This document shows, piece by piece, positions 1 to 64,000 of a DNA stretch of 64,000 bases. How positions within the stretch are numbered: position 1 is the stretch's first letter; the number at the start of each line of letters is the position of its first letter. The position numbers and the translations under genes are program-made. The notes under the pieces were generated by a model. That model was not told the origin of the DNA. It made no database searches and saw only the letters and a list, made by a program, of their open reading frames with translations. This stretch comes from an uncultured Acidobacteriaceae bacterium. Lineage in GTDB: Bacteria > Acidobacteriota > Terriglobia > Terriglobales > Acidobacteriaceae. Location: NCBI GenBank assembly GCA_963767045.1, contig CAVYCQ010000003.1, positions 658,238-722,237 of the forward strand. Reading direction: 5' to 3'.

Positions 1-1320
1 GTCAGGCGCCAGGCTGTTCCAATGGGTCTCGATCCGGCGCGCGATGTCGTAGTGTTCTCCCCAGTACTGGACTACCTTGGGATCCACTGCTCCGGTGGTG
101 CGATTAAACATCTCAAGCGGACGGCCATCCGGAGCGCGAGGCGAGAACACCCACTCGAATGAGGACAGCTGGCCGCCGTAGTCGCCTAAGACAGCCTCCA
201 GCTGCGCGAGCTGTTCCATGGTGGCCACTACCTTGGTATGCACGCGGACAATCGGCTGCGCCGATCCATCCTCACGGTGAAACATGTTGGCATGCGCCGC
301 ATATAAGTCGACTGTGCTGAAGGCGTGGAAGTCGCTGGGGTCAGGAGACGTCGACCACGTACCGCCAAAGATCTTTGGGTACGCTGTTTGCAGCCACAGC
401 GTCGCCCAACCACCGGAGGAGTGGCCCTGCAAAAACCGTCCGTTGAGGCGCGCATCCATGCGGTAGTGGGCTTCGAGGTATGGAATCAGTTCGGTGGTGA
501 GCGCTGTTCCCCAGGGGCCGTTGTTGACTCCGTCAGCAAATTCGTGGGTGCCGGCCGGGCTGCTCTCATCGAGCAGCACCCATATCATCTGCGGCATTTT
601 TCCGCTTTGCATGCGCTGATAAAGGAACGGCGCGTAGCGGCTGCGCAAGGAAGCCAACGTGTCGCCAAAGCCGTGGGTAAAGTAAACCGTCGGATAGCGT
701 TGCGCCGGATGCGAGCGATAGCCCGGCGGTAACAGGACCCAGCCCCGCATGGGAATATTCCGGCCCCAAAATTTGCTTAGCACCTGGCTGCGGAAGTCGA
801 CCGGCTCGAGCGCGGAGCGCAACTCCGGCGCATTGCTGAGCGGATCGGGCGGTTCCGGCACGCTCAACGTGAGGGTTAACGCGGGCGGCGCTTGTTGCTG
901 AGGATTCCAAGCCGGCAACTCGGCAACGTCACTCTCCAAGTCGCCCGGTGTGCGCCCGGAATAGTTGTACGTATGCCCGACATCGAGCACCGCTTGCACC
1001 TCGTAGTCGCCGGAAGGTGCGTTCGACAAGGGTCCGGGGAAGACGACATCGTCAGCATCGACGCTTACGGTTTCTCCGGGAGCGAGGTAACGTACCTCTT
1101 TCGCCGCAACGAAGGTGTTGGCGGGTGCCATCATGTTGCTATCGACTGCTTTGTCGCCGTGCCCCTTGGAAACAAAGAGCAGCAACCGCCCAGAAACTGG
1201 AGAGGAGAACTGCGGCCCGAGCGTAACGCGGAAGAACAGATGCTGGGGAAAACTTTGCTGTTGGGCCGCTGCCGTGAACGGTGCCAGGCAATAGATAAGG
1301 GTTAGTAGATAACGACGCAT
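1..1320 (-). CDS. secreted alpha/beta hydrolase, putative-esterase (enterochelin-esterase-like) family; 3' end runs off the window
   Basis: My own minus-strand translation: ATG at 1320..1318, open for 440 codons down to base 1. It is absent from the supplied ORF track because no stop lies in the window. N-terminus MRRYLLTLIYCLAPFTAAAQQ is signal-like. GHSSGGW nucleophile elbow (G-x-S-x-G) and YPTVYFTHGFGD block. Confidence 0.7.
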   Translation of the reverse strand, partial: MRRYLLTLIYCLAPFTAAAQQQSFPQHLFFRVTLGPQFSSPVSGRLLLFVSKGHGDKAVDSNMMAPANTFVAAKEVRYLAPGETVSVDADDVVFPGPLSNAPSGDYEVQAVLDVGHTYNYSGRTPGDLESDVAELPAWNPQQQAPPALTLTLSVPEPPDPLSNAPELRSALEPVDFRSQVLSKFWGRNIPMRGWVLLPPGYRSHPAQRYPTVYFTHGFGDTLASLRSRYAPFLYQRMQSGKMPQMIWVLLDESSPAGTHEFADGVNNGPWGTALTTELIPYLEAHYRMDARLNGRFLQGHSSGGWATLWLQTAYPKIFGGTWSTSPDPSDFHAFSTVDLYAAHANMFHREDGSAQPIVRVHTKVVATMEQLAQLEAVLGDYGGQLSSFEWVFSPRAPDGRPLEMFNRTTGAVDPKVVQYWGEHYDIARRIETHWNSLAPD

Positions 1321-1347
1321 TCCCAAATGTAACCTCTCCCCGATAGC

Positions 1348-1430
1348 AAGAGCTTTGGTGGGGCTTCGCCGCGTCTTTTTTTAACCCAGGTGGGCTGGTG
1401 CGAACCTGGGGCACCCGTCCTTCGTTTGGG
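1348..1430 (+). repeat. intergenic repeat family B, copy 1
   Basis: AAGAGCTTTGGTGGGGCTTCGCC..TTTTTTTAA, then stem CCCAGGT (1385-1391) / ACCTGGG (1404-1410), then GGGGCACCCGTCCTTCGTT core. Same architecture at 11151..11234 and 44521..44599, and partly at 44421..44490. Confidence 0.6.
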
Positions 1431-1438
1431 AACGAGGG

Positions 1439-4321
1439 TTATCGCTGGGGTGTGTTCAGCTTATCGATGGCGCGCTTCAGCTCTTCCAGCTTTTGCCCAG
1501 CCTCGGCCAGCTTGCCTTCCGCAGTCAGCCTTTGATAGTCGGTAAAGTCTTTGGCAGCTTCGGCAATGGTTGGCTTCAACTCCACTGCAGGCTGGGCCCC
1601 GGGCGCGGCGGCGGACGGCTGAGCCGATGACTGAGCAGCTCGCTGCGGTTCCACTGAGGTCAACGAGGAACCGCCTCCCGCAAAGAGCGCGGTGAGCGCC
1701 GCCTCGAAGGTTGACCCGTATGCCAGGCGGTCTTGCAGCGCCAGCACCACCAGGCGCAGCTCTGGCATGGGGCTGCGTTCCGCCTGCAGATAGATCGGCT
1801 CGGCGTACAGAAGCGCGCGCCCGGTTGGAATCACCAACAAAGTTCCGCGGCGCACGTGCGAGCCCTGCTGATTCCAGAGCGTCAATTGCCCGGAGAGCTG
1901 CGCGTTTTGATCGATGCGCGCCTCAATTTGCAGTGGTCCATCCACCAGCTTGTTCTTAGGAAAGTTGTAGACCACCGATGTGCCGTAGTGGTCGCCATCG
2001 CTGCGCCCGCCGATCCAACCGATCAAGTTGTTGCGGTTGGCAGGTGTAAAGGGCAGAATCTCTACAAACTCCATGCCGGTTTCATCCGGCAGCTTCATCA
2101 ATACGAAATTGGGCTGCATTGGTTGCGTGGTTTGGCCGCCCCCTTCGCTCATGCCGACTTCGGTGGCCACCGTCCACAAATCGTCGCGGTTGTAGAACAC
2201 CGCCGGGTCTGTCATGTGGTATAGCCCATAGACCTCTCCCTGCATTTTGAGCAACAGCTCGGGATAGCGCATATGCTTGCGCAAGCCGGAGGGCATTGCT
2301 GCCCCATCTTTGAATAGGCCGGGGAAAATATTCCGGTAGGCCGCGAGGATAGGGTCCTGGTTATCGAAAACGTAAAAGGTAGTTGATCCGTCGTAGGCGT
2401 CGATGACCACCTTGACGCTATTGCGCATGTAGTTGATGAGATCGTCGCCCAAACGGTAATGGGTCGAGTACGGATACTGATCGGAAGTGGTGAACCCATC
2501 CATCACCCACGAAAGCCTGCCATCCTCGCCGACCACCATGTAGGGATCGGGATCGTAGGTGAGGAACGGAGCTAAGGCTGCGACTCGATCGCGCACGTTG
2601 CGCCGCATCAGCAGGCGGCTCTGCGCGTTCACGTCATCGCTGAATGGTAACTTTCCCAGATCGCCGCGGTCGATGGCGAGCAAAATGCGGCGAAAAAAGC
2701 CACCCAGCTCGATGCCGCCGTTGCCCTGATACGAGGTGAGGTTGCTGCCCTGGCCCTGCGGGTAATCGAATTCCTGTTGGCGCGTTTTTACGTACACATC
2801 GGTATTCGTCAGCTCGCCAAAGTAAATCTCCGGGCGAGTCACGTGCAGGCTGGGCACGGTACTCTGCACCGGCATGTTGCTCAGGTATAGGGTGGGCAAG
2901 CCTTCCGACGTGAACCCGTTGACGGGATTCATGGTAATGCCGTAGCCGTGGGTATAGATCAGCTTTTCATTAATCCAATTACGGCTGCTCTCGGGCAGTT
3001 TATCCACGTTCAGCTCCCGCGTGGCGAGCATTACCTGGCGCAACGTGCCATCGATGACATAGCGATCGATGTCGATATCGGGAAAGTCGTAATAGGTACG
3101 GATTTCCTGAATCTGCCGCAGCGTGTCCTGCAGTGCCTGCCAATCCCACAAGCGGATATTCTGCAAGGTCGCTTGATTGTTCGCCGGGTCCGCCGCGCCG
3201 ACAGTGGTTTCCGCGGGAAACTCGCGCTGCGCGAACTTGTCCAATCCATACGCCTGGCGCGTCATCAGGATGTTGTGCGCTATATAAGGTTGCTCGCGGA
3301 CCAGCTCATTCGGTTTGACGATGAAGCTGCTCATCCACCAATCGGCCACTTGGACGCCGGCAAAACAGAGAGCGGCCGGAAGAACCGCGGCTATCAGCCA
3401 GCGTCCCCGGGCCACCGTGAGGGCGTTGGCGACAGCAGCCACGGCCCCGGCAACGAGCGCTACACAGACGAGCAGCAGGCCCGCGAGCGTGACGTGCGCG
3501 TCGGTGTAGGTAACCCCGCCGAAGACCGTATGATCGTCGAACAACAGATCATACCGGCCCAGGTACACACGCACGGCCAGGATCAGCAGAAGAAAAGCGA
3601 ACGTGATGGAAAGCCCGCGCCAGGGCAAGGTGAGATAGCTGCGGCGTTTGGCGAGCGCGCCAGCGCCCCCGGTGATGATGATGAAGAAGACGGCCACCGC
3701 GCAAGTAATAACGGCGAGCGTGAGCAGCCAGCCGGAGATGAGCTGCCACGCCGGCAGAGTAAAGAGAAAGAAGTTTACCGGCTTACCGAAAATCGGATCA
3801 ACCACACTGCCCGTGGCGCGCGGTGCGTACCAAAAGAGAGCCAGCGTCGGCCACTCCGCCATCATGCCTGCGCCCGTAACCAGGGCAATCACCAGCGATC
3901 CGCCGAGGGCCAGCAAGCGCATCACAGGCTCGACCGGGAGCTTCACCGGTTGTCCGCCAAAGAAGAAGGTATGGCTGCTCGGCAGATCAGGCAGATGCGC
4001 CCGCTTCAGAGCGAGAAAGGATGAATACAGAATGAAAAAGGTGGCTGCGGCAAAGAGCGCGAAGATGCTCCATTGAAGAACCAGCGTTTTCGAGAACACG
4101 CTTCCGTAGCCGAGCGATCGAAACCACAGCAGATCGACAAAATAGGAAACCGCGGTGCGGCCGCCAAAGACAATCACCGCAATGACCGCGAGCAGGATAA
4201 GGAAGCGGCGGCGGCGACGCCGCGGATTTTTCAGGGGCCAATCAAGAGAGGTGGGCATTGCTTTACTCATTCTACCGGCATTCCTGTCTAAGAGTTGCGA
4301 GCGACCGCGTATGGCGGGCAT
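1439..4321 (-). CDS. UPF0182 family membrane protein (COG1615-like)
   Basis: 960-aa ORF. N-terminal multi-TM region begins ..FVDLLWFRSLGY. Large soluble part carries YTHGYGI, RLWDWQ and IRTYYDF blocks that I recall from UPF0182. Alternative start MSKAMP at 4270. Confidence 0.8.
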   Translation of the reverse strand: MPAIRGRSQLLDRNAGRMSKAMPTSLDWPLKNPRRRRRRFLILLAVIAVIVFGGRTAVSYFVDLLWFRSLGYGSVFSKTLVLQWSIFALFAAATFFILYSSFLALKRAHLPDLPSSHTFFFGGQPVKLPVEPVMRLLALGGSLVIALVTGAGMMAEWPTLALFWYAPRATGSVVDPIFGKPVNFFLFTLPAWQLISGWLLTLAVITCAVAVFFIIITGGAGALAKRRSYLTLPWRGLSITFAFLLLILAVRVYLGRYDLLFDDHTVFGGVTYTDAHVTLAGLLLVCVALVAGAVAAVANALTVARGRWLIAAVLPAALCFAGVQVADWWMSSFIVKPNELVREQPYIAHNILMTRQAYGLDKFAQREFPAETTVGAADPANNQATLQNIRLWDWQALQDTLRQIQEIRTYYDFPDIDIDRYVIDGTLRQVMLATRELNVDKLPESSRNWINEKLIYTHGYGITMNPVNGFTSEGLPTLYLSNMPVQSTVPSLHVTRPEIYFGELTNTDVYVKTRQQEFDYPQGQGSNLTSYQGNGGIELGGFFRRILLAIDRGDLGKLPFSDDVNAQSRLLMRRNVRDRVAALAPFLTYDPDPYMVVGEDGRLSWVMDGFTTSDQYPYSTHYRLGDDLINYMRNSVKVVIDAYDGSTTFYVFDNQDPILAAYRNIFPGLFKDGAAMPSGLRKHMRYPELLLKMQGEVYGLYHMTDPAVFYNRDDLWTVATEVGMSEGGGQTTQPMQPNFVLMKLPDETGMEFVEILPFTPANRNNLIGWIGGRSDGDHYGTSVVYNFPKNKLVDGPLQIEARIDQNAQLSGQLTLWNQQGSHVRRGTLLVIPTGRALLYAEPIYLQAERSPMPELRLVVLALQDRLAYGSTFEAALTALFAGGGSSLTSVEPQRAAQSSAQPSAAAPGAQPAVELKPTIAEAAKDFTDYQRLTAEGKLAEAGQKLEELKRAIDKLNTPQR

Positions 4322-4399
4322 AGGCCACGAATTCCACTCGTAACTTCCTTGGAAACGTATACCGGCATATCATGGTGGCGACTTTCGGAGAACCTCCCC

Positions 4400-6103
4400 A
4401 TGGCCGCTAAAACAACCTCCTCCCGCTTCTCCTCCCAGCAACGCGTAGTGCTCGCCGGGAGCGAGAAGGCCTCCCTGTCCGCGGGCACCGGCGAAAAGCC
4501 TGCGCGGCCCAGCAGCGTCCTCACTGTTTCTGTCATCGTCCGGCGCAAGACTCCGCTCAACACTAAGCGCTTGGGCAAAGATCGCCTGACGCGCGCGCAG
4601 TATCGCCAGCAGCATGCCGCTGATCCAGCCGCGGTGACACTGGTGCGCGCGTTTGCGAAAGAGTTCGGGCTGACAGCAGAAAAGGACACGCCAAAGCCCG
4701 AGCGCCGCACCGTCAAGCTCACCGGCACCGTCACGGCTATGCAGAAGGCGTTTGGCGTTACACTCATGCAAAAGGTTCTGGACGGCGCCAACTATCGCGT
4801 TCGCGAAGGCAGCATTCATCTGCCGGCCGAACTTGCGGGCGCGGTCGAGGCTGTGCTCGGGCTCGATAATCGTCCCCAGGCCCAACCTCACTTTCGTGTA
4901 CTGGGTTCGACCTTCAATGCAGCCACGGGCGGCACGCAAGGCTTTGCCCGCGCGCACGCCGCCGCATCCGGCAGCTCGTTTACACCGGTCCAGGTGGGCC
5001 AGCTATACCAATTTCCCCAGGGGGCGACTGCGGCCGCGGGCCAGACCATCGGGATCATCGAGCTGGGTGGTGGCTATCGCACCGCGGATCTTACTGCCTA
5101 CTTCAAAGGACTGGGGCAAAAGGCGCCCAAGGTCACGGCTGTCTCCGTCGACAAGGGGAAAAACACTCCGGGCGACGCGAGCGGGGCAGATGGGGAAGTC
5201 ATGCTGGATATCGAGGTCTCGGCTTCCGTCGCCCCGGGGGCAAAGATCGTTGTCTATTTCGCGCCCAATACGGACCAGGGGTTCATCGATGCTGTCAGCA
5301 GCGCGGTCCACGACACGACCAACAAACCGAGCGTGATTTCGATCAGCTGGGGAGGGCCAGAATCCAGTTGGACCGCACAGGCCATGACCGCGCTCGACGC
5401 CGCCTGCCAGTCCGCTGCCGCCCTTGGCATCACCATAACCGTCGCTGCGGGCGACAACGGCTCGAGCGACGGAGCGACCGGTAATAACGTCGACTTCCCT
5501 GCCTCCAGCCCGCATGTACTGGCCTGTGGAGGAACCAAGCTCGTGGGCAGCGGCAGCACCATCACATCGGAAGTAGTGTGGAATGAACAGGCCAGCGGCG
5601 AGGGCGCGTCGGGTGGCGGAGTGAGCAACGTGTTCGCCCTGCCCTCGTGGCAGACGAATGCCAAAGTGCCGAAACCCTCGGGAAGTAAAGGCGGCCGTGG
5701 TGTTCCCGATGTTTGTGGAGACGCAGACCCGGTGACCGGTTACCAGGTGCGCGTGGATGGCCAGACCCTGATTATCGGTGGCACCAGCGCGGTTGCTCCG
5801 CTTTGGGCAGGGCTTATCGCGCTTAACAATCAGCAGAATGGAAGGAGCGCTGGTTTTATCCAACCCCAGATTTATGCTGCAAAGGCGGCGTCCGCCTTCC
5901 GCGATATTGTCTCAGGAAACAACGGCGCGTTTTCCGCCGGCCCCGGTTGGGATGCCTGCACCGGTCTCGGCTCTCCTATTGGGTCCAAAGTTATCAGCGT
6001 CCTCGGGGCGTCCGCGCCAACCAAGAAAAAGGGTGATCGTAAGAAACCTGTCCGCATGCGGCCGGCAAAGAAAAAGGGTGCTCGGCGCGCAAAGGCCAAA
6101 TAG
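4400..6103 (+). CDS. S53 family serine peptidase (sedolisin/kumamolisin-like) with N-terminal pro-domain
   Basis: ATG 4400 preceded by GGAG at 4387-4390. GEVMLDIE, SISWGG, AAGDNGS and GGTSAVAPLWAG blocks (Glu-Asp-Ser catalytic pattern of sedolisins). K/R-rich C-terminal tail. Confidence 0.88.
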   Translation: MAAKTTSSRFSSQQRVVLAGSEKASLSAGTGEKPARPSSVLTVSVIVRRKTPLNTKRLGKDRLTRAQYRQQHAADPAAVTLVRAFAKEFGLTAEKDTPKPERRTVKLTGTVTAMQKAFGVTLMQKVLDGANYRVREGSIHLPAELAGAVEAVLGLDNRPQAQPHFRVLGSTFNAATGGTQGFARAHAAASGSSFTPVQVGQLYQFPQGATAAAGQTIGIIELGGGYRTADLTAYFKGLGQKAPKVTAVSVDKGKNTPGDASGADGEVMLDIEVSASVAPGAKIVVYFAPNTDQGFIDAVSSAVHDTTNKPSVISISWGGPESSWTAQAMTALDAACQSAAALGITITVAAGDNGSSDGATGNNVDFPASSPHVLACGGTKLVGSGSTITSEVVWNEQASGEGASGGGVSNVFALPSWQTNAKVPKPSGSKGGRGVPDVCGDADPVTGYQVRVDGQTLIIGGTSAVAPLWAGLIALNNQQNGRSAGFIQPQIYAAKAASAFRDIVSGNNGAFSAGPGWDACTGLGSPIGSKVISVLGASAPTKKKGDRKKPVRMRPAKKKGARRAKAK

Positions 6104-6141
6104 TTTCTAATGACAAAAGAGAAGCGTCGAGTGCTGTGGTG

Positions 6142-6189
6142 CCCCACTCAAGCCAAAGTACGGCTTGAATGGGGCACCCAATCTTTGTT
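6142..6189 (+). repeat. intergenic repeat family A, copy 1 (hairpin plus GGGGCACCC core)
   Basis: CCCCACTCAAGCC (6142-6154) / loop AAAGTAC / GGCTTGAATGGGG (6162-6174), then CACCCAATCTTTGTT. Lies 39 nt after the S53 stop. Confidence 0.6.
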
Positions 6190-6229
6190 ACTGTTCATTC
6201 CTCCCTTAACTTGCGTTGCCCGCTAAGCT

Positions 6230-6370
6230 CACCCAGCAACCACTTTTGGGTGTCCCATTGCCCCGATTTCCTGGCGGAGTTTTGTGGCGTTGATAGACTC
6301 CATGCGCTTTTCCATAACGAAAGGCGCACGCGCGGACCCCCACTTGCACCGCATGGCAGGAAATGGGGTC
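6230..6370 (+). repeat. intergenic repeat family C, copy 1 (nested palindrome)
   Basis: Starts with the reverse-complemented core (CACCCAGCAACC..GGGTGTCCCAT). Outer arms CCCCGATTTCCTG (6261-6273) / CAGGAAATGGGG (6357-6368). Inner arms GCGCTTTTC (6304-6312) / GAAAGGCGC (6319-6327). Second copy at 36413..36565. Confidence 0.6.
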
Positions 6371-6509
6371 AAGCTTGTTTGTTTGACTTGAGTGAGTTGC
6401 CACGGGACTCGTTGCCTGATTCGTAACTACAACTTTGGCGTACAGTCCTGTGTAGATACACTCTTCACCTGTTACAAACTCGTGGTTTAGCATCGGGATG
6501 GGCTAAACC

Positions 6510-8591
6510 ATGCGGAAATTGGGATGGAGTCTGATCCTTGGCACGACAGCACTTCTTGCTGGATGCAGTTCGGGCAACCAGCCCCCTTCGAGTACAACCC
6601 AACCGAGTACCCTGACGCTCACCACAACTTCCCTTCCCGCAGGAACAGTGGGCGCAGCGTATACCAGTCTGGTGGCCGCATCTGGGGGCGCCACGCCGTA
6701 CACCTACAGCGCGGCCAGCCTGCCCAGCGGCCTCTCGATCAACGGCGCGACCGGCGCCATCACGGGCACGCCGGCGCAGAGCGCCGTGGGGACTGCCTCA
6801 GTAACTATCAAGGTGACGGATTCGACAGCCCCTTCGCCGCAGTCGGCTACCACCAATTTAAGCATCAAGATCAGCCCGGCCAAGTTGGCCGTGACCACAA
6901 CGTCTCTCCCCAGCGGCGCGGTAGCGTCGCACTATCCATCAACTACCCTGCAAGCGTCCGGCGGGGTCAGTCCTTATACATGGGCGCTGGCATCCGGCGG
7001 CAGCCTGCCCGCGGGGTTGAATGTTTCTGCCGCAGGAGTTTTGTCCGGCACGCCTGCGGCTGGGTCCGGCGGACCCTATTCGCTGACGTTCGTAGTCACG
7101 GATTCTTCTGCTCCTCCGCAGACCGCCCAGTCTACGCTTTCGCTTACCATATCCGGTGGGCCGGCCCTTAGCCTCACCACGACCGCACTGCCGAACGCCA
7201 CCGTGAACATGGCCTACTCAACGACATTGGCAGCAGCGGGTGGAGTGCCTCCATACATCTTTACTCTTGCCGCTGGTGCTGCGCTACCTGTGGGATTAAA
7301 CCTATCCTCCGCAGGCGTGATCAGCGGTACACCCACCAAAACGGGAGCCACGGCCTTCTCCGTCCAGGTAGTGGATTCGAATACGCCCACTCCGCTTTCG
7401 CAGACGGGCAATCTCAGCATCACGGTGAACGCAACAGCCGGGCCGTCATGCGGCAACATGAGCACAGGGAACGGAGCCAGTCTCAACGGCTACGTGCCCT
7501 TGCCAGCCTCGAACCTCTGGAACACAAACATTGCCTCCGCCGCGGTGGATCCCAACTCAGCGGCCATCATCACCGCGCTTACCGGAAGCAACCTGCACCC
7601 GGACTTCTCCAACGTTGTCGATGGAAACTACGGAATACCCTACGTTGTGGTGGACTCGAGCGTCACTCCAGGCGTGCCGGTGACGATGAACACCTATGCC
7701 AGCGAAAGCGACATCACTCTCTATCCGATTCCCTTGACTGCTCCCATCGAAGGCTTCCCGCCCACTTGCTCCACCACGGGAGACAACCATTTGATCGTGG
7801 TGGACAAGAATCAATGTTGGATCTATGAGACTTGGCAGACGCAACTGTGCAACGGCGCGTGGAGTGCGGCCAACGGAGCCATCTGGGATCTGAGCAGCAC
7901 TGAGCACCGACCTTATGGATGGACCTCGGCCGATGCCGCGGGTCTTCCCATCTTTCCCGGGTTGGTGCGCTATGACGAGGTGGCGGCCGGCGCGATCAAG
8001 CACGCCATCCGCGTAACCGTGGCCCAAACCAAGAGCGATGCCAACGGCGGATATTTTGTAGCTCCGGCCACCCATGCGTCGGGCAACAACTCAACCACCA
8101 ACAACATCATGGGTATGCGGCTGCGGCTCAAGGCGAGTTTCGATATCTCCGGCTTCAGCGCGGCCAACCAGGTGATCCTCAAAGCCATGCAAAATTACGG
8201 CCTGATCGTCGCCGATAACGGGAGCAATATGTTCTTCCAGGGCGCGCCGAATGCGAACTGGGACGATAACGATCTGGACGCATTGAAAGCGATCGATGCA
8301 TCGAGTTTCGACGTAGTGCAAATGGGAACCGTGTACGATGATGCGACCGCTCCGACGGGCGCCTTACCCACCATCAGCAGCTTCACCGCCTCGCAGACCA
8401 CGGTACCGGCCGGCACGCCGGTAACGTTGAGCTGGACTGTCGCCAACGACTCCTACGACTTCATCGATGTCGTCGGCCCGGTGCGTGGAGGGACGCAAAC
8501 GGTCATTCCCACAGCAACGACCACTTACACATTAAACTCAACCAACCAGTACGGGCGTTCGACCATGGCGGTTACAGTGACTGTGCAGTAG
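6510..8591 (+). CDS. lipoprotein with three tandem Ig-like (putative-Ig / He_PIG-like) repeats and a large uncharacterised C-terminal domain
   Basis: Signal peptide plus lipobox (LLAGC). Three repeats of about 95 aa with the pattern TTSLP.G.V...Y...L.ASGG..PY......LP.GL......G.ISGTP. About 390 aa of non-repetitive C-terminal sequence. Confidence 0.8.
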   Translation: MRKLGWSLILGTTALLAGCSSGNQPPSSTTQPSTLTLTTTSLPAGTVGAAYTSLVAASGGATPYTYSAASLPSGLSINGATGAITGTPAQSAVGTASVTIKVTDSTAPSPQSATTNLSIKISPAKLAVTTTSLPSGAVASHYPSTTLQASGGVSPYTWALASGGSLPAGLNVSAAGVLSGTPAAGSGGPYSLTFVVTDSSAPPQTAQSTLSLTISGGPALSLTTTALPNATVNMAYSTTLAAAGGVPPYIFTLAAGAALPVGLNLSSAGVISGTPTKTGATAFSVQVVDSNTPTPLSQTGNLSITVNATAGPSCGNMSTGNGASLNGYVPLPASNLWNTNIASAAVDPNSAAIITALTGSNLHPDFSNVVDGNYGIPYVVVDSSVTPGVPVTMNTYASESDITLYPIPLTAPIEGFPPTCSTTGDNHLIVVDKNQCWIYETWQTQLCNGAWSAANGAIWDLSSTEHRPYGWTSADAAGLPIFPGLVRYDEVAAGAIKHAIRVTVAQTKSDANGGYFVAPATHASGNNSTTNNIMGMRLRLKASFDISGFSAANQVILKAMQNYGLIVADNGSNMFFQGAPNANWDDNDLDALKAIDASSFDVVQMGTVYDDATAPTGALPTISSFTASQTTVPAGTPVTLSWTVANDSYDFIDVVGPVRGGTQTVIPTATTTYTLNSTNQYGRSTMAVTVTVQ

Positions 8592-8595
8592 CACA

Positions 8596-11052
8596 CTATT
8601 CCCTTCTGAGCGCCTCCATCGGATCGACAGAGGCGGCGCGGCGTGCCGGGAGCAGGCAGGCAACGGTCCCCATCGCGACCAGCACACAGACGGCGCTGGT
8701 CGCGATGACAGAGTCGTACGGACTTACCTGGTATAACAAACTACCCACGACGCGTGCGGAGGCAAAGGCCACCGCAACCCCGGCAGCCGCCCCTACCAGC
8801 ACCGGCGCCAGACCATCGCGCAGCACGAGGCGGTAGATATTCTGCCGTTGCGCACCCAGCGCCAGCCGCAAACCAATCTCTCGCTGCCGCTGGACCACGG
8901 AATACGTCACCACGCCGTAAACTCCCAAAGCGGCCAACAGCAAAGCGCTGATGGCGAACAGGAGCAGCAATTGCATCTCGAAACGCCGATTAGCCACCGA
9001 GTCCTCGACCACACCGCCCAGCATCCGCACTTCGGGCACCGGTACTTCAGGATCCACGCTCCAGATGGCCTTGCGCATGGAATCCGCTATCATCGCCGGG
9101 TCTTGATGGGTTCGCATGAGGAGGCCGGCATTCGTGTCACTGCGATACCAGTACGGCATGTACACCATCATGGGGTCAGGGGCCACTAGCGAAATGGTCC
9201 GTGCGTTTCCGACTACACCGATCACGGTAAACGGCTCTTCTTTAGCCATGCCGGCGCGGTTAAATTGGTGGCCGATGGGGTTCTTTCCGGGCCACAAAGT
9301 TTTGGCCGTAAGCTCAGAAATGACGGCGTAATGTCTGCCCTCGTCGCTCGCGCTCAATAAGCGCCCGGCGATCAGGGGCAAACGAATCGTCTCGAAATAG
9401 CCGGGACTCACCCAGCGAAAGTGTTCGGTGGGCTGCTGGAACATGGGTCTGGCATCGCCCGGAAGATGGATCATGTCGAGCCATCGGTCATTGGTCAACG
9501 GCAGTTCACTAACGACAGCAGCGTGCTCAACCCCCGGAAGCTGGGACAGCCGCTCCAGCACCTGTTTGTAAAACGCGACTTTCGGCCCCAGCTTTTGATA
9601 GGACTTAGTTGGCAGATCGACCACGGCAGTTGCGACGCGTGCCGCCTCGAAACCCCGGTCCGACCGTAGCAGTCGAAGGAAACTGGTGGTCAACAGTCCA
9701 GTCATCAACACCAGGGTTACACTGACTGCAACCTCCACGGCGACGAGTATTCTCCGCATCCGCTTACTGGTGCGCGACTCGCTGGCCAGCCGCGACTCGC
9801 TGTGCAATATCTCCTGCGGTGGCGTGCCGGCAGTCATCCAGGCCGGCGCGGCGCCGGCCAACAACGTGGCCAGCACCGCGAGCAGAAGGGCGCAGCCGGC
9901 CCCCGCCCAGTCCAGGTGAAGAGAGCCGCGGAAATCGAGAGCCGGAGGAAGGTAATGCTGCATCGCCGGTATAAGCGTTGCTGCCAGCAAGATACCCAGC
10001 GCGCCGCCTAGCGTTGCCAGCACCACCGTTTCCCGCAGAGCCATTCGGAGCATTTCCGTGCGACCCGCTCCTAGAGCGGCCGCCACCGCCATCGATTGAC
10101 GCTTGGCAACCGCACGCGCCAGGAGAAGGTTGGTGATGTTCACGCATCCAACCAGCAGCAGTCCCACGACGGCTGCGAGCAAAATCAGAAGTGGCTTTTG
10201 GTTGCTGCCCACCAACTGTTGTTGGAAGGGCGTCAGGGCCGCAGAAAGAGTACCTTTTTCGTCTCCAGAGAGTGTGCTGGTGATGGTACGTTGCAACGCG
10301 TTAATTTCCGCGTTCGCTTGAGCCACCGACACTCCCGGTCGCAGGCGAGCCAATCCGAAATAGTTGAAATCGCCCATGACTTCCTGCAACTGGTCCTTGC
10401 TAAAGGCGATGGGCAGCAGTGCCTCGACCGGATGCGCGCGAGTGAGATCCCCGCTGGAGATGTTCTGAATATGGGGTACATGGAATGAGGGCGGCATTAC
10501 GCCGATCACGGTGTAGGGAAATCCGTTGACGGTGATGGTTTTTCCCAGGGCCGCTGGATCACTTTGGAACTGGCTCCGCCAAAGGCTGTCCATCAACACC
10601 ACCACATGCTCGTGGCCGGGCTGCGCCTCCCCCGGCGAGAAGGCCCGGCCGAGCGCCGGGACGGTGCTGAGTACAGAAAAAACGTCCGGGGTTGCGTTCA
10701 ACACGCCTATCTGCTGTGGATGTCCTCCCACCCCAAGCGGAAGTGAGATCTCCTGCATGAGGGCCATCGACTGAAAGTGGGAACTATGCTGCTGCCATGA
10801 GACGAAATGGTTAGCATTCATCGGCAGGGTGGGATAGATATCGCGGAACTCCGCGACTTGCTCTTCCATCACTACCAGTTGCTCCGGATGACTATACGGC
10901 AACGGCTTTAAAAGCACGTCGTACACCAGGGTGAAGATCGCAGTCGTTGCCCCGATGCCTAGCGCCAGTGTCAAGACGGCGGTGATGGCAAAGCCGGGCG
11001 CCTTACGCAGTTGCCGCCCCGCATAGCGCAGATCATCAAGAAGTCTCCGCAT
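8596..11052 (-). CDS. ADOP-family (duplicated orphan) MacB/FtsX-like permease, copy 1
   Basis: Start MRRLLDDLRYAGRQLRKAPGF at 11052 with GGAGGG 5 nt upstream. Two MacB-like periplasmic-core plus FtsX 4-TM halves. C-terminal ..ARRAASVDPMEALRRE. No ATPase gene adjacent. Confidence 0.9.
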   Translation of the reverse strand: MRRLLDDLRYAGRQLRKAPGFAITAVLTLALGIGATTAIFTLVYDVLLKPLPYSHPEQLVVMEEQVAEFRDIYPTLPMNANHFVSWQQHSSHFQSMALMQEISLPLGVGGHPQQIGVLNATPDVFSVLSTVPALGRAFSPGEAQPGHEHVVVLMDSLWRSQFQSDPAALGKTITVNGFPYTVIGVMPPSFHVPHIQNISSGDLTRAHPVEALLPIAFSKDQLQEVMGDFNYFGLARLRPGVSVAQANAEINALQRTITSTLSGDEKGTLSAALTPFQQQLVGSNQKPLLILLAAVVGLLLVGCVNITNLLLARAVAKRQSMAVAAALGAGRTEMLRMALRETVVLATLGGALGILLAATLIPAMQHYLPPALDFRGSLHLDWAGAGCALLLAVLATLLAGAAPAWMTAGTPPQEILHSESRLASESRTSKRMRRILVAVEVAVSVTLVLMTGLLTTSFLRLLRSDRGFEAARVATAVVDLPTKSYQKLGPKVAFYKQVLERLSQLPGVEHAAVVSELPLTNDRWLDMIHLPGDARPMFQQPTEHFRWVSPGYFETIRLPLIAGRLLSASDEGRHYAVISELTAKTLWPGKNPIGHQFNRAGMAKEEPFTVIGVVGNARTISLVAPDPMMVYMPYWYRSDTNAGLLMRTHQDPAMIADSMRKAIWSVDPEVPVPEVRMLGGVVEDSVANRRFEMQLLLLFAISALLLAALGVYGVVTYSVVQRQREIGLRLALGAQRQNIYRLVLRDGLAPVLVGAAAGVAVAFASARVVGSLLYQVSPYDSVIATSAVCVLVAMGTVACLLPARRAASVDPMEALRRE

Positions 11053-11150
11053 AGAACCCTCCAACGTTTCTACGAAATAGCCGCGACGGAAGTTCCACCC
11101 AAGCAAACCCAACAAGCTTCTACTGATTGTTCAACCGGTCTCCATACGAC

Positions 11151-11234
11151 AAGAGCAATGGTGGGGCTTCGCCCGGTTATTTTTAAACCCGCTTAAGCTG
11201 GTGCGAAGTGGGGCACGCGTCCAGTTCCTGTGGG
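11151..11234 (+). repeat. intergenic repeat family B, copy 2
   Basis: AAGAGCAATGGTGGGGCTTCGCCCGG..TTTTTAAA, then stem CCCGCTT (11188-11194) / AAGTGGG (11206-11212), then GGGGCACGCGTCC. The stem differs from copies 1 and 3 by paired substitutions. Confidence 0.6.
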
Positions 11235-11870
11235 CTAGTCGCATAAGGCCGGGAGACTCGGATCGGAGGCAAACTTGAAGAGTGTCATCAGCTGCGATTG
11301 TGTCACTCGATCCGTTGATAACTCTAGGGACGATAGCTGTTCCGCCCGGAACCAGGCTGCGCCCGTGGTTTCCGCGGTCTCTTGCGCCAGCTCTCCGCCC
11401 TCAATTTCACATTGAACAAAGGCTTTGTAGACATACCAGGGTTGCGGCGGATGGGGGTGCTTTCGCTTATCGTAGAGAGCCAGCAGACGCACCGCCCGAA
11501 CGCGCAATCCGGTCTCTTCTTCCGCCTCTTTCATGGCCACCTCGAACGGCGAATAGCCAACGTCCGCCCAGCCGCCGGGGAGGGTCCATCGCCCCTGATC
11601 GTTCTTCTCCATGACCAGCAAAATCTCGCTGTCTGCGCGAAACAAGACCGCCCGGACGTCCACCTTTGGCGTCTGGTACCCCGACTCGGAGGCAAAAGTC
11701 CGAATGATCTTCTCGCGCGGCTCATCGGTCAGTTCCTGCAGCAGGCTGACGCTGATTCCACGGATCTCTTCATAACGTTCCAGATCGTACGGCGTAGTGG
11801 CGTAGGCTATCCCAGCTTGAGCGATGGCCTGCAGACGCTGGGCGTGCAGCAAGAATTTCTTCGACTCCAT
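11235..11870 (-). CDS. NUDIX hydrolase (ADP-ribose pyrophosphatase-like, with NUDIX N-terminal domain)
   Basis: Nudix box GGWADVGYSPFEVAMKEAEEETGL (G-x5-E-x7-REUxEExGU pattern). 211 aa. Confidence 0.85.
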   Translation of the reverse strand: MESKKFLLHAQRLQAIAQAGIAYATTPYDLERYEEIRGISVSLLQELTDEPREKIIRTFASESGYQTPKVDVRAVLFRADSEILLVMEKNDQGRWTLPGGWADVGYSPFEVAMKEAEEETGLRVRAVRLLALYDKRKHPHPPQPWYVYKAFVQCEIEGGELAQETAETTGAAWFRAEQLSSLELSTDRVTQSQLMTLFKFASDPSLPALCD

Positions 11871-11952
11871 CAGGCACCCCGGCCCATTCTAAATGCGCTG
11901 GCGAGCGGGTATATTGGAGCGGGAGTAGTCCTTATCCACGAGGTCCTCGGGT

Positions 11953-12222
11953 ATGTGCCGAAATATCAAAATGCTATTCAACTTCGATCCTCCGGTAACC
12001 GGCGAAGAGGTTCGCGCCGCCTCACTTCAATATGTGAGAAAGATCAGCGGCTTCCATAAGCCGTCGAAGGCAAATGAAGCTGCGTTTCTGGCGGCAGTTG
12101 AGGAAGTGGCCGCCATCTCTAGCCGACTCCTCTACTCGCTGGAGACGAATGCGGCGCCCAAAAGCCGGGAAGAAGAAGCAGCAAAGGCCAAGGCTCGCAG
12201 CGCCGAGAGGTTTCGCGCGTAA
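11953..12222 (+). CDS. DUF2277 domain-containing protein
   Basis: MCRNIKMLFNFDPPVTGEEVRAASLQYVRKISGFHKPSKANEAAF matches the DUF2277 N-terminal signature as I recall it. Confidence 0.75.
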   Translation: MCRNIKMLFNFDPPVTGEEVRAASLQYVRKISGFHKPSKANEAAFLAAVEEVAAISSRLLYSLETNAAPKSREEEAAKAKARSAERFRA

Positions 12223-12226
12223 GTAG

Positions 12227-13831
12227 TCAGCGTGCCGCGGAAAACTGCTCACTCAAGTGCAGTATCGCGCCATGTTCGCGCAGCTTCTGTTGCAGAGCAG
12301 GCACAGAGACTTCCTGAATGGATGTGTGACCGCGAATTGCGAGCGCTGCAGCCACGCCCGCAGCCTGACCGATGATCATGTACTGCGGCTCCATGCGTAC
12401 CGAAGAATACGCAGCATGGCTGGCGGAGAGGCACACCGGCACCAGCAGGTTCTCCGCCTCCGATCGCTTGGGTGTGATACTGCGATAGGCGATTTCATAG
12501 GGTTCCACCGGGACCTGGACGTCTCCCTCGTTTTTCACCGTGCCATCCGGCATGGCGACACGCTGAATGTTGTGCGAATCGCTGTTGTACGATCCCATCC
12601 CGATGGAGTCGGCCTTGGTGCGTTCGGTCTGTAAGTCCGACTGGCGCATCACATACTCCCCAACCATGCGGCGGCCCTCACGAATATAGAGCTGATTGGG
12701 CCAGTGGTCCGTGTCGGCAAACTCATCTTTCGGCAAACCCCATTGGTTCACCTCAGCCCGCAAGCTTGGGGGCACTTTGGCATCCTGTGAAAGAAAATAG
12801 AAAAAGGATTTTGTGTACAGCAAGTGATCCTGCCACAGCGCTGCCTTCGTGGCGTAACTGGCTTCCGGATACTTCCAGCTGTGACCGATATAGTCTGTCG
12901 AAACCGGACCATTATTGTTGAAGTCGGCCTTGTGGTTGGGAATCATCACTGGATTAGTAACGTCCCGGAAACCGGGCACGCGTCCCATGTGTTGCTGAAA
13001 TTCATTGAGGTAGCGTTCCAGCAGGGCGAAGCGCGCACGGTCGTATCCCTGGGGTCGGGGAAAAGGAAGCCTGTTGGCGGGGTCATTCGTAAGAATGAGG
13101 CGAAAGTTATAAGCCTGAACTTTCTTGTCACCCGAACCGGGCGGAGCCAAGGGTCCTGGGTCAATCTCCGGCAGTAGACGGTGTTGCTCGTCGTAGGCCG
13201 AGAGCGGCCAGAGAAACTGGTGTTTGGGTGTGTTGTCTCGCACGCCGGCAAGATCTTCGCCATATTCAGACGCTGCTTCCCTGCCCCAGGTATAGCTGAC
13301 CTTAGCCTGCGCCATCAGGTCACCTTCGTAGCTACAATCAGCAAATACCTTTGCCGGCCAGCGGGTACCATCCGACGTAGTAACGGAGACCAGATGGGTG
13401 CCGTGGAGATCGACGCCGGCCTGCTCCCGCATCGGCTCGTGGAAGTGAACCTCTACTCCCGCATCTTTCAACATGGTGCGGAAGATCTCTTCATCCACAT
13501 GCGGCTCGGAAAGCCAGTTGGCTGGACGGTTGAGGTCGAGCACGCCATAGTGCGCGGCGGCCTTCATGTAGAAGTCGCGCGCGTAGCCACCGATGATGGT
13601 GTAGTGTCCCAGGTCGGTAGCCGAAAGGCCGCCGGTTACCATGCCCCCAAGGTGAACGCCGGGTTCCAGCAGCACGACATGAAGTCCCTCGCGTGCCGCC
13701 GAATACGCAGTCATCACCCCAGATGCCGTACCGCCGTAGACCAGCAGATCAGCGGGAGTTGCCGCTTGGAGTGCCGTAGCGAAGAGGAACCCTGCGAGAA
13801 CCGTGGAGAGGCGTAAGCCAAAAGCATTCAT
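12227..13831 (-). CDS. FAD-dependent oxidoreductase (FAD_oxidored / xanthan-lyase-like family), secreted
   Basis: Signal peptide MNAFGLRLSTVLAGFLFATALQA. Dinucleotide-binding LLVYGGTASGVMTAYSAAREG..LLEPG.HLGGM.TGGL. The ORF extends to 13870, but ATG 13831 gives the signal peptide. Confidence 0.75.
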   Translation of the reverse strand: MNAFGLRLSTVLAGFLFATALQAATPADLLVYGGTASGVMTAYSAAREGLHVVLLEPGVHLGGMVTGGLSATDLGHYTIIGGYARDFYMKAAAHYGVLDLNRPANWLSEPHVDEEIFRTMLKDAGVEVHFHEPMREQAGVDLHGTHLVSVTTSDGTRWPAKVFADCSYEGDLMAQAKVSYTWGREAASEYGEDLAGVRDNTPKHQFLWPLSAYDEQHRLLPEIDPGPLAPPGSGDKKVQAYNFRLILTNDPANRLPFPRPQGYDRARFALLERYLNEFQQHMGRVPGFRDVTNPVMIPNHKADFNNNGPVSTDYIGHSWKYPEASYATKAALWQDHLLYTKSFFYFLSQDAKVPPSLRAEVNQWGLPKDEFADTDHWPNQLYIREGRRMVGEYVMRQSDLQTERTKADSIGMGSYNSDSHNIQRVAMPDGTVKNEGDVQVPVEPYEIAYRSITPKRSEAENLLVPVCLSASHAAYSSVRMEPQYMIIGQAAGVAAALAIRGHTSIQEVSVPALQQKLREHGAILHLSEQFSAAR

Positions 13832-14060
13832 CGTTGCAACATTCTGCCGGGGACGTGGCCGACGTAGCAAGGCCGATTGACGCAGGGGCCGCCGACGAGT
13901 AGATTCGTCCCATGGTCAACGTCACTCCTCGACGTTGTTGTCGCTCCCGCATCCAGTAGCTGGGTGGGCGATTCCTATTACTGAAGGCTGTGTGCTCCAC
14001 GCGCCCTCTTGGGTCATCCCAAGCGAACCGGTAAGCGCAAGTAAATCACGAGGAAACAAA

Positions 14061-15308
14061 ATGAGCACAAGACGATGGTGGCCACTCGCCGTCTCCCTGC
14101 TATTTCTCGCAGCGGATGCAAGGCCGCAGAGCCCGGCAAGGGTCACGCAGTGGCAGGGCAGCGCACAAATAGCGACCAACGGCACAACCTTCACCATCCC
14201 TGTGCACCTGCAACTGGAGGGCAAAGGCTCGACCCTCGTCGGCTCGTTCGTCGACGGTCCGCAGCGAACCACCTCCACTTCCGGCGAGCTAACTGGGCAG
14301 GAGGTGACGCTGCACTTTGCACACTACGCCGTCACCTTTCATGGTCAGATCGTGGGTGATCAACTTACCGGCGCCTACTCGGCGGATAGCGGGCGCTTCT
14401 CTTACCCACTTACTTTGCAGGCCGCGCCGAAAGAAGCAGTGCATACCGCCGCGAACGTTCCCAATATCAATGGCACGTGGATCATACCCACCGAAAGCCC
14501 CAAGGGGGAGCATGCCTGGCGCCTGGTCATCCGGCAGGACGGAGAAGATGTATCCGCTACCATCCTGCGCGTCGACGGCGACACCGGCACCCTTCACGGC
14601 AGTTATCAGGACGGCCGCTTTATCGTCAGCCATTTCCAAGAGGTGCGGCCGGCAATGTTGGAGATAACCCCGGAGCGGGACAACACGCTCACGCTCAAGT
14701 TCTTCTCCACCCATGTGAACGCACCGCCAGGAACCGCGTTCGTTATGTGGCACGCGATCAGGCCCGGCCCGGTAGCGAGTACTCCACAACCGGATGACTT
14801 CGCTGCGCACACGGTCGTGCGCGATCCTCGGCAGCCCTTCGCTTTCTCCGGAAAAGATTTAGATGGAAAAGTAGTAAGCAATAACGACCCACGCTTTCGG
14901 GGCAAGGTCGTGCTGGTGAACATCACTGGGAGCTGGTGCCCCAACTGCCACGATGAGGCGCCATTTCTCGCCGAACTTTACTCCAAATACCACGCCCAGG
15001 GGTTGGAGATTGTGGCGCTTGATTTTGAAGAGCCGGAGCAGATCACAAATCTGACTCGCCTGCACGCGTTCATTCAGCGATACAAACTTGACTACACGTT
15101 TCTGATCGCGGGTATTCCAGCTGAGGTCAACCAGAAGCTTCCGCAGGCGGAGAATCTTAACGCGTGGCCAACCACCTTCTTCCTCAACCGCCACGGGCTT
15201 GTCCGGAGAGTGGAGACAGGTTTTCCTTCGTCCGGAAGCACTGAATATCATTCCGACGTCAAGGCAGCCTACGTGCAGACCATCGAAACCTTATTAGCGG
15301 AACGCTAA
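14061..15308 (+). CDS. TlpA/ResA-like thiol-disulfide oxidoreductase with large N-terminal domain of unknown function
   Basis: ATG 14061 after AGGAAA. Signal peptide MSTRRWWPLAVSLLFLAADA. C-terminal thioredoxin fold with VLVNITGSWCPNCHDEAPFL (both Cys are TGC codons). Confidence 0.8.
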   Translation: MSTRRWWPLAVSLLFLAADARPQSPARVTQWQGSAQIATNGTTFTIPVHLQLEGKGSTLVGSFVDGPQRTTSTSGELTGQEVTLHFAHYAVTFHGQIVGDQLTGAYSADSGRFSYPLTLQAAPKEAVHTAANVPNINGTWIIPTESPKGEHAWRLVIRQDGEDVSATILRVDGDTGTLHGSYQDGRFIVSHFQEVRPAMLEITPERDNTLTLKFFSTHVNAPPGTAFVMWHAIRPGPVASTPQPDDFAAHTVVRDPRQPFAFSGKDLDGKVVSNNDPRFRGKVVLVNITGSWCPNCHDEAPFLAELYSKYHAQGLEIVALDFEEPEQITNLTRLHAFIQRYKLDYTFLIAGIPAEVNQKLPQAENLNAWPTTFFLNRHGLVRRVETGFPSSGSTEYHSDVKAAYVQTIETLLAER

Positions 15309-15325
15309 GAGCGGAGGAGCGGCGG

Positions 15326-16111
15326 TCAATGCGCGAGCAGCTTTACACAAGCCTCAACGACCCCGGGAATATTGTAGGGAGAGGCTTCGCAGGCCGGCTC
15401 CCACTTACGCTGAGATAGAGTGCGCGTCGTAACTGGTCCGATGGAGACGGCACGCAGCCCTGGGGGCTTCTCCATCTTGGCCGCGGCGAGCAGCGCAAAA
15501 AAATTGTTGACCGTCGAAGAGCTGGTAAAGGTCACCGCGTCGGGCAGCGGCTTCCCTTCTCCCAACAACTCGCGAACCTGCTCAATCGAGTCACTGGGGA
15601 TTACGGTGCGGTAGGCCTCCACCACGTGGATATCCGCTCCACATTGCCGCAGCTGTTCGGGGATGACGTCGCGGGCCACCGCCGCGCGTGCCAACAGCAC
15701 ACGGCGCCCCATAACTTTTTCTTTGAGTGATGCGACTACGGCCTCCGCCACGTACTCGTCCGGCATGGCGGACACTTTCAGGCCGATACGGCCCAACGCG
15801 ACCGCAGTCGCTGGCCCAATTGCGGCCACCTGCAAATGTCCCAAACGCCCAGCATGAATTCCCAAAAAACGCATGCGGTCGGCCAGGGCGGCTGCCCCGT
15901 TGGCGCTGGTCACGATCAGCCAATCGAAGCCGCTGATCACTTCCAGCACCGCGTCCAGGTGAGCGTAGGTTTCGGGTGGGATGATCTCGATGGTGGGCAG
16001 CCTTAGCACCTCGGCGCCTAGGGCCTCCAGCGCCTCCGCCAACTTGCCTGCCTGGTGACGAGCGCGGGTCACGAGGATCCGCTTTCCGGCCAAGGGATGC
16101 GACGTACTCAC
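15326..16111 (-). CDS. hemD: uroporphyrinogen-III synthase
   Basis: GKRILVTRARHQAGKLAEALEALGAEV..PTIEI N-terminus typical of HemD. GTG start overlaps the hemC stop (GTGA). Position after hemA-hemC. Confidence 0.85.
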   Translation of the reverse strand: MSTSHPLAGKRILVTRARHQAGKLAEALEALGAEVLRLPTIEIIPPETYAHLDAVLEVISGFDWLIVTSANGAAALADRMRFLGIHAGRLGHLQVAAIGPATAVALGRIGLKVSAMPDEYVAEAVVASLKEKVMGRRVLLARAAVARDVIPEQLRQCGADIHVVEAYRTVIPSDSIEQVRELLGEGKPLPDAVTFTSSSTVNNFFALLAAAKMEKPPGLRAVSIGPVTTRTLSQRKWEPACEASPYNIPGVVEACVKLLAH

Positions 16112-17016
16112 GTCCGCCGCTCTTCCAGCCCGAGAATTGCGCCGGCGCCCTGCTCCAGCAATTGCCGCGCTAACTGCACGCCCAGTATTTCCGGGTCAGT
16201 GTGCGACCTCTCGGCGCAGATAATTTGCCGCCCGTCTGCCGATGCGACCACGGCGCGCAATGATAACTCGTCTCCATCACGGTGGCAATAGGCGCCGATA
16301 GGTACCAGGCATCCGCCCCCGAGAGCCGCCAGGCATCCGCGTTCGGCAGTGATGGCCATGCGCGTGTTCTGGTCCTCCAGCGGCCGCAGGGCCGCATGGA
16401 TTGCAACGTCTCCTGCCCGGCACTCGATCGCTAGGGCCCCCTGGCCCGGCGCGGGGCACAGCACCTCGGGCGCAAATCGTTCGCGGATGGCGGCGCTTTT
16501 CTGGAGTCGATCCAGGCCCGCTGCTGCCAGGATAATTGCATCCGCCTTGCCCTGCGCCAGTTTGGTCAGACGGGTGTCTACATTGCCGCGAAACTCAACG
16601 TACTCAAGATCCGGCCGCCGCCCGCGCAATTGGGCCTGGCGGCGCAGGCTGCTAGTGCCCACGACTGCTCCCGCGGGCAGTGCATCGAAGCCGGCGTAGC
16701 GCTCCGAGACCAAGACATCGCGGGCGTCCGCTCGTGGGGGAATCGCCGCCAAGCTGAACGCATCGCCCAACTCCGTCGGTAGATCCTTCAGGCTGTGTAC
16801 CGCCAAATCGATCGTCCCCGCCAGCAAGGCTTCTTCGATCTCGCGCGTGAACATTCCTTTGGCGCCGACCGAGGCGAAGGCGATGTTCTGCATGCGATCG
16901 CCCGTGGTGCGGATGATATCGATAGAAACGTCATGCCCCAGCGCACGCAGTGCGTCTGCGATGTAATTCGCTTGCCAAAGAGCTAGCTGCGATCCCCGGG
17001 AACCGATGCGGATCAA
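16108..17016 (-). CDS. hemC: hydroxymethylbilane synthase (porphobilinogen deaminase)
   Basis: MIRIGSRGSQLALWQA.., GTSSLRRQAQL, RGNVDTRL blocks. TTG start overlaps the hemA stop. Confidence 0.93.
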   Translation of the reverse strand: MIRIGSRGSQLALWQANYIADALRALGHDVSIDIIRTTGDRMQNIAFASVGAKGMFTREIEEALLAGTIDLAVHSLKDLPTELGDAFSLAAIPPRADARDVLVSERYAGFDALPAGAVVGTSSLRRQAQLRGRRPDLEYVEFRGNVDTRLTKLAQGKADAIILAAAGLDRLQKSAAIRERFAPEVLCPAPGQGALAIECRAGDVAIHAALRPLEDQNTRMAITAERGCLAALGGGCLVPIGAYCHRDGDELSLRAVVASADGRQIICAERSHTDPEILGVQLARQLLEQGAGAILGLEERRT

Positions 17017-18338
17017 CTTTTGTGTTCCTGGTCTTCAAGGTCCGGCAAGTCCTCGAAGAAATCTTCCTCGGACGCCCGCTGCCTCGGCCCGCTTACGCCG
17101 AAGGCGTCGCGGATAGCATCCACCGCAACCACATTTCCTTCGGTGGCAGCCGCCTTGATGGCCTGCACCGGCTGATGGAGAAACTTGTTGACCAGCCCTC
17201 GGGTGAGGGCCTCGACGGCAGCCTGCTGCTCGGGGGAGAGCGTCTGCAGGCGGCTGGCCACGCGGCGAAGCTCCGATTGACGAATCTGCTCCGCGGATTG
17301 CTGCAGCTGCACAATCTCCGGCGCCACGTTCAGGGCATGCAGCCGCCGCTGATACTTAGTGACCTCAGCGAGGATCATCGCTTCGGCCACCTCTGCCTCT
17401 TTGCCGCGCTCTTTGAGGTGTGATCCGGCAACCGACTGCAAGTCGTCAATGTCGTAGAGAAAGATTCCATCCAGCTTGTTGACTTCCGGATCGACGTCTC
17501 GCGGCACCGCAATGTCGATAAAGAACATGGGCCGGCCTCGCCGCTGCTGCAGAAAGTGCTGCGCGTGCTCGCGGCGAAAGACCGGCCGCGCAGACCCAGT
17601 GGAAGTGATGATGATATCGGCCTGGTCCGCGCTCGCGTAGAGGTCTTCAAAGCGGAGAGCCTTGCCGCCGAAGCGCTGGGCCAGTTGCTCTGCCCGCTCG
17701 TGGGTGCGGTTGGCTACCAGAACGGTTCCGGCGCCCTGGTTCATCAGGTGGCGAGCTGCCTGCTCGCTCATTTTGCCTGCGCCGACGATCAGTACCTTCT
17801 TGTCCTGGAGCGAGCCGAATATTTTCCGCGCCAGCTCCACCGCGACCGAAGCGATCGATACCGACGAGTTGCCGATCTGGGTCTCAGTCCGCACCCGCTT
17901 GGCGACGACGAACGCGCGCTGGAGCACCTTATCCAAGTGGCCACGGATGGCACCGGTGGACCGCGCCGCCAGGTAACTGCTCTTGACCTGGCCCAGGATC
18001 TGAGGCTCGCCAATCACCATGGAATCGAGGCTGCAGGCCACGCGGAAGAGATGGCGGACCGCATTCTCCTGCCGATATTCATAAATGTGCGGCGCCAGCA
18101 ATTCGGGATCGATGCTGAAATAGCTGCCGATAAAGTCCATCAGGTGGGGCGCGCCGGGCGCCAGGCTGGTGAGCAGCTCGACCCGGTTGCAGGTGGAGAG
18201 AATCATGCCCTCCAGGACCCCCGGCGCCTGCATCAGGGAGCGCGTCGCCTCCTCCAGTTGCTGCGGTCCAATAGCCAGCCGCTCGCGCAACTCGATGGGC
18301 GCGGTCTTGTGGTTCAGCCCTAACAGGACAATATTCAT
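17013..18338 (-). CDS. hemA: glutamyl-tRNA reductase
   Basis: LGLNHKTAPIELRE, STCNRVE, VLIVGAGKMSE blocks. ATG overlaps the stop of the upstream gene (ATGA). Confidence 0.93.
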   Translation of the reverse strand: MNIVLLGLNHKTAPIELRERLAIGPQQLEEATRSLMQAPGVLEGMILSTCNRVELLTSLAPGAPHLMDFIGSYFSIDPELLAPHIYEYRQENAVRHLFRVACSLDSMVIGEPQILGQVKSSYLAARSTGAIRGHLDKVLQRAFVVAKRVRTETQIGNSSVSIASVAVELARKIFGSLQDKKVLIVGAGKMSEQAARHLMNQGAGTVLVANRTHERAEQLAQRFGGKALRFEDLYASADQADIIITSTGSARPVFRREHAQHFLQQRRGRPMFFIDIAVPRDVDPEVNKLDGIFLYDIDDLQSVAGSHLKERGKEAEVAEAMILAEVTKYQRRLHALNVAPEIVQLQQSAEQIRQSELRRVASRLQTLSPEQQAAVEALTRGLVNKFLHQPVQAIKAAATEGNVVAVDAIRDAFGVSGPRQRASEEDFFEDLPDLEDQEHKS

Positions 18339-19150
18339 GGCGCGGTGAACCTATGGACAGAGCTGAGCTGGTTGGCCGCCCAGACGCTGATCACGACCAG
18401 AAAGACCAGGCTGGAGAGGTAGACAGCTCGCCTCCCCCGAAGACCGACTTGGCGGCGCACAAAGAGCATCACTAGATAGAGTGCCCACATGGCAAAAGAG
18501 AGCAACACTTTTGGATCTTTAAAATAAACGGGGCCGACGCTCTCCTGGGCAATCAACGATCCTGCCAGCAAGCCGAGGGTCATAAAAGGGAACCCGATCA
18601 GCAACATGCCGGAGGCGATGCGCTCCATGGTTTCGAGCGGAGGCAGCCAGGCCAGGAAACCAACGTTGCTTTTGCTCTTGAGGCGTCGCTCCTGCAACAG
18701 GTAGAGGAAGTTGGCAATCAGGCTGAAGATGAGGGCGGCATAGGCGGCCAGCAGGGCAATAATGTGCAGCGAGAGCCATCCGCTACGGATCATGGGAGAT
18801 TGGAAGGTCCAGTGGTCCGGACCCATGGCCGGCCCTAAAACCAGCAGCAGCGACAGGGGAAGGGCAAAAATGCCAAAAGAAACAGTCCGGTAAAGCACGG
18901 CAACCAGCAAAAAGGCAGCGCAAATCAGCAGCGCCAGCAGGGACTGGACCTCGTGCATGCCGACCGGTAGGGAGTGGTGCGCGGCGGCAAGCATCTCGAT
19001 GAGGGAAACAAAATGGAAGAAAAAGCCGCCGACAGCCGCCGGAACGCAGAGCTTCTTCCAGCCGGGCTTGTCATAAAGCACCGCCGGCAGTGCAGAAATG
19101 CTCGCAACGGCGTAGAACACCGCAGCCACTCTCAACCACAGTAGAAACAT
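18335..19150 (-). CDS. cytochrome c assembly (CcsA) family membrane protein, HemX-like
   Basis: Eight-TM-like hydrophobic profile, with the WL..LH block and a C-terminal W-rich region. Start MFLLWLRV at 19150. The frame stays open upstream to 19438, but that extension is hydrophilic and unlike the family. Confidence 0.7.
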   Translation of the reverse strand: MFLLWLRVAAVFYAVASISALPAVLYDKPGWKKLCVPAAVGGFFFHFVSLIEMLAAAHHSLPVGMHEVQSLLALLICAAFLLVAVLYRTVSFGIFALPLSLLLVLGPAMGPDHWTFQSPMIRSGWLSLHIIALLAAYAALIFSLIANFLYLLQERRLKSKSNVGFLAWLPPLETMERIASGMLLIGFPFMTLGLLAGSLIAQESVGPVYFKDPKVLLSFAMWALYLVMLFVRRQVGLRGRRAVYLSSLVFLVVISVWAANQLSSVHRFTAP

Positions 19151-19464
19151 GCCAATTCCCGCAATCTTCGAGTATAACCGTCCGGGAATGATGGGGTATT
19201 GAGCTGTGCCACACCGGCATTTGTTGCCGGTCTGATCCTTCCGGTTCTCACGGAGATACTCCAGCCGTGCCTTGCACTCAAAAAGTGGCGTAAAAATTTG
19301 ACCCTGTTCAACTTCGGGGAATTCACGGGAATGAGACACCAGAAGGTGCATCCTTTTAATGGGTCCCGTCCTCACAGCCGATAGAGACATTTTGCCCCGC
19401 ATTTTGCGCGGCTCGAGTCCCACCAATATTTGCTTCACCGTTCTTGAGACAGGAGATTTAAACC

Positions 19465-19740
19465 ATGGATTATCGTGTACGCGCCGGAGAAATACCGGAA
19501 GATCAAACCACCGCCCTGATGGAAAGCTACTCCGCCAAACTGCCCACCAGCTTTTTTTTGGGCGCGGCCCTCGCGTCGATCGTGGGTTCGCTCATCCTTA
19601 AAACTTCGGGCAAGGACCACCATGCCCTGTTTGTTGGGCAATGGGCTGCCCCCTTCCTTTTGCTGGGCATTTACAACAAAATGGTGAAACAGCACGGCTC
19701 CGATGCCCATGTGAACGAAGAACCCCGTATCGTCGCCTGA
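19465..19740 (+). CDS. small membrane protein, function unknown
   Basis: ATG preceded by AGGAG (19452-19456). Two hydrophobic segments (FFLGAALASIVGSLIL, WAAPFLLLGIY). Confidence 0.6.
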   Translation: MDYRVRAGEIPEDQTTALMESYSAKLPTSFFLGAALASIVGSLILKTSGKDHHALFVGQWAAPFLLLGIYNKMVKQHGSDAHVNEEPRIVA

Positions 19741-19806
19741 TGATTGTCGACTGAACTAGGCAGCCCTCCCCGGCTTTCCATTAAACGCCAGCACGTCATT
19801 CACGAT

Positions 19807-22460
<2,654 letters not shown>

Positions 22461-22464
<4 letters not shown>

Positions 22465-23537
22465 GCTCGATGACATTAAGACAGGCTGCTGGCCAGGTGT
22501 TGATAGTCGGCCTGGAGGGCGTCGAACTCAGCGCGCTCGAAACATCGTGGCTGCGATTGCTGCGACCCGGCGGAGTGATTCTCTTTCGTCGCAATATCGA
22601 GAGCGCCGCGCAGACCCATGCCCTGCTGCACACCGTTCAACAGGCCGTCGATTCGCCCATGCTGCGTTGCATCGACGTCGAGGGGGGCAGCGTGGACCGG
22701 CTGCGCGATTTGATCGCGCCCATGCCATCGCCCTTTGCGGTTGCAGCCACCAATAAGCCTGCGCTCTTCAAAAAGCATGGCAGCCTCATCGGCCAGGAAG
22801 TACACCTGCTGGGACTGAACACCACCTTTGCGCCGGTGCTCGACTTGCGGACTCCAGCCTCAGAGAGCGTGATGACCACGCGCGTCGTCTCGGGTGATGC
22901 AGCGGAGGTCATTCGCTACGCCACGCACTTTCTAGAAGGCCTGGCACAGCAGGGTGTGCTGGGCGCCGGGAAACACTTCCCCGGACTCGGCAGCGGACAG
23001 GTGGACTCGCACCACGCCACTCCCTCGATCACCAAACCCCTGAACCTGCTCTGGAAAGAAGATCTGCTGCCCTACCGCCAACTGGCCGCGCAGCTGCCGA
23101 TGGTGATGATCTCGCACGCATCGTATCCCGCGGCCGTGCCTGCGCCGGCCTCCGTCTCCGCGTACTGGATTAGCGAGGTCCTGGTGCGCGAGATCGGCTA
23201 CCAGGGTCTGATCGTTTCCGACGATATGGAAATGGGCGGCATCCTTAATTACATGGGCATTGCCGAGGCGGCGATTCGTTCGCTTGCCGCGGGCATGCAT
23301 GTGGTGGAGATTTGTCGCGACCCGGCGCTGGTCTTTGCCGCCTACGAAGCTCTGCTGCAGGAGGCCGAAAGTTCGCCGGCATTTGCCCGGGTGCTGCGCC
23401 GGGCTGCTGCGCGCGCGGAATCATTTCATACCCTGCACCTGAAGAGAATCGCGCTGCCCCCCGCACCCACGACGGCTGCGGTCGATAAAATGCGCAGTGC
23501 GGTCGAGAAGTTTACCGAGCAGGTCGCCAAAGCATGA
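22461..23537 (+). CDS. nagZ: beta-N-acetylhexosaminidase (GH3, NagZ)
   Basis: KHFPGLG...DSH and SDDMEMG motifs of GH3 NagZ. GTG 22461 overlaps the mutS TGA. Alternative ATG at 22470. Confidence 0.85.
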
Positions 23538-24715
23538 GTGAACTGAAAGCGATGACGGTAGCCGGCATCATGAGCGGCACCTCAGCCGATGGAATCGACG
23601 TAGCCTTTACCCGCATCACCCCGGACGCGCACGATGCGGCTTTTCCTAAATTAAAACTTCTCGCGCATGCCGGCTTTCCTTTTCCTCCGGCACTGCGCCG
23701 TGCCGTGCTGGCGGCAATGAATGCGGAAGCCATTGCGACAGCAGAGCTGGCGCGGCTGAACTGGCGTCTGGGGCAAGCCTATTCCGAAGCACTGACCGTG
23801 GCCTTGGAACGGCATCCCTGCCGGCTTGACCTGATAGGCTGCCACGGTCAAACCATCTATCACCAGGCCACGCCTGCGCGCTACTTGGGACGCGACGCCG
23901 CCTGTACGTGGCAGATCGGCGAGATGGCGATGCTGGCCGAACAAAGTGGAGTACCCGTGGTTTCGAACTTTCGTCCCGCCGACATGGTGGTGGGAGGCCA
24001 GGGTGCTCCGCTGGTTCCCCTGCTCGATTACGTGCTCTTTCGCCACCCAACGCGGGGCCGCGTGTTGCAGAATTTGGGAGGCATTGGAAACCTGACGGCT
24101 CTGCCCGCCGGCGCGGAGCCCTTGCAGGTGGTGGCCTTTGACACGGGCCCAGCCAACATGGTGATCGATCAACTGATGCAGCAACTCTTCGAGAAACGGT
24201 ACGACCGCGGGGGAAAAACGGCGGCACACGGCACAGTGATTGAGGCAGTGGTGAGTGCGCGGCTGCGCGAGTCTTTCTTCGCCGCGCGTCCGCCCAAGAG
24301 CGCCGGCCGGGAGCAATTCGGCAGCGACTACGCGGCGCATTTTCTTGAGCAGTGCCGCACAGCCGGCGGAAGCCGCGAAGATACCATCGCGTCCGCGACA
24401 GCGCTGACCGCACGCAGTGTAGGCTTGGCTTACTCCAGGTTCCTGTTTAAGAAGATGCGGCACTCGCCGGTGGATTTTATTGTTTCCGGTGGGGGCGCGC
24501 GCAATCTCACGCTGCTGCAAATGCTGGGCGAGCAGTTGGAGCCGCAGGGGTGCACGGTGCGAGCGAGCGACGACCTGGGACTGCCGGCAGAGGCCAAGGA
24601 GGCGGCTGCCTTCGCTTTGCTGGCGTATGAGACCTGGCATCGGCGCCCGGGAAATGTTCCATCAGCGACCGGCGCTGCGCGGCCGGTGATCCTGGGCGAG
24701 ATCACCTATGTTTAA
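23534..24715 (+). CDS. anmK: anhydro-N-acetylmuramic acid kinase
   Basis: GIMSGTSADGIDVA N-terminus, NIGGIGN-like LQNLGGIGNLT, and the GGG.RN block. ATGA overlap with nagZ. Confidence 0.9.
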   Translation: MSELKAMTVAGIMSGTSADGIDVAFTRITPDAHDAAFPKLKLLAHAGFPFPPALRRAVLAAMNAEAIATAELARLNWRLGQAYSEALTVALERHPCRLDLIGCHGQTIYHQATPARYLGRDAACTWQIGEMAMLAEQSGVPVVSNFRPADMVVGGQGAPLVPLLDYVLFRHPTRGRVLQNLGGIGNLTALPAGAEPLQVVAFDTGPANMVIDQLMQQLFEKRYDRGGKTAAHGTVIEAVVSARLRESFFAARPPKSAGREQFGSDYAAHFLEQCRTAGGSREDTIASATALTARSVGLAYSRFLFKKMRHSPVDFIVSGGGARNLTLLQMLGEQLEPQGCTVRASDDLGLPAEAKEAAAFALLAYETWHRRPGNVPSATGAARPVILGEITYV

Positions 24716-26225
24716 AGGCTCCCTGGCGCTGGCGGTTCTCTTATCGCTGGCTGGATGCGGGGCCGCCCCTCCCTCACCGCAAACGGTGACCATGGTGATT
24801 GAGAGCAGCCCCACCAGCCTCGATCCGCGCATCGGTGTGGATAGCCAGTCGGAGCACATCTCCAGCCTGATCTTCGACAGCCTGGTACACAAGAACGCGC
24901 ACTTCAACCTCGATCCCTGGCTTGCCACCAGCTGGGAGACTCCGGATCCGCTGACCTATCGCTTTCATCTGCGGACGGATGTGCATTTTCATAATGGACA
25001 ACTGCTGACCGCAACGGATGTGAAGTACACGCTGGACTCCATGCGCAACGGCACCGTGATCACGGCGAAGGCGGGAGCGCTGGCGCACATCGATCACGTA
25101 GACGCGCCCGATGCAGCGACAGTGGTCATCCATCTGAAGCAGCCGGATGCGGCTTTGCTGTGGAACCTTTCAGATGGAGCCATCGGGATTGTTCCTGCGG
25201 GCAGCGGCCGTGATTTCGCCTTCCACCCGATCGGCAGCGGCCCCTTCCGCTTCGTCAGCCAGCTGCAGGATGACGAAGTCATTATCGAGCGAAACGAAAA
25301 TTCCTGGCAGCCGCGTCCTGCGATTCCGCGGATCCGCTTCGCTGTTGTGCCCGATGCAATCACCCGCGCGCTCGAGCTGGAGAAGGGCTCAGCGGATGTG
25401 TGCATCAACTGTCTGACCGCGGACATGGTCTCCGCGCTGATCAAGCGACCCAATCTACAGGTAGAGAGTGGACCCGGGACCAATCTGAATTACATCTCGT
25501 TCAACACTCAGGACAAGGTGTTGCGCGATCTCCGCGTGCGCCAGGCTATCGCCTATGCCATGAATCGCCCGCTGATTATCAGCTCGTTGTGGCGAGATCG
25601 CGCGCAACTGGCGGAGAGCCTACTGCCTCCGCAGCACTGGGCGTGGACCGGCGATGTGCAGCAGTATCCGCACGATCCGGCCAAGGGCAACGCGCTGCTC
25701 GACGCCGGCGGATGGAGGCGAGGCAGCGACGGTGTTCGTTTTCATCTGACCATGAAGACCTCTACGGACGAGACCAGCCGGCTGCTGGCCATGATTCTGC
25801 AACAGCAGTTGCGCGATATAGGGATTGCGCTCGAGGTGAGGAGCTTCGAGTTTGCGACGTTCTACGCCGACATCAGCAAGGGCGCCTTCCAGATGTACAC
25901 GTTGCGGTGGCTGGGAGGGAATGAAGATCCTGACATTTTCCGTTACGCCTACGACAGCCAAATGTTTCCGCCCCACGGCGCGAACCGCGGTCGCTATACC
26001 AACGCCGTACTAGACGGATTGATCAAAGAGGCGGCGGCATCAAGCGACCAGGCCCTTCGCCGCACCGACTACGTCAAGGTGCAGCAAATCCTGGCTGCCG
26101 AGCTGCCATCGATTAATCTCTGGTATCTGGACGCGGTGCTGGTGCACACCCGGCGCCTGCAGAACATCCACATCACCAGTTCGGGCAACTTCGATTTCCT
26201 GAGAGCAGCGACGGTGTCACAGTAA
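24708..26225 (+). CDS. ABC transporter substrate-binding lipoprotein, family 5 (peptide/nickel, MppA/DppA-like)
   Basis: Lipobox LSLAGCG. SBP_bac_5-like blocks (W.F.LR..V.FH.G, NYISFN, R.A...A..R). Overlaps the anmK end by 8 nt. No permease or ATPase genes follow. Confidence 0.8.
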   Translation: MFKGSLALAVLLSLAGCGAAPPSPQTVTMVIESSPTSLDPRIGVDSQSEHISSLIFDSLVHKNAHFNLDPWLATSWETPDPLTYRFHLRTDVHFHNGQLLTATDVKYTLDSMRNGTVITAKAGALAHIDHVDAPDAATVVIHLKQPDAALLWNLSDGAIGIVPAGSGRDFAFHPIGSGPFRFVSQLQDDEVIIERNENSWQPRPAIPRIRFAVVPDAITRALELEKGSADVCINCLTADMVSALIKRPNLQVESGPGTNLNYISFNTQDKVLRDLRVRQAIAYAMNRPLIISSLWRDRAQLAESLLPPQHWAWTGDVQQYPHDPAKGNALLDAGGWRRGSDGVRFHLTMKTSTDETSRLLAMILQQQLRDIGIALEVRSFEFATFYADISKGAFQMYTLRWLGGNEDPDIFRYAYDSQMFPPHGANRGRYTNAVLDGLIKEAAASSDQALRRTDYVKVQQILAAELPSINLWYLDAVLVHTRRLQNIHITSSGNFDFLRAATVSQ

Positions 26226-26415
26226 CCTTGTCAACCATAGGGGAGTGGAGTGGTCTCTCAATCAGGAGCCTATGCTGACCGAATTTCCACCCTATCCCTT
26301 GTCATCCCGACCGGAGCGTACCCGAATGCCGTGGCTAACGAAGTGAGAACCGCAGGTCCCTCCACTACACTACGCTCCCATTCCCCCTATCAAGTTTCTG
26401 CTCCACGACAAGCGT

Positions 26416-28857
26416 TCACTCGTACCGAAGAGCAACCATGGGGTCAACCCGCGCCGCGCGCCGCGCGGGTATATAGCAGGCCGCAAGGGCGACGATCACA
26501 AAGACCAACGCCACCCCTGCGAACGTAAGCGGGTCATGAGGGGTAACACCGAAGAGCTGGCTGCTCATCAAGCGCGTAAGCCCGAGTGCAAGAAAGATGC
26601 CTGGCAGCACACCGAGGAGAGCCATTCTGGCTCCCTGGCCGAGGATGAGACGCAAGACGTCACCACGCTGCGCCCCTAGAGCCATTCGCACTCCAATTTC
26701 CCGCGTGCGTTCTCCGACCAGATAGGAGATGACACCGTAGATGCCCACGCAGGAAAGCGCGAGTGCAAGCACGGCAAACCCAGCGAGCAGGATCATGGAG
26801 AGGCGCCGGGCAGCCATGGAGTTCGAGATCACTTCGTTCATGGTCTCAACAGCGTAAACAACGGCGCCTGGATCGAACTCCGAAACGTTGCGGCGCACGA
26901 GTCCCATGATCGCTTCCGTATCTTGATGGGTGCGCAGAACGACGGCGACTCCATCCGCAACCAGCCGCATGAGCTTCGGAGGAAGCTGCATGAACGGGTA
27001 GTAGAACTGCGCCTCAATGGCGGTCTTCGGGTCATTGCCTGGACCCCACTGGCGAATGTGCCCCACGACACCGACGACCTCCGCTTCCACGTCAAAGCCG
27101 GCAATATGGATGTGCTGACCAATCGGGTCCTGGTTGGGGAAGTAGCTGCGTGCGAACACGTCGTCGATGTCAACCACGGTGGGCGCGTTCTCGTTGTCCT
27201 GTTCGCTCACGAAGCGGCCGCGTTTCAGAGTGACACCCATGGCCTGCTTGAATCCGGACTCTACGAGATAGAACATCGCCTGATGCATATCGTTGAGATT
27301 GGCGGGCTTGGGTTGACCGTCGATCCAGAGGGGCAATCCGGAATCATGAATCATCGGGCGCGATCCGAGTGTGACGGAAACGGCTTCCACCCCGGGAATG
27401 GCGCGCATGTCAGCGTCGAACCGGCGCAGGCGGGCGCGCGTTTCTTCCGGGGTGGTTCCGGAATTAGAGGGCAACGACAGTGAGAAGGTGATGGCGTGCT
27501 CCGGATGGTAGCCGGGATTCACGCGCCATAGAGCGGCGAGCGAGCGCAGCATGAGTCCTGCACCAATGAGGAGCACGAAGGCCATGGCCACCTCAACCGT
27601 AACAAAAAGCCCTTGCAGGCGATGGCGCCCGTCGCCCGCACCGCGGCTGCTTCGCCGCAACACCTGCTGCAGATTGGCGCGCGAAGATCTGAGCGCGGGC
27701 GCGAGGCCGAAGACGATGCCGCCAAGCAAAGACACGCCGAGCGTAAACAGCAGCACGCGAGCGTCCATGGAAACTTCACCGGCGCGCGGAATTCCGCCGG
27801 GCAGAAGCTTGATGATGGCCCTGGTACCGAAGAGCGCGAGGAGAAATCCTAATGCGCCTCCCAGGCCTGCGAGCAACAGGCTCTCCGTGAGGAGTTGGCG
27901 GATGATGCGGATGGGGCTGGCTCCGAGGCTGCGGCGCAACGCAAACTCGCCCGAGCGGCTCATGGATCGCGCGAGCAACAGACTGGCAACATTCGCGCAG
28001 GAGATAAGCAGCAGGAAGGCAACCGCCGCGAGCAGCACAAGGAGGAGAGGCTGAACGTCGCCGACTATGTCCTCCTTCATCGGCAAGAGAGCGATGCCGA
28101 CACCCTTGTCCGCTTCGGGATAGGCGAGGGCGAGATGGTGCGCTATGGAGTCCATGTCGCCGCGGGCCTGGGCCAGGGTGATGCCGGGTTTGAGCCGCCC
28201 GATCGCATGGGAGCTGAGATCGACGCGGCGATCGAGGAAAGAAGGGTCGTTCCACTGGCCGATGGGGGTATAGAGATCGCGCTGGATGCCGTAAAAAGAA
28301 AAGTCTGGGGGGAGTACACCCGTCACGGTGTAGTCCGTGCCGTTCAGGTCGATGGAGCTGCCGATGATGTTCGCTGAAGCGCCGAAGTGACTATGCCAAA
28401 AGCCGTCGCTGAGCATAACCACCGGGGCTGCTCCGATGCGATCGTCCTCCGGGCGAAAGTCTCGACCGAGGATAGGATGGACGCCGAGCGTCGGGAAGAA
28501 GCCGGCGGAGATCATAAATCCATTCACGCGTTCCGGCTGTCCGCGGCCAGTCAGGTTGTAGTCTTCATGGCGATAGATCGCCAGTGAAGAGAAGCTCTGG
28601 TTGGCGCGCTGCCAGTCCACGAAATTGAGGTAGCTGATGGGGGCCCGATCCATCCCGGCATTTTTTTCGTACAGAGCAACGAGCTGTGTGGACTGCGGAT
28701 AAGGCAGCGGGTTGAGAAGCACTCCATTGACGACCGAAAAGAGCGCGGTGTTTGCGCCTATGCCAAGGGCGAGGGTAACAATCACAACGGCGGTGAAGCC
28801 GGGAGACTTGAGCAGCATGCGGAATGCGTAGCGGACGTCTTGCAGCAGAGTAGTCAA
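26416..28857 (-). CDS. ADOP-family MacB/FtsX-like permease, copy 2
   Basis: TTG start at 28857 preceded by AGAGGTG. MTTLLQDVRYAFRMLLKSPGFTAV.. Duplicated FtsX halves. C-terminal ARRAARVDPMVALRYE. Confidence 0.9.
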   Translation of the reverse strand: MTTLLQDVRYAFRMLLKSPGFTAVVIVTLALGIGANTALFSVVNGVLLNPLPYPQSTQLVALYEKNAGMDRAPISYLNFVDWQRANQSFSSLAIYRHEDYNLTGRGQPERVNGFMISAGFFPTLGVHPILGRDFRPEDDRIGAAPVVMLSDGFWHSHFGASANIIGSSIDLNGTDYTVTGVLPPDFSFYGIQRDLYTPIGQWNDPSFLDRRVDLSSHAIGRLKPGITLAQARGDMDSIAHHLALAYPEADKGVGIALLPMKEDIVGDVQPLLLVLLAAVAFLLLISCANVASLLLARSMSRSGEFALRRSLGASPIRIIRQLLTESLLLAGLGGALGFLLALFGTRAIIKLLPGGIPRAGEVSMDARVLLFTLGVSLLGGIVFGLAPALRSSRANLQQVLRRSSRGAGDGRHRLQGLFVTVEVAMAFVLLIGAGLMLRSLAALWRVNPGYHPEHAITFSLSLPSNSGTTPEETRARLRRFDADMRAIPGVEAVSVTLGSRPMIHDSGLPLWIDGQPKPANLNDMHQAMFYLVESGFKQAMGVTLKRGRFVSEQDNENAPTVVDIDDVFARSYFPNQDPIGQHIHIAGFDVEAEVVGVVGHIRQWGPGNDPKTAIEAQFYYPFMQLPPKLMRLVADGVAVVLRTHQDTEAIMGLVRRNVSEFDPGAVVYAVETMNEVISNSMAARRLSMILLAGFAVLALALSCVGIYGVISYLVGERTREIGVRMALGAQRGDVLRLILGQGARMALLGVLPGIFLALGLTRLMSSQLFGVTPHDPLTFAGVALVFVIVALAACYIPARRAARVDPMVALRYE

Positions 28858-28883
28858 GACTTCACCTCTTATCGCAAAGATAG

Positions 28884-29723
28884 TTAAGCGGTCTGCTCGA
28901 TCACTGCTTCCGGGTGAGCGCCGTATTCCGCCCAGGAGCCGTCATAGAGGCTGACCTGTTTTGCGCCCGCGACTTCAAGTCCCAGCGCGATGACAGCCGC
29001 GGTCACTCCGGAGCCGCACGTAGTAGTGACGGGCCGGGTTACATCCACGCCCTTTGCGGCGAAAATCCGGCGGAGTTCTTCCGCACCCTTAAGCCGGCCC
29101 TCCGCGACCAATTCCGTGAACGGAATGCTGATAGCCCCCGGCATGTGCCCCGGGCTTATGCCGGGTCGCGGCTCCGGTAGGGTGCCGGCGAAGCGTCCGG
29201 CCGAGCGGGCATCCAGAATCTGCCCATGGGCCGCGATCATGGCCTGGACTTGGGAAAAATCTTTCACCGCATCCTGGTCGAGTTTGTCATGGAACGCGGC
29301 CGGTGGACGGTGCACCTCTCCGAAATCTGTAGGCAGGCCGGCATCGATCCAGGCGCGAAGTCCGCCATCCAGCAGGTAAATATTTTGGGCTCCCACGGTT
29401 TTGAGCATCCACCAGGCGCGCGGGCCGGAGAAGACTCCTTCCTGCTCGTAAATAATGATGTCCATCTCATCGCCGATCCCAAGAGCCGAAAGGCTGCGGG
29501 AAAAAACATCGGGCGGAGGCAACATGTGCGGCAACGGATTGGAGTGGTCGGAGAGCTCCTCAATATCAAAGAAGATTGCGCCGGGAATGTGCTGGGCCAG
29601 GTAGCGCGCGCGGGTATCCACCTTTGGGCTGACACCCACCGGGGGGAGCGTGGCATCAACGATCACCACCGCGGCATCGTGCAGACGGCCGGCCAGCCAT
29701 GACGGGGTGACAAGCGGGTTCAT
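28884..29723 (-). CDS. sseA: 3-mercaptopyruvate / thiosulfate sulfurtransferase (tandem rhodanese)
   Basis: Two rhodanese domains. Active-site loop TTCGSGVTAAV (CG[ST]GVTA is typical of mercaptopyruvate sulfurtransferases). Start MNPLVTPSWL at 29723. Confidence 0.82.
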   Translation of the reverse strand: MNPLVTPSWLAGRLHDAAVVIVDATLPPVGVSPKVDTRARYLAQHIPGAIFFDIEELSDHSNPLPHMLPPPDVFSRSLSALGIGDEMDIIIYEQEGVFSGPRAWWMLKTVGAQNIYLLDGGLRAWIDAGLPTDFGEVHRPPAAFHDKLDQDAVKDFSQVQAMIAAHGQILDARSAGRFAGTLPEPRPGISPGHMPGAISIPFTELVAEGRLKGAEELRRIFAAKGVDVTRPVTTTCGSGVTAAVIALGLEVAGAKQVSLYDGSWAEYGAHPEAVIEQTA

Positions 29724-29891
29724 GGCAACCAGCTTACTTGAAGACTGCCGCAGGCGGCTTACTGGCGAGCAGCCGAACCGCCGCAAACGGTATCATGTCG
29801 TATGGGGGAATCCGCATTTCCCTGCATCCATTTGGCGGTTGCAGGGATCGAATGGGTTGCCGGCAGAAGATCGCATCAGCCAGGAGGTTTC

Positions 29892-30347
29892 ATGGCCCAA
29901 TACACAAAATCCGCGGACGCAATCTCTCATCTCTCGCGCGAGCAGTTTCGGGTAACCCAACAGAGTGCCACCGAACATCCCTTTGAGAATGCTTATTGGG
30001 ATCATGATGCCCCAGGCATTTACGTGGACATCGTTTCCGGCGAGCCGCTCTTCTCTTCCCTGGACAAATTTGACAGCGGCTGTGGCTGGCCTAGTTTCAC
30101 CAAACCCGTGGATCCGGAAAACGTGGAGGAGCGGTCTGATAACACGCTCGGCATGAGCCGGACTGAGGTGCGGTCAACCCACGCTGACAGCCACTTGGGT
30201 CACGTATTCGATGACGGGCCCAGGGATGCCGGCGGACTGCGTTACTGCATCAATTCGGCGTCCCTTCGCTTCATTCCCCTGGAAGAGATGGAAAACGAAG
30301 GTTACGGTGAATATCTCAAGCTATTCGAGTCCAAGAAGGAGAAATAG
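29892..30347 (+). CDS. msrB: peptide-methionine (R)-S-oxide reductase
   Basis: AGGAGG at 29882-29887. [26 protein letters not shown] and [18 protein letters not shown] blocks. Confidence 0.92.
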
Positions 30348-30350
30348 AAA

Positions 30351-30860
30351 ATGTCATCCTCCCACGAAACCGCAATACTAGCCGGGGGCTGCTTTTGGGG
30401 TATGCAGGATTTATTGCGCCGTTACCCGGGTGTAATTTCGACGCGAGTCGGCTATAGCGGCGGTGATGTTGCCAATGCCACCTATCGCAATCATGGAACC
30501 CATGCCGAGGCGATCGAGATCGTCTTCGACCCGCAGAAACTGGGCTACCGCAAGCTGCTGGAGTTCTTCTTTCAGATTCATGATCCAACCACAGCGAATC
30601 GGCAAGGGAATGACCGCGGAACCAGCTATCGCTCTGCGATTTACTACACGACCGAAGAGCAGAGGCGTGTGGCAGAAGACACCATTGCCGACGTCAATGC
30701 CTCGGGCATATGGCCGGGAAAAGTCGTGACTCAAGTAGAGCCGGCCGGTCCCTTCTGGGAAGCTGAGCCGGAACATCAGGACTACTTGGAACGCATTCCA
30801 AACGGCTACACCTGCCACTACATCCGCCCTGATTGGAAGCTTCCTCACCGGGCGGCGTAA
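30351..30860 (+). CDS. msrA: peptide-methionine (S)-S-oxide reductase
   Basis: [13 protein letters not shown] (the catalytic Cys is a TGC codon), [12 protein letters not shown], and [11 protein letters not shown] blocks. Confidence 0.92.
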
Positions 30861-30880
30861 ACAACGGCTTTCCAGCCGAG

Positions 30881-30927
30881 TCCCTTTCAAGCCGAGACTA
30901 GGCTTGAAAGGGGCGTCCGTCCTTCCC
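30881..30927 (+). repeat. intergenic repeat family A, copy 3
   Basis: TCCCTTTCAAGCC (30881-30893) / GAGACTA / GGCTTGAAAGGGG (30901-30913), then CGTCCGTCCTTCCC. Lies 21 nt after the msrA stop. Confidence 0.55.
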
Positions 30928-31033
30928 AAATCAGGTCTATCCTGCGCATACTCGAAGTCGATGGAACCTTGCGTTGCTCGATAGCGTATTAGGTGTCACT
31001 GGTAGCCAAGTACCTGTGCCGGGAGGCCTACGC

Positions 31034-33511
31034 ATGTCGATGTTTGTTGACCAACTCAAGCAGGTCCTGCGCAGACTCGGCCGGGCGCCGCTGTTTACCG
31101 CGATCACGCTGATTACGCTCGCCATCGGTGTGGGCGCAAACACGGTAATTTTTAGCGTCGTAGATGGTGTCCTGCTAAAGCCGCTTCCCTACCCCCATGC
31201 TGACCAATTGATTGGCGTCTGGCATTCTGCGCCGGGCATCGGCATCGCGGAACTGAATATGGCGCCGTCCATTTACTTTATCGATCGCGAGCAGAACACC
31301 ACGCTCCAGGATATTGGCGCCTACGATGGGGATTCACTGGACGTGACCGGCAATGGCAAACCCGAACACGTTCCAGGGCTCGACGTGACCGATGGCACAC
31401 TGCCTATCCTGGGCGTGGCACCGATGCTGGGGCGGTTATTTAACCGCAAAGACGATTCGGCGGGCTCTCCGCAAACCGTGGTGCTTTCCTATGGATATTG
31501 GCAACGGAAGTTTGGCGGCGCATCTTCTGTCATTGGGCGCTCGATTACCGTGGATGGAAAGCCGAGAGAAATCATCGGCGTCCTGCCCCAGCAATTCCAC
31601 TTCCTCGATCAACCGGATGTCTCGCTGTTCCTGCCTTTCCAATGGGATCGCAATAAAACCAAACTCGGCAATTTCAGTCAGCGCGGAGTTGCCCGCCTGA
31701 GGCCTGGAGTCACCATGGCCCAGGCAAGCACTGATATGGCACGGCTCCTTCCCGTGGTCTTGCGCAGCTTCCCAGCCCCGGACGGATTCAGCGCCAGCAT
31801 GTTTGAAAAAGTGCGGCTCGCGCCCAATCTCCGTCCACTCAAGCAAGATGTGGTCGGTAATGTGGGGAACGTGTTGTGGGTCCTGATGGGCTCGATCGTT
31901 CTGGTTTTGCTGGTTGCCTGCGCAAACGTCGCTAATCTTTTACTGGTCCGCGTCGAAGGCCGCCGTCAGGAGCTGGCGATTCGCTCTGCCCTGGGTGCGG
32001 GCTGGGGACGCATCGCGGCGGAGCTGCTCTTCGAGAGTGTCGTCCTGGGGGTGGCGGGCGGCCTGATCGGGCTGGCATTGGCCTACGGCGCACTGCGCGT
32101 TCTGGTGTCGATGGCGCCAACCGGCCTCCCCCGCGTCCACGAGATCGGCATCAATCTCCCAGTCCTGTTCTTCACTCTGGGGCTCAGCCTCTTTACCAGT
32201 CTGCTCATCGGCATCATCCCGATCCTCAAATATGCAGGCGCAAGGGCTACCAGCGGTCTGCGCGAAGGCGGCCGCGCGCTGAGCCAGAGCCGGGAACGGC
32301 ATCGCGCACGTCAGATCCTGGTGGTGGTGCAGGTCGCGCTGGCCCTGGTTCTGCTCATCTGCTCGGGGCTCATGGTCCGCACCTTTCGTGCCTTGATGCA
32401 TGTATCTCCCGGTTTCGTCGCACCCAACGCGGTGCAGACATTCCGTCTTTACATACCTGAAGCGCAGATACCAGACGATCAGCCGGAGCGCGTTGTGCGC
32501 ATGGACGAAGAGATTCTGCATCGGCTTGCCGCCATTCCAGGAGTTTCTTCCGTCAGCTTCTCCACCGCGGTGCCCATGGATGGGCGCAGCTCAAACGATG
32601 TTCTGTTTGCCCAGGACCATGTGTATGGCGAGGGTGAGCTGCCTCCGATACGCCGTTTCAAATTCATCTCGCCCGGATTTTTCGCAACCCTAGGCACGCC
32701 GGTCCTGGCTGGGCGCGATCTCACCTGGACCGACACCTACCAGAAGAGGCCGGTCGCCATCGTCTCTGAGAATCTCGCACGGCAGTATTGGCATGACCCC
32801 AATGGCGCGCTGGGCAAGAGGATTCGCGTAGCCAACACCGACGACTGGCGCGAGATCGTTGGGGTGGTTCAGGATGTGCATGACGACGGAGTGGACAAAG
32901 TAGCACCCAGCTCGGCGTATTGGCCCGTGATGCTCGACAATTTCGAAGGCCAAAAACAGACATTACACCGCGCGATTGCGTTCACCCTGCGTAGTCCGCG
33001 CGCCGGTTCTCGCAGTTTCATGAACGAGGTTCAGGAGCGAGTCTGGTCCGTCGATCCCGATGTGCCGCTGGCGGAGGTTTCCACGCTCGGCACGCTTTAT
33101 ACCAAATCCATGGCGCGCACTTCCTTTACCCTGGTGATGCTCTGTGTCGCGGGAAGCATGGCTCTGCTGCTCGGGATTGTCGGAATTTACGGTGTTATCT
33201 CGTATTCAGTATCGCAACGCACCCGCGAGATTGGCATTCGCATGGCATTGGGCGCTCAGCGGGAGATGCTGACGGCGATGTTTGTACGCCAGGGACTGCG
33301 GCTCACCCTCATCGGCGCAGCGTGTGGTCTCGTCACAGCCTTTGTTACCATGCGCCTGATGTCGTCGATCCTGTTCCATGTGAGCCCGGTAGATCCGCTC
33401 ACCTACGCCACCATTACTATCGGCGTCGTTGCCGTCGCTTATCTTGCCTGCTATTTGCCCTCCCGTCGCGCTGCGACCGTCGAACCAATGCATGCATTGA
33501 GAACCGAGTAG
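31034..33511 (+). CDS. ADOP-family MacB/FtsX-like permease, copy 3
   Basis: GGGAGG at 31021-31026. MSMFVDQLKQVLRRLGRAPLFTAITL.. Duplicated FtsX halves. C-terminal SRRAATVEPMHALRTE. Confidence 0.9.
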   Translation: MSMFVDQLKQVLRRLGRAPLFTAITLITLAIGVGANTVIFSVVDGVLLKPLPYPHADQLIGVWHSAPGIGIAELNMAPSIYFIDREQNTTLQDIGAYDGDSLDVTGNGKPEHVPGLDVTDGTLPILGVAPMLGRLFNRKDDSAGSPQTVVLSYGYWQRKFGGASSVIGRSITVDGKPREIIGVLPQQFHFLDQPDVSLFLPFQWDRNKTKLGNFSQRGVARLRPGVTMAQASTDMARLLPVVLRSFPAPDGFSASMFEKVRLAPNLRPLKQDVVGNVGNVLWVLMGSIVLVLLVACANVANLLLVRVEGRRQELAIRSALGAGWGRIAAELLFESVVLGVAGGLIGLALAYGALRVLVSMAPTGLPRVHEIGINLPVLFFTLGLSLFTSLLIGIIPILKYAGARATSGLREGGRALSQSRERHRARQILVVVQVALALVLLICSGLMVRTFRALMHVSPGFVAPNAVQTFRLYIPEAQIPDDQPERVVRMDEEILHRLAAIPGVSSVSFSTAVPMDGRSSNDVLFAQDHVYGEGELPPIRRFKFISPGFFATLGTPVLAGRDLTWTDTYQKRPVAIVSENLARQYWHDPNGALGKRIRVANTDDWREIVGVVQDVHDDGVDKVAPSSAYWPVMLDNFEGQKQTLHRAIAFTLRSPRAGSRSFMNEVQERVWSVDPDVPLAEVSTLGTLYTKSMARTSFTLVMLCVAGSMALLLGIVGIYGVISYSVSQRTREIGIRMALGAQREMLTAMFVRQGLRLTLIGAACGLVTAFVTMRLMSSILFHVSPVDPLTYATITIGVVAVAYLACYLPSRRAATVEPMHALRTE

Positions 33512-33518
33512 CGAGGCC

Positions 33519-33543
33519 CGGAGGAAGAGAGCCTCCGATTTAT
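33519..33543 (+). terminator. possible weak intrinsic terminator after ADOP copy 3
   Basis: CGGAGG (33519-33524) / AAGAGAG / CCTCCG (33532-33537) followed by ATTTAT. Short stem and weak T tract. Confidence 0.35.
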
Positions 33544-33606
33544 GCTGCCCCGGACTCCATAGTCTGCGGAAAAAGTGTCGTTGGGATCAGAAGACACTCC
33601 CTCGGT

Positions 33607-33689
33607 GGCTAAAGCCGAATTCAATGCAGAGGATTATGTACGGCCTTCAGGCCGTACGTAAATGTGCCGAAACTAACCGGCTTTTAGCC
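33607..33689. repeat. nested inverted repeat (structured intergenic element)
   Basis: Inner 12-bp hairpin TTATGTACGGCC / TTCA / GGCCGTACGTAA (33634-33661). Outer arms GGCTAAAGCCG (33607-33617) / CGGCTTTTAGCC (33678-33689). Confidence 0.5.
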
Positions 33690-33894
33690 GCTGAGGGGGT
33701 AGCTTTCCCCGAAGCAACATCGGCGCAGAAACCAAACGAAGCAGCGGTCAGTCCGACCCAAAGGCACCGCCGCCGCCGATCGTAAACCAGATCCTCGACC
33801 GACGGCGGGCTCACGAGCCTGATCCTGGCGAACGAAAAATAGTTCAAGTGGCATATACTCTCTTGTGGGTTAACTGCTTATAGGAGCGTCACTA

Positions 33895-34848
33895 ATGGGG
33901 ATCAATCGCAGAGGATTTCTTGCGTCCATGGTAGCTGTCGCGGCGGCGCGCGTGGTCAAGGCTCAACTGCCGCCGGAAACAGCGAATCTGTGGGGAAGCC
34001 CTGTGATCGATTGTCATTTTCATCCGCGGCCTACGATCGAGGCCAACCTCGCCCACCTGAATGGATCGGGTTGTCAGGCTGCGTATATGTTGGCGCGGCT
34101 TACCGGGGCCGACGATTGCAAGAAATTCATGGCCCAGGAGCCGACCCGTTTCGCCGGCTACTCCGTGAGCACGGACCCCTCCGCTGCAGACGCGGTCAAG
34201 CTGTTGACTGAGGCAGTGAAGGCAGGAGCCCACGGGTTCGGCGAGGTCAAATACCATCTTGAAGCCGACGGGCCGGAGATGAAGCGGCTCTACGCAGCCG
34301 CTGCCGAACTCGACGTACCCATCACTATCCACTTTCAGGAAGTGCCGCACACCCCAACCGAAGGCCTATTCAATACCGGGTTCAAGCGCTTCGACGCCGT
34401 GCTGAAGGAGTTTCCCAAGACCACCTTCGTGGGGCATTGCGATGCGTTTTGGGCCAACATCAGCGCGGACTATGCCAATGACAAGGACTACCCCAGAACA
34501 CCCATCGTACGGGGCGGCATTACCGACAAATGGCTTTCCGATTATCCCAACCTCTACGCTGACCTTTCCGCGAACTCCGGCAACAATGCGCTCACTCGCG
34601 ATCCCGGGTTCACTGCCGATTTTCTTAAGCGGCACAAAGAGAAATTGTTCTTTGGCAGCGACTGTATGTGCACCGACGGACATGGCGCGGGCGTCTCGCA
34701 GGGAGGCAACCCCGGCGCGGCCAGGCTGGCGGGCAAGTGCGTAGCCCGCGAGACCCTCACGGTGTTGAAAGCCAATACCACCCCGAAGCTCTTCCATACT
34801 TTGGTATGGGAAAACGGGCACCGGGTTTACAAGTTAAAGACGACGTAA
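33895..34848 (+). CDS. amidohydrolase-family (TIM-barrel metal-dependent hydrolase) protein with Tat-type signal
   Basis: MGINRRGFLASMVAVAAARVVKA twin-arginine signal. DCHFH metal-binding start of the amidohydrolase_2-like fold. Confidence 0.7.
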   Translation: MGINRRGFLASMVAVAAARVVKAQLPPETANLWGSPVIDCHFHPRPTIEANLAHLNGSGCQAAYMLARLTGADDCKKFMAQEPTRFAGYSVSTDPSAADAVKLLTEAVKAGAHGFGEVKYHLEADGPEMKRLYAAAAELDVPITIHFQEVPHTPTEGLFNTGFKRFDAVLKEFPKTTFVGHCDAFWANISADYANDKDYPRTPIVRGGITDKWLSDYPNLYADLSANSGNNALTRDPGFTADFLKRHKEKLFFGSDCMCTDGHGAGVSQGGNPGAARLAGKCVARETLTVLKANTTPKLFHTLVWENGHRVYKLKTT

Positions 34849-34871
34849 TCGGCCATTTTCTGGAGGCACTC

Positions 34872-36389
34872 TTGTTGCGAACCCTCGCTGCTGCACCCGG
34901 GCTGCTTTCGAGCACCCGCCGGTGGATGCTGGTAACGTTGCTCTGCGTCCCCCCTTGTCTGCAGGCACAATTTGGGCCACCAGAACCGCAAGGGTCCGGG
35001 CCCAAACTCGAACCCCCTACCGTATTTCCTGATCCCGGCACGTATCCCACCACGGAATCCGTCACACTGATGGATGCTGATCCGCAGGCCACGATCCACT
35101 ACACCTGGGACGGCAGCAATCCCACGTCAAAGAGTCCGGTGTACGACCCGTCGCAGGTGCTATTCATTGGCGGCATCTACGAGGGCAATCACGGCCTGAA
35201 GGCCGGCTACACCATACGCGCAGTCGCCATGCATGAGGGGCACACCAACAGCGCCATCGCCAATTTCCAGTTCGTCGTGGACCGGCGGGACTACACCGCC
35301 TACGTCTCGGAAGAGATTCTTCCGGGTGTTCGCATGATCCGCGATTCTGACAACGACAAGATGTTTCTGGTGAAAGGCGAGAAGGCGTTCGCGCTCATTG
35401 ATAGCGGCCAGGGACGCGGCGCGCTGAAGGAATACCTCTCGCAGTACACGGGCGGCTTGCCCATTCTGCCGATCTTCACCCACAGCCACGGAGATCACAT
35501 CGGGCAGGCAGACCAGTTCATCGCCGACTCAGTGGAACGCATTGGTGAAGCGGATCGGCCGGCAACGGAGAAGCTGCTTAAGGGCCGGGGCGTCGCCGAC
35601 GATGTGATCGCGAAGAACCTTGTATCGGTTCATAACGGAGAACGTGTCGATTTGGGTGACCGCTCGCTCGTAATTTACGATGCTCCTGGGCATACGCCCG
35701 GATCGATCGTGATTTTTGACGAGAAGACCGGTAATCTGTTCACCGGGGACTCGTACGGCAGCAACTCGCCCACCATCCCGGATGCGCTCTGGCTCCAATT
35801 CAGTCAGGCCCCGGTGGATGCGTATCTGGCGACGGTGAAGACCAGCAGGCAGTACTTTCGCGGCAAGGTCACGCATTTGATGACCGGCCACAACGATCAT
35901 CCGTTGACCGGCGAAAAGTACCTCGATAACCTGCAGTCGGCCTTGCAATCTTTGATGGACAAGGGAGACGCGGTACTTGTGCCGTCCTACCGGCCCACGG
36001 GCCTTCTGCAAGTCACCATTGGCGATCGCATGCATGACCCGGACTGGGTCGCGATCAATGTCAACAAAGCGCATTACCTTCCGGCTCCTGTCGACAAGAT
36101 CGCCGGCCTTACGCTCCTCGACTTCAGTGGCGCGGTGCTGAAACCGGCCTTCTCGCCCAATGTAAAGAGCTACACCGCGGTCTTGCCCAAGAACAGCTCC
36201 ACCGCATCCTTGTCAGTGGAAGCAACGTCCTCGCGATCGAGCGTGGTCACCGTCAACGGGAAATCCGCGAAGACCGGCTCGGCCAACGTTGTCTCTCTCT
36301 CCGGCAAGTCGACGCCGGTCACGGTCCATGTAGCCTCGCCCGACGGCTCACAAACAGCAGACTACGTTGTGACCGTTACGAAACCATAA
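34872..36389 (+). CDS. secreted MBL-fold metallo-hydrolase with N-terminal chitobiase/FN3-associated-like and C-terminal cadherin-like beta-sandwich domains
   Basis: TTG 34872 preceded by GGAGG (34862-34866); alternative ATG at 34926. THSHGDH (HxHxDH) motif. N-terminal GTYPTTESVTL..ATIHYTWDGSNPT. C-terminal LKPAFSPNVKSYTAVLP..VTVNG. Confidence 0.75.
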   Translation: MLRTLAAAPGLLSSTRRWMLVTLLCVPPCLQAQFGPPEPQGSGPKLEPPTVFPDPGTYPTTESVTLMDADPQATIHYTWDGSNPTSKSPVYDPSQVLFIGGIYEGNHGLKAGYTIRAVAMHEGHTNSAIANFQFVVDRRDYTAYVSEEILPGVRMIRDSDNDKMFLVKGEKAFALIDSGQGRGALKEYLSQYTGGLPILPIFTHSHGDHIGQADQFIADSVERIGEADRPATEKLLKGRGVADDVIAKNLVSVHNGERVDLGDRSLVIYDAPGHTPGSIVIFDEKTGNLFTGDSYGSNSPTIPDALWLQFSQAPVDAYLATVKTSRQYFRGKVTHLMTGHNDHPLTGEKYLDNLQSALQSLMDKGDAVLVPSYRPTGLLQVTIGDRMHDPDWVAINVNKAHYLPAPVDKIAGLTLLDFSGAVLKPAFSPNVKSYTAVLPKNSSTASLSVEATSSRSSVVTVNGKSAKTGSANVVSLSGKSTPVTVHVASPDGSQTADYVVTVTKP

Positions 36390-36412
36390 AGCGGTCGATA
36401 ACGCACTTCTCT

Positions 36413-36565
36413 CACCCACCAGCAACGAAGGCTGGGCGCCCCATATCCCCGATTTCCTGCGAATCTCGATGGGTTCCGCGCACTTCATGCGCCTTTCCTT
36501 GAAGAAAGGCGCACACGCGGTGATGTCCAGTTCTGCGTACAGGAAATTCGGGGTGTGGGACTCCA
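36413..36565 (+). repeat. intergenic repeat family C, copy 2
   Basis: CACCCACCAGCAACGAAGGCTGGGCGCCCCAT (reverse core). Outer arms CCCCGATTTCCTG (36447-36459) / CAGGAAATTCGGGG (36540-36553). Inner arms GCGCCTTTC (36489-36497) / GAAAGGCGC (36504-36512). Confidence 0.6.
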
Positions 36566-36737
36566 CAGCGCTCGACCCGCCTTTTTGTCATCCGAGCTCA
36601 TGCAAATAGCGCATATATGATGGGATGGTGTTCTTCGACCAGACCCCGCACGATATGGAACGAATACTCGGCTGACCCATCTCACCAGCCCACAACTGAA
36701 GTTGCATCCAGTCGCCACCATGCCGAAACAGAGGGGA

Positions 36738-39065
36738 ATGATGAAGTCTCGCGTCGGCATTCTGTTGATGGGGCTGGCTCTTCTGTGCGGCGCACTCCAT
36801 GCTCAGGCCGCAGACGCGAACAGGCACGTTTCCATTTGGATTATTTCGTCGGAGGGATCGGGTCCAAACGACATTGCTCAGGGAGCGGACCTACCGTCTC
36901 GCATGGAGGCCTTGCGGTTGTCGCTCGCGGGAACCCGCGTACGGTTGCTTAATGTGGAAGCTCCGTTGGCGGCGAAGACCGGCAGCTGGTTTCCCGAATA
37001 CACAGTTCCGAATTTTCAAGCGGTGGCAAATCAGCGAGGGACATTCGCGGCGCTGGCGCGTTTTGCGGCGCAGAACAATGCTGACGTCGTTTTGCGTGTG
37101 ATCACATGGCGCGAGGCAGCCGATCTGCTGCGCGCCGCGCACACGACTGGCCCCGATGCGTTGCCGGACGTGATGGAAGTTGGTACGACGTGGACGGGGA
37201 ATCTAGCTGCGAGCGGTAGAATCCGATCCCGCCCGGATTGGCAAAAGAGCAGGGGAAAGTGGCGGGACGTGCTGAATGTCCCAGCCTGCGCGCTGCCGCT
37301 GATTACCGATGTCCGCCTTCTTTTCTACTGGAAGCGATTGCCTTCTGCTGCGCCTGACTCGCCTGCGCTGTCTCTCAATAACGCTAGTTGGCCGGCTATC
37401 CTCGACTCTCTCCGTAGCGGAACGTCTTCCGGTGAAACAATTACGCTCCCAACCGGGAACTCCCTTAACCTGCTTTACGATTACGTTTCGCTGGTCATGG
37501 CCGGCGGAAGCCAGTCCATTCTTCATGAGGATCTGTTCGGTTCTCGTCTGTCTCTCTCCAGCCAGAGCGCACTTTCCGTCCCGGTCTATCTTGCCGAACA
37601 CTCCTCGGTTCCTCTCGGTAAGGGTGAAGCTCGTCAGTTGGTCAGCTTTCCCGAAGCTACCCATGAAGAAGCAATGCGTGACTTCGTAAACGGCGGTTAT
37701 CGGGCAACCTTGGAACCCGCCAGTTTTATGACCCGATGGGCCTACGATTTCTACGGGCGGCCGCAAGAGAAGGACAAGGCGAAACGATTTTGGGATTACG
37801 CGGCGGCCGTAGTACCCCCGGGAGGTTTTAAAGGTGGCGGCGAACTCGTAGTTCTGAGCACGAAACCAGATCCCGAATTGGCTTTCAAGCTGGCTGACGC
37901 TCTGGCAACCGACCCGGAATATACGGAAAGGCTGGGCCAAGCCGGCTTCCTGGCCTCCGGCAAACCTGATTATGGGACAGACGCGTTGGTCGCATCCGTC
38001 ATCAAGGATGAGCGGGACGTTCAAGACGCACGCCTTTTCGGTGAAACCGTCCGCCAGGCTATCGACCAGGGGCATAGATACCCGGACTTCGCAGGATGGA
38101 CGGCGGTCATCGAGGATCCCGCCGTGATGGAAAAGCTTCAACGGGTTTGGCGCCGTATGGCGGAAGGGGACGTACCCGGCGTGCGCCAGGCCGCCAAAGA
38201 GGTCGACTGGGCGGTCAATTCCCGGATATATCCACCCGCACGGGCACTCAATGGGGTCATCCAGTCATGGCGACTCATTGCTGTTGTTCTTTCTCTGACA
38301 GCTTTTCTGGTGCTGCTGGGAGGGCTCCATCGACTGCGGCTGCGTCAGTTGGAGCAGCAGTTCAACATGCGCCTGGAAGAGCGTATCAACGAGCGGACTC
38401 GCATCGCGCGGGATTTGCACGATACGCTACTGCAAAGTTTTCACGGACTTTTGCTGCGATTTCAGGCGGCGACGTATCTTCTGCCAGAACGGCCAGAGGA
38501 AGCGCAGAAAACACTGGAGAGCGCGCTTGATCGGGCAGAGGAAGCGATTGCCGAGGGGCGTGATGCGGTGCGTGGTTTGCGCTCATCGACGGTCTTGACC
38601 AACGACCTTGCCGCGGCGATCAACACATCGGGCGCAGAACTCGCGACCGGTGAAACCAACCCACATCATGCGGTTTTTCATGTCAGGGTTGAAGGCGCGT
38701 CGCGCGACCTGAATCCGATATCGCGAGACGAAGTGTTTCGGATTGCCGTCGAGGCCATGCGCAACGCATTCAAGCACGCAGAGGCGCAGCGGATCGAAGT
38801 GGAAATTCAGTATCTCGAACGGCAATTCCGATTGCGGGTGCGAGATGATGGAAAGGGCGTTGACGAAAAGTTCGTGAACCAAGAAGGGGGCCGAGGACAC
38901 TACGGCATGCGCGGTATGCGGGAGCGCGCCAAACTCTTGGGTGGCAAGCTGACGGTGCGAAGTGAACCCGATGCGGGCACGGAACTGGAGCTGAGTATTC
39001 CTGCCGCGAATGCTTATGCGACGCCTGAGAGTGGGAAGCACCCGGCAGCTGAGAAAACCCGATAA
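36738..39065 (+). CDS. sensor histidine kinase (HisKA_3 + HATPase_c) with periplasmic solute-binding-protein-like sensor domain
   Basis: ATG 36738/36741 after GAGGGG. Signal/TM segment, then an extracytoplasmic domain of about 470 aa resembling sugar SBPs. TM segment WRLIAVVLSLTAFLVLLGGL. RIARDLHDTLLQ (HisKA_3 H-box). GHYGMRGMRERA..GG.L (G-boxes). Confidence 0.85.
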   Translation: MMKSRVGILLMGLALLCGALHAQAADANRHVSIWIISSEGSGPNDIAQGADLPSRMEALRLSLAGTRVRLLNVEAPLAAKTGSWFPEYTVPNFQAVANQRGTFAALARFAAQNNADVVLRVITWREAADLLRAAHTTGPDALPDVMEVGTTWTGNLAASGRIRSRPDWQKSRGKWRDVLNVPACALPLITDVRLLFYWKRLPSAAPDSPALSLNNASWPAILDSLRSGTSSGETITLPTGNSLNLLYDYVSLVMAGGSQSILHEDLFGSRLSLSSQSALSVPVYLAEHSSVPLGKGEARQLVSFPEATHEEAMRDFVNGGYRATLEPASFMTRWAYDFYGRPQEKDKAKRFWDYAAAVVPPGGFKGGGELVVLSTKPDPELAFKLADALATDPEYTERLGQAGFLASGKPDYGTDALVASVIKDERDVQDARLFGETVRQAIDQGHRYPDFAGWTAVIEDPAVMEKLQRVWRRMAEGDVPGVRQAAKEVDWAVNSRIYPPARALNGVIQSWRLIAVVLSLTAFLVLLGGLHRLRLRQLEQQFNMRLEERINERTRIARDLHDTLLQSFHGLLLRFQAATYLLPERPEEAQKTLESALDRAEEAIAEGRDAVRGLRSSTVLTNDLAAAINTSGAELATGETNPHHAVFHVRVEGASRDLNPISRDEVFRIAVEAMRNAFKHAEAQRIEVEIQYLERQFRLRVRDDGKGVDEKFVNQEGGRGHYGMRGMRERAKLLGGKLTVRSEPDAGTELELSIPAANAYATPESGKHPAAEKTR

Positions 39066-39068
39066 TTT

Positions 39069-39163
39069 TGGCGGAAGTGCGTGCGAGTCGAACACACCGT
39101 CGCCCGTTAAGAACGACCACCGGTTTTGAAGACCGGGAGGATCACCGGAACCTAAGCACTTCC
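39069..39163 (-). tRNA. selC: tRNA-Sec (anticodon UCA)
   Basis: The reverse complement reads GGAAGTGC-TT-AGGTTC-CGGT-GATCCT-C-CCGGT-CTTCAAA-ACCGG-TG-GTCGTTC-TTAAC-GGGCGAC-G-GTGTG-TTCGACT-CGCAC-GCACTTCC-G-CCA. It is 95 nt, with an 8-bp acceptor, a 6-bp D stem (1 mismatch) with a 4-nt loop, a UCA anticodon, a 7-bp extra arm, a 5-bp T stem and an encoded CCA. This is the bacterial 8/5 tRNA-Sec architecture. Confidence 0.9.
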
Positions 39164-39195
39164 CTCGCCTGACCGGCATTCGAAGATTAGTGGTA

Positions 39196-39248
39196 TCCCA
39201 CTCAAGCCAAAACCGGGCTTGCATGGGGCACCCAGCCTTCGTTGCTGG
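39196..39248 (+). repeat. intergenic repeat family A, copy 2
   Basis: TCCCACTCAAGCC (39196-39208) / AAAACCG / GGCTTGCATGGGG (39216-39228), then CACCCAGCCTTCGTTGCTGG. Lies between selC and selD. Confidence 0.6.
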
Positions 39249-39282
39249 TAGCCTATTATCCTAACCGACGAGGAGTGATCGA

Positions 39283-40350
39283 TTGGCCGCTTCCACAGCA
39301 ATAAGACTGACCCAGCAGGTCAAAGCCGGCGGATGCGCGAGCAAACTGCCGCCAGGATTGCTGGCAGCAGTGCTTTCCAAGCTGCCGCGGCAGACGGATG
39401 CCAATCTTTTGGTTGGCTTCGATACCTCCGATGACGCCGGGGTTTATCGCATCGCACCGAACCTGGCCCTGGTGCAGACTGTGGACTTCTTTACCCCGCT
39501 GGTGGATGACCCCTATACCTTCGGCCAGATTGCGGCCACCAATGCGCTCAGTGACGTGTATGCCATGGGGGGACGGCCGGTTACTGCCCTCTCCGTCGTG
39601 TGTTTTCCCCAGGACGGGGACCTGAAGGTTCTTGAGGCGATTATGTGCGGGGGCATGGCGAAACTTGCCGAAGCGTCCTGCGTGGTCCTGGGTGGCCATA
39701 GCGTGCGCGATCAGGAGATCAAGTTTGGCTACGCGGTGACGGGGCTCATCGATCCCGATCGTGTGCTGACTAATGCGGGCGCGCAACAGGGCGACGATCT
39801 CATACTTACCAAGCCCATCGGCACAGGAGTGATTACGACTGCGCTGAAACAAGGAAAGGCCGAGCCGGCCTGGGTGGCGGAGGCAATCCGCTCCATGACC
39901 ACGCTCAACCGTTTGCCGTCGGAAGTGGTGACAGGCGCGGAGGGTGTTCACGCCATGACGGACGTAACCGGCTTTGGCCTGATGGGGCATGCTCGTGAGC
40001 TCGCCATCGGGAGCGGCATGCGTATTGAGATTTTTGTCGAGCAGGTGCCGCGGATAGAAGGCGCGCTCGATGCCATTGAACGGGGGGCTATTCCCGCCGG
40101 CCTGCTTGCCAATCGCGAGTTTGCCGAATGCGTAAGCGCGGATGCACCCGGGGCTGCGATTGCGGACGAGGTGCGCGCCCTGCTGTATGACCCGCAAACC
40201 GCAGGCGGTCTGCTGGTTTCCGTTGCGGCCGGCGGCTCCCACGCATTGTTGCAGGCTCTGAACGCTGCAGGTGTAGCCGCAGCCAGGATTGGCAGCGTGC
40301 TCGGCCCCTATGCCGCGGGCTCGGGCGAGCCGGCGATTCTGCTGCGATAA
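39283..40350 (+). CDS. selD: selenide, water dikinase (selenophosphate synthetase), Cys-type
   Basis: TTG 39283 with GAGGAG at 39270-39275. RLTQQVKAGGCASKL (Cys as TGC, plus Lys). DDAGVY, DFFTP.VDDPY.FG.IAA.NALSD..AMGG and GGHS blocks. Confidence 0.93.
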   Translation: MAASTAIRLTQQVKAGGCASKLPPGLLAAVLSKLPRQTDANLLVGFDTSDDAGVYRIAPNLALVQTVDFFTPLVDDPYTFGQIAATNALSDVYAMGGRPVTALSVVCFPQDGDLKVLEAIMCGGMAKLAEASCVVLGGHSVRDQEIKFGYAVTGLIDPDRVLTNAGAQQGDDLILTKPIGTGVITTALKQGKAEPAWVAEAIRSMTTLNRLPSEVVTGAEGVHAMTDVTGFGLMGHARELAIGSGMRIEIFVEQVPRIEGALDAIERGAIPAGLLANREFAECVSADAPGAAIADEVRALLYDPQTAGGLLVSVAAGGSHALLQALNAAGVAAARIGSVLGPYAAGSGEPAILLR

Positions 40351-40377
40351 ACAGAATCCAGACAGACTGGCAAGCTC

Positions 40378-41832
40378 ATGAAACCGAAGCAACCGGTGAC
40401 CGATCACAGCGAGGGCAATCTATACCGGCTGATTCCCTCTCTGCATGAGCTATTGCTGACGCCGGGATTTGCTGCACTGCTCGAGACCCACTCTCGCGAC
40501 TCGGCGACGTCTGCGGTGCGCGCCGTGCTGGCACGCCTCAAGCAGGAGATTGCAGAAGGCCATCACACCCAGGCAAGCCTGGAACGCGAGCTGGCATTGC
40601 TGCACATCACGGTTGCCGGCGAAATCGCCGAGGGTGCGCGCTACAGCTTGCAGCGCGTAATCAACGCCACCGGGGTGGTTCTGCATACAAATCTCGGGCG
40701 CGCTCCGTTGAGCCTCGCCGCACTGGCACACGTTGTCGAGACCGCGTGCGGATACTCAAACCTGGAACTCGATCTTGAATCGGGCGAGCGCAGCCGCCGC
40801 GATGTTCACGCGGAGGAACTTCTGCTGCGCGTTGTGGCGGCGCAGGGGGCAGCGGCCCTGGTCGTCAATAACTGTGCAGCAGCCACGTTTCTCGCCCTCA
40901 ACACGCTCGCGGAGGGTGGCGAGGTGATTGTCTCCCGCGGGGAGTTGGTGGAGATCGGCGGAGGGTTCCGCATCCCTGAGATTCTTGCTAAGTCCGGCGC
41001 CATGCTGCGTGAGGTGGGCACCACCAACCGCACCCGGCTGGCCGATTACGAAAATGCAATCTCACCCGCCACGCGGCTTATTTTGCGGGTGCACCAATCT
41101 AACTTCTCGATGGAAGGCTTCGTCGAACGACCCACGTTGCGCGACCTGGTTTCTCTTGGGATGCGCGCCAATCTGCCTGTATTTCACGATCAGGGAACCG
41201 GCTTGCTTGGCTCGCTCGAACTGCTCGGCATCGGCTCTGAGCCCACTTTGCCAGATAGCTTCCACATGGGTCCTGATCTGATTGCCGCCAGCGGTGACAA
41301 GCTGCTCGGCGGTCCACAATGCGGCTTGCTCATCGGGCGTACGGAGCTAGTGCAGCGCATCCGCAAGAATCCTCTGTACCGCACCTATCGTGTCGACAAG
41401 CTTACCTACGCGGCACTCGAAGCAACTCTCATGGACCACGTTGCGCAGAAAGATTCGAGCATCCCAGTGCAGAGAATGTTGAACATGGCAGCGGAAGAAG
41501 TATTCGCACGCTGTGAGCGGATCAGCCGCCAGGTCAACTCCGCCGAACTCGCCGCGCAGGCCGTACCGGTGGAGAGCCTGATCGGGGGCGGCACGGCGCC
41601 CACGGCCCGGCTGCAGAGCGCCGCAGTTTCTCTTCGTCACGCGCTGCTACAACCACAGGCACTGCTGCTGGCTCTTCGCCGGCTTGAGCCGCCGGTGGTG
41701 GGCCGCATCCACGAAGAGCAGGTCTTGCTCGATCTGCGCACTGTCGAACCGGAATTCGACGCAACCTTGGCCGAGTTACTGCAGCGGATTGACACTGGCT
41801 TGGTCACTGCGCAAAAGGCCGCGCACCAGTGA
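40378..41832 (+). CDS. selA: L-seryl-tRNA(Sec) selenium transferase
   Basis: LIPSLHELL.., VINATGVVLHTNLGRAP, NNCAAA and SGDKLLGGPQCGL (PLP lysine) blocks. Confidence 0.93.
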   Translation: MKPKQPVTDHSEGNLYRLIPSLHELLLTPGFAALLETHSRDSATSAVRAVLARLKQEIAEGHHTQASLERELALLHITVAGEIAEGARYSLQRVINATGVVLHTNLGRAPLSLAALAHVVETACGYSNLELDLESGERSRRDVHAEELLLRVVAAQGAAALVVNNCAAATFLALNTLAEGGEVIVSRGELVEIGGGFRIPEILAKSGAMLREVGTTNRTRLADYENAISPATRLILRVHQSNFSMEGFVERPTLRDLVSLGMRANLPVFHDQGTGLLGSLELLGIGSEPTLPDSFHMGPDLIAASGDKLLGGPQCGLLIGRTELVQRIRKNPLYRTYRVDKLTYAALEATLMDHVAQKDSSIPVQRMLNMAAEEVFARCERISRQVNSAELAAQAVPVESLIGGGTAPTARLQSAAVSLRHALLQPQALLLALRRLEPPVVGRIHEEQVLLDLRTVEPEFDATLAELLQRIDTGLVTAQKAAHQ

Positions 41833-41863
41833 CGCGAGCTGCGACGCATGGTTCAGCGTTAGC

Positions 41864-43759
41864 ATGACGCAACCGGTCAAGTCCGTAGTGATCGGCACCG
41901 CGGGTCATATCGATCACGGCAAGACTGCGTTAGTGCGGGCTCTTACGGGCATCGATGCAGATCGCTTGCCGGAAGAAAAGCGGCGCGGCATCACCATCGA
42001 TCTTGGCTTCGCCTTTCTCGAGGCTGTGTCTTCCTCTGGACGCCCACTCAGAATCAGCTTCGTCGATGTGCCCGGCCACAGCCTATTCATTCACAACATG
42101 CTCGCCGGGGCTGGATGCATCGGAGCCGTGATGCTGGTGATCTCCGCGCAGGAGGGTGTGAAACCACAAACCGTGGAGCATCTCGCTATTTGTAGCCTGC
42201 TTGGCGTGCGCACCGGCCTAACAGTGATTACCAAGATCGATACCGTTAGCCCCGCCCGTGCCGCACAAGTGGAGCTGGAGGTGAAGGAATTCCTTGGTGG
42301 AAGTTTTCTCGGCGATGGGCGTGCAGAGATTCTCGGGGTAAGCGCAATCACGGGGCAAGACATAGACCCGCTGCGGCGAAAGCTTATCGGGCTTGCCGAG
42401 GAGGCGCGCGACAGCGATCTCGATCACCTGCCCAGGCTCCCCATAGACCGCGCGTTCGTGATGAAGGGATTTGGCACCGTGGTTACGGGCACCCTGCTCT
42501 CAGGCAGTTTCCGTGCGGGACAATCGCTCACCCTGGAGCCGGGAGGACGTTCTGTGCGCGTGCGCGGAATGCAGAGCCATGGGCGCGCGGAAGATCTGGC
42601 TCTTTCCGGCTCGCGCGTTGCCTTGAACCTCTCAGGTGTTGAGGTGTCGGAAGTGAGCCGGGGGCAGACACTGGTTGCTCCTGAGACACTCACCGCTGTT
42701 ACTTCGATCGACGTGGAAGCCTGGTTGCTGCCTGGATCTTCGGCGCTGAAGCATGGCGCGGTGGTTCATTTCCACGCGTTTACCTCGAACGTCCTGGCCA
42801 CAGCACTGCTATATGGCCGCAGCAGGTTCGAGGCAGGCGCGAACAGGCTGCTCCGGATCAAACTCCAGACCCCTATCCTGCTCACCACCGGCGATCCATT
42901 CGTGCTGCGACAGGTTTCACCACCGGCGACCATTGGGGGTGGACGGGTGTTGGATGCGCACCCCGTGGCAAAACTGCGCAAAGCAGAAGTTATGGCGTGG
43001 CTGGAATCTTTGCAAAGCGCCCCGGAAGGAGAACGGCTTTTCCTTCGGGTAGCGCGCCGCGGCACAAAAGGGCTTACACTCCAGCGTCTGATGGCAGAAA
43101 CCGGCCTGGCCCGCGAAGCCGCCGAGCGCCGGCTGCAGCCCCTTATCCTAAGCCATCGTTTGCTGCAGATACCGGGCGAGCTTCTCTTTGCCGGAGCGGC
43201 CCTCGATGCAGCCTGCAAAAGTATTGGCAGAGTCTTACAACAGCACGTGAGCGGTCTCAAGCGATCCGAGCTCAGAAGCCGGACCTCGCTCACTCCGGAG
43301 GTTCTCGATTTTTCGCTCCAACGGCTTGCCGGCTCGCAGGAGATCCGGCTAAAAGGCGAGCTGGTCTATCCCGCGGGAGCCGGCACTCCTCCGTCCGCTC
43401 CTGAAGATGCAAAGCTTTCCACGATCGCGGCCGTCTACCGCAAGGCTGGGCTGTCTGCTCCCTTGATCTCTGAAGTAGCGGCCACGCTGAAGTGCAAGGA
43501 GAGCGAATTGCGTGCGCTGATCACATTGCTGCTGCGGGAAAAGATCCTCGTGCCGATGGGAAGCGAGAATCTGCTGATGCACCATGAAGCGCTCGATCAA
43601 CTACGCGCCACGATAAGCGAACTTCGCGGCCAGACTATCGATGTAGGCCGCTTCAAACAGATAACCGGCTTGTCTAGAAAGTACGCCATCCCCTTGTTGG
43701 AGTATCTCGATCGGCAAAGGATTACGCGTAAAATAGGCGATCAGCGCCTGGTGATCTAG
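41864..43759 (+). CDS. selB: selenocysteine-specific translation elongation factor
   Basis: VIGTAGHIDHGKTALV..LTG...DRL.EEK.RGITIDLGFA and DVPGH GTPase motifs. C-terminal winged-helix region ends ..AIPLLEYLDRQRITRKIGDQRLV. ATG 41864 lies inside a longer track ORF. Confidence 0.93.
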   Translation: MTQPVKSVVIGTAGHIDHGKTALVRALTGIDADRLPEEKRRGITIDLGFAFLEAVSSSGRPLRISFVDVPGHSLFIHNMLAGAGCIGAVMLVISAQEGVKPQTVEHLAICSLLGVRTGLTVITKIDTVSPARAAQVELEVKEFLGGSFLGDGRAEILGVSAITGQDIDPLRRKLIGLAEEARDSDLDHLPRLPIDRAFVMKGFGTVVTGTLLSGSFRAGQSLTLEPGGRSVRVRGMQSHGRAEDLALSGSRVALNLSGVEVSEVSRGQTLVAPETLTAVTSIDVEAWLLPGSSALKHGAVVHFHAFTSNVLATALLYGRSRFEAGANRLLRIKLQTPILLTTGDPFVLRQVSPPATIGGGRVLDAHPVAKLRKAEVMAWLESLQSAPEGERLFLRVARRGTKGLTLQRLMAETGLAREAAERRLQPLILSHRLLQIPGELLFAGAALDAACKSIGRVLQQHVSGLKRSELRSRTSLTPEVLDFSLQRLAGSQEIRLKGELVYPAGAGTPPSAPEDAKLSTIAAVYRKAGLSAPLISEVAATLKCKESELRALITLLLREKILVPMGSENLLMHHEALDQLRATISELRGQTIDVGRFKQITGLSRKYAIPLLEYLDRQRITRKIGDQRLVI

Positions 43760-43760
43760 C

Positions 43761-44372
43761 ATGGATTGTGCTAATCTTTGGCTCGGAACCATGACGGACC
43801 CTGAGAAGAAAATCGATCTGATCGAGGATGCTGACGCGACGGGCGAGGTAGCGCAGGTCTATGACGAATGGCGCGCCCATTCGGGCCGCCAGCAGATGCC
43901 CGGCATTCTCAAGTGCTTTAGCCATCGCCCTGATTTCCTGCGCGAAGTCATGAGCTTCAGCAACACCGTCCATTTTTCTGAAGGGCACCTCACGCGCAGG
44001 ACCAAGGAAGCGATCGCCAGTTGGGTCTCTTGGCTCAATCGCTGTCCCTATTGACTGGATTCGCATGCTTACTTCCTGCGGGTTCAGGGAGCAGAAGAAC
44101 AAACAGTCCAGGCGCTGGCGGAGGGCAAGCTCGACGAGGCAGCACTCGACGACGCGCACCGTGCGCTGCTGGAGTATGTCACTAAGGTGACCGAGGCGGC
44201 GTATCGCACCACCCCGGAAGATGTGCAAAAACTGCGTCAACATGGTTGGAGCGAGCCTCAAATTGCGGAAGCCGTATACATCACTGCGCTATTTGCCTTT
44301 TTCAATCGCGTGGCGGACGCCTTCGGTATTGCGCCGCAGGGCTATCTTGAAATGAACCAGATGACTAAGTGA
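43761..44372 (+). CDS. AhpD/carboxymuconolactone-decarboxylase-family selenoprotein (TGA 44052..44054 read as Sec; motif C-P-Y-U-L-D-S-H)
   Basis: Track ORFs 43761..44054 and 44187..44372 share a frame, and the 132 nt between them has no further stop. The junction WLNRCPYULDSHAYF aligns with the AhpD core C-x-x-C-x-x-x-H. SECIS-like hairpin at 44072..44091. Lies immediately 3' of selB. Alternative start ATG 43791. Confidence 0.8.
44072..44091 (+). promoter_or_regulatory. candidate bacterial SECIS hairpin for the AhpD-like gene
   Basis: CUUCCUG (44072-44078) pairs with CAGGGAG (44085-44091), with one G-U pair. Loop CGGGUU (44079-44084) begins 24 nt after the UGA. Confidence 0.55.
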
Positions 44373-44420
44373 ATGGGAAACATTGAAGTTGGCGCAGCGC
44401 GTGGCTTGCCGGGACCCTGG

Positions 44421-44490
44421 TGACTGGACGGGTGCCCCAGGTTCGCGCCAGCGTACCTGGGGAGAAAGTGGTTTTTTCGATTGCTTTCAC
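44421..44490 (-). repeat. intergenic repeat family B, partial inverted copy 4; in the plus sense it looks like a terminator
   Basis: Stem CCCCAGGT (44435-44442) / ACCTGGGG (44455-44462) with a 12-nt loop. In the plus sense it is followed by GTTTTTTC (44470-44477). The core GGACGGGTGCCCC is the reverse complement of the family core. Confidence 0.55.
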
Positions 44491-44520
44491 TCGTTCCAAC
44501 CGCGACTTGTTCGATAGGAT

Positions 44521-44599
44521 AAGAGCTTTCGAAGGGCTTCGCCCGTCTTATTCTTACCAGGTACGCCTTGGCGAACCTGGGGCACCCGCCCAGTTTCTC
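44521..44599 (+). repeat. intergenic repeat family B, copy 3
   Basis: AAGAGCTTTCGAAGGGCTTCGCCCGTCTTATTCTTA, then stem CCAGGT (44557-44562) / ACCTGG (44575-44580), then GGGGCACCCGCCCAGTTTC. Confidence 0.6.
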
Positions 44600-44731
44600 T
44601 CACGCGTAACCTCTCCAGACGGGATGACAATGGGAACCTCCACCTTTCGGTGGATGCGGCCCTCCGCCCGGTCGCGATAGTGTTCCAGGTATGCGCTGGT
44701 TTGCCGAGGAGCCGGGATTAGGTAGGATTGC

Positions 44732-45985
44732 ATGGTGATTGCCACCGAAGTCCGCACGAAGAGAAGACTACGTAATTTGGTTCCGGGGGCGGGCCTGCTG
44801 TTGGCAGCACTTGCTACTTTGGCACTTGCGCTTTATCCCATCTACGTCATACGGCCCTTCGTAGAGCAAAAGCCGGCGGACCTTGCGCGCGCCCTTTGGG
44901 TTCAGCTGCACGACAAGGTAATCTTGTTTGCGCTTTTTTTCCTGATCACGCTGTGTGGGCTTTTTCTCTGGCGGCGTGCGGGCTGGGTGGTGCGACTTCT
45001 GCTGGTGGGGCCGGCCATGGCGATTGCTCTGATCGCTGTCGGCGCGGCATTTTTCAATCCCTACGAACAGCTCATGTTTCATCCGTTCGGAGAGCCGCAC
45101 TACGTGGCTATTCAGCAAGCCGGTATCGACGCTAAAGACATGGTCATCGCGGTCACCCTGGGCGGAGAGAGCCGCGCGTATCCCATCCGAGAAATGGGCT
45201 ATCACCACGTCGTAAATGATCGCCTTCATCAGCTGCCCATCGTCGTCACTTATTGAACGCTCTGCCACACGGGTCTGGTCTGGACCCGCACCATACAGGG
45301 GCGTGACTTGCACTTTCACCTGGCCGGCATCAACAATCAGAATTTCCTGATGCGCGACCAGGAGACAGGCAGCTTCTGGCAGCAGATCAACGGGACCGCG
45401 ATCGCCGGCCCGCTGAAAGGCTCAAAGCTCACGTTGGTTCCCCAGGATGAACTCACGTTCGGGTTGTGGAAGAAAGAACAACCGAACGGCACTGTGCTCG
45501 CTCCTCTGAGGCGCGATGCAGCCCACTATGAAAAAGCGACTTGGGAAAGTGAGATTGCAAAACTGCCGACTGTGATTCACGCGACCAAGGGGACACTTCC
45601 CGACCGGGAAACCATCCTGGGCGTGTCGTTGAACGGAGCCGCGCGTGCCTTTCCAGTGAGCAAGCTGACGCTACAGTCTCCGGTGCTGATCGATGACGTC
45701 GGAGAGAAGCCGATCATGCTCGTGCTTGGGCCAGATGGCAAATCGATCCGTGTCTTCTCGCGCCAGGTGGGTGCAAACGCGCTCGAGTTTTATGGCCGTG
45801 GCGGGGGAAACACTGGCGAGCCTTGGGTACTTCTGGACTCCAATACGCTCAGCGACTGGAGCTTCGAAGGGTGCGCGGTTTCTGGAGATTTCAAAGGACA
45901 GTGTCTGACACGGATCGATGCTCTGAAAGACTTCTGGTTCGATTGGCAGCACTACCATCCAGGCAGCAGTATCTATCGGCATTGA
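44732..45985 (+). CDS. membrane-anchored DUF3179-family protein, candidate selenoprotein (TGA 45254..45256 read as Sec; motif U-T-L-C)
   Basis: Track ORFs 44732..45256 and 45308..45985 share a frame, with 17 open codons between them. Junction HHVVNDRLHQLPIVVTY-U-TLCHTGLVW, versus the family pattern VND..G.PV.VTYCPLC.T. Downstream DUF3179 blocks LMRDQETGSFWQQ..G.AI.GPLKG and C-terminal DFWFDWQHYHPGSSIY. Three N-terminal TM helices. Hairpin at 45270..45288. Confidence 0.78.
45270..45288 (+). promoter_or_regulatory. candidate bacterial SECIS hairpin for the DUF3179 gene
   Basis: CGGGUCU (45270-45276) pairs with GGACCCG (45282-45288), 7 bp including one G-U pair. Apical loop GGUCU (45277-45281) begins 20 nt after the UGA. 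Confidence 0.55.
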
Positions 45986-46002
45986 AATAATAGGGCCAGG
46001 GC

Positions 46003-46602
46003 CTAATTGCTGCCCGGTGGGACCACACCATTCATTCGCAGATACTCCACCAATTGGCCGTAGTGGTCGTACCCGTGTGCCACGGCAAAGGCAGCGAGTG
46101 TGGCCGGTGTGTGAAATCCGTCGAGTCCCTCGATGCCGGTAAAGGCATTCTGCGGCGTGATCGTCAGGATCTGGGCGTGACCATAGGCAAAGCTCTCCTT
46201 GAGGGCCGCCAGAATTTCATCTTTCGTTTTCAGATCGCGCACCTGCTTCGCCGCCGCCGGCGGTGTTGCTCCATTCAGCAGGCTGTAGAAGTGATAATTC
46301 GCGCCGGCAATGTGCGTCAGCTGCTGGGCAAAGGTGCGAACCGTTCCAAACTTGACCGGCGTGCCAGGAGCAAATAGGGCTGTCGTGGGCGCGAAGCTGT
46401 ACTTATCCGCCGGCATCGCTTGAGCCACATTCATCACTTCGGTCTCTAACTGGGCCAGCATGACGTCCAGTGCTTTGGCCGGCGCCATGGTCTTGCCCGC
46501 ATCCGAAGCCGTGTACGTATCCTGGAAATCTCTCGCCTGTGCCGAACCGCTCGCTCCCGCCGCGATGAGCAAACCGATCACCAACCAATTTGAAACTCGC
46601 AT
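46003..46602 (-). CDS. secreted DinB-family (DinB_2-like four-helix bundle) protein
   Basis: Signal peptide MRVSNWLVIGLLIAAGASGSAQA. His-containing helices (LTHIAGANYHFY, AVAHGYDHYGQLVEYLR) typical of the DinB/YfiT superfamily. Confidence 0.7.
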   Translation of the reverse strand: MRVSNWLVIGLLIAAGASGSAQARDFQDTYTASDAGKTMAPAKALDVMLAQLETEVMNVAQAMPADKYSFAPTTALFAPGTPVKFGTVRTFAQQLTHIAGANYHFYSLLNGATPPAAAKQVRDLKTKDEILAALKESFAYGHAQILTITPQNAFTGIEGLDGFHTPATLAAFAVAHGYDHYGQLVEYLRMNGVVPPGSN

Positions 46603-46695
46603 GCTTCCTCCTTGTCACGCAATAATCACTCGAAAACGAAACGGTCATCGCAACCTTCCGATTCTACTGCCAGCAGGATTCTGCAGCCCGAACCT

Positions 46696-46743
46696 GTTGA
46701 CATTCCACCTATAACGCGCTCAAGCTATAGGTGGACGGTCAAC
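46696..46743. promoter_or_regulatory. 18-nt-arm inverted repeat (candidate operator or 5' leader hairpin) in the divergent promoter region
   Basis: GTTGACATTCCACCTATA (46696-46713), 12-nt spacer, TATAGGTGGACGGTCAAC (46726-46743). 16/18 positions are complementary. The left arm contains TTGACA. Ends 40 nt before the ATG of ADOP copy 4. Confidence 0.45.
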
Positions 46744-46783
46744 ATGAGAGCAAAGGCGCCCACCGTCAAGTCAGGAGGTGACT

Positions 46784-49483
46784 ATGGACTGGATCCACAT
46801 TCTGCTTAGCCGGGGCGCAGCACTCTTCCGCCGCAGGAATCTGGACGCCGATCTGGATGAAGAGCTGCGCACGCACATTGAACTGGCCATTGAAGAAAAT
46901 CGCGCGCGGGGAATGAGTGCCTCGCAGGCACGCGACGCGGCTTTGCGCGCGTTTGGCGGCGTCACGCAGATCCGCGAGACCTACCGCCTTCAGCGGGGCC
47001 TGCCCTGGCTCGAAGAGGTCGCTCGCGACCTCCGCTATGCCGTTCGTCAACTGCGCAAGTCGCGCGGGTTCGCGCTCACTGCCATCCTTACCCTTGGGCT
47101 GGGCATCGGCGCCGCTACTTCGGTCTTCAGCGTGGTTAATGCCGTCTTGCTCAGGCCCTTCGCCTTTCGCGACCCGGGCCGCCTGGTGGTATTGCGCGAG
47201 GCGGTAGAAGACAAGGCGCCCAGCGAGCGAGAGTTAATCCCAGACAACTACCGGCATTTCCAGCGACTGAAAACAACCGCGGCGACCCTCGAAGACGCGG
47301 CGATCTTTGCTCAACAGGGAAAGAGCGTTTCTCCCAATGGAGATCATCCTCGCATCGTGGGCGCCGTGACCGCTTCGCCCAACATCTTTCGCCTGCTTGG
47401 GATTCAACCCATCCTGGGCCGGGACTTCGTCAGCGACGACGCGCGGCAAAATGCCGGAGGCGTCGTGATCCTGAGCTATGGCGGCTGGCAGACATTCTTT
47501 GCAGGCGACCCCGCGGTAATCGGCAAGACGCTGCGTATCGACGGCCATCCGATGACCGTCATCGGTGTGCTGCCGGCGGGTATGCGATTTCCGCAAATCG
47601 CATTGGCGCCAAAGATCGCTTTTCAGGAAACCGCCGGGGATGTTCTGCTCTTTGAGCCGCTGACGCCGAGCGAGTACGACCTGAATAAAGATATGGGCAA
47701 CTTCAACTACAAGGCGATCGCGCGCCTCAAGCCGGGTGTGACGTTGCCTCAGGCGAATACGGAACTGCAGACCCTGCAGAAGGCTTACACGCTTTCCGCG
47801 CATCTACCGCTTGATTTTGGCATTGCCCTCACGCCGCTGGAGAAGGATGTCGCGTCCGGGGTAAGCGGCGCGCTGTGGCTGCTGCTTGCGGCGGTGGGGG
47901 CAGTGCTGCTGATCGCGTGTGTGAATCTTGCCAATCTGCAACTCGCCCGCGCCGTCAATGCGGAACGGGAGACTGCCGTGCGCGCCGCACTGGGCGCCAG
48001 CCGCGGCCAACTGGTGAGGTCGCGCCTAGCCGAGAGCCTGGTGTTGGCACTCGCCGGCAGCGCAACCGGCACAGCGCTTGCCTTCGGCGGCGTACGGCTG
48101 TTGATCGCATGGGCGCCGGCGAATATCCCTCGTCTCGACGAGGTGCGGGTAAGCCTGCCTGTCCTCATTTTTAGCGCCGGTCTGTCGATTGCAGCAGCAA
48201 TCATGTTTGGTATCTTGCCTTTCCTGCACTCCCTTCGTGTTGCTCCGCAAACTGCGCTGCAAGCAAGGTCCACACGCGCGGCAGGCACGCAACGGAGCCG
48301 CCGCACGCGTAGCCTGATGGTGGCGGGGCAGGTAGCTTGCACCATGGTCCTGCTCATCGTTACCTCCCTGGTACTGCGTAGCCTCTCTCACCTTCTGGGG
48401 CAGGATCGCGGCTTCGACGCAAGCCATGTCACGATCGCGCAGGCCGACCTCTTCGCGTTGCAATACGACAACGCCAGTCCCAAGGGGAATACAGCCAGGT
48501 TGGCCTTTGCCGATAGGGCGCTCGCAGCCTTGAGTCAATTGCCTGGCGTGCAATCGGTCGCCCTCACCAGCGTGGCGCCGTTAGCCGGCGAAACCTGGGT
48601 GGATACTCTTTCGCGGCCGGATCATCCGGTGCCAGCCGGGAAGCAGCCGGCGATCAACGTGCGTTGGATTAATCCCGCATATCTGCTCACTATGCAAAGT
48701 CCCCTTGTCGCTGGGCGCAACATCGACCCGGCTGATCGCGCCAACCCCTATGTCGCGCTCATCTCAGAGAAAACGGCGCGCGAAGGCTTTCCTGGCGAGA
48801 ATCCCATCGGGCGAACGATTTCCGATATTGTTCCCGACGACCAACATGCTGTCACCGTCATCGGAGTCGTCGCCAATACGCGCATTAATGGGCTTAAGGA
48901 CGAGGCCGCCATGGTCTATCTCCCCTACTGGGCCTATACGCCGCTCACGTTATCGTTCCTGGTGCGCAGCTCGCAAACCAGCGAAGGGTTAATTCCCGAA
49001 TTGCGGCATGAGCTCTGGCAGATCGATCCCCAGGTGGCGATTCCAACGCTCAAGTCCATGGATGATCAGATCAGCAATTCCGTGGCAGGCGACCGTTTCC
49101 AAGCCACGATTCTGAGCAGTTTTGGCGTGGCGGCATTATTGCTGGCCTTACTCGGAGTGTATGGCGTGCTTGCGTACTCGGTCACGCTGCGCCAGCAGGA
49201 GTTCGGCATCCGCATCGCACTGGGATCCGGTAAGAGCGCTATGATCGCGCTGGTGATGCGGCAGGCTGCGTATCCCGTCCTCTTGGGCACAGGGATTGGA
49301 CTCATGATGACGACGATCGCACTGCGCTGGGTCCGCACTCTTCTCTATCAAACGCCCGTCATGGACCCGATCGCGATAGGCGGCAGCGTATTGCTGCTTC
49401 TGTTGGCCGCTACGATCGCAGCGATTGTGCCGGCCCGGCGCGCTGCAGCCACCGACCCGATGCAGGTATTGAAGATGGAGTAG
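46784..49483 (+). CDS. ADOP-family MacB/FtsX-like permease, copy 4 (long form with N-terminal cytoplasmic extension)
   Basis: AGGAGG at 46773-46778. MDWIHILLSRGAALFRRRNLDADLDEELRTHIE..FGGVTQIRE.. extension, then DLRYAVRQLRKSRGFAL. Duplicated FtsX halves. C-terminal ARRAAATDPMQVLKME. Confidence 0.9.
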   Translation: MDWIHILLSRGAALFRRRNLDADLDEELRTHIELAIEENRARGMSASQARDAALRAFGGVTQIRETYRLQRGLPWLEEVARDLRYAVRQLRKSRGFALTAILTLGLGIGAATSVFSVVNAVLLRPFAFRDPGRLVVLREAVEDKAPSERELIPDNYRHFQRLKTTAATLEDAAIFAQQGKSVSPNGDHPRIVGAVTASPNIFRLLGIQPILGRDFVSDDARQNAGGVVILSYGGWQTFFAGDPAVIGKTLRIDGHPMTVIGVLPAGMRFPQIALAPKIAFQETAGDVLLFEPLTPSEYDLNKDMGNFNYKAIARLKPGVTLPQANTELQTLQKAYTLSAHLPLDFGIALTPLEKDVASGVSGALWLLLAAVGAVLLIACVNLANLQLARAVNAERETAVRAALGASRGQLVRSRLAESLVLALAGSATGTALAFGGVRLLIAWAPANIPRLDEVRVSLPVLIFSAGLSIAAAIMFGILPFLHSLRVAPQTALQARSTRAAGTQRSRRTRSLMVAGQVACTMVLLIVTSLVLRSLSHLLGQDRGFDASHVTIAQADLFALQYDNASPKGNTARLAFADRALAALSQLPGVQSVALTSVAPLAGETWVDTLSRPDHPVPAGKQPAINVRWINPAYLLTMQSPLVAGRNIDPADRANPYVALISEKTAREGFPGENPIGRTISDIVPDDQHAVTVIGVVANTRINGLKDEAAMVYLPYWAYTPLTLSFLVRSSQTSEGLIPELRHELWQIDPQVAIPTLKSMDDQISNSVAGDRFQATILSSFGVAALLLALLGVYGVLAYSVTLRQQEFGIRIALGSGKSAMIALVMRQAAYPVLLGTGIGLMMTTIALRWVRTLLYQTPVMDPIAIGGSVLLLLLAATIAAIVPARRAAATDPMQVLKME

Positions 49484-49509
49484 GGGCCTTTTCGGCGAGT
49501 ATGCAAGCG

Positions 49510-50601
49510 CTAGCTGATTTCTGTTGCCGTGGTCACGTATTTGAAATTATCCGGGTCGAAAGGATCGATCCGTCCCGCTGAGGTTTCGGCCTGCGGATAC
49601 ATGAAATACACCAACGGTTTGCCGGCAGATCCGGGTAAGGCTACGTCATGAGCGTAGTTGTAGGCCATCCAATTCATCTCCCAAAAGCCGAACAAAGAAC
49701 CGCGCGCCCGCGACACTATTTCCGCGTTCAATGGAAGATTCCCCGGAGGTTCTTCCAACGCTACTTTGCGCACATCGGCTGGGTCCACAGGTACCCATCC
49801 ATGCTCGCGCAGGTAGACTTCTGCGCGACAGTGCTGGCCCTTGGTTGCTATTTCGGTGGGCACGCCAAGGCTTTTGTAGCCCAGGTTTGATTTCGCGATG
49901 CGCAATCCATAGACATGCCTCGCCGGCAGGCCCACCGAGCGGGCCAGGCCGACATACAGAGCGTTCAAGTCGGCACATTTGCCGCCCATATCGCCGGACT
50001 CCAACATGAATCGAATGTCGCCGCGCCCACACCCACGGACTTTCGGGTCTCGAAAAGTATTTGCGACCACCCACTCATAAATAGCCCGCGCCTTCTCGGT
50101 ATCGGTGGTCGCGCCGGCGGTCGCTTTCAGCGCAGTCTGTTTGACAATCCCGTCCGTCGGCACAAATTGACTCGGACGAAGGAAGTAGTCCAGCTCTGCC
50201 TGTGAAGCGTATGGCGGCGTGGCGCGGGAGTTCCAATCGACGGCATAGTTTTTCAGCGCGACGCGGCTGGTCAGGCTCAGCGCAGGCTTCACGTTTGCAG
50301 CATACTTCGCTGACACGATCCCGAGAGCGCTTTGCTTGTCTTTGCTCAGTGTGGCGGTTCCACCCTCTGCCGAGAAATGCGCCGAGAGCGTGTGTTGATA
50401 GGGCGTGTTGCGAATTAGCGGCGCCGGCAGCCAGATGTGGCTGACCCCATCTGGCTGCAGCAACTCCACCCGGGTAACGATCTCAAATGTTCGCCACCCG
50501 GCTGCGGATGGAGTATCGGCCAGGACCGGGATCGCCCTGGAGAGAGCCCAACCAGCACATATCGTGCTGTTCGTTCGCAAGAAATCTCGCCGATTCATCA
50601 T
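49510..50601 (-). CDS. transglutaminase-like cysteine protease-fold protein with Tat-type signal
   Basis: MMNRRDFLRT..VLA signal. Transglutaminase core GGKCADLNALYVGLARSVGLPAR ... HCRAEVYL...GWVPVDPAD (Cys-His-Asp). Confidence 0.8.
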   Translation of the reverse strand: MMNRRDFLRTNSTICAGWALSRAIPVLADTPSAAGWRTFEIVTRVELLQPDGVSHIWLPAPLIRNTPYQHTLSAHFSAEGGTATLSKDKQSALGIVSAKYAANVKPALSLTSRVALKNYAVDWNSRATPPYASQAELDYFLRPSQFVPTDGIVKQTALKATAGATTDTEKARAIYEWVVANTFRDPKVRGCGRGDIRFMLESGDMGGKCADLNALYVGLARSVGLPARHVYGLRIAKSNLGYKSLGVPTEIATKGQHCRAEVYLREHGWVPVDPADVRKVALEEPPGNLPLNAEIVSRARGSLFGFWEMNWMAYNYAHDVALPGSAGKPLVYFMYPQAETSAGRIDPFDPDNFKYVTTATEIS

Positions 50602-50874
50602 GCGCCTCGAAAATCGTCATCAACGACACTTGGGTGGGAGGCCAGCGGCCGATTCAAATGAGACCAATTCAGCTCATGATACGGAATCGAGGCTCGACAC
50701 TGTCATTACTGTAGCAAGTAACATAATGGCAGGATGTTCTTTGCGCCTGCCTCCACCGAATGGATGAGGCTGGGCCACACCAATGGATGGAGGCTTCAGC
50801 TGCTCTCGTTCAGAGGCCCGTAGAAATGCGAGCAGCGCCGGGTGATTTTCAAGGTGCGGGAGAATCTGACCAGG

Positions 50875-51303
50875 CTATGTGAGACTTGCGTCGTAGGCTA
50901 GTCCTTTGACCGCGAGCTGCGTTTCGCGAATCATCTGGACACAGCCGCAGACCAGCGCGATGACCGCTGATGCTCCACAGGCGACGCCAATTCCAGCTGC
51001 TATTCGGAAGGCCGATGGCCAGCCGTAATACACCAGGATAGAACCGGCAATCGAGATGAGCGCCGAACTGGCAAACAGTCCGAGACCCAAGTAAAAGCAG
51101 CGAAGCGCTTGTAAGAGCAGTTGAGCGCGCGTTTGCAGTGCGGCAAGCTCGACAACCGACACCTCATGATCCCTGGTGCCCGGTTCAAGCTTTATTAATT
51201 GCGCGGTCACAGCGTGAGAACGATCGGCCACGCGTGCGAGGCGATTGTTTGTACCCAGGGCCAAAACGGACGATGCGTTGGTGAGGACCGCTGGGGCTAC
51301 CAC
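50875..51303 (-). CDS. DUF2721 domain-containing membrane protein
   Basis: APAVL..ASSVLALGTNNRLARV..R, a central amphipathic region and C-terminal TM helices match my recollection of DUF2721. GTG start is uncertain. Confidence 0.6.
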   Translation of the reverse strand: MVAPAVLTNASSVLALGTNNRLARVADRSHAVTAQLIKLEPGTRDHEVSVVELAALQTRAQLLLQALRCFYLGLGLFASSALISIAGSILVYYGWPSAFRIAAGIGVACGASAVIALVCGCVQMIRETQLAVKGLAYDASLT

Positions 51304-51359
51304 GACGGTGAGGATCGAAAACGGATCGAGAGACCGAAGTAATTTCCATCATTCCATCC

Positions 51360-52088
51360 TCAGAACGATGATTTTCGGCCCTGTTGTTGAGATTGCTGGG
51401 CGCTGTTCAGCCACAGGATGAAGATTGCTTCCGCTTGGTCTTTCGTATGATTGGCAATCAGGAAGTGGTACTTTTCGCCCGACTCAAGAACTACACCATC
51501 TTTATGAACTTTTGCAATGGATCCGACCGGAATGTTCAGGTCAGCCTCACTCGGGCATTTGAAATGGAGTTCGGAGCTCGTCAGTTCGAGTTGGCCGGTG
51601 CAACTGCCAAACACCTTTTTATGGGTAGCCTGATATTTCATCGGACGGTAATGCGGCGTTGGGGAACCGGGCAACTTCGACATCGCAGCTTTGCCCGGCA
51701 CGATCGGATCCCCGGCCTGTGCCGTAACAACCGGAGCGTTTGGAGATGGCGCTGACGCCGGTTGCGCCGGTGAAGATGGTTGGGATGTTGGGCCCGCCTG
51801 GAGCTGATTGTCTGGCTTTAGAGTTGCACTGGTGGGCTTTTTGAATGATATGAAGGTATACAGCCCACATAAAACAGCAATCCCGAGAAGGACCATGGGA
51901 CCTTTGCCTGCCAAACTACGCGGCCAGAATCCCGGCCATGAGCCTTCGGTCTTCGCCTTAATCGAATCGATCGGCCGAAAATCATTTCTATCCCCGCGCA
52001 CAGAGTCGAAGGGAATTACATCCCGCCTGGCAGGGCGTTGGCCGTTTTTGCCTTTGCCCTCGGAATGTAAATCGAAATCGCTCGCCAC
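51360..52088 (-). CDS. hypothetical single-pass membrane protein with Pro/Ser/Ala-rich linker and small C-terminal beta-rich domain
   Basis: 242-aa ORF. TM segment MVLLGIAVLCGLYTFISF, low-complexity QPSSPAQPASAPSPNAP, then a folded-looking tail of about 90 aa. No family recognised. Confidence 0.55.
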   Translation of the reverse strand: MASDFDLHSEGKGKNGQRPARRDVIPFDSVRGDRNDFRPIDSIKAKTEGSWPGFWPRSLAGKGPMVLLGIAVLCGLYTFISFKKPTSATLKPDNQLQAGPTSQPSSPAQPASAPSPNAPVVTAQAGDPIVPGKAAMSKLPGSPTPHYRPMKYQATHKKVFGSCTGQLELTSSELHFKCPSEADLNIPVGSIAKVHKDGVVLESGEKYHFLIANHTKDQAEAIFILWLNSAQQSQQQGRKSSF

Positions 52089-52418
52089 ACTGAACCTCCC
52101 TCACTCCCAACTTATTTTAAAGCTCTCAGAGTGTAGTTCCGCATCGCGAACATAACAAATTCGGGGGGTAGCGATTTCGTAGTTGCGCCCTCCCCCTCTG
52201 CCCAAGTTGTTAATTTTGCAGGCCATAGCGAAGACTGCACAACCGCAGGGGGTGGTGGTGATTACTTTACGATATTCCCTCCGAAACAGTGAATGAGCGT
52301 GGGATTTTCCTAGTCGTGGGTAACACAAAAGGTGTGACTATTGGATTCAAGGGAGGCGCTGCACAATTTCAGCGCCGGAAAAGGGCCCTCTGCGTTCGAA
52401 ATTTGAGAGACTTCATGG

Positions 52419-53039
52419 ATGGAACTAATGAGGAAGCCGGCGCGATTTCTGCTAAGCGCTCTTTGTCTGCTGCTATTTATTCCTCGCGCCCACGCGCAGG
52501 AGACGATCATTGCTATCCGTCACGCCGAGAAGCCCCCGGCGAGCCTTGGGCAGCTCACCTGCAAGGGCCTGAATCGCGCTTTGGCATTGCCCAAGGTGCT
52601 CGTTCCACGCTACGGAAAGCCGGCCCGGATTTATGCGCCAGACCCCGGTGCACGGATCGGGCGATTGGGCAATTTGAACTATTCCTACGTGCGGCCACTG
52701 ATGACGATTGAGCCGACAGCTATCCAGTTGGAAATGCCGGTGAATGCACTGATCGGCTTCAAGAACGTTGGGCAGCTAAGAAAAGAGCTGCTGGACCCGG
52801 AAAACGCAAATTCGGTAATCTATCTGGCCTGGGAGCACGCCTATCTGAATGAATTTGCAAAGCGGCTGCTCAAAGCTTATGGGAAGGATCCATCGGTTGT
52901 TCCTGAATGGCCGAACGACGAGTACGACCGGATTTACATCTTTAAGATCACGGACGTGGACGGGAAAAAAGATTTGAAGTTTAGCATCGAGCAGCAAGGG
53001 CTGACAGATTCGCTGAGCGACAAATGCCCAGGACAGTGA
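52419..53039 (+). CDS. secreted histidine-phosphatase-superfamily-like protein (tentative)
   Basis: Signal peptide ..LLLFIPRAHAQE, then IIAIRHAEKP (RHGE-like motif) and a later LAWEHAY His. The assignment is tentative. Confidence 0.5.
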   Translation: MELMRKPARFLLSALCLLLFIPRAHAQETIIAIRHAEKPPASLGQLTCKGLNRALALPKVLVPRYGKPARIYAPDPGARIGRLGNLNYSYVRPLMTIEPTAIQLEMPVNALIGFKNVGQLRKELLDPENANSVIYLAWEHAYLNEFAKRLLKAYGKDPSVVPEWPNDEYDRIYIFKITDVDGKKDLKFSIEQQGLTDSLSDKCPGQ

Positions 53040-53094
53040 ATCAGGGAGCGGGCATGCGTGGCTGTGAAAGAATGATTGTTCGTAGGGGGACAGA

Positions 53095-53706
53095 ATGCCC
53101 ATTGATCCGAAGACGACCGCCCTGTTGCTTATCGAGTACCAAAATGATTTCACCAGCGAAGGCGGCGCATTGCATCAAGGGGTGAAGGCAGTGATGCAGA
53201 GCACTGACATGCTCGCTCATTCGGTTCAGGTTGCGAACCAGGCGCGAGCGGCAGGAGTCACGGTGATGTTCGCTCCAATCTCGTTTGCCAAGGGGTATCG
53301 GGAGATCACCTCGCATCCTTATGGCATTCTCAAAGGTGTGGTGGACTCGAATGCATTCGTACGCGGCACGTGGGGCGCTGCCATCGCGGACGCGATTTCG
53401 CCGGCCCCCGAAGACATAGTGATCGAAGGAAAGCGCGGGCTCGATACCTTTGCCAGCACGAATTTAGATTTCATCCTTCGATCCCGCGGAATTAAAACCT
53501 TGGCTGTTGCGGGATTTCTGACCAATTGCTGTGTTGAATCGACGGCGCGTACCGGCTATGAGAAGGGGTTCAGCGTGGTTGCTCTCGCTGATTGCGCGGC
53601 GACGCTCTCCGAGGAGGAACAACGGTTTACGTTCGAGAAAAACTTGCCCATGTTTGCCCGAATCCTCACCCATAAAGAGTTCCTGGCGGACCTGGTTTCC
53701 GAGTGA
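53095..53706 (+). CDS. isochorismatase-family cysteine hydrolase
   Basis: TALLLIEYQNDF (Asp), K in the IEGKRGLDTF region, and GFLTNCCVESTARTGYEKGF (catalytic Cys). Confidence 0.85.
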   Translation: MPIDPKTTALLLIEYQNDFTSEGGALHQGVKAVMQSTDMLAHSVQVANQARAAGVTVMFAPISFAKGYREITSHPYGILKGVVDSNAFVRGTWGAAIADAISPAPEDIVIEGKRGLDTFASTNLDFILRSRGIKTLAVAGFLTNCCVESTARTGYEKGFSVVALADCAATLSEEEQRFTFEKNLPMFARILTHKEFLADLVSE

Positions 53707-53818
53707 TGACGATTGAGTAACTCGAGCAGAGAATTTACGAGCGAATGACGGTTCCAGCGGCTATACTGCGCGCGTGCATTCAGTTGGACGGATTGCGCAA
53801 ATTCACCGTGGTGTGACC

Positions 53819-55714
53819 ATGCCCCGATTTCTCGGCCCTGCCGTTCTGTTTTTATCTACTCTTCCTGGTTCAATCGCCGGCGCACAAACCGTGCAATTCC
53901 TTACCGGTACGGCTCCGATGGCTACTTCGGCTGCTGCCCCAGCTGGTGCGACTTTCAGCACAACACCTTTCAGCACATACTTTGGCGCCAATATTGATCC
54001 ATCCTTCACCAACCTGCAGGGTCAGGTGACCGCAGACTTCAATGGTGATGGCGCACCGGATTTAGTTATTTACGGAATAGTTAACAATGGCGCGAGCCCC
54101 TACCCGGTCAGGGTCCAGAGTTTTACCTCGAACGGGAAAGGGGGCTTCACCGCCGGCACAGTGCAGCAACTGACGCTGCCGGCGATACCTTCAGGCAACG
54201 TTGCGGTCGCTTCAACGCCACCTGCGATCGATGTGAACGGCGACGGCAAGCTTGACCTGCTGATCGGCGCAGCGGTGGCCTACGGCAATGGCGATGGCAG
54301 CTTTCAGCAGCCAGTGACACCCTCATTTCTCTCATCAGGATTTGAGGGAACTTACGCGGCCGATGTCACGGGAGATGGCAAACCCGACATCATCGCAGTG
54401 AATCCAATTCCCTCGGCATCCCAGGGTTCCAGCATTCCCTTAGAGGTTACGGTGTTTGCCAACCAGGGCAGCGGCAACTTCCAGTCGCTCGGGGTCTTCA
54501 CGCTCGGGACAGGACTGCCGGGACCCGTTTCCCTTGCCTCGCTCAGTTTTGTTGATTTGAATGGCGATGGAAAACTGGATCTTGTGACGCAGATGTACTT
54601 CCTTGGATTCGGCAATGCAGCTATGCCGGCCACGATCACCACCCTGTTGAACAACGGCGACGGAAGCTTTGCGACTGCCCAGCCGGTAAATTACACGGCA
54701 CAACAAAACGGCGGTTCGATCGAGTTGCTGGGTGCGCTGGCAGCCGACTTCAATGGCGACGACAAGGTGGATCTCGCGCTCGTTTATCCGCCGCCTAACC
54801 AAACAAGCTTGACCTACCTTTCGCAAATTATTTTCTTGCCCGGCAACGGCAATGGCACGTTCGGGACAGCGATCAATTCAACGATCAGCACCACGGTGCA
54901 AGCGGGCGCCACGAGCGCACAGGCGCCGGCAGGCAATGCGGTTGTTACAGATGTCAACCTGGATGGCGCACTCGATCTAGTGTTTGGTAGTGGGGCGGTA
55001 GCAGTGGGAGATGGCAAAGGTGATTTTTCTGCGGGCACGCCGGTGGTGGCAGTGGCTATACCCAGTCTTCCCACTGCGATCAACTACGTCAACATCGCTT
55101 CCCTGGGAACCATCCGACCTGCAGGAAATGCCTATCCGAACCTTGTCTTCGCTGCACCTTCGGTCGCTGCTTCGGCACCGTTTCCGCTGGTAGCAATCTC
55201 CAACTCTTCTGCCTTTTCTGTACAGAGTAGTGGTGGAAGCCCGACGATTACGGTCAAGTCAGGGCAGAGTGCGACCGCTTCGCTCAGCGTGACGGGTGCG
55301 GCAAGTTACGCCGGCAGCGTCACCTTGACCTGCACCGCATTGCCGCCAGGTGCGGCGTGCACTTTCAATCCGGCCACTGTCAACCTTGCCGGGGGCACGG
55401 CCCAATCATCCACGCTGACCGTTTCCACGTCAGCCGGCAATATGGGGGGTATGGTCAAACCCTTCCTGGGACCTGGCATGACAACGTTGAGTTGCGGGAT
55501 CTTTGCCGGCAGCCTATTACTCTGGCCGAAACGACGCCGCGCGTACTGGATGATCCTTGCACTCATCGGCATCACTTTGCTGCCGTTGGGTTGTGGTGGC
55601 AATGGGTCATCGTCGTCTTCTGGTAACACGCCTGCAGGCACCTATACCTTCCAAGTGATTGCGACGGCAGGAGCGACGCAAAGCACAACGAGTTGCACGC
55701 TTATCGTCCAATAG
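53819..55714 (+). CDS. FG-GAP/VCBS-repeat (beta-propeller) surface protein with Ig-like region and C-terminal hydrophobic segments
   Basis: Signal peptide MPRFLGPAVLFLSTLPGSIAGAQ. At least six D.NGDG..DL repeats. Ig-like SVTLTCTALPPGAACTFNPATV. Unusual tail (see findings). Confidence 0.8.
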   Translation: MPRFLGPAVLFLSTLPGSIAGAQTVQFLTGTAPMATSAAAPAGATFSTTPFSTYFGANIDPSFTNLQGQVTADFNGDGAPDLVIYGIVNNGASPYPVRVQSFTSNGKGGFTAGTVQQLTLPAIPSGNVAVASTPPAIDVNGDGKLDLLIGAAVAYGNGDGSFQQPVTPSFLSSGFEGTYAADVTGDGKPDIIAVNPIPSASQGSSIPLEVTVFANQGSGNFQSLGVFTLGTGLPGPVSLASLSFVDLNGDGKLDLVTQMYFLGFGNAAMPATITTLLNNGDGSFATAQPVNYTAQQNGGSIELLGALAADFNGDDKVDLALVYPPPNQTSLTYLSQIIFLPGNGNGTFGTAINSTISTTVQAGATSAQAPAGNAVVTDVNLDGALDLVFGSGAVAVGDGKGDFSAGTPVVAVAIPSLPTAINYVNIASLGTIRPAGNAYPNLVFAAPSVAASAPFPLVAISNSSAFSVQSSGGSPTITVKSGQSATASLSVTGAASYAGSVTLTCTALPPGAACTFNPATVNLAGGTAQSSTLTVSTSAGNMGGMVKPFLGPGMTTLSCGIFAGSLLLWPKRRRAYWMILALIGITLLPLGCGGNGSSSSSGNTPAGTYTFQVIATAGATQSTTSCTLIVQ

Positions 55715-55735
55715 GATTGGCAGGGAAAGTCGAGG

Positions 55736-56137
55736 CTAAGTCTTGACGGCGCTTGATTTAGTTTTCGTCCCTGGTCGCTTGACTTTACGCGGCGGCACAT
55801 AGTGAAAGCGAATCAAGTAGATAATTTCGCCTTTGCCGTGCTTGGCTACCTTGAGCAGGTCCAGCACACCGAGGAAGCCCGATGCGCGCGCCAACGCTGG
55901 AGTAATATCCGGGAGACCGATGGTCTCGATCGAGTCCACCTCGATCTCACCCTCGTCCATGCCGTATCGTGCGCCCACCGTAACGTGAGGACGCAGCCAG
56001 AATCGGACGCTGCACGTAATCTCTCCGCGGCGAACTCCCTCGCGAAGCCGTTTGGTAAACATCATGGGGCACCTGTCCGCTACGGTGACATGATACTTAG
56101 AATCGTGATCTTGCAGAAAATCGTAGGCTGAACCCAT
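55736..56137 (-). CDS. ASCH/PUA-like domain protein (tentative)
   Basis: FTKRLREGVRRGEITCSVRFW..VGARY resembles ASCH N-terminal strands. Basic C-terminal tail. The start is more likely MMFTKRL at 56065/56062 than 56137. Confidence 0.45.
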   Translation of the reverse strand: MGSAYDFLQDHDSKYHVTVADRCPMMFTKRLREGVRRGEITCSVRFWLRPHVTVGARYGMDEGEIEVDSIETIGLPDITPALARASGFLGVLDLLKVAKHGKGEIIYLIRFHYVPPRKVKRPGTKTKSSAVKT

Positions 56138-56663
56138 GTTCCTGTATTGCGCTCAAGCAGTGGACTACGCTTCAATCGTTGACCTCATCAATCTGTCCTT
56201 TCGTGGCGTTGATCCCGTAGCCAGCTGGAACACAGAAGCAGAGTTCCTCGAGGGGGAACGCTTGACCGAGGCTCTTCTCAAAGAAGACCTGGCGGCAAAG
56301 CCTCACGCGCTATTGTTAACTTATCGTGAGGACCCGAACGGCGAGCTGCTGGGGACGGTTTGGCTGGAGCCAAAGAACGATGGCGTGTGGTACCTCGGCC
56401 TGCTTACTGTCCGTCCAGATTTACAAAACAGGCAGATGGGCCGAACGCTGTTAGCCGCTGCAGAATTGTACGCGAAGCAGCGCGGCGCTAGCCGCATCCG
56501 CATGTCGGTGGTGAACCACCGAAAGACCCTGATCGCGTGGTATGAACGCCGAGGTTACCTTCTGACGGGCGAAACGCAACCCTTTCCTTACCATGACGAA
56601 CGCTTCGGTAGACCACTTCGGGACGATTTGCACTTTGTCCTGCTGGAAAAAGACATCGCATGA
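56136..56663 (+). CDS. GNAT family N-acetyltransferase
   Basis: Acetyl-CoA motif A region VRPDLQNRQMGRTLLAAAELYAKQRG. 175 aa. Confidence 0.8.
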   Translation: MFLYCAQAVDYASIVDLINLSFRGVDPVASWNTEAEFLEGERLTEALLKEDLAAKPHALLLTYREDPNGELLGTVWLEPKNDGVWYLGLLTVRPDLQNRQMGRTLLAAAELYAKQRGASRIRMSVVNHRKTLIAWYERRGYLLTGETQPFPYHDERFGRPLRDDLHFVLLEKDIA

Positions 56664-56748
56664 GCACGAACGCTCGTCGAATTTGTTAGAACTATTTAGG
56701 TGATTGCTGCGTCCAGTTCTCTAGAAGTACGCAACAGGAGTTGATTTG

Positions 56749-57018
56749 ATGTTCACAGATCCCAAGCAGACATTTCGGGGGATAACACGCGCTTTGTTTG
56801 CGCGTTTGCGCAAGAAGGCCTCCAGAATCGGTTTCCCCGTCGCGAAGCGCGTTGGCAGCGCGAAGAAGGATGGAATCAGAATCCACTGGAACTATGATCC
56901 GCAGTCGGAAGTCCTGGAAGTGCAGTGCAGCACACCGTTTTGGATAAACGCCGGCCGTGTGAATGAGGAGCTGCGCCGCGAGATCGAAGCCACGATTCGC
57001 TCCCACCGGGCCGCGTAG
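56749..57018 (+). CDS. hypothetical small basic protein
   Basis: ATG 56749 with AGGAG 8-12 nt upstream. 89 aa. No family recognised. Confidence 0.5.
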   Translation: MFTDPKQTFRGITRALFARLRKKASRIGFPVAKRVGSAKKDGIRIHWNYDPQSEVLEVQCSTPFWINAGRVNEELRREIEATIRSHRAA

Positions 57019-57044
57019 CCCCGGAGTTCCCCGCCCTTCCAACT

Positions 57045-58196
57045 TCAGGGCTGGCCTGGCGACTCTTTTATATATTGTCGCAACTCGGCGACGTTGTAGC
57101 AGTGGGAGAACGCCGAATCACGCAGAATGCGCCCGCTCCCGACCAACTCGGCCAGTGATTGCTCCATGGTCATCATGCCCTCTGCACGGCCGGTAGAGAT
57201 GTGGGAGCGAATCTGGTGGTCTTGACCAGTCCGGATCAGGTTACGTATGGCTGTCGTGGCCATCAGAATCTCGACGGCGGGGTAGCGGCCCCCGTTATCT
57301 GCAGCCGGCACGAGCTGTTGGGTGACAATGGCCACGAGGGCCAGGGATAGCTGCTGCCGAATCTGAGATTGATGCCCCGCCGGAAAAATATCCAGGATGC
57401 GCGAGATGCTCTGAGAAGTATCGTTAGTGTGCAGGGAGGAGAGCACCAGGTGCCCGGTTTCGGCTGCCGTGAGCGCAGCAGACATGGTCTCCGCGTCGCG
57501 CATTTCTCCCACCAGGATCACGTCGGGATCCTGACGTAATACAGCCCTCACCGCTTGCGCAAACGAGGGCGTGTCATGGCCCACTTCGATCTGCTCCACA
57601 ATGGAGTTATGGTTCGCATGCTCGTACTCGACGGGATCCTCGATGGTGATGATGTGATCGCGACGACGGTCGTTGATCAAGCCAAGCAGCGCAGCGAGTG
57701 TCGAAGTCTTGCCACAACCAGTCGGGCCCGTGAGCAGAACCAACCCCTGTCGCCGTTCCGCCAGCTCCGCCAGTGCGGGCGGCAGGTGCAACGATTCGAG
57801 CGACGGAATCTGCGCAGGTAATAGGCGAATGCAGGCCGCCAGCGTACCGCGCTGGTGGTGGAAGTTGGCTCGGAATCTCCCAATCTGCCCGCGCGCAAAG
57901 CAGAAGTCCAACGACTTGTTCCGTTCCAGTTCCTCTGCCTGACGGGCGGTTAATAACGGAAGCAGTAAGCTGCGTATCTCTTCTGCCGATAGCGGCTTGC
58001 CGGCAGCTGGGGTCAGGGAGCCTTTGACTCGCAGCGCGATCGCCGAACCAGCCACCAATACAATGTCCGAAGCGCCTCGTTGGGAAGCGAGCACCAATAG
58101 GCGATCGATCGAGGAATTTCCGCCGCTTATCGTGGTTGCCCGCGAACGATTTAATTCGTCGACAAGCCGCGAAAGTTCATTCCCGGAGGCAGCCAT
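57045..58196 (-). CDS. pilT: PilT/PilU-family type IV pilus retraction-type ATPase
   Basis: ASDI.L..G, Walker A TGPTGCGKTSTL, Asp box ITIEDPVEYEH, Walker B ILVGEMRD and His box LVLSSLHTN. Start MAASGNEL at 58196 (the ORF extends to 58238). Confidence 0.85.
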   Translation of the reverse strand: MAASGNELSRLVDELNRSRATTISGGNSSIDRLLVLASQRGASDIVLVAGSAIALRVKGSLTPAAGKPLSAEEIRSLLLPLLTARQAEELERNKSLDFCFARGQIGRFRANFHHQRGTLAACIRLLPAQIPSLESLHLPPALAELAERRQGLVLLTGPTGCGKTSTLAALLGLINDRRRDHIITIEDPVEYEHANHNSIVEQIEVGHDTPSFAQAVRAVLRQDPDVILVGEMRDAETMSAALTAAETGHLVLSSLHTNDTSQSISRILDIFPAGHQSQIRQQLSLALVAIVTQQLVPAADNGGRYPAVEILMATTAIRNLIRTGQDHQIRSHISTGRAEGMMTMEQSLAELVGSGRILRDSAFSHCYNVAELRQYIKESPGQP

Positions 58197-58285
58197 TGGC
58201 CCTTTCAGCAAACGGAAGAGACAGAACCATTTTAGCAACGGGCCGGCCGACCCAAATTGCCTGGGTAGCGGTATGCTAGAGGGCT

Positions 58286-58384
58286 ATGAACTGGCTACCT
58301 TCGCTGCGCGCCATAGCCATTTTTGCCGTACTTCTGGCGTTTTTTGCAGTGACCTATTGGGCCTGCGCCGGGCATGGGCGCTGA
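58286..58384 (+). CDS. possible 32-aa hydrophobic peptide (below ORF-track cutoff)
   Basis: ATG 58286 preceded by AGAGGG (58276-58281). MNWLPSLRAIAIFAVLLAFFAVTYWACAGHGR, stop TGA 58382-58384. Lies 52 nt upstream of the AI-2E transporter gene. Confidence 0.3.
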   Translation: MNWLPSLRAIAIFAVLLAFFAVTYWACAGHGR

Positions 58385-58436
58385 TGCAAAAAGCACCGGT
58401 AAGACCACTTCCCGAATTGAGGGTCTAAGATGAGAC

Positions 58437-59543
58437 ATGCTCAGTAAGGTTTGGGATCCGAAGACCGCCCGAATCCTGTGTACGGCGCTCATCTTTGTTC
58501 TGGGATTGGCCTTTCTACACGCCGCGCGTGAGACCCTGACGCTGTTCCTCTTTGCCATCCTGTTTGCGTATTTTCTCGCCCCCCTGGTTTCGCGGCTGGA
58601 AGGACCTTTGCGCGGCCGCATTCAAGCGATTGCCGCGGTCTACCTGGTCTTGATTGCTCTGCTGGTTGGCCTCGGCTTTCTGGTGGGGCCCAAGGTCGCC
58701 GATGAGGGCAAATCGCTTGCCGCCAGCCTTCCCACACTTCTGAACCAGGCAGGTTCTGGTGAGCTGGTCACCCAGGTGGGCCAAGAGCATGGATGGAGTG
58801 GAGCCCGGCAAGCCCAGATCCAAAGCTTCTTCCGTTCGCATAAGGATGTCATTCTCGGTTATGGTGCGGCGATCGGCCAGAAGCTGGCAGTGCCGGCGCA
58901 ACATATTTGGTGGCTGATTCTTATCCCCATACTCAGCATCTTCTTCCTAAAAGACGGCAAATCCATCGGTGAGAATCTGGCCGCGATGGGACGCGACCCG
59001 CAAGAGAGGAAGACGGTTGGCGGGATCGTGGCGGATGTGAATATCATGCTCGGCAGCTACATGCGCGCGCAGCTCATTCTTGCTTCGCTCACCATGGTGA
59101 TATACACGCTGGTGCTGAGCGCCCTGCACCTGCGATACGCCTTGATTCTTGGTCCTCTCGCGGGGATATTCGAGTTTATTCCTGTGATCGGTCCGGCCGT
59201 GGCAGCAATCATTGTCTTCGTGATCGCAGTGCTGACCAGCTACCCTCACTTGATTTGGATTGTGATCTTTCTTGGCAGCTGGCGTTTGCTGCAGGACTAC
59301 GTCAATGCCCCGCGCATTATGGGCAAGTCTCTCGAGATCTCGCCTCTGGTGCAAATCCTGGCGGTGCTGGCTGGAGGAGAAATTGCCGGGGTTGTCGGGG
59401 CCCTGGTTTCGGTCCCGGCCGTCGCTACGCTACGCATTCTCTGGAAACGGTTGACCAGCGACAAGGGCGTCGATGCGCCGGTTGCGCCTAACTCCGGTGA
59501 ACAGCTGGTCTCTGCTCAACCGGCGACTGCAACGAGAAGCTGA
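58437..59543 (+). CDS. AI-2E family transporter (PerM/UPF0118)
   Basis: Multi-TM profile with the ..LTLFLFAILFAYFL.P.V start and the late FIP.IGP......V and LL.Y...P.IMG blocks of the family. Confidence 0.85.
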   Translation: MLSKVWDPKTARILCTALIFVLGLAFLHAARETLTLFLFAILFAYFLAPLVSRLEGPLRGRIQAIAAVYLVLIALLVGLGFLVGPKVADEGKSLAASLPTLLNQAGSGELVTQVGQEHGWSGARQAQIQSFFRSHKDVILGYGAAIGQKLAVPAQHIWWLILIPILSIFFLKDGKSIGENLAAMGRDPQERKTVGGIVADVNIMLGSYMRAQLILASLTMVIYTLVLSALHLRYALILGPLAGIFEFIPVIGPAVAAIIVFVIAVLTSYPHLIWIVIFLGSWRLLQDYVNAPRIMGKSLEISPLVQILAVLAGGEIAGVVGALVSVPAVATLRILWKRLTSDKGVDAPVAPNSGEQLVSAQPATATRS

Positions 59544-59568
59544 CGCACCGACGTTACGCGAGGCAGGG

Positions 59569-60045
59569 CTATTCGCGAAGCCAGTACTGCGTACGCCCGA
59601 GCATGGAAATGCCGATAAACCCGCGCACCTTCAGCTTGGACCCGCCGTCCTCGACGGAAAGCAAGCACTTGTAGGTCTTACCAGTCGCCGGGTCGAGTAT
59701 CGTCCCTCCGGACCATTCGTCGCCGTCTTTTTGCAGATCCCAAAGGATCCGCATCCCAACCACCGGTTTTCCTTTCTGTGCTCCCGCGCAGCCATCACAG
59801 GTGGGGTTCGGGTCCTTCGGATCGGGGTTCACCAGCTTTTGAACTCGCCCAAACAACTTGCCACCCTCTTCCCAGATAAGGACCACCGACTTCGCCTTAC
59901 CTGTAATGTCATCGACGGTCTTCCATCGACCTACGGGCGATTTTGCAGGCGCGGTTTGAGTGCCCGCTGCCGCCTCGACTCGAGGGGTGAATGCGGAGCC
60001 GAGGCTTATCGACAAGACTAGTCCCAAGAGGAAATATGGTCTCAT
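59569..60045 (-). CDS. DUF2147 domain-containing secreted protein
   Basis: Signal peptide. GRWKTVDD.TGK.KS.V.IWE..GKL.G.V.KL, C..C, G..I.W.L...G..W.GG.I.DP..GK.Y.C and L.VRG blocks. Confidence 0.8.
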   Translation of the reverse strand: MRPYFLLGLVLSISLGSAFTPRVEAAAGTQTAPAKSPVGRWKTVDDITGKAKSVVLIWEEGGKLFGRVQKLVNPDPKDPNPTCDGCAGAQKGKPVVGMRILWDLQKDGDEWSGGTILDPATGKTYKCLLSVEDGGSKLKVRGFIGISMLGRTQYWLRE

Positions 60046-60295
60046 TGCAGTCCTCGTGTATTGGATACTCTAAAACAACTCAGGTGCTGCCTCCGCCTGG
60101 AAATTAGCATTATCTTTCTTGCGTTCCGCGCGCCCCTGGGAGCCTGCCCAACAACAGAAAAATCAGGAAGGGTCAGACTGGCAAAATGCTAAGCCGCGCT
60201 TCGCTTTGCACTTGAGGTAAATACTTAAACTAAACATGGAGGTATGGGTTTCGAGATTATACTTCCCACACATCGAAATCGCTCCCGAGGTCCAC

Positions 60296-60829
60296 ATGAG
60301 AAGACTGGTCTTCCTGCTGCTCCTGGCTATACCGTTTGCTGCTCCAGCTCAAGACAAGAAGCCGCCTACCACCCTTCGGGGTGTACTGCTGGAGCAGCTC
60401 CGCACCACGCACGACGATGAGGACTGGTTCGTCCCGGCAAACGTCGCCGTAGCAGGCCTGACTGCGGAACAGGCCAAATGGAGCCCCGGAAAAGGCAACC
60501 ACTCAGTCGGCCAGTTGGCCTACCATCTTTGGTACTGGGACGCCCGCTCGCTTAGCCGGTTCAAAGGCGAGAAGCCTGCACCCTTCGACGGAAACAACAA
60601 CGAGACTTTTGACAATTTCACCGCCGTCCAATGGGACGACTTGGTGAAAAAGCTAAACCAGGTGATGACCGATTGGGAGAAAGCCGTCGAAAGAGCCGAC
60701 GACAAGAAGTTGGCTGAGAATGCCTCCCTCATCGCCCACGTGGGAGCACACAACGCCTACCACCTTGGCCAGATTCTTTACGTCCGCAAGCTGCAAGGTG
60801 CCTGGGACCCAAGCAAGGGTGTGAAATAG
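60296..60829 (+). CDS. DinB-family protein, secreted
   Basis: ATG 60296 after GAGG. Signal peptide MRRLVFLLLLAIPFAAPAQ. HSVGQLAYHLWYWD and HNAYHLGQILYVRK His motifs. Confidence 0.75.
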   Translation: MRRLVFLLLLAIPFAAPAQDKKPPTTLRGVLLEQLRTTHDDEDWFVPANVAVAGLTAEQAKWSPGKGNHSVGQLAYHLWYWDARSLSRFKGEKPAPFDGNNNETFDNFTAVQWDDLVKKLNQVMTDWEKAVERADDKKLAENASLIAHVGAHNAYHLGQILYVRKLQGAWDPSKGVK

Positions 60830-60908
60830 AACAGCTGCGCCGTTGGACCTGAAAGGATCGCCAAAGGAAGTCGCCTTCGATGCTTCCTCTAACTCCCAGC
60901 GAGTAAGT

Positions 60909-60934
60909 GCGCCAATGCGGTGGCGCGATTTTCT
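60909..60934 (+). terminator. possible intrinsic terminator downstream of the DinB-family gene
   Basis: GCGCCA (60909-60914) / ATGCGG / TGGCGC (60921-60926) followed by GATTTTCT. Confidence 0.4.
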
Positions 60935-60964
60935 GATCTGGGGCGCTGCCATCACTGTCGACAG

Positions 60965-61756
60965 CTAAGTTCGCGTTGTTCGCCGGAAAGATCTGCGAAT
61001 TTTCATTAGTTCATAGAATGCGGTAAAGAAATCGAGCGGCCTCACCTTCGACCCAGCGACATCCTCCCAGCGCGGCAATGCGTACTCGTAAATTGCCCGA
61101 TCGGCGAAGGACGCATCCTTGTTGTGTAAGGCCATAAAGCGGGCAATGATCTCGACGTCAAAGATCCAGCGCGACTGAAAGGGCGAAGCGAGAATCGATT
61201 TCAATACGGGGGTAACGCGGAAGAGTTTCGCGCCACACTGCGTATCGTAAATCGGCAGCTCTAACATGATCGAAACAGCGGTGGCGAAGAAACGCCCGAG
61301 GTAGTGGCGAATGGCCCTTCTATGGATGAAGTGCCCGAGAAGCCGCACTCGAGAGCCAAAAATCATTTCCAGGTCGGGATCTTCGATCAATCTGTTTAGG
61401 AGCCGAGGGATAACACTTAATGGCGTAGCCAGGTCCGCGTCCCAGAATCCCGTGACCACGACATCTTCCAGAGCAATGGCGGCCAGCATACCAGCGCGTA
61501 CCGCCTCCGCCTTACCACCATTTGGCTGCTTATCGAGGACGTGAATGCGCTCGGGATGTTTTGTCCGCAATGCGTCAAGCACGCTCAGAGTTGGGTCCGT
61601 GCTGCCATCGTTGACAAATAAGAATTCCACTTGCTGGTCTTCCGCGAGGAATTCGGAAAAGAGAAATGGCTGCAGTCGGGCTGCTTCGTTATAACAGGGG
61701 ACCACAACAACACACCGTGCTCCGGGAGCCATACTTCTCCCGATTTGTTTGTCCAT
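60965..61756 (-). CDS. family 2 glycosyltransferase (dolichyl/polyprenyl-phosphate glycosyltransferase-like)
   Basis: VVVPCYNEA, FVNDGSTD, NGGKAEAV and WDADL (DxD-like) blocks. Alternative start ATG 61732. Confidence 0.85.
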   Translation of the reverse strand: MDKQIGRSMAPGARCVVVVPCYNEAARLQPFLFSEFLAEDQQVEFLFVNDGSTDPTLSVLDALRTKHPERIHVLDKQPNGGKAEAVRAGMLAAIALEDVVVTGFWDADLATPLSVIPRLLNRLIEDPDLEMIFGSRVRLLGHFIHRRAIRHYLGRFFATAVSIMLELPIYDTQCGAKLFRVTPVLKSILASPFQSRWIFDVEIIARFMALHNKDASFADRAIYEYALPRWEDVAGSKVRPLDFFTAFYELMKIRRSFRRTTRT

Positions 61757-61940
61757 CCAAAAACCTCAGGGATCCGGAGTTGTGCACTGGCGAGGTCGCT
61801 CGATGCGGCAAAAAGCTCGCTGGATTGATCCTACTACCGTGCCAGGAGGCTACTGTCGGGAAACGGCTGCGCTGGGACGAGGCCCGGCACCGCCTGTTAA
61901 GCTAGGACGTCCCGGAGAATTCTTCACTAACGGAGTTGTT

Positions 61941-63368
61941 ATGTCGACGCAAGCATTAGCGACACAGGCTAAAGAGCTTTTCCACTATCTTTTTCAGCAA
62001 GCGTCACTGGGAATCGCGGTGGAGGATCCGGATGGGACGCTCCTGCTCGCCAACCCGGCACTTTGCTCCATGCTGGGATACGGGCAGAACGAACTGTGCG
62101 GCATGAACTGTTCCCAGTTTGCCCATCCCGAAGATTCCGAGGACGACTGGGCTCTATTTCAGCAGCTCCGAGAAGGGCTCATCGACCAGTACTCACTGGA
62201 AAAACGCTATGTGAAAAAAGATGGCACTAAGATTTGGGGGCGTCTGAATGTTTCTCTATTGAATAACACCGAGATAGGCTCCCCGCTGGTCTTTGCCTTT
62301 TTGGAGGATATTACCGAACGGAAGCAAACAGAGAACGCGTTGCGTGATAGCGAGCAGCGGTTTCGTTTGGCGGCGTACGCGGGAAAAATGTTCTCCTACG
62401 AGTGGGATGCAGCTAGCGATGTGATCGTGCGCTCGGGAGAGGCCGTGGAGCTGATGTGCACCGATAAGCCATCGCAACTCACGACTGGTCGAGAAATATC
62501 GGCTAAGATTTTCCCCGACGACCGGGAGAAAGTTTCGGCCGCGGATGCTGCGCTGAGCGTGGAAAACCCTCTCCTTCGAGTAAGCCATCGCTTGGTACGG
62601 TCAGACGGTAGTGTCATTTGGGTGGAGAAAACCGGTCTCGCGCACTTTGATGAGCAAGGCAAAATGCTGCGGATTGTCGGCATGGTGACAGAGATTACGG
62701 AGCGCAAACTGGCAGAAGCAGCGCTCGCAGACGTTAGCCGGAGGCTGATTGATGCCCAGGAGCAGGAGCGCAGCCGGATCGCCAGAGAGCTTCACGACGA
62801 CATTGGCCAGCGTCTTGCCTTATTGGCCGTCCGCCTGGAACAACTTCATCAGGACCCTCATGATTTGCCTGAAATCCGCCGCCGTATCAGCGAATTGCAC
62901 ACAGAGGCCATCGAGCTCGCGGCCGATACGCAAACTTTGTCGCACGAGTTGCACTCGACCAAACTGGAATATCTGGGCCTGGTTGCCGCCATGCGCGGCC
63001 TCTGCCTGGAGCTGGGGGAAGAGACGAAGGTGAAGATTGACTTTAAAAACCACGATTTGCCCAGTCCCCTGCCGCCGGACATCTCTCTTTGCCTCTTTCG
63101 CGTGCTTCAGGAGGCCCTGCACAATTCGCTAAAACACAGCGGGGCACGCGAGGTCGAGGTGGGCTTGTGGGGGACGCCGGATGAGATTCATCTCATGGTG
63201 AGTGACCTAGGTATCGGCTTTGACAGCGAAGCAGGAAAAGCACGTCGGGGGCTTGGCCTGGTCAGCATGGAGGAGCGGCTCAAGCTGCTGTGTGGAACCC
63301 TATCGATCGAATCGGAGCCTAAGCGTGGTACAACGATCCACGCTCGCGTGCCTCTCGGTTCGGCTTGA
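61941..63368 (+). CDS. cytoplasmic PAS-PAS sensor histidine kinase (HisKA_3 + HATPase_c)
   Basis: ATG 61941 after GGAG. Two PAS modules (..GIAVEDPDGTLLLANPALCSMLGY.., ..EWDAASDVIVRSGE..). RIARELHDDIGQ H-box. GLGLVSMEERL..GG.L. Confidence 0.85.
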   Translation: MSTQALATQAKELFHYLFQQASLGIAVEDPDGTLLLANPALCSMLGYGQNELCGMNCSQFAHPEDSEDDWALFQQLREGLIDQYSLEKRYVKKDGTKIWGRLNVSLLNNTEIGSPLVFAFLEDITERKQTENALRDSEQRFRLAAYAGKMFSYEWDAASDVIVRSGEAVELMCTDKPSQLTTGREISAKIFPDDREKVSAADAALSVENPLLRVSHRLVRSDGSVIWVEKTGLAHFDEQGKMLRIVGMVTEITERKLAEAALADVSRRLIDAQEQERSRIARELHDDIGQRLALLAVRLEQLHQDPHDLPEIRRRISELHTEAIELAADTQTLSHELHSTKLEYLGLVAAMRGLCLELGEETKVKIDFKNHDLPSPLPPDISLCLFRVLQEALHNSLKHSGAREVEVGLWGTPDEIHLMVSDLGIGFDSEAGKARRGLGLVSMEERLKLLCGTLSIESEPKRGTTIHARVPLGSA

Positions 63369-63378
63369 GGGGCACTTA

Positions 63379-64000
63379 TTAGTGGGTATGGGAATAAACG
63401 ACTGAGTGTTCTGCGCAGATCTTCTGGTAGATGTAACTTTGCTGCTCGCGCTGGAAGCTGTTCAACACATACCCGCACAGAATATCCACGTTGCGGGTCT
63501 TAGCCATTTCATCCGTGAGATGTTCGACCTGGACAGCGGCCTCCGCGTTACCTCGCGCCCACAAGGTAGGTGCAAATTCGCCACAAGCGGCAACTCGGGC
63601 ATGCTTTCCTGTCGCCATCTCGGCCGCGGAAGAGAGTACATCCCCGAAGACCTTCCGGAATCGAACCGGGTCAGGCAAATCACCCACCATGAATGTGGAG
63701 AGCGCCTGGTCAACATCCAAAGAGAGATAGAGCCCTTGCTCCATGGCGGCTACTCCATCCACGCCACGCGCCAGCAATCTTTCAAGAAGGCTCTTCCGGT
63801 GGCCCTCCGTCGCGACCGCGATCACGGGATTTCCTGCCTTCAGACCAACTTCGATGAAAGCGGTAAGGCCGGATAGAAAAGCTTCGTCGTCTGGATAGAA
63901 CTGAACCTCATGGCAGTGAGTACTTTCAGGGGTAGAGCCGGCCCATGGGTGGTCTGATAGTCCTTTGCTGACAAACTGCCTACCCTGGCAAACCGCTTCC
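63379..64000 (-). CDS. MEDS-domain protein (5' end beyond window)
   Basis: The track ORF starts at GTG 63825, but the frame is open to base 64000. The upstream residues HCHEVQFYPDDEAFLSGLTAFIEVGLKAGNPVIAVA carry the MEDS signature (H.VQFY..D), so the true start is at or beyond the window edge. Confidence 0.7.
   Translation of the reverse strand, partial: EAVCQGRQFVSKGLSDHPWAGSTPESTHCHEVQFYPDDEAFLSGLTAFIEVGLKAGNPVIAVATEGHRKSLLERLLARGVDGVAAMEQGLYLSLDVDQALSTFMVGDLPDPVRFRKVFGDVLSSAAEMATGKHARVAACGEFAPTLWARGNAEAAVQVEHLTDEMAKTRNVDILCGYVLNSFQREQQSYIYQKICAEHSVVYSHTH

Follow-up and report, generated by a model that had tools for sequence, protein, structure and literature searches.

Selenoprotein genes of two catalogued families at the selenocysteine-decoding locus of an Acidobacteriaceae bacterium

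Why should two reading frames interrupted by TGA lie directly beside the genes that decode TGA as selenocysteine (Sec)? The question is raised by one block in the window, the whole 64-kb stretch of DNA that was analysed. Its gene order is tRNA-Sec on the reverse strand, selD, selA, selB, an AhpD-like gene containing TGA, a repeat pair, a DUF3179 gene containing TGA and a convergent gene for a secreted DinB protein. Every one of these elements had been listed in a sequence-only reading and was confirmed, with its coordinates and order. That reading went on to propose that the gene products act together, and as a whole its interpretation is only partly supported. The cluster is real yet largely ordinary: the four Sec-making genes of a soil Acidobacterium stand beside two catalogued selenoprotein families. 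Most likely this is the Sec-decoding locus of an Acidobacteriaceae genome with two of its Sec-dependent clients attached, joined by their shared need for Sec.

The Sec-decoding genes

The tRNA-Sec gene selC (39069-39163, reverse strand, anticodon UCA) was found with ARAGORN and matches Rfam RF01852 (72.7 bits; gathering score 47). It is divergent from selD, and most related loci likewise have it ~2.7 kb upstream of selB in this orientation. SelD is the maker of selenophosphate, and SelA turns Ser-tRNA(Sec) into Sec-tRNA(Sec). The selenophosphate synthetase gene selD (39283-40350, forward strand; TIGR00476, 369 bits) encodes AIRS and AIRS_C domains and is a Cys form, as the 'AGGCASK' read directly from the sequence indicates. 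Its orthologs (65-93% identity) hold the same position in related loci. The selenocysteine synthase gene selA (40378-41832, forward strand) scores 503 bits with TIGR00474 and 409 bits with PF03841. The selB gene, for the elongation factor specific to Sec (41864-43759, forward strand; TIGR00475, 355 bits), encodes a C-terminal winged helix (PF09107, SelB-wing_3), which is the SECIS-binding part. The sequence-only reading had noted no formate dehydrogenase in view and, indeed, tblastn of the 64-kb window gave no FdhA homolog. A crude screen of the window for other TGA-interrupted coding regions gave no further Cys-context candidate.

Two genes with an in-frame UGA

The AhpD-like gene (43761 or, more likely, 43791 to 44372, forward strand) follows selB after a gap of 1-31 nt, and both probably share a transcript. 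With U swapped for C, the protein scores 102 bits with TIGR01926 (CMD), for which the cut-off is 81.8. It carries the motif NRCPY*LDSH, i.e., C-P-Y-U-x-x-x-H. The TGA (44052-44054) is present in 40/40 orthologous or paralogous sites recovered, and Cys-form homologs read CPYC, with Cys in the Sec column. The JGI gene calls read this TGA as W and start at MTDP. Shortly downstream, RNA folding predicts a SECIS-type hairpin (44072-44091; CUUCCUG / CGGGUU / CAGGGAG), the stem of which begins 21 nt from the U of UGA. This stem is invariant across 31 unique sequences, with variation confined to the loop, and the hairpin is where synonymous-codon entropy in the gene is lowest (0.27 vs. 1.20 elsewhere). 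Among loci where SelB is only 50-88% identical, the AhpD-like protein is 74-94% identical. The N-terminus is not hydrophobic, which agrees with the earlier description of a protein lacking a signal peptide or transmembrane (TM) segment. Since CPYU aligns with the CxYC of the AhpD-core structures 2prr, 2pfx and 6k40, Sec stands where the second Cys, the nucleophilic one, would be. The product would be a cytoplasmic CMD-fold protein with Sec in place of the second Cys of a CxxC-x3-H centre. The exchange probably gives a selenol/thiol oxidoreductase of higher reactivity, of a type that reduces peroxides or disulfides. None of the scanned window genes (26.4-63.4 kb) was recognised as ahpC.

The DUF3179 gene (44732-45985, forward strand; PF11376, 206 bits) encodes three N-terminal TM helices and then a beta-rich domain, which bears H-H-x-V-N-D ... 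T-Y-U-T-L-C-H-T-G. Its TGA (45254-45256) has the context VTY*TLCH (U-T-L-C) and is found in 98/98 sites recovered from genomes and metagenomes. In Cys-form homologs TYCTLCHTG is invariant, again with Cys in the Sec column, and one of these homologs (P0072, 44% identical in alignment A1) carries the NCBI name 'DUF3179 domain-containing (seleno)protein'. The predicted SECIS-type hairpin (45270-45288; CGGGUCU / GGUCU / GGACCCG; RNA fold) begins 17 nt from the U of UGA, and synonymous-codon entropy over it is zero, compared with 1.02 elsewhere in the gene. A diverged clade of Sec-form DUF3179 genes has another stem (CACACC/GGUGUG) with the loop GGUCU unchanged.

On sequence grounds, both TGAs are genuine Sec codons because they are kept in all orthologs, Cys stands in their column in the Cys forms, and the SECIS-type hairpins are synonymously conserved. 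Both families also appear in lists of selenoprotein families (PMC9312934, PMC13188914). The claim that this is Sec machinery with two genuine selenoprotein genes, one CxxU and one UxxC, is therefore supported by domain and TGA evidence. SelB would bring Sec-tRNA(Sec) to the in-frame UGAs of both mRNAs by binding both hairpins.

What might the DUF3179 protein do? It had been described as TM-anchored and probably outward-facing. The anchor is borne out by three N-terminal TM helices in an AF2 model of a Cys homolog (pLDDT 92), and the charge distribution is mildly in favour of the orientation (a weak positive-inside bias). The beta-rich domain probably faces the periplasm. Throughout the family it has an H...D...CxxC centre (UxxC in this protein), which most likely takes part in redox reactions or binds metal. 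Perhaps the protein is not an oxidoreductase but a periplasmic metal-binding or metal-handling protein, with Sec/Cys175, Cys178 and the conserved His/Asp as ligands, present at the sel locus merely for its Sec need. Of 128 family representatives, >94% retain each of H155, D160, C172 and C175 (123, 121, 121 and 122, respectively), a MerR-family regulator adjoins one Cys form, and the review tables record several metal-related UxxC selenoprotein families (PMC9312934, PMC13188914). There is also a weak Foldseek likeness to the Rieske-type ferredoxin 3gce (probability 0.85, target-normalised TM-score 0.51). However, Foldseek and PDB sequence searches for relatives of DUF3179 returned nothing significant: the best Foldseek E-value is 0.04, query-normalised TM-scores are ~0.15 and the PDB holds no sequence relative. 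Furthermore, metal-related neighbours occur at only 1/3 Cys-form loci. Such a metal role is a minority possibility, albeit the one that survives best among the alternatives.

Why the genes lie together

To what extent is this arrangement peculiar to the window? Fifty related sel loci, each from a different species, were searched for selenoprotein genes within 10 kb. One or more TGA-containing genes of this kind are present at 46/50, and none at 4/50. This is far beyond chance, estimated at ~1% for 2-4 such genes in a ~6-Mb genome. The families are AhpD-like (33 loci), DUF3179 (19), deiodinase-like (Dio; 14) and FdhA (11). They occur singly (FdhA 10, AhpD 6, Dio 2, DUF3179 1), in pairs (AhpD+DUF3179 15, AhpD+Dio 8) and in threes (AhpD+DUF3179+Dio 3, AhpD+Dio+FdhA 1). 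The sequence-only reading had suggested that its two clients may be what chiefly makes the organism keep Sec. There are FdhA-type versions of the Acidobacteriaceae sel locus (L011, L019, L025, L027, L030, L038, L040, L041, L055, L056), and relatives with Sec-FdhA and a deiodinase-like selenoprotein, at times plus the AhpD-like one (e.g., L075). Occallatibacter riparius is another relative with such further selenoproteins (PMC12013277, Data S1). The neighbourhood, on whose conservation the sequence-only reading had staked its case, is conserved in sel-positive relatives, and DUF3179 keeps its linkage to sel while shifting position (downstream, downstream-inverted, or upstream of selC).

With varying selenoprotein genes at 46 of the loci, it follows that the sel locus gathers Sec-dependent genes. 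Sec-form DUF3179 and AhpD-like genes are found also away from sel genes, the latter, for example, behind an amino-acid permease gene, where a Cys paralog forms a tandem with it (L083, L084). Therefore, linkage to sel is a lineage tendency and not a rule. The reason for co-location would be common dependence on the Sec machinery, via co-inheritance and possibly co-expression. Co-expression may not extend to the whole block. The 359-nt spacer between the AhpD-like and DUF3179 genes holds an inverted pair of a ~45-nt palindromic unit (44423-44594, found by repeat search; 44-nt arms at 44423-44466 and 44551-44594, 84% complementary; fold z-score -4.2), within which a scan found a terminator-like hairpin (44577-44593). 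This argues for transcription of DUF3179 separate from selB-AhpD. The pair looks like a REP/MITE-type dispersed repeat, judging from copies of the unit at unrelated positions in two relatives (L001:19319, L003:5627). By exact pattern, no copy was found in the relatives' AhpD-DUF3179 spacers.

What if the whole block, from selC to DinB, is a mobile or recently transferred island that brought the Sec trait along with its clients? The window and its three closest relatives (L001-L003) have the block in common, yet their outer flanks are unlike: a histidine kinase is common to the window and L002 only, and the downstream MacB-type gene is in none of the three. It has been argued that the Sec trait can be transferred only if a selenoprotein gene comes with it (Zhang et al., 2006; PMC1794560), and one metagenome-assembled genome (MAG) has two sel clusters on its contigs (L001, L041), although that could be bin contamination. 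Against this, GC and skew are without anomaly across 30-56 kb, neither an integrase or transposase nor an attachment-site tRNA was recognised (the relatives' flanking ORFs being read at their N-termini only), and the sole repeat is the small REP-like unit inside the block. Moreover, the selC-selD-selA-selB core is found throughout Acidobacteriaceae, with identity declining gradually from 88% to 50%, which fits vertical descent with local rearrangement. An island of this kind is accordingly unlikely.

The proposal of the sequence-only reading was more ambitious. In it, the cytoplasmic CxxU protein and the outward UxxC protein form a paired selenol/thiol relay, with the secreted DinB protein as a third, thiol-dependent component. 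Both proteins have two-residue redox-type motifs, both genes are at the sel locus in 18/50 related species, and a Redoxin/AhpC-TSA gene and a MerR regulator precede one Cys-form DUF3179 gene. The DinB gene (46003-46602, reverse strand; DinB_2, PF12867, 40.5 bits), whose N-terminus looks like a signal peptide (MRVSNWLVIGLLIAAGASGSAQA/RD), accompanies the block in the window and L001-L003 despite the differing outer flanks, and another secreted DinB-like gene (28% identical) follows the AhpD-like gene in L034 and L054. Nevertheless, the partners separate freely. DUF3179 is absent from the sel locus in 15/33 species with the Sec-form AhpD-like gene. The diverged Sec-DUF3179 clade (49 metagenome loci) has no AhpD-like, sel or DinB neighbour, its recurrent neighbours being pilin-like proteins and a HAD-like gene. 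Cys-form DUF3179 (P0027, P0075, P0062) and AhpD-like (P0224, P0198) genes are never adjacent (five proteins, six loci). The three DUF3179 TM helices have no invariant Cys and therefore offer no DsbD/CcdA-like electron route. FdhA and the deiodinase-like selenoprotein are hosted equally, which better fits shared Sec dependence than a single pathway. DinB fares no better as a third component, since its orthologs (84-85%) are limited to L001-L003 and DinB_2 genes are common, a second one lying 14 kb away at 60236-60829. It is a neighbour in the closest clade only and probably does not belong to the cluster functionally; it and the repeat pair would be local additions. A relay is improbable, even slightly more so than an island, and the two clients are not shown to be steps of a single pathway in loci that swap combinations of four unrelated families.

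Lastly, the notion that both TGAs are ordinary stops in split or decaying genes, or sequencing artefacts, is effectively refuted: public gene callers do end both genes at the TGA, and the nearest database entries to the DUF3179 protein are 230-aa fragments ending there, but the frames are intact on either side at 40 and 98 independent sites, Cys forms place Cys in the same column, the hairpins are under synonymous constraint, the full Sec machinery is adjacent and both families had been curated as selenoproteins beforehand.

Comparison with known systems

The AhpD-like selenoprotein family (COG2128, CxxU) appeared in the Sargasso Sea 2005 and GOS 2008 surveys, and the ortholog of the acidobacterium O. 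riparius, 79% identical to the present protein, has been published as a selenoprotein (deep-Sep Data S1, PMC12013277). There is no essential difference between that family and the protein described here, which scores above the cut-off of the same HMM and has CxxU with His at +4 and a SECIS hairpin after UGA. Only its place 1-31 nt after selB sets this copy apart. AhpD of M. tuberculosis is a CxxC alkylhydroperoxidase that re-reduces AhpC. The CMD fold core and the C-x-x-C-x-x-x-H arrangement are common to both, but the present protein is unlike true AhpD (TIGR00777), for which it scores only 21.5 bits (cut-off 192).

Review tables list the DUF3179 selenoprotein (UxxC/T) and attribute the family to their ref. 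63/60 (PMC9312934, PMC13188914). The likeness consists of PF11376 membership, a Sec that opens the CxxC motif and a downstream SECIS. We take that reference to be the 2007 study of Olavius algarvensis symbionts (PMC1976440), where the family is presumably 'OS_HP1', going by table order. The reference selenoprotein MDJ0986319.1 (TFUPLTQTG) is only 25% identical to the present protein, the subfamily of which is set apart by three N-terminal TM helices, TYUTLCHTG and a conserved C-terminal Cys pair.

[quoted passage not shown] There, the partners are found together, as a pathway. Here, the families separate freely, both as Sec forms in other clades and as Cys forms, and the two genes are parted by the 359-nt spacer with its repeat.

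A closer parallel is provided by sel operons flanked by fdhA, from which it was argued that the Sec trait travels together with a selenoprotein gene (Zhang, Romero, Salinas and Gladyshev, 2006, Genome Biol 7:R94; PMC1794560). Common to both are clustered Sec-decoding genes, a client directly beside them and the idea of joint inheritance or transfer. No description of a sel locus with up to three clients from four unrelated families was found in the literature. The gathering of clients described here extends the pattern of a sel operon plus fdhA: the clients are AhpD-like and DUF3179 instead of FdhA, selD lies within the cluster, selC is divergent upstream, and across species the locus hosts up to three clients drawn from those four families.

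Selenocysteine machinery and its flanks

A complete bacterial selenocysteine (Sec) decoding set, selC, selD, selA and selB, is present in the window. The tRNA-Sec gene selC (39069-39163, minus strand) was called by ARAGORN and scores 72.7 bits against Rfam RF01852 (gathering score 47); its tRNA has the UCA anticodon and fits the tRNA-Sec covariance model. The genes selD, selA and selB follow on the plus strand, and their products pass the NCBIfam equivalog cut-offs by wide margins: SelD scores 369 with TIGR00476 (cut-off 125), SelA 503 with TIGR00474 (268) and SelB 355 with TIGR00475 (242). SelB ends in the SECIS-binding winged helix (PF09107, 66.6 bits). SelD is the Cys form, AGGCASK being read directly from the sequence. 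Every element that a sequence-only reading had listed for this locus was found where it had been placed, and the observation is confirmed. Its interpretation survives in part. The Sec machinery and the two client genes, an AhpD-like gene (CxxU) and a DUF3179 gene (UxxC), are genuine; a relay between the two client proteins and a functional link to the neighbouring DinB gene are not upheld.

Other selenoprotein genes were sought within the window. An FdhA homolog was not found by tblastn, a deiodinase-like gene had no match, and a crude TGA read-through screen gave just the two known Cys-context sites. GC and skew show no anomaly at the locus; composition gives no sign of recent acquisition, and a foreign-island signature is rejected on these grounds.

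Several flanking genes may be recorded here. A histidine kinase gene (HisKA_3/HATPase_c; 36702-39065, plus strand) encodes an N-terminal periplasmic solute-binding-protein domain and stops 4 nt short of selC; among the relatives it is common to L002 only. A tandem-rhodanese sulfurtransferase gene (minus strand) diverges from a gene for the methionine sulfoxide reductase MsrB (SelR domain, plus strand) at 28884-30347, with the sel locus 9 kb downstream of the pair. The MsrB ORF is uninterrupted and is taken as a Cys form. Within 23 kb there are three paralogous permease genes of the MacB_PCD/FtsX type (26416-28857, minus; 30974-33511 and 46778-49483, plus), one of them directly adjoining the DinB gene.

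The two TGA-containing genes

Comparison among homologs indicates that both in-frame TGAs are Sec codons, and both clients are members of catalogued selenoprotein families. The material came from a SelB scan of species-representative genomes, which gave 80 Acidobacteriota loci, and a metagenome scan with a DUF3179 alignment, which gave 80 more.

The AhpD-like/CMD gene starts at 43761 or 43791 and ends at 44372 on the plus strand, with its TGA (asterisk) at 44052-44054 in NRCPY*LDSH. With U replaced by C, its product scores 102.1 bits with TIGR01926 (cut-off 81.8). That it is a true AhpD is rejected, its score with TIGR00777 being 21.5 against a cut-off of 192. The TGA aligns with the second Cys of CPYC, CHYC or CAYC in homologs P0170, P0198, P0202, P0224 and P0234, and in alignment CPYU falls on the CxYC of the AhpD-core structures 2prr, 2pfx and 6k40. 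Cys forms read CPYC and are 62-66% identical to the window protein. Sec occupies the second Cys position of the CxxC, with His at +4; in M. tuberculosis AhpD this is the nucleophilic position. At all 40 AhpD-like sites recovered the TGA is kept and the frames are open on both sides.

Just downstream of this TGA, RNA folding gives a SECIS-type hairpin at 44072-44091 (CUUCCUG / CGGGUU / CAGGGAG). It lies near and 3' of the UGA, has a G in the apical loop and is conserved among orthologs, as expected of a bacterial SECIS. The stem is without any variation in 31 unique sequences, so there is no covariation. The hairpin is the gene's minimum of synonymous codon entropy (0.27 vs 1.20 elsewhere).

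The DUF3179 gene (44732-45985) follows after a 359-nt spacer, with its TGA at 45254-45256 in VTY*TLCH. With U replaced by C, the product scores 205.8 bits with PF11376 (gathering score 27) over profile positions 9-291 of 292. Here the TGA aligns with the first Cys of the family's CxxC: where the window has TY*TLCH, the 24 full-length Cys forms have TYCTLCH without exception. The Cys forms read TYCTLCHTG and are 40-46% identical to the window protein. The TGA is kept at 98 of 98 sites recovered, again with frames open on both sides. The SECIS-type hairpin found by RNA folding (45270-45288; CGGGUCU / GGUCU / GGACCCG) has a synonymous codon entropy of 0.00 against 1.02 elsewhere, the most constrained window of the gene, and one U-A to U-G change was seen when the hairpins were compared. 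Its GGUCU loop is similar to the one at the apex of the E. coli fdhF SECIS. A diverged Sec-DUF3179 clade (49 metagenome loci, L115-L166; 43-50% identical to the window protein) has a CACACC/GGUGUG stem shifted by 5 nt and the GGUCU loop unchanged. Upstream it recurrently has genes for large pilin-like proteins (up to 30 of 49 loci), and downstream a HAD-like hydrolase gene (32 of 49).

The fold energies of the two hairpins are by themselves unremarkable (z = -1.3 and -0.7). Synonymous-site entropy was used for the stems rather than covariation because they are invariant within clades, and the comparative signal is strong. Public gene calls systematically cut these clients short or take the TGA for Trp. 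JGI calls translate it as Trp in the AhpD-like gene, and for DUF3179 the closest public entries are fragments of 230 aa starting just past it. One Acidobacteriaceae homolog carries the NCBI name 'DUF3179 domain-containing (seleno)protein'. In addition, deep-Sep lists AhpD-like, deiodinase-like and FdhA proteins as the selenoproteome of Occallatibacter riparius, an acidobacterium in culture (PMC12013277 Data S1). The O. riparius AhpD-like protein is 79% identical to that of the window, and both contain ...LNRCPYULDSHAYFLRVQGAEE....

Tandem AhpD-like paralogs were also seen after an amino-acid permease gene at two loci (L083:6001-7229 and L084:6001-7217). The leading copy is a Cys form (CHYC/CPYC); the one after it has Sec, in LNRCPY*LDSHAYFLRAQGA, and public gene calls break it into a pair of small ORFs. 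Out to 6 kb from these paralogs there are no sel genes. At another locus, the full-length DUF3179 gene is followed about 1.9 kb downstream by a second, partial copy (L004:16895-17502; C-terminal half, 74% identical).

What does the DUF3179 protein do? The family is large (8,848 representatives at E<=0.001) and has a near-universal signature of H155, D160, C172 and C175, with C172 kept in 121 of 128 representatives. An AF2 model of the Cys homolog P0019 (pLDDT 92) combines three TM helices with a beta-rich domain. A Foldseek search of the PDB with this model gave nothing significant (best E-value 0.04, a weak Rieske-ferredoxin resemblance), nor did a profile search among PDB sequences find any match. 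The charge distribution leans mildly towards an outward-facing domain, and the conserved C-terminal Cys pair fits this orientation. Our best guess is that the UxxC centre is redox-active or metal-binding. Reading C-T-L-C-H as a CXXCH c-type haem site is rejected, since the His varies within the family: the residue after the second Cys is H in 23 of 128 representatives, R in 48 and N in 19.

The spacer between the two clients contains an inverted pair of a ~45-nt palindromic unit (44423-44594, 44-nt arms; CCCAGGTACGCyTTGGCGAACCTGGGGCACCCGyCCAGTT). The unit is also present at unrelated sites in two relatives (L001:19319-19344 and L003:5627-5652), which makes it a dispersed REP/MITE-like element. 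The exact pattern has no copy in the AhpD-DUF3179 spacers of relatives. For both reasons, the pair is rejected as a conserved regulatory part.

Client families at related sel loci

Of the 80 genome loci, 50 have selA adjoining selB or are short contigs of that type, and in nearly all of these selC is divergent about 2.7 kb upstream. The remaining 30, from more distant Terriglobia, have selB alone. Four client families occur at the 50 loci. AhpD-like(Sec) is found at 33, in most 9-140 nt after selB and in three 379-518 nt after it. DUF3179(Sec) is found at 19, either downstream, downstream and inverted, or on the opposite strand upstream of selC. A deiodinase-like gene (FGSYT*PPF) is present at 14, directly after AhpD-like or after selB, and Sec-FdhA at 11, on either side of the cluster. 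At only 4 of the 50 is there no client gene within 10 kb. The sequence-only reading had held that it would fall if the neighbourhood were not conserved in sel-positive relatives; with clients near the sel genes at 46 of 50 loci, that objection does not arise. AhpD-like is still 74-94% identical where SelB is down to 50-63%. The conserved feature is a locus at which unrelated Sec-dependent families collect, rather than a specific AhpD-DUF3179 pair.

The deiodinase-like gene is a third selenoprotein gene, seen in 14 related species with its TGA kept in FGSYT*PPFRR. It lies at about 12.5-13.3 kb in the 22-kb loci L012, L015, L016, L018, L020, L026, L031, L033, L039, L042, L044 and L075, and at L022:2660-3358 and L023:3558-4250. 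The Sec-FdhA alpha subunit (NQARI*HS or NVART*HGP) is encoded with FdhB beside the same selC-selD-selA-selB core in L011, L019, L025, L027, L030, L038, L040, L041, L055, L056 and L075. FdhA replaces AhpD-like and DUF3179 in most of these; L075 holds both AhpD-like and FdhA.

Two loci, L001 and L041, are contigs of one MAG, CAWGDP01 (MFD02248.bin.1.195), and each has a complete selC-selD-selA-selB cluster. The L001 cluster, whose SelB is 88% identical to that of the window, has AhpD-like, DUF3179 and DinB; the L041 cluster (SelB 50% identical) has FdhA and FdhB. This may be one genome with two Sec systems, or else a mixed, contaminated bin. The clusters of L013, L037 and L049 are without selD; their selC adjoins selA on the upstream side, some 1.6-1.7 kb ahead of selB. 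Frameshifted tblastn pieces also come from several of these nanopore-type MAG loci.

Relay, DinB and comparison with known systems

The sequence-only reading had proposed that the AhpD-like and DUF3179 proteins could act as a paired selenol/thiol relay across or at the membrane. The two genes are adjacent in one sub-lineage, and at one Cys-form locus DUF3179 comes after a Redoxin and a MerR gene. Nevertheless, the relay is not supported. AhpD-like stands at the sel locus without DUF3179 in fifteen species, and the diverged Sec-DUF3179 clade has no sel, AhpD-like or DinB neighbours at any of its 49 loci. In the closer clade, several DUF3179 loci show no sel genes over flanks of at least 5 kb. 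The pairing also fails for the neighbourhoods of five Cys-form proteins: three DUF3179 genes have no CMD neighbour and two AhpD-like genes have no DUF3179 neighbour. Instead, an amino-acid permease gene precedes the Cys-form AhpD-like genes, which have a Sec-form paralog in tandem. A relay through the membrane itself fares no better. The three TM helices of DUF3179 hold about one Cys each on average, at no fixed position, and in both protein alignments (A1 and A2) the invariant and near-invariant columns of the TM region are without Cys. A DsbD/CcdA-like TM relay is therefore rejected, as reducing equivalents would have no DsbD-like route between partners in the cytoplasm and the periplasm.

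As for DinB, proposed as a third component, the gene (46003-46602) is convergent with DUF3179 and scores 40.5 bits with DinB_2 (PF12867, threshold 24.8) and 30.9 with DinB (23). The protein has a signal-peptide-like N-terminus, His residues visible in THIAG and HGYDHYG, and no PDB sequence relative at E<=0.01. Its orthologs (84-85%) follow the block in L001-L003 only and are absent elsewhere; DinB travels with the block in these and the window, since the outer flanks of the four genomes differ. A second DinB_2 gene (60236-60829, plus strand; PF12867, 50 bits) is present 14 kb away, so DinB genes are common in the source genome. DinB is accordingly treated as a neighbour of the cluster and dropped as a component. 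A different, non-orthologous secreted DinB-like gene (28% identical to that of the window) was seen directly after AhpD-like, on the same strand, at L034:12682-13245 and in L054 (~12829-13239).

A broader reading, which we think unlikely as a whole, would make the Acidobacteriaceae sel locus a 'selenoprotein hub', with AhpD-like, DUF3179, deiodinase-like and FdhA genes repeatedly recruited beside selB. The highly conserved AhpD-like protein, not FdhA or SelD, would be the anchor client through which much of the family keeps the Sec trait. Together, the clients other than FdhA might form a co-expressed, selenium-dependent redox-defence set of cytoplasm and envelope, with DUF3179 as a new periplasm-facing UxxC enzyme.

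This locus does not open a new mechanism. It is a clean, well-supported case of Sec machinery travelling with clients other than formate dehydrogenase. A by-product is a variable four-family client set at one locus in about 50 soil Acidobacteriaceae species, which could steer the choice of a culturable strain (Occallatibacter, Silvibacterium) for functional work. A literature search found no paper on a multi-family client locus in Acidobacteria.

Two known arrangements invite comparison. In single-pathway operons of the grdAB or prdBC type, the partners stay together irrespective of sel position and of Sec/Cys state. In contrast, AhpD-like and DUF3179 do not co-localise independently of the sel genes and of Sec/Cys state. 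The closer likeness is with the sel operons flanked by fdhA, from which it was argued that the trait moves with a selenoprotein gene (Zhang et al., 2006; PMC1794560). That principle is known, and the multi-family locus of the Acidobacteriaceae extends it.

Follow-up and report, generated by a model that had tools for sequence, protein, structure and literature searches.

Does the in-frame TGA in a short gene lying directly behind selB stop translation, or does it encode selenocysteine (Sec)? The question arises from a 64,000-nucleotide stretch of the genome of an uncultured Acidobacteriaceae bacterium (contig CAVYCQ010000003.1, positions 658,238 to 722,237), analysed as a whole and referred to here as the window. 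The original prediction joined two open reading frames into one sel-linked gene of the AhpD/CMD family with Sec at the second position of its redox CxxC motif, and this is now supported by profile searches, alignment and the conservation of the TGA. With a probability of roughly 0.9, we consider that 43791..44372 encodes a 193-aa all-helical AhpD-like (TIGR01926/COG2128) redox protein carrying Sec at the second position of a C-P-Y-x active-site motif. The features concerned are:

43791..44372, plus strand: probable AhpD-like (TIGR01926) selenoprotein gene, 193 aa, with C85-P-Y-U88 and H92
44052..44054, plus strand: probable UGA selenocysteine codon, Sec88 (codon 98 of a 203-aa reading)
44072..44091, plus strand: bacterial SECIS hairpin, 7-bp stem CUUCCUG/CAGGGAG including one G-U pair, loop CGGGUU

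Reading frame, family and fold

The two open reading frames, 43761..44054 and 44187..44372, share a frame, just as proposed, and are separated by 44 open codons (44055..44186); the sole internal stop of 43761..44372 on the plus strand is the TGA at 44052..44054 in the context ..NRCPY-TGA-LDSHAYFLRVQG.., giving the motif R-C-P-Y-TGA-L-D-S-H. Where the protein begins required revision. The open frame reaches upstream to an ATG at 43761 (the 203-aa reading), and this first ATG does stand 1-2 nt past the selB stop (TAG, 43757..43759), the spacing originally given for the gene. However, relatives have in-frame stops between the equivalent of 43761 and the second ATG, and the conserved start is therefore ATG 43791 (MTDPEKK..), 31 nt past the selB stop. 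Probably 43791 rather than 43761 is the true start, with Sec at residue 88.

Also correct was the earlier observation that other genes of the window use TGA as an ordinary stop: the codon ends selA, the DUF3179 gene described below, the AhpD-like gene itself (44370..44372; likewise in 33 relatives) and 12 of the 34 long open frames of the window. As TGA terminates both the AhpD-like gene and selA, any recoding must be local. A reassignment of TGA (code 4 or code 25) was rejected on the same grounds, the AhpD-like gene and 12 of 34 long frames ending in this codon.

Reading the TGA as Cys, profile searches assigned the product to TIGR01926 (peroxidase-related enzyme; 102.1 bits, cutoff 81.8), the match running over residues 18-192 in the 203-aa reading and over positions 3-175 of the 178 in the profile. 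The two models suggested at the outset for checking the family also scored above their cutoffs, PF02627 (CMD) at 58.6 bits against 23 and TIGR00778 (AhpD core) at 49.3 bits against 27.8, and the Pfam and TIGR01926 domains extend across the TGA. The product falls outside TIGR00777 (ahpD), with 21.5 bits against a cutoff of 191.95. It shares a CMD-fold core and CxxU with the CFYUT selenoprotein (NF041238, the Sargasso Sea 'hypothetical protein 1') and with the 'distant AhpD homolog' (NF041047), but belongs to a different subfamily from NF041238, whose C-terminal half alone it matches (profile positions 174-337 of 357; 61.7 bits, cutoff 175).

In alignments the TGA falls on the second Cys of C-x-Y-C, where it had been placed, both in solved structures (nqClyCvvaH in 2prr, nkCfyClvaH in 2pfx) and in 47 Cys-type homologs that read C-x-Y-C-L-D-S-H at this position; the Cys-type homolog L153 has TGT (Cys) at the TGA codon itself. 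These 47 C-x-Y-C proteins are among 120 homologs listed, of which 71 read C-P-Y-W, the W being a TGA wrongly translated with code 4, as was proven on two protein and locus pairs (P0001/L154 and P0006/L035). E73, C85, Y87 and H92 are invariant across 43 homologs, and the proton-relay residues are all present (E73, C85, Y87, U88 and H92), the Glu standing 12 residues before the first Cys.

For a homolog of 90% identity, the AF2 model is all helical with a pLDDT of 90.8, and its top PDB matches are all CMD/AhpD-fold proteins, including 2prr, 6k40, 2oyo and 3c1l at TM ~0.8; the Bmp8 debrominase, which has the CMD fold and a different chemistry, reaches TM 0.75. The closest solved proteins, 2prr (Ralstonia eutropha), 2pfx, 2oyo (Deinococcus geothermalis), 3c1l and 6k40 (D. 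radiodurans), align over nearly the full length with E-values of 1e-18 to 6e-13 and TM 0.76-0.85, and share C-x-Y-C-x3-H with the Glu 12 residues upstream. They differ in having Cys where Sec is expected here, and their identity is 24-26%.

Conservation of the TGA and of the hairpin

TGA occupies the aligned codon in all 151 homologous genes compared, 70/70 genomic and 81/81 metagenomic. The genomic loci each come from a different species-representative genome, mostly labelled Acidobacteriaceae and including the cultured Occallatibacter savannae AB23, while the metagenomic genes are a more divergent Sec-type set that was fetched to seek compensatory changes in the hairpin. More distant homologs have Cys at this codon. 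An intact Cys gene in relatives where the window has a decayed copy, which would have counted against the proposal, was not what we saw, as every genomic and metagenomic gene keeps the TGA. A midpoint-rooted neighbour-joining tree, built to see whether Cys and Sec had switched only once, places 44 of the 47 Cys-type proteins in a single pure clade, a root-dependent result which suggests that Sec-type and Cys-type homologs are largely separated.

The part of the gene behind the TGA is also maintained. It comprises 105 codons in 65 of 71 gene copies (the 70 genomic loci and the window), with the other six differing in length, and dN/dS is 0.086 in the part before the TGA and 0.119 in the part behind it, values that point to equal purifying selection on either side. 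This bears on the idea that termination is the main outcome at the TGA, yielding a functional 87-aa N-terminal fragment, possibly together with a C-terminal ORF initiated separately at GTG 44187, and that the hairpin serves mRNA stability or attenuation. An ORF with a GTG start does exist at 44187..44372, and as Sec insertion in bacteria is generally inefficient, truncated product is to be expected to some extent. However, protein-level conservation extends over the 44 codons that separate the two ORFs, and these codons hold the catalytic L-D-S-H and helix 86-98, an 87-aa fragment would be half of a single compact domain (modelled as one unit at pLDDT 90.8), and the Cys-type homologs are single proteins of 190-200 aa. 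We consider such a main role for termination very improbable, and Sec insertion remains the preferred reading.

Geometrically, the hairpin at 44072..44091 was confirmed as first described, with 7 bp, the loop CGGGUU and a loop that begins 24 nt past the UGA. Published criteria for bacterial SECIS elements (bSECIS; PMC13188914 Fig. 2) are a loop of 3-9 nt, a stem of 4-16 bp, a G in the first two loop positions and a spacing of 16-37 nt, along with a minimum free energy (MFE) of <= -7.5 kcal/mol. The hairpin lies within all four of the geometric limits (6-nt loop, 7 bp, G at loop position 2, 24-nt spacing) and has an MFE of -8.6 kcal/mol on 44070..44093; 151 of 152 Sec-type genes likewise pass. 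Among them the loop varies only as CG[G/U]GU[U/C], the G at position 2 being kept. Normalised synonymous entropy is 0.13 over codons +6..+13 and 0.73 elsewhere, which makes this the lowest 8-codon window in the gene, and the collapse of synonymous variation falls exactly on the hairpin. A Cys-form homolog is without such a hairpin (-2.0 kcal/mol), and sel genes are not adjacent to it.

What did not stand out was the energy, as the hairpin is unremarkable against shuffled sequence (z = -0.14 on 36 nt, -1.9 on 24 nt and -1.3 on 60 nt). Nor did the Sec-type genes, including the 81 metagenomic ones, show compensatory covariation in the stem, which is invariant apart from a single C-G to U-G change. 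The bSECIS criteria are, moreover, permissive in DNA of 59% GC: in a scan of the whole window, which served mainly as a specificity control, ~20 of ~75 TGA-interrupted frames (about a quarter) pass them. Nearly all of these frames are overlapping and non-coding, and domain support is confined to the AhpD-like and DUF3179 genes. Rfam returned no SECIS match at the gathering threshold across the whole window or at E <= 10 on 43990..44160, where chance hits to mir-4520 and TCL6_3 appeared; bacterial SECIS elements are outside the reach of the Rfam models. The hairpin alone is weak evidence, and it is the conservation of the TGA together with the frozen synonymous sites that takes the case beyond chance. 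Local, SECIS-dependent recoding, as originally envisaged, is backed by a hairpin that passes the criteria, by the frozen synonymous sites and by the use of TGA as the stop of the very same gene.

Compared with the E. coli fdhF/fdnG SECIS and the consensus bSECIS, the hairpin is alike in lying within the coding region just 3' of the UGA, in its small apical loop with a G and then G or U at the start, and in the 24-nt distance from UGA to loop, inside the 16-37 nt range. It differs from the E. coli elements in its shorter stem (7 bp), in having no obvious bulged U and in its unrelated sequence.

Selenocysteine machinery, proposed decoding and chemistry

A complete set of genes for Sec synthesis and delivery (selA, selB, selC and selD) lies within 39069..43759, immediately upstream of the AhpD-like gene:

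39069..39163, minus strand: selC, tRNA-Sec (anticodon UCA), called as tRNA-SeC by ARAGORN; Rfam RF01852 72.7 bits, gathering score 47
39283..40350, plus strand: selD, selenophosphate synthetase, Cys form (..KAGGCASK..); TIGR00476 369 bits, cutoff 125; start codon approximate
40378..41832, plus strand: selA, selenocysteine synthase, with a TGA stop; TIGR00474 503.5 bits, Pfam SelA 409 bits
41864..43759, plus strand: selB, Sec-specific elongation factor; TIGR00475 354 bits, PF09107 (SelB-wing_3) 66 bits

In the folded selC product the acceptor stem has 8 bp, the T stem has 5 bp and the variable arm is long; selB begins at an in-frame ATG at 41864 (MTQPVKSVVIGTAGH..) and retains the C-terminal SECIS-binding winged helix. 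The linkage to sel genes that had been noted locally extends to relatives, where selB precedes the AhpD-like gene at 51 of 72 genome loci (counted by tblastn with an in-frame selB query). Judging from the spacing, a selD-selA-selB-ahpD-like transcript probably exists, with the AhpD-like gene as its last cistron.

On the established bacterial Sec pathway, SelD would supply selenophosphate, with which SelA would convert Ser-tRNA-Sec to Sec-tRNA-Sec. The C-terminal winged helices of SelB would bind the hairpin at 44072..44091 while the ribosome stays at the UGA of 44052..44054, and SelB would there hand Sec-tRNA-Sec to the ribosome; the same codon at 44370..44372, without a hairpin, would terminate the protein. 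Sec is probably the residue inserted.

A route other than Sec decoding might place Cys, Ser or Trp at residue 88, through an opal suppressor that inserts Cys or Ser (for example a selC*-type tRNA-Cys or an allo-tRNA) or through near-cognate reading by Trp or Cys tRNAs, and Acidobacteria do carry unusual tRNA-Sec-like allo-tRNAs able to suppress (PMC5389517). The tRNA at this locus, however, is a canonical 8/5 tRNA-Sec with 72.7 bits to RF01852, and adjoins selA and selD, for which no role but the synthesis of Sec-tRNA-Sec is known here, whereas selC* tRNA-Cys genes were reported in other phyla, accompanied by selB*/cysS*. A frozen hairpin at SECIS spacing serves delivery by SelB, while a plain suppressor needs none; and had Cys sufficed, TGT or TGC would be one mutation away, yet the 151 genes all retain TGA. 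Such readthrough therefore has only a slight chance of being the explanation, and the chemistry below is set out for a Sec-containing protein.

Sec88 would sit at the N-terminus of helix 86-98 and, by homology with M. tuberculosis AhpD and PA0269, could be activated by a relay of the conserved Glu73, Tyr87 and His92; the equivalent residues, together with the two redox Cys, are E118/C130/H132/C133/H137 in the M. tuberculosis protein and E36/C48/Y50/C51/H55 in PA0269 (PMC3141380). As the exposed nucleophile, it may attack an oxidised substrate, for example a peroxiredoxin disulfide or sulfenate, or a hydroperoxide, and Cys85 would then resolve the selenenylsulfide. In M. tuberculosis AhpD it is the second Cys (C133) that attacks AhpC, and for the AhpD of B. 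thailandensis greater importance was reported for the first Cys (PMC6626918), such that a nucleophile at the second position is not universal.

The comparison with M. tuberculosis AhpD (1knc, 1gu9) is one of CxxC...H proton-relay chemistry, in which the exposed nucleophile C133 would correspond to the Sec position here (PMC6626918, PMC3141380). In other respects the two proteins are unlike: TM is ~0.55, the TIGR00777 score is the low one given above, the motif lies elsewhere in the chain, and the middle residue is His132 in M. tuberculosis and Tyr here. There is also no ahpC nearby: a scan of the large ORFs from 30974 to 55714 brought up no gene for a peroxiredoxin/AhpC partner, and a role as AhpC reductase is therefore only an analogy. 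The neighbours of the gene are the sel genes, DUF3179 and DinB.

Neighbouring features and annotation

Two further features, and a hairpin within one of them, lie downstream:

44423..44594, no strand assigned: imperfect inverted repeat with 44-nt arms (44423-44466 / 44551-44594), found by repeat search in the spacer after the AhpD-like gene
44732..45985, plus strand: DUF3179 selenoprotein gene, Sec in Y-U-T-L-C-H (UxxC); PF11376 205.8 bits with the TGA read as Cys
45270..45288, plus strand: candidate SECIS of the DUF3179 gene, CGGGUCU/GGUCU/GGACCCG, loop starting 20 nt past the UGA

The DUF3179 gene would be a second selenoprotein gene of this locus. PF11376 matches its product as one domain (residues 121-411), and the hydrophobic N-terminus, read by eye, makes it a putative membrane-anchored protein. 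Its TGA (45254..45256) is conserved in 25/25 occurrences, that is, in the window and in the 24 related loci with the gene, and over the same 25 the candidate SECIS (-11.4 kcal/mol) is invariant in nucleotide sequence. The DUF3179 family is already listed as a UxxC/T selenoprotein (PMC13188914, PMC9312934).

AhpD-like selenoproteins are equally familiar. The family (COG2128 YciW/TIGR01926, CxxU) was first described in the Sargasso Sea selenoproteome (PMC1088965), has been catalogued since 2005 and appears also in PMC2398784, PMC9312934 and PMC13188914. Known members have the CxxU arrangement seen here (PMC1088965 Table 3; PMC2398784 Table 2; PMC13188914), and the present gene resembles them in its above-cutoff match to TIGR01926, the kind of downstream stem-loop and the existence of Cys-containing homologs. 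It differs in host, since it and its 150 close relatives come mostly from soil and peat Acidobacteriaceae (Terriglobales), where the catalogued members come from marine plankton, Clostridia and Deltaproteobacteria, in its position directly after selD-selA-selB in those 51 of 72 related genomes, and in that the ortholog of the closest cultured relative is present in RefSeq as a truncated hypothetical protein.

That RefSeq record, from Occallatibacter savannae, gives a hypothetical protein of 90 aa that stops at the TGA, and JGI pipelines either cut the gene short, calling 87-aa fragments, or read the TGA as Trp with code 4. Fragments of the window's own AhpD-like gene were not found in the protein collection searched. 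That the gene is a pseudogene or a sequencing error, in which a nonsense mutation of a former Cys codon left a dead 87-97-aa fragment, agrees with these truncated records and with the use of TGA as a normal stop elsewhere in the window, but is practically dismissed by the same TGA in 151 independent genes, by a downstream half that is open in 65 of 71 copies and evolves like the upstream half (dN/dS 0.12), neither neutrally (about 1) nor with frameshifts in relatives, and by domains that run across the TGA.

As a consequence of the truncations and the Trp reading, a selenoprotein that is widespread in soil Acidobacteriaceae, present in at least 70 genomes at species level, largely escapes notice in protein databases. 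The gene adds a member to the catalogued CxxU family, and the scientific gain is little, because AhpD-like CxxU proteins have been catalogued for twenty years and the DUF3179 selenoprotein family is also listed; the practical value is one of annotation. The locus is also a natural example of a sel operon with its own client gene, and Sec insertion in Acidobacteria could be studied with it as a compact test system.

A broader idea, which we regard as rather unlikely, is that in this mostly Acidobacteriaceae group the Sec trait forms a self-contained cassette (selC, selD-selA-selB and the AhpD-like gene, often with DUF3179 clients), its machinery kept mainly for one or two redox proteins, in which SelB could load in cis. 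With a genuine SECIS ~300 nt past the selB stop in one and the same mRNA, newly made SelB could bind there, which would tie the supply of SelB to its main client or, in analogy to the SECIS-like element controlling selAB in E. coli, feed back on operon expression.

The inverted repeat at 44423..44594 may end the sel-ahpD transcript. The spacer 3' of the AhpD-like gene folds with z = -4.2; a consensus terminator scan made no call at the repeat, and consensus promoter and terminator scans gave nothing informative around the AhpD-like gene. The repeat consists of REP-like palindromic units, which were not found in any related locus, and a third copy of the unit lies within the window at 1396-1416 on the minus strand.

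The AhpD-like gene and the selenocysteine machinery

Directly downstream of all four components for selenocysteine (Sec) insertion lies an AhpD-like gene which, judged by comparison with its relatives, we consider a real selenoprotein gene, as the original prediction had correctly recognised. selB precedes it in 51 of 72 related genome loci, and selA does so in a few others.

Features of the sel region and the genes that follow
39069..39163 (-), tRNA-Sec, canonical 8/5, anticodon UCA
39283..40350, selD, Cys form
40378..41832, selA
41864..43759, selB with the SECIS-binding SelB-wing_3 domain
44423-44466 and 44551-44594, arms of an inverted repeat in the spacer between the AhpD-like and DUF3179 genes
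44732..45985 (+), DUF3179 selenoprotein gene (PF11376), next after the AhpD-like gene
45270..45288, DUF3179 hairpin, 7 bp, loop GGUCU 20 nt after the UGA

Translation of 43761..44372 (+) gives a single frame of 204 codons, with TGA 44052..44054 as the sole internal stop (..SWLNRCPY-TGA-LDSHAYFLRVQG..) and TGA 44370..44372 as the terminal one. The original description of two ORFs, 43761..44054 and 44187..44372, sharing a frame with 44 open codons between them holds, as does that of a hairpin, CUUCCUG-CGGGUU-CAGGGAG at 44072..44091, with 24 nt from the UGA to the start of its loop. The proposed start at 43761 has been replaced: since in-frame stops interrupt the stretch from the equivalent ATG to the next one in relatives, which share the conserved N-terminus M-T-D-P-E-K-K, the start is likely 43791, predicting a protein of 193 aa with Sec as residue 88. 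The gap to selB thereby becomes 31 nt, which is operon-like still, and the gene is probably co-transcribed with selB. In the spacer that separates the selB stop from ATG 43791, the motif TGCTAATCTTTGGC (43769..43782) is kept with small variations in the closest relatives (loci L003-L011), despite the spacer being non-coding or weakly coding. The motif looks like an extended -10 element (TG-n-TAATCT) and might serve the AhpD-like gene as an internal promoter; a consensus promoter scan made no call there.

Conservation of the Sec codon and its hairpin

Three comparative lines argue that TGA 44052..44054 is a genuine Sec codon. Scanning bacterial genomes, one for each species and among them the cultured Occallatibacter savannae AB23, yielded 72 loci, labelled for the most part as Acidobacteriaceae or Terriglobales MAGs; the motif was found in 70 and the aligned codon was TGA in 70/70. 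Metagenomes, scanned with more divergent relatives as seeds, added 80 loci with 81 genes, again with TGA in every one (81/81). Exactly 105 codons follow the TGA in 65 of 71 gene copies (70 genomic loci and the window), and pairwise dN/dS against the window was 0.086 over 80 codons before the TGA and 0.119 over the 105 after it (143 pairs). C-x-Y-C is read instead in homologs of about 57-66% identity, 47 of the best 120 matches, and the one Cys-type homolog fetched (L153) has TGT at the aligned codon. As originally proposed, recoding must be local, because TGA also terminates selA, the DUF3179 gene and the AhpD-like gene itself (window and 33 relatives) and ends 12 of 34 long open frames within the window. 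One partial Cys-type protein of 159 aa (P0032, C-P-Y-C-L-A-S-H), 84% identical to the window protein, is nested among Sec-type proteins with the Sec-type P0002 as nearest neighbour; it reflects a recent change from Sec to Cys or else a database artefact, with U written as C.

The consensus bacterial SECIS has an apical loop of 3-9 nt on a stem of 4-16 bp, a G within the first two nucleotides of the loop, usually with G or U next, a UGA-to-loop distance of 16-37 nt and an MFE <= -7.5 kcal/mol (PMC13188914 Fig. 2). The window hairpin (6-nt loop CGGGUU, 7 bp, 24-nt spacing, -8.6 kcal/mol when folded on 44070..44093) agrees on all four counts, as do those of 151/152 Sec-type genes. By itself such agreement is of little worth, and what truly supports the hairpin is its evolution. 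Its stability does not exceed that of shuffled sequence (z -0.14 to -1.9), no Rfam model matched in a search for a SECIS family, and in a window-wide scan (59% GC) some 20 of about 75 arbitrary open frames with an internal TGA passed, so the published criteria have low specificity in GC-rich genomes without comparative support. Normalised synonymous-codon entropy, computed on 65 ungapped genomic homologs including the window, was 0.13 over codons +6..+13, which correspond exactly to the hairpin and form the lowest-entropy 8-codon window of the gene, vs 0.73 elsewhere. There TAC, TTC, CTG and CAG are used in 65/65, though Leu has six codons, and variation is limited to two loop positions, CG[G/U]GU[U/C]. 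The Cys-type L153 uses different codons at this site and lacks both the hairpin (-2.0 kcal/mol) and neighbouring sel genes. Covariation cannot be claimed, as the stem is too conserved: among Sec-type genes we found a single C-G to U-G change and no compensatory one. That change is in one of two Sec-type copies, both with the TGA, on a 2.3-kb metagenome contig (L137, Ga0126371_10155406); the other has an altered hairpin, CUUCCUU-GGUGUG-CAGGGAG, with the closing pair lost. The two copies may stem from a recent duplication, one of them now drifting.

Suppression of the UGA by something other than Sec deserves consideration since Acidobacteria are known with odd tRNA-Sec-like allo-tRNAs (PMC5389517), but is unlikely: the tRNA-Sec beside selA and selD is canonical, SelB has its SECIS-binding domain, and the hairpin is constrained and sits at SECIS spacing. 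Were the split ORFs instead to yield functional truncated fragments, one compact domain would be divided and the conserved catalytic L-D-S-H would fall in the gap between them. With the TGA conserved in 151 genes and the codons after it under strong purifying selection, a pseudogene or sequencing error is excluded.

Family, fold and proposed chemistry

Reading the TGA as Cys takes the protein past the curated thresholds of Pfam CMD (PF02627, 58.6 bits, cutoff 23), the AhpD core domain (TIGR00778, 49.3 bits, cutoff 27.8) and, nearly end to end, the TIGR01926 'peroxidase-related enzyme' subfamily (102.1 bits, cutoff 81.8). It scored below cutoff for M. tuberculosis-type ahpD (TIGR00777, 21.5 vs 191.95 bits) and the CFYUT selenoprotein (NF041238, 61.7 vs 175 bits). 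The nearest solved structures by sequence (E 1e-18 to 6e-13) are 2prr, 2pfx, 2oyo and 3c1l, all structural-genomics 'uncharacterized peroxidase-related proteins', and 6k40, a D. radiodurans AhpD-like protein. The alignments, as printed, pair the TGA with the second Cys of the C-x-Y-C-x3-H motif in these structures, as had been predicted. An AlphaFold2 model of a 90%-identical homolog (P0001; pLDDT 90.8, pTM 0.86) is one all-helical domain, continuous across the TGA position, in which helix 86-98 carries C85-x-x-U88 at its N-terminus. Its TM is ~0.8 to 2prr, 6k40, 2oyo and 3c1l, but only ~0.55 to M. tuberculosis AhpD.

By every testable criterion the gene belongs to the AhpD-like CxxU family, known since 2005, of which it is an added member. 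The family was introduced from the Sargasso Sea as 'AhpD-like protein (COG2128), CXXU' with 27 sequences (PMC1088965), was reported in two sequenced genomes in 2006 (PMC1794560), ranked as the fourth most abundant selenoprotein family in GOS data with 299 sequences (PMC2398784), and is entered in 2022 and 2026 reviews as 'AhpD-like protein, TIGR01926, CxxU' (PMC9312934, PMC13188914). The Cys replaced in known members, left open in the original prediction, is thus the second, as here. Specific to this gene are its lineage (mostly soil and peat Acidobacteriaceae), its tail position in the sel operon, and the truncated public annotation of its relatives. That annotation is wrong in two ways. RefSeq gives the O. 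savannae AB23 ortholog (L048 6001-6588, NZ_QFFY01000002.1) as a 90-aa hypothetical protein, WP_162601318.1, ending at the Sec codon; JGI has 87-aa 'alkylhydroperoxidase family enzyme' fragments, or many calls reading C-P-Y-W-L-D-S-H, where W is TGA translated with code 4. We verified this on the P0001 contig (L154 626-1207, the terminal TGA also being read as W) and on P0006/L035.

In M. tuberculosis AhpD a relay of Glu118, Cys130, His132, Cys133 and His137 activates the CxxC, with Glu36, Cys48, Tyr50, Cys51 and His55 in P. aeruginosa PA0269 (PMC3141380). Glu73, Cys85, Tyr87, Sec88 and His92 are spaced identically in the window protein, and across 43 Sec- and Cys-type homologs E73, C85, Y87 and H92 never vary. 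In M. tuberculosis AhpD it is Cys133, at the cleft base, that enters into a mixed disulfide with AhpC, Cys130 being partly buried (PMC6626918). Because it is the second Cys that forms this disulfide, Sec88 would stand in place of the attacking nucleophile, and Cys85 would likely be the resolving residue. Placing Sec at the attacking nucleophile is the usual logic of its use. The chemistry is only an analogy, since no peroxiredoxin gene was found among the nearby ORFs searched, the family's solved members are uncharacterised, and the CMD fold hosts other thiol chemistry too, e.g., the Bmp8 debrominase.

The DUF3179 gene and the intervening spacer

The DUF3179 gene is the second selenoprotein gene of the window. 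Its protein scores 205.8 bits to PF11376 as one domain (TGA read as Cys), and its N-terminus, hydrophobic by eye, looks membrane-anchored. The in-frame TGA (45254..45256) lies in T-Y-U-T-L-C-H (UxxC) and is kept in 25/25 occurrences (24 related loci and the window) with an invariant hairpin; DUF3179 with UxxC/T is a catalogued selenoprotein family (PMC9312934, PMC13188914). A self-contained cassette, made up of the Sec machinery with one or two clients and possibly with cis-coupling of SelB to the SECIS on its own mRNA, is an improbable reading, moderately interesting if true.

The 360-nt spacer 3' of the AhpD-like gene (fold z = -4.2) holds a 44-nt imperfect inverted repeat, which may end the transcript, although a consensus terminator scan made no call at the repeat. 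It consists of two inverted copies of a REP-like palindromic unit of about 35 nt (GGACGGGTGCCCCAGGTTCGCGCCAGC..ACCTGGGG), absent from 153/153 related loci and therefore a lineage-specific insertion. A third copy lies near the window start, at 1396-1416 (-).

Follow-up and report, generated by a model that had tools for sequence, protein, structure and literature searches.

An in-frame UGA, very probably read as selenocysteine, in a DUF3179-family membrane protein gene of an uncultured Acidobacteriaceae bacterium

We examined a window of 64,000 nucleotides from an uncultured Acidobacteriaceae bacterium, in which genes for the synthesis and insertion of selenocysteine (Sec) lie close to a DUF3179-family gene with an in-frame TGA. 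The tRNA-Sec gene (selC; 39073..39163, minus strand; anticodon UCA) was identified with ARAGORN and Rfam (RF01852, 72.7 bits) and is divergent from selD (selenophosphate synthetase; 39283..40350, plus strand; TIGR00476, 369 bits), which is an uninterrupted ORF. The plus strand continues with selA (selenocysteine synthase; 40378..41832; PF03841, E 2.2e-122) and selB (Sec-specific elongation factor; 41684..43759; TIGR00475, 354 bits). In the ORF list selB is taken from the leftmost TTG, but since the TIGR00475 match covers protein residues 68-689, the real start probably lies near 41885. A preliminary description of this DNA had placed all four genes 1-6 kb upstream of the DUF3179 gene in one strand block, which holds for selD, selA and selB, whereas the tRNA-Sec gene is on the minus strand and outside that block. 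The genes selD, selA, selB and that for tRNA-Sec occur within 5 kb of the DUF3179 gene in 22-24 of 40 loci of clade A, the Sec-encoding clade of the window gene.

A second selenoprotein gene, AhpD/CMD-like with a CxxU motif, sits between selB and the DUF3179 gene (43761..44372, plus strand, with an alternative start ATG at 43791; PF02627, E 6.4e-16). Its in-frame TGA (44052-44054) lies in the motif C-P-Y-U and is conserved in 19 loci, and a candidate SECIS hairpin (CUUCCUG-CGGGUU-CAGGGAG) lies at 44072-44091. Among the bacterial selenoprotein families already catalogued are the AhpD-like or CMD-like proteins (PF02627, CxxU), in which Sec is part of a CxxC-type motif (PMC9312934). The member found here, immediately upstream of the DUF3179 gene, is unrelated to the DUF3179 protein; it is soluble, has no signal sequence and carries Sec as the second residue of the motif pair. 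A 179-aa minus-strand ORF (43722..44261) also looked conserved and was rejected as an antisense shadow of the TGA-containing CMD gene on the plus strand.

The DUF3179 gene occupies 44732..45985 of the plus strand and comprises 417 codons followed by a terminal TGA (45983-45985). The ORFs 44732..45256 and 45308..45985 share one frame, and the sole stop between them is the TGA at 45254-45256, codon 175, so that read-through yields a product of 417 aa with the junction PIVVTY-U-TLCHTGLVWTR, as previously proposed. Public gene calls split the locus into products of 174 and 225 aa, which are separate entries in a public protein collection on one 858-kb contig; the C-terminal half has 234 members in its 90%-identity cluster. 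Scanning the window for TGA codons flanked on each side by a long open frame gave 63 places, and of these just two, 45254 and 44052, show a Cys-type motif.

Assignment to DUF3179 was borne out by the read-through translation (U to C), which matches Pfam PF11376 with an E of 1.2e-60 and 205.8 bits (cut-off 27) over profile positions 9-291 of 292. The domain (45092..45964, plus strand; aa 121-411) holds U175-x-x-C178, H158, D163, D209, W216 and Q218. The UGA falls, as predicted, on a conserved Cys column, that of the first Cys of the family CxxC/TYCTLCH, in 14 of 14 full-length homologs. All of the residues recognizable family-wide are present in the window protein, namely T-Y-C-x-x-C (with U as the first Cys), the upstream H and D, the block D..T.S.W.Q and the C-terminal W..W. 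Among 104 family representatives, conservation reaches 96% for C172, 94% for C175, 95% for H155 and D160, 100% for D206 and W213, and 96% for Q215; these numbers refer to P0019, a Cys homolog with 45% identity, to which three must be added for the window protein. The C-P-L-C motif expected from the preliminary description is the commonest variant of the family, with P at the first x in 34 of the 104 representatives, but the clade of the window has C/U-T-L-C-H instead. PF11376 is a very large family, with 12,339 clusters at 50% identity matching at E <= 0.001, and no NCBIfam model was matched by the DUF3179 protein.

Comparison with related acidobacterial genomes showed that the TGA is kept in this column, with an open frame downstream, at 81 of 81 loci from distinct Acidobacteriota species (45-87% protein identity), while at 84 of 84 loci in a sister clade whose peptide is the same, CTLCHTGLVW, the codon is TGC or TGT; both counts overstate the number of independent events, as the sequences share ancestry. 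These Sec/Cys pairs are of the kind that had been anticipated. The frame remains open for 236-260 codons beyond the TGA across the 81 loci. Synonymous sites in columns of conserved residues are free to vary on either side of it (mean entropy 1.26 upstream and 1.30 downstream), and both halves are therefore under purifying selection at the protein level.

A hairpin of the bacterial SECIS type had been reported downstream of the UGA, and it was recovered at 45270..45288 on the plus strand, with a 7-bp stem (5' arm CGGGUCU, 45270-45276; 3' arm GGACCCG, 45282-45288) and the apical loop GGUCU (45277-45281). The stem starts 13 nt past the TGA. The likeness of this loop to that of Escherichia coli fdhF (formate dehydrogenase H, UGA codon 140) was also confirmed, GGUCU being present in both; in each gene the hairpin follows the UGA directly on its 3' side, within the coding sequence. 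The GGUCU begins at nt 22 in fdhF, at nt 24 in the window gene and at nt 19 in the sister Sec clade (clade B). The fdhF SECIS has a bulged U, whereas the window stem is a plain 7-bp helix of different sequence. Published criteria for bacterial SECIS elements are a loop of 3-9 nt, a stem of 4-16 bp and a G in the first two loop positions (PMC13188914, Fig. 2), together with a spacing of 16-37 nt from the UGA and a minimum free energy <= -7.5 kcal/mol (PMC13188914). The window hairpin lies within all of these ranges, with a 5-nt GGUCU loop, 7 bp, a UGA-to-loop spacing of 20 nt and -11.4 kcal/mol, and the clade B hairpin, with a spacing of 15 nt, is just outside them. Between the two Sec clades the hairpin is offset by 5 nt, although the stretch of coding sequence specifies the same peptide.

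Selection on the hairpin was judged by analysis of synonymous sites with the Cys forms as controls. All 75 distinct TGA sequences retain the complete hairpin, as the preliminary description would lead one to expect, but only 2 of 65 distinct Cys sequences do, and random synonymous recoding produces it at a rate of 4.5%. Part of the structure is dictated by the protein, since encoding TLCHTGLVWTR makes at least 4 of the 7 pairs unavoidable in the register of the window clade (17-23/29-35), and for the register of the other clade (12-18/24-30) this number rises to at least 5 of 7. Synonymous variation is frozen in clade A at codons +5 to +12 (entropy 0.27 versus 1.21, p = 2.5e-6) and also in clade B (0.37 versus 1.22, p = 1e-4), and in each case the freeze is confined to the codons under that clade's own hairpin; the same codons in Cys forms have 1.0-2.2 bits. 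RNAalifold on clade A gave seven invariant pairs and no covariation, since no stem pair changes within a clade. The folding energy of the single sequence is unremarkable (z = -0.49 against shuffles); taken alone the hairpin is not thermodynamically unusual, and its significance comes from the comparative data only. These data indicate that selection maintains the hairpin and that it is linked to the UGA.

Could the TGA nevertheless be a genuine stop, reflecting a disrupted gene, two separate genes or a sequencing error, with no full-length protein made? The public calls of two genes, of 174 and 225 aa, and the ordinary energy of the isolated hairpin would agree with this. However, a stop of this kind is hard to reconcile with a TGA in the same column of 81 species-level genomes flanked by open, selected frames, with Cys at that column in the sister clade, with a hairpin and a synonymous freeze linked to the TGA, or with Sec machinery next door, and we regard it as exceedingly improbable. 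Read-through by other means, through near-cognate insertion of Trp or Cys or an altered genetic code, would also produce the long protein. As the DUF3179 gene itself also terminates in TGA, the codon does work as a stop in this genome, which argues against such read-through, as do the dedicated tRNA-Sec, SelA, SelB and SelD encoded alongside, the fit of the downstream hairpin to the SelB-binding consensus and the conserved Cys at the recoded position; this route appears very improbable. We conclude that UGA-175 is very probably decoded as Sec, on account of the invariant TGA in related species, the TGA-linked hairpin and the adjacent sel genes, and that 44732..45985 is a real Sec-containing gene that has been wrongly split in public annotation.

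The N-terminal membrane anchor (44774..45061, plus strand) consists of three hydrophobic helices (aa 15-41, 59-83 and 83-110) that follow a K/R-rich N-terminus, in agreement with the preliminary description. Its first loop carries a conserved P-x-YVIRPF motif, with P42, I40, R41 and F43 conserved. Structural work was done on P0019 and its clade, and the AF2 model of P0019 also has three long N-terminal helices. Other DUF3179 members have signal or lipoprotein-like N-termini. The earlier prediction that the Sec-containing domain faces outward is consistent with all of this, and from hydropathy, the K/R distribution under the positive-inside rule and the model of the 45%-identical homolog we consider an extracytoplasmic position of the DUF3179 domain probable. 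Sequence search of the PDB found no solved relative, and Foldseek of the P0019 model (pLDDT 92) against the PDB gave no match at E <= 0.001, so the fold offers no functional clue. Membership of the thioredoxin fold was likewise not supported by any Trx-like match in Pfam, PDB sequence or Foldseek searches, although the protein may function in a similar way to thioredoxin-fold thiol:disulfide oxidoreductases. TlpA/ResA-type oxidoreductases (Pfam Redoxin/AhpC-TSA) are also membrane-anchored with an outward-facing domain and a CxxC-type centre, but DUF3179 does not share their fold and may be their partner or substrate, rather than an analogue.

The replacement of Cys by Sec had been taken to mark a catalytic redox residue and hence a thiol/selenol oxidoreductase function, which is reasonable given that Redoxin domains are fused to DUF3179 and AhpD-like genes adjoin it. 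Redoxin/AhpC-TSA-DUF3179 fusions occur in four proteins (P0131, P0215, P0229 and P0231). Beside Cys forms, a Redoxin gene and a MerR gene adjoin one locus (L084) and a CMD gene overlaps the start of another (L085); in the window the neighbour is the CMD gene with U. Other surroundings were uninformative on function, both in clade B (a PilX_N-containing protein and a HAD hydrolase) and at some clade-A loci (Meth_synt_2-like and FecR genes). We put at roughly even chances that the U-x-x-C pair serves an envelope substrate as a redox-active selenol/thiol centre, which would probably exchange electrons with thioredoxin-fold partners of the TlpA/Redoxin type.

A rival reading is a selenoprotein whose U-x-x-C and conserved His and Asp are metal ligands (e.g. 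for Cu, Zn, Fe or Hg) in an envelope metal-binding, metal-chaperone or metalloenzyme module. The near-invariant H, D, C, C, D, W and Q of the family are a composition typical of metal sites, a MerR-family regulator adjoins the Cys form in L084, and the Redoxin domains fused to DUF3179 are of the TlpA type, which reduces the cysteines of copper chaperones; Sec itself coordinates metal in formate dehydrogenase and [NiFeSe] hydrogenase. No match to a known metal-binding family or fold was obtained, however, and no metal transporter or chaperone gene recurs beside the DUF3179 gene in the loci examined. The UxxT forms in published catalogues (PMC9312934; PMC13188914), which would lack one of the two chelating residues, are also harder to square with a metal site, and a catalytic nucleophile suits them better than a chelating pair. 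Metal binding is thus possible but somewhat unlikely, and bears on function only. The invariant CXXCH of the Sec and Cys clades studied, in a domain whose predicted location is that of cytochrome c maturation, also raised the idea that U-T-L-C-H is a variant haem c attachment motif, making this an outward haem protein with a selenoether link. This was rejected as very improbable: among 104 family representatives the second Cys is followed by His in only 15 and by Arg in 47, so that CXXCH is a feature of the clade and not of the family, which leaves membership of the c-type cytochromes unsupported, no resemblance to a cytochrome family or fold was detected, and the loci examined have no ccm or haem genes nearby.

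The suggestion that this gene represents a candidate new selenoprotein family did not stand, as DUF3179 (PF11376, motif UxxC/T) is listed among selenoprotein families in reviews of 2022 (PMC9312934) and 2026 (PMC13188914) and is recognized in NCBI naming, where HXS11778.1, from an Acidobacteriaceae metagenome-assembled genome, is a 'DUF3179 domain-containing (seleno)protein'. Both reviews credit Zhang & Gladyshev 2007; the name DUF3179 was not found in sections of that paper, and attribution of the first report rests on the two reviews. Because the catalogued family already has Sec at this very site, as the leading residue of CxxC, the window gene is another member of it and not a new family. 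Features that may set the acidobacterial clade apart from the catalogued members of the same Pfam family are the three-helix N-terminal anchor, the U-T-L-C-H motif, linkage to the sel genes and a clade-specific Cys pair, C381/C391.

Taken as a whole, we consider it highly likely that the gene encodes a 417-aa DUF3179 selenoprotein, membrane-anchored and probably outward-facing, with a SECIS-driven Sec at UGA-175 as its putative redox centre. As the ribosome nears the UGA, the hairpin with its GGUCU loop would recruit SelB carrying Sec-tRNA(Sec), with SelB, SelA, SelD and tRNA-Sec presumably supplied by the upstream genes, and Sec would take the place of the first Cys in the nearly invariant CxxC. 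The three helices and the K/R-rich cytoplasmic N-terminus would anchor the protein so that the DUF3179 domain is held outside the cytoplasmic membrane, where the U-x-x-C pair may act on an envelope substrate and trade electrons with TlpA/Redoxin-type partners. A broader reading, offered tentatively and unlikely to be right as a whole, is that Acidobacteriaceae possess a compact selenium island of selC, selD-selA-selB and two clients (AhpD-like CxxU and DUF3179 UxxC). The DUF3179 protein would then be an outward-facing selenoenzyme, inserted via the Sec translocon and of a fold without a solved relative, that works with AhpD-like and thioredoxin-fold partners as a redox system of the envelope not described before, and its SECIS would be able to shift by 5 nt between two tandem GGUCU units encoded by Gly-Leu-Val, leaving the peptide unchanged.

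This gene and hundreds of its close relatives are mis-annotated, each appearing publicly as two hypothetical proteins, and acidobacterial selenoproteomes are consequently undercounted. The two-register hairpin shows how a SECIS can be accommodated at either of two places in one coding sequence and, if the broader reading is true, a 5-nt slip would be a simple route for interconversion of Cys and Sec. In this very large and uncharacterized family, the presence of Sec singles out U175 as the functional centre, and the Redoxin fusions and AhpD-like neighbours provide a concrete redox hypothesis for its role.

The DUF3179 gene (44732-45985, + strand) comprises 417 sense codons in one frame, whose sole interruption is a TGA at 45254-45256; a second TGA (45983-45985) is the terminal stop. 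The junction reads ...LHQLPIVVTY-[TGA]-TLCHTGLVWTR, and the translation, with Cys in place of the TGA, matches Pfam PF11376 over profile positions 9-291 of 292 (E 1.2e-60; 205.8 bits, cut-off 27), bearing out the single interrupted frame proposed in the preliminary description. That description also placed the UGA at the first Cys of a CPLC motif. The position holds, with Cys present in this column in all 14 full-length relatives at 40-46% identity, but the motif does not, that of the clade being C/U-T-L-C-H. The nearest protein-database relatives (64-77% identity) are all fragments of ~230 aa whose coverage of the query is limited to its C-terminal 55%; a single N-terminal fragment stops at ...VTY and another fragment begins LCHTG, as expected where gene callers stop at a TGA. 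Public data carry the window's own two halves as distinct products of 174 and 225 aa, both on a single 858-kb contig; at 90% identity the C-terminal half clusters into a group of 234 members, whose names are hypothetical or DUF3179.

Scanning one genome per species gave 80 loci, all from Acidobacteriota MAGs except for the label of one (L041), and including Acidobacteriaceae, Terriglobales, Bryobacterales and Sulfotelmatobacter. With one locus fetched separately (L001), the TGA-form set reached 81 loci at 45-87% protein identity to the query, every one of which has TGA in the column followed by 236-260 open codons. Where amino acids are conserved, synonymous sites vary freely on either side of the TGA (mean entropy 1.26 bits upstream, 1.30 bits downstream), and there is therefore protein-level purifying selection on both halves. 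A sister clade of 84 loci from metagenomes and MAGs, identical in the local peptide CTLCHTGLVW, served as the control and has TGC (74) or TGT (10) in that column. The TGA-bearing genes themselves split into clades A and B, which share 53% identity and are each 47-48% identical to the Cys clade.

The hairpin noted earlier was recovered in the window on the + strand, with a stem at 45270-45276 / 45282-45288, a GGUCU loop at 45277-45281 and the claimed 20 nt from UGA to loop. Its energy is unremarkable when taken alone (z = -0.49). It fits the consensus published for bacterial SECIS elements (PMC13188914), which asks for a loop of 3-9 nt with G in its first two positions, a stem of 4-16 bp, a spacing of 16-37 nt and an MFE <= -7.5 kcal/mol. 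It also shares its GGUCU loop with E. coli fdhF, where direct checking placed the UGA at codon 140 and the start of GGUCU at nt 22. Counting the U of UGA as nt 1, clade A (the window and L001-L041) forms the stem CGGGUCU/GGACCCG at nt 17-23 / 29-35 around a loop at nt 24-28, and clade B (L042-L081) forms UCACACC/GGUGUGG at nt 12-18 / 24-30 around a loop at nt 19-23. Both hairpins code for H-T-G-L-V-W, with the synonymous differences ACG to ACC and GTC to GTG; the clade-A coding sequence contains two tandem GGUCU copies and shows the second in its loop, while clade B shows the first. Of the 7 stem pairs, the peptide by itself dictates at least 4 in the clade-A register and at least 5 in that of clade B, so it is almost pre-adapted to carry a SECIS.

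Synonymous variation is frozen exactly beneath the hairpin of each clade, at codons +5 to +12 after the UGA in clade A and +3 to +9 in clade B. Entropy over codons +1 to +11 was 0.27 versus 1.21 bits for the remaining gene in clade A (p = 2.5e-6) and 0.37 versus 1.22 bits in clade B (p = 1e-4). Stem pairs never vary within a clade, and classical covariation is absent there. The 65 distinct Cys-form sequences show 1.0-2.2 bits at codons of the hairpin region and encode Gly by GGT in four cases (versus 75/75 TGA forms). Only two of them form a complete hairpin with its GGU loop, near the 4.5% rate that a random choice of synonymous codons for this peptide would give; every one of the 75 distinct TGA sequences has the complete hairpin. 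The codons flanking the UGA (45251-45259 in the window) differ likewise, the preceding Tyr being TAT in 77 of 78 TGA forms versus TAC in 41 and TAT in 25 Cys forms, and the following Thr codon being ACG in almost all TGA forms but varying freely in Cys forms. Such near-fixation suggests that the sequence right around the UGA is itself under selection. Because the synonymous freeze is tied to the TGA, the register shifts between clades and the hairpin is lost in Cys forms, the UGA is assigned as a Sec codon, established as far as sequence comparison can. The selenoprotein call is thus well supported by the TGA at 81/81 loci, the Cys sister clade and the TGA-linked hairpin.

The local gene order is tRNA-Sec, selD, selA, selB, a CMD-like selenoprotein gene, a spacer, the DUF3179 gene, a DinB-family gene (- strand) and, last, a MacB-type permease gene. 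The sel genes were previously placed upstream on one strand block, which is correct for selD, selA and selB (39283-43759, +; selD start 39283) but not for tRNA-Sec (39073-39163), which lies on the minus strand, divergent from selD. A histidine kinase gene (36702-39065, +), whose product joins an N-terminal periplasmic solute-binding domain (SBP_bac_1) to HisKA_3 and HATPase_c, stops 8 nt short of the oppositely oriented tRNA-Sec gene. The listed selB ORF (41684) has a TTG start and overlaps selA by ~150 nt; as the match to the SelB model starts at residue 68, the true start is probably near 41885.

The CMD-like (AhpD/CMD) gene (43761-44372, +; PF02627, E 6.4e-16) has a TGA at 44052-44054 within a C-P-Y-U motif and a conserved candidate SECIS hairpin 17 nt 3' of it (44072-44091, +; CUUCCUG-CGGGUU-CAGGGAG). 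This gene, with the same TGA, lies just upstream of the DUF3179 gene in 19 clade-A loci besides the window, and the family is already catalogued among selenoproteins (CxxU). A conserved-looking 179-aa minus-strand ORF (43722..44261) was rejected as a gene, being the antisense shadow of the CMD-like gene. The 360-nt spacer (44373-44731) contains a terminator-like hairpin (44577-44593) and no trace of the 368-aa Meth_synt_2-like gene that lies between the two selenoprotein genes, ~1.1 kb upstream of the DUF3179 gene, in L004, L006, L007, L011, L012, L017, L037 and L041. The last of these (CAZZVD010000008.1), an Acetobacteraceae MAG by label, carries clade-A DUF3179 (72% identity) and CMD-like (89%) TGA genes, each of a type characteristic of Acidobacteriaceae; mis-binning of the contig is the probable explanation, transfer being less likely. 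In clade A, 22-24 of 40 loci have selA and selB no more than 5 kb upstream of the DUF3179 gene (versus 0/40 in clade B), and the Sec machinery with its two client genes is thus a recurring cluster in Acidobacteriaceae.

Hydropathy identified three hydrophobic segments (aa 15-41, 59-83 and 83-110) and no membrane-spanning hydrophobicity past residue 115. Five K/R precede segment 1 and RR occupies the short loop between segments 2 and 3, and by the positive-inside rule the DUF3179 domain is predicted to face outward, in agreement with the signal-peptide or lipoprotein-like openings of some other family members. A clade-specific Cys pair (C381/C391) would fit a structural disulfide outside the cytoplasm. 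The AlphaFold2 model of P0019, a Cys homolog with 45% identity, shows a beta-rich domain preceded by three long helices at the N-terminus (pLDDT 92.2); relatives of solved structure were found neither by sequence nor, with the model, by Foldseek at E <= 0.001. DUF3179 is not itself a thioredoxin-fold protein.

Across 104 diverse representatives, H, D, T-Y-C-x-x-C, D, T, W and Q are nearly invariant. Haem attachment through CXXCH is unlikely, as His follows the second Cys in only 15 of them. Four proteins (P0131, P0215, P0229 and P0231) carry an AhpC-TSA/Redoxin domain fused N-terminally to DUF3179; upstream of one Cys form (L084) are genes for a Redoxin and a MerR protein, and in L085 a CMD (AhpD-like) gene shares 4 nt with the start of another. 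The Sec-encoding AhpD/CMD-like gene next to DUF3179 in the window and 19 further clade-A loci is a third functional link. Given these fusions and neighbours, and the UxxT variants listed in reviews, we put at about even the chance that U-x-x-C is a redox-active selenol/thiol centre working with thioredoxin-fold partners on the outward side of the membrane. The main rival, that U-x-x-C is a metal-binding site, is less likely. A further member, P0126 (1587 aa), combines several DUF3179 repeats with fibronectin type III domains.

The proposal of a new selenoprotein family did not survive comparison with the literature. Two reviews tabulate "DUF3179 domain-containing protein, pfam11376, UxxC/T" (PMC9312934, 2022; PMC13188914, 2026) and credit it to Zhang & Gladyshev 2007; the accessible text of that paper (PMC1976440) does not use the name DUF3179. 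NCBI gives the name "DUF3179 domain-containing (seleno)protein" to the Cys-form relative HXS11778.1 (Acidobacteriaceae MAG). Neither the family nor the Sec position is therefore new, and the window gene adds another member to a catalogued, usually mis-annotated family. About 23 of the best 150 family representatives start at profile positions 180-190, right after CxxC, which suggests that predicted Sec lineages are numerous in DUF3179. Three modest additions may go beyond the searchable literature: a SECIS that takes two registers on a single peptide-coding sequence, the clustering of sel genes with client genes, and the Redoxin and AhpD-like associations as functional leads.
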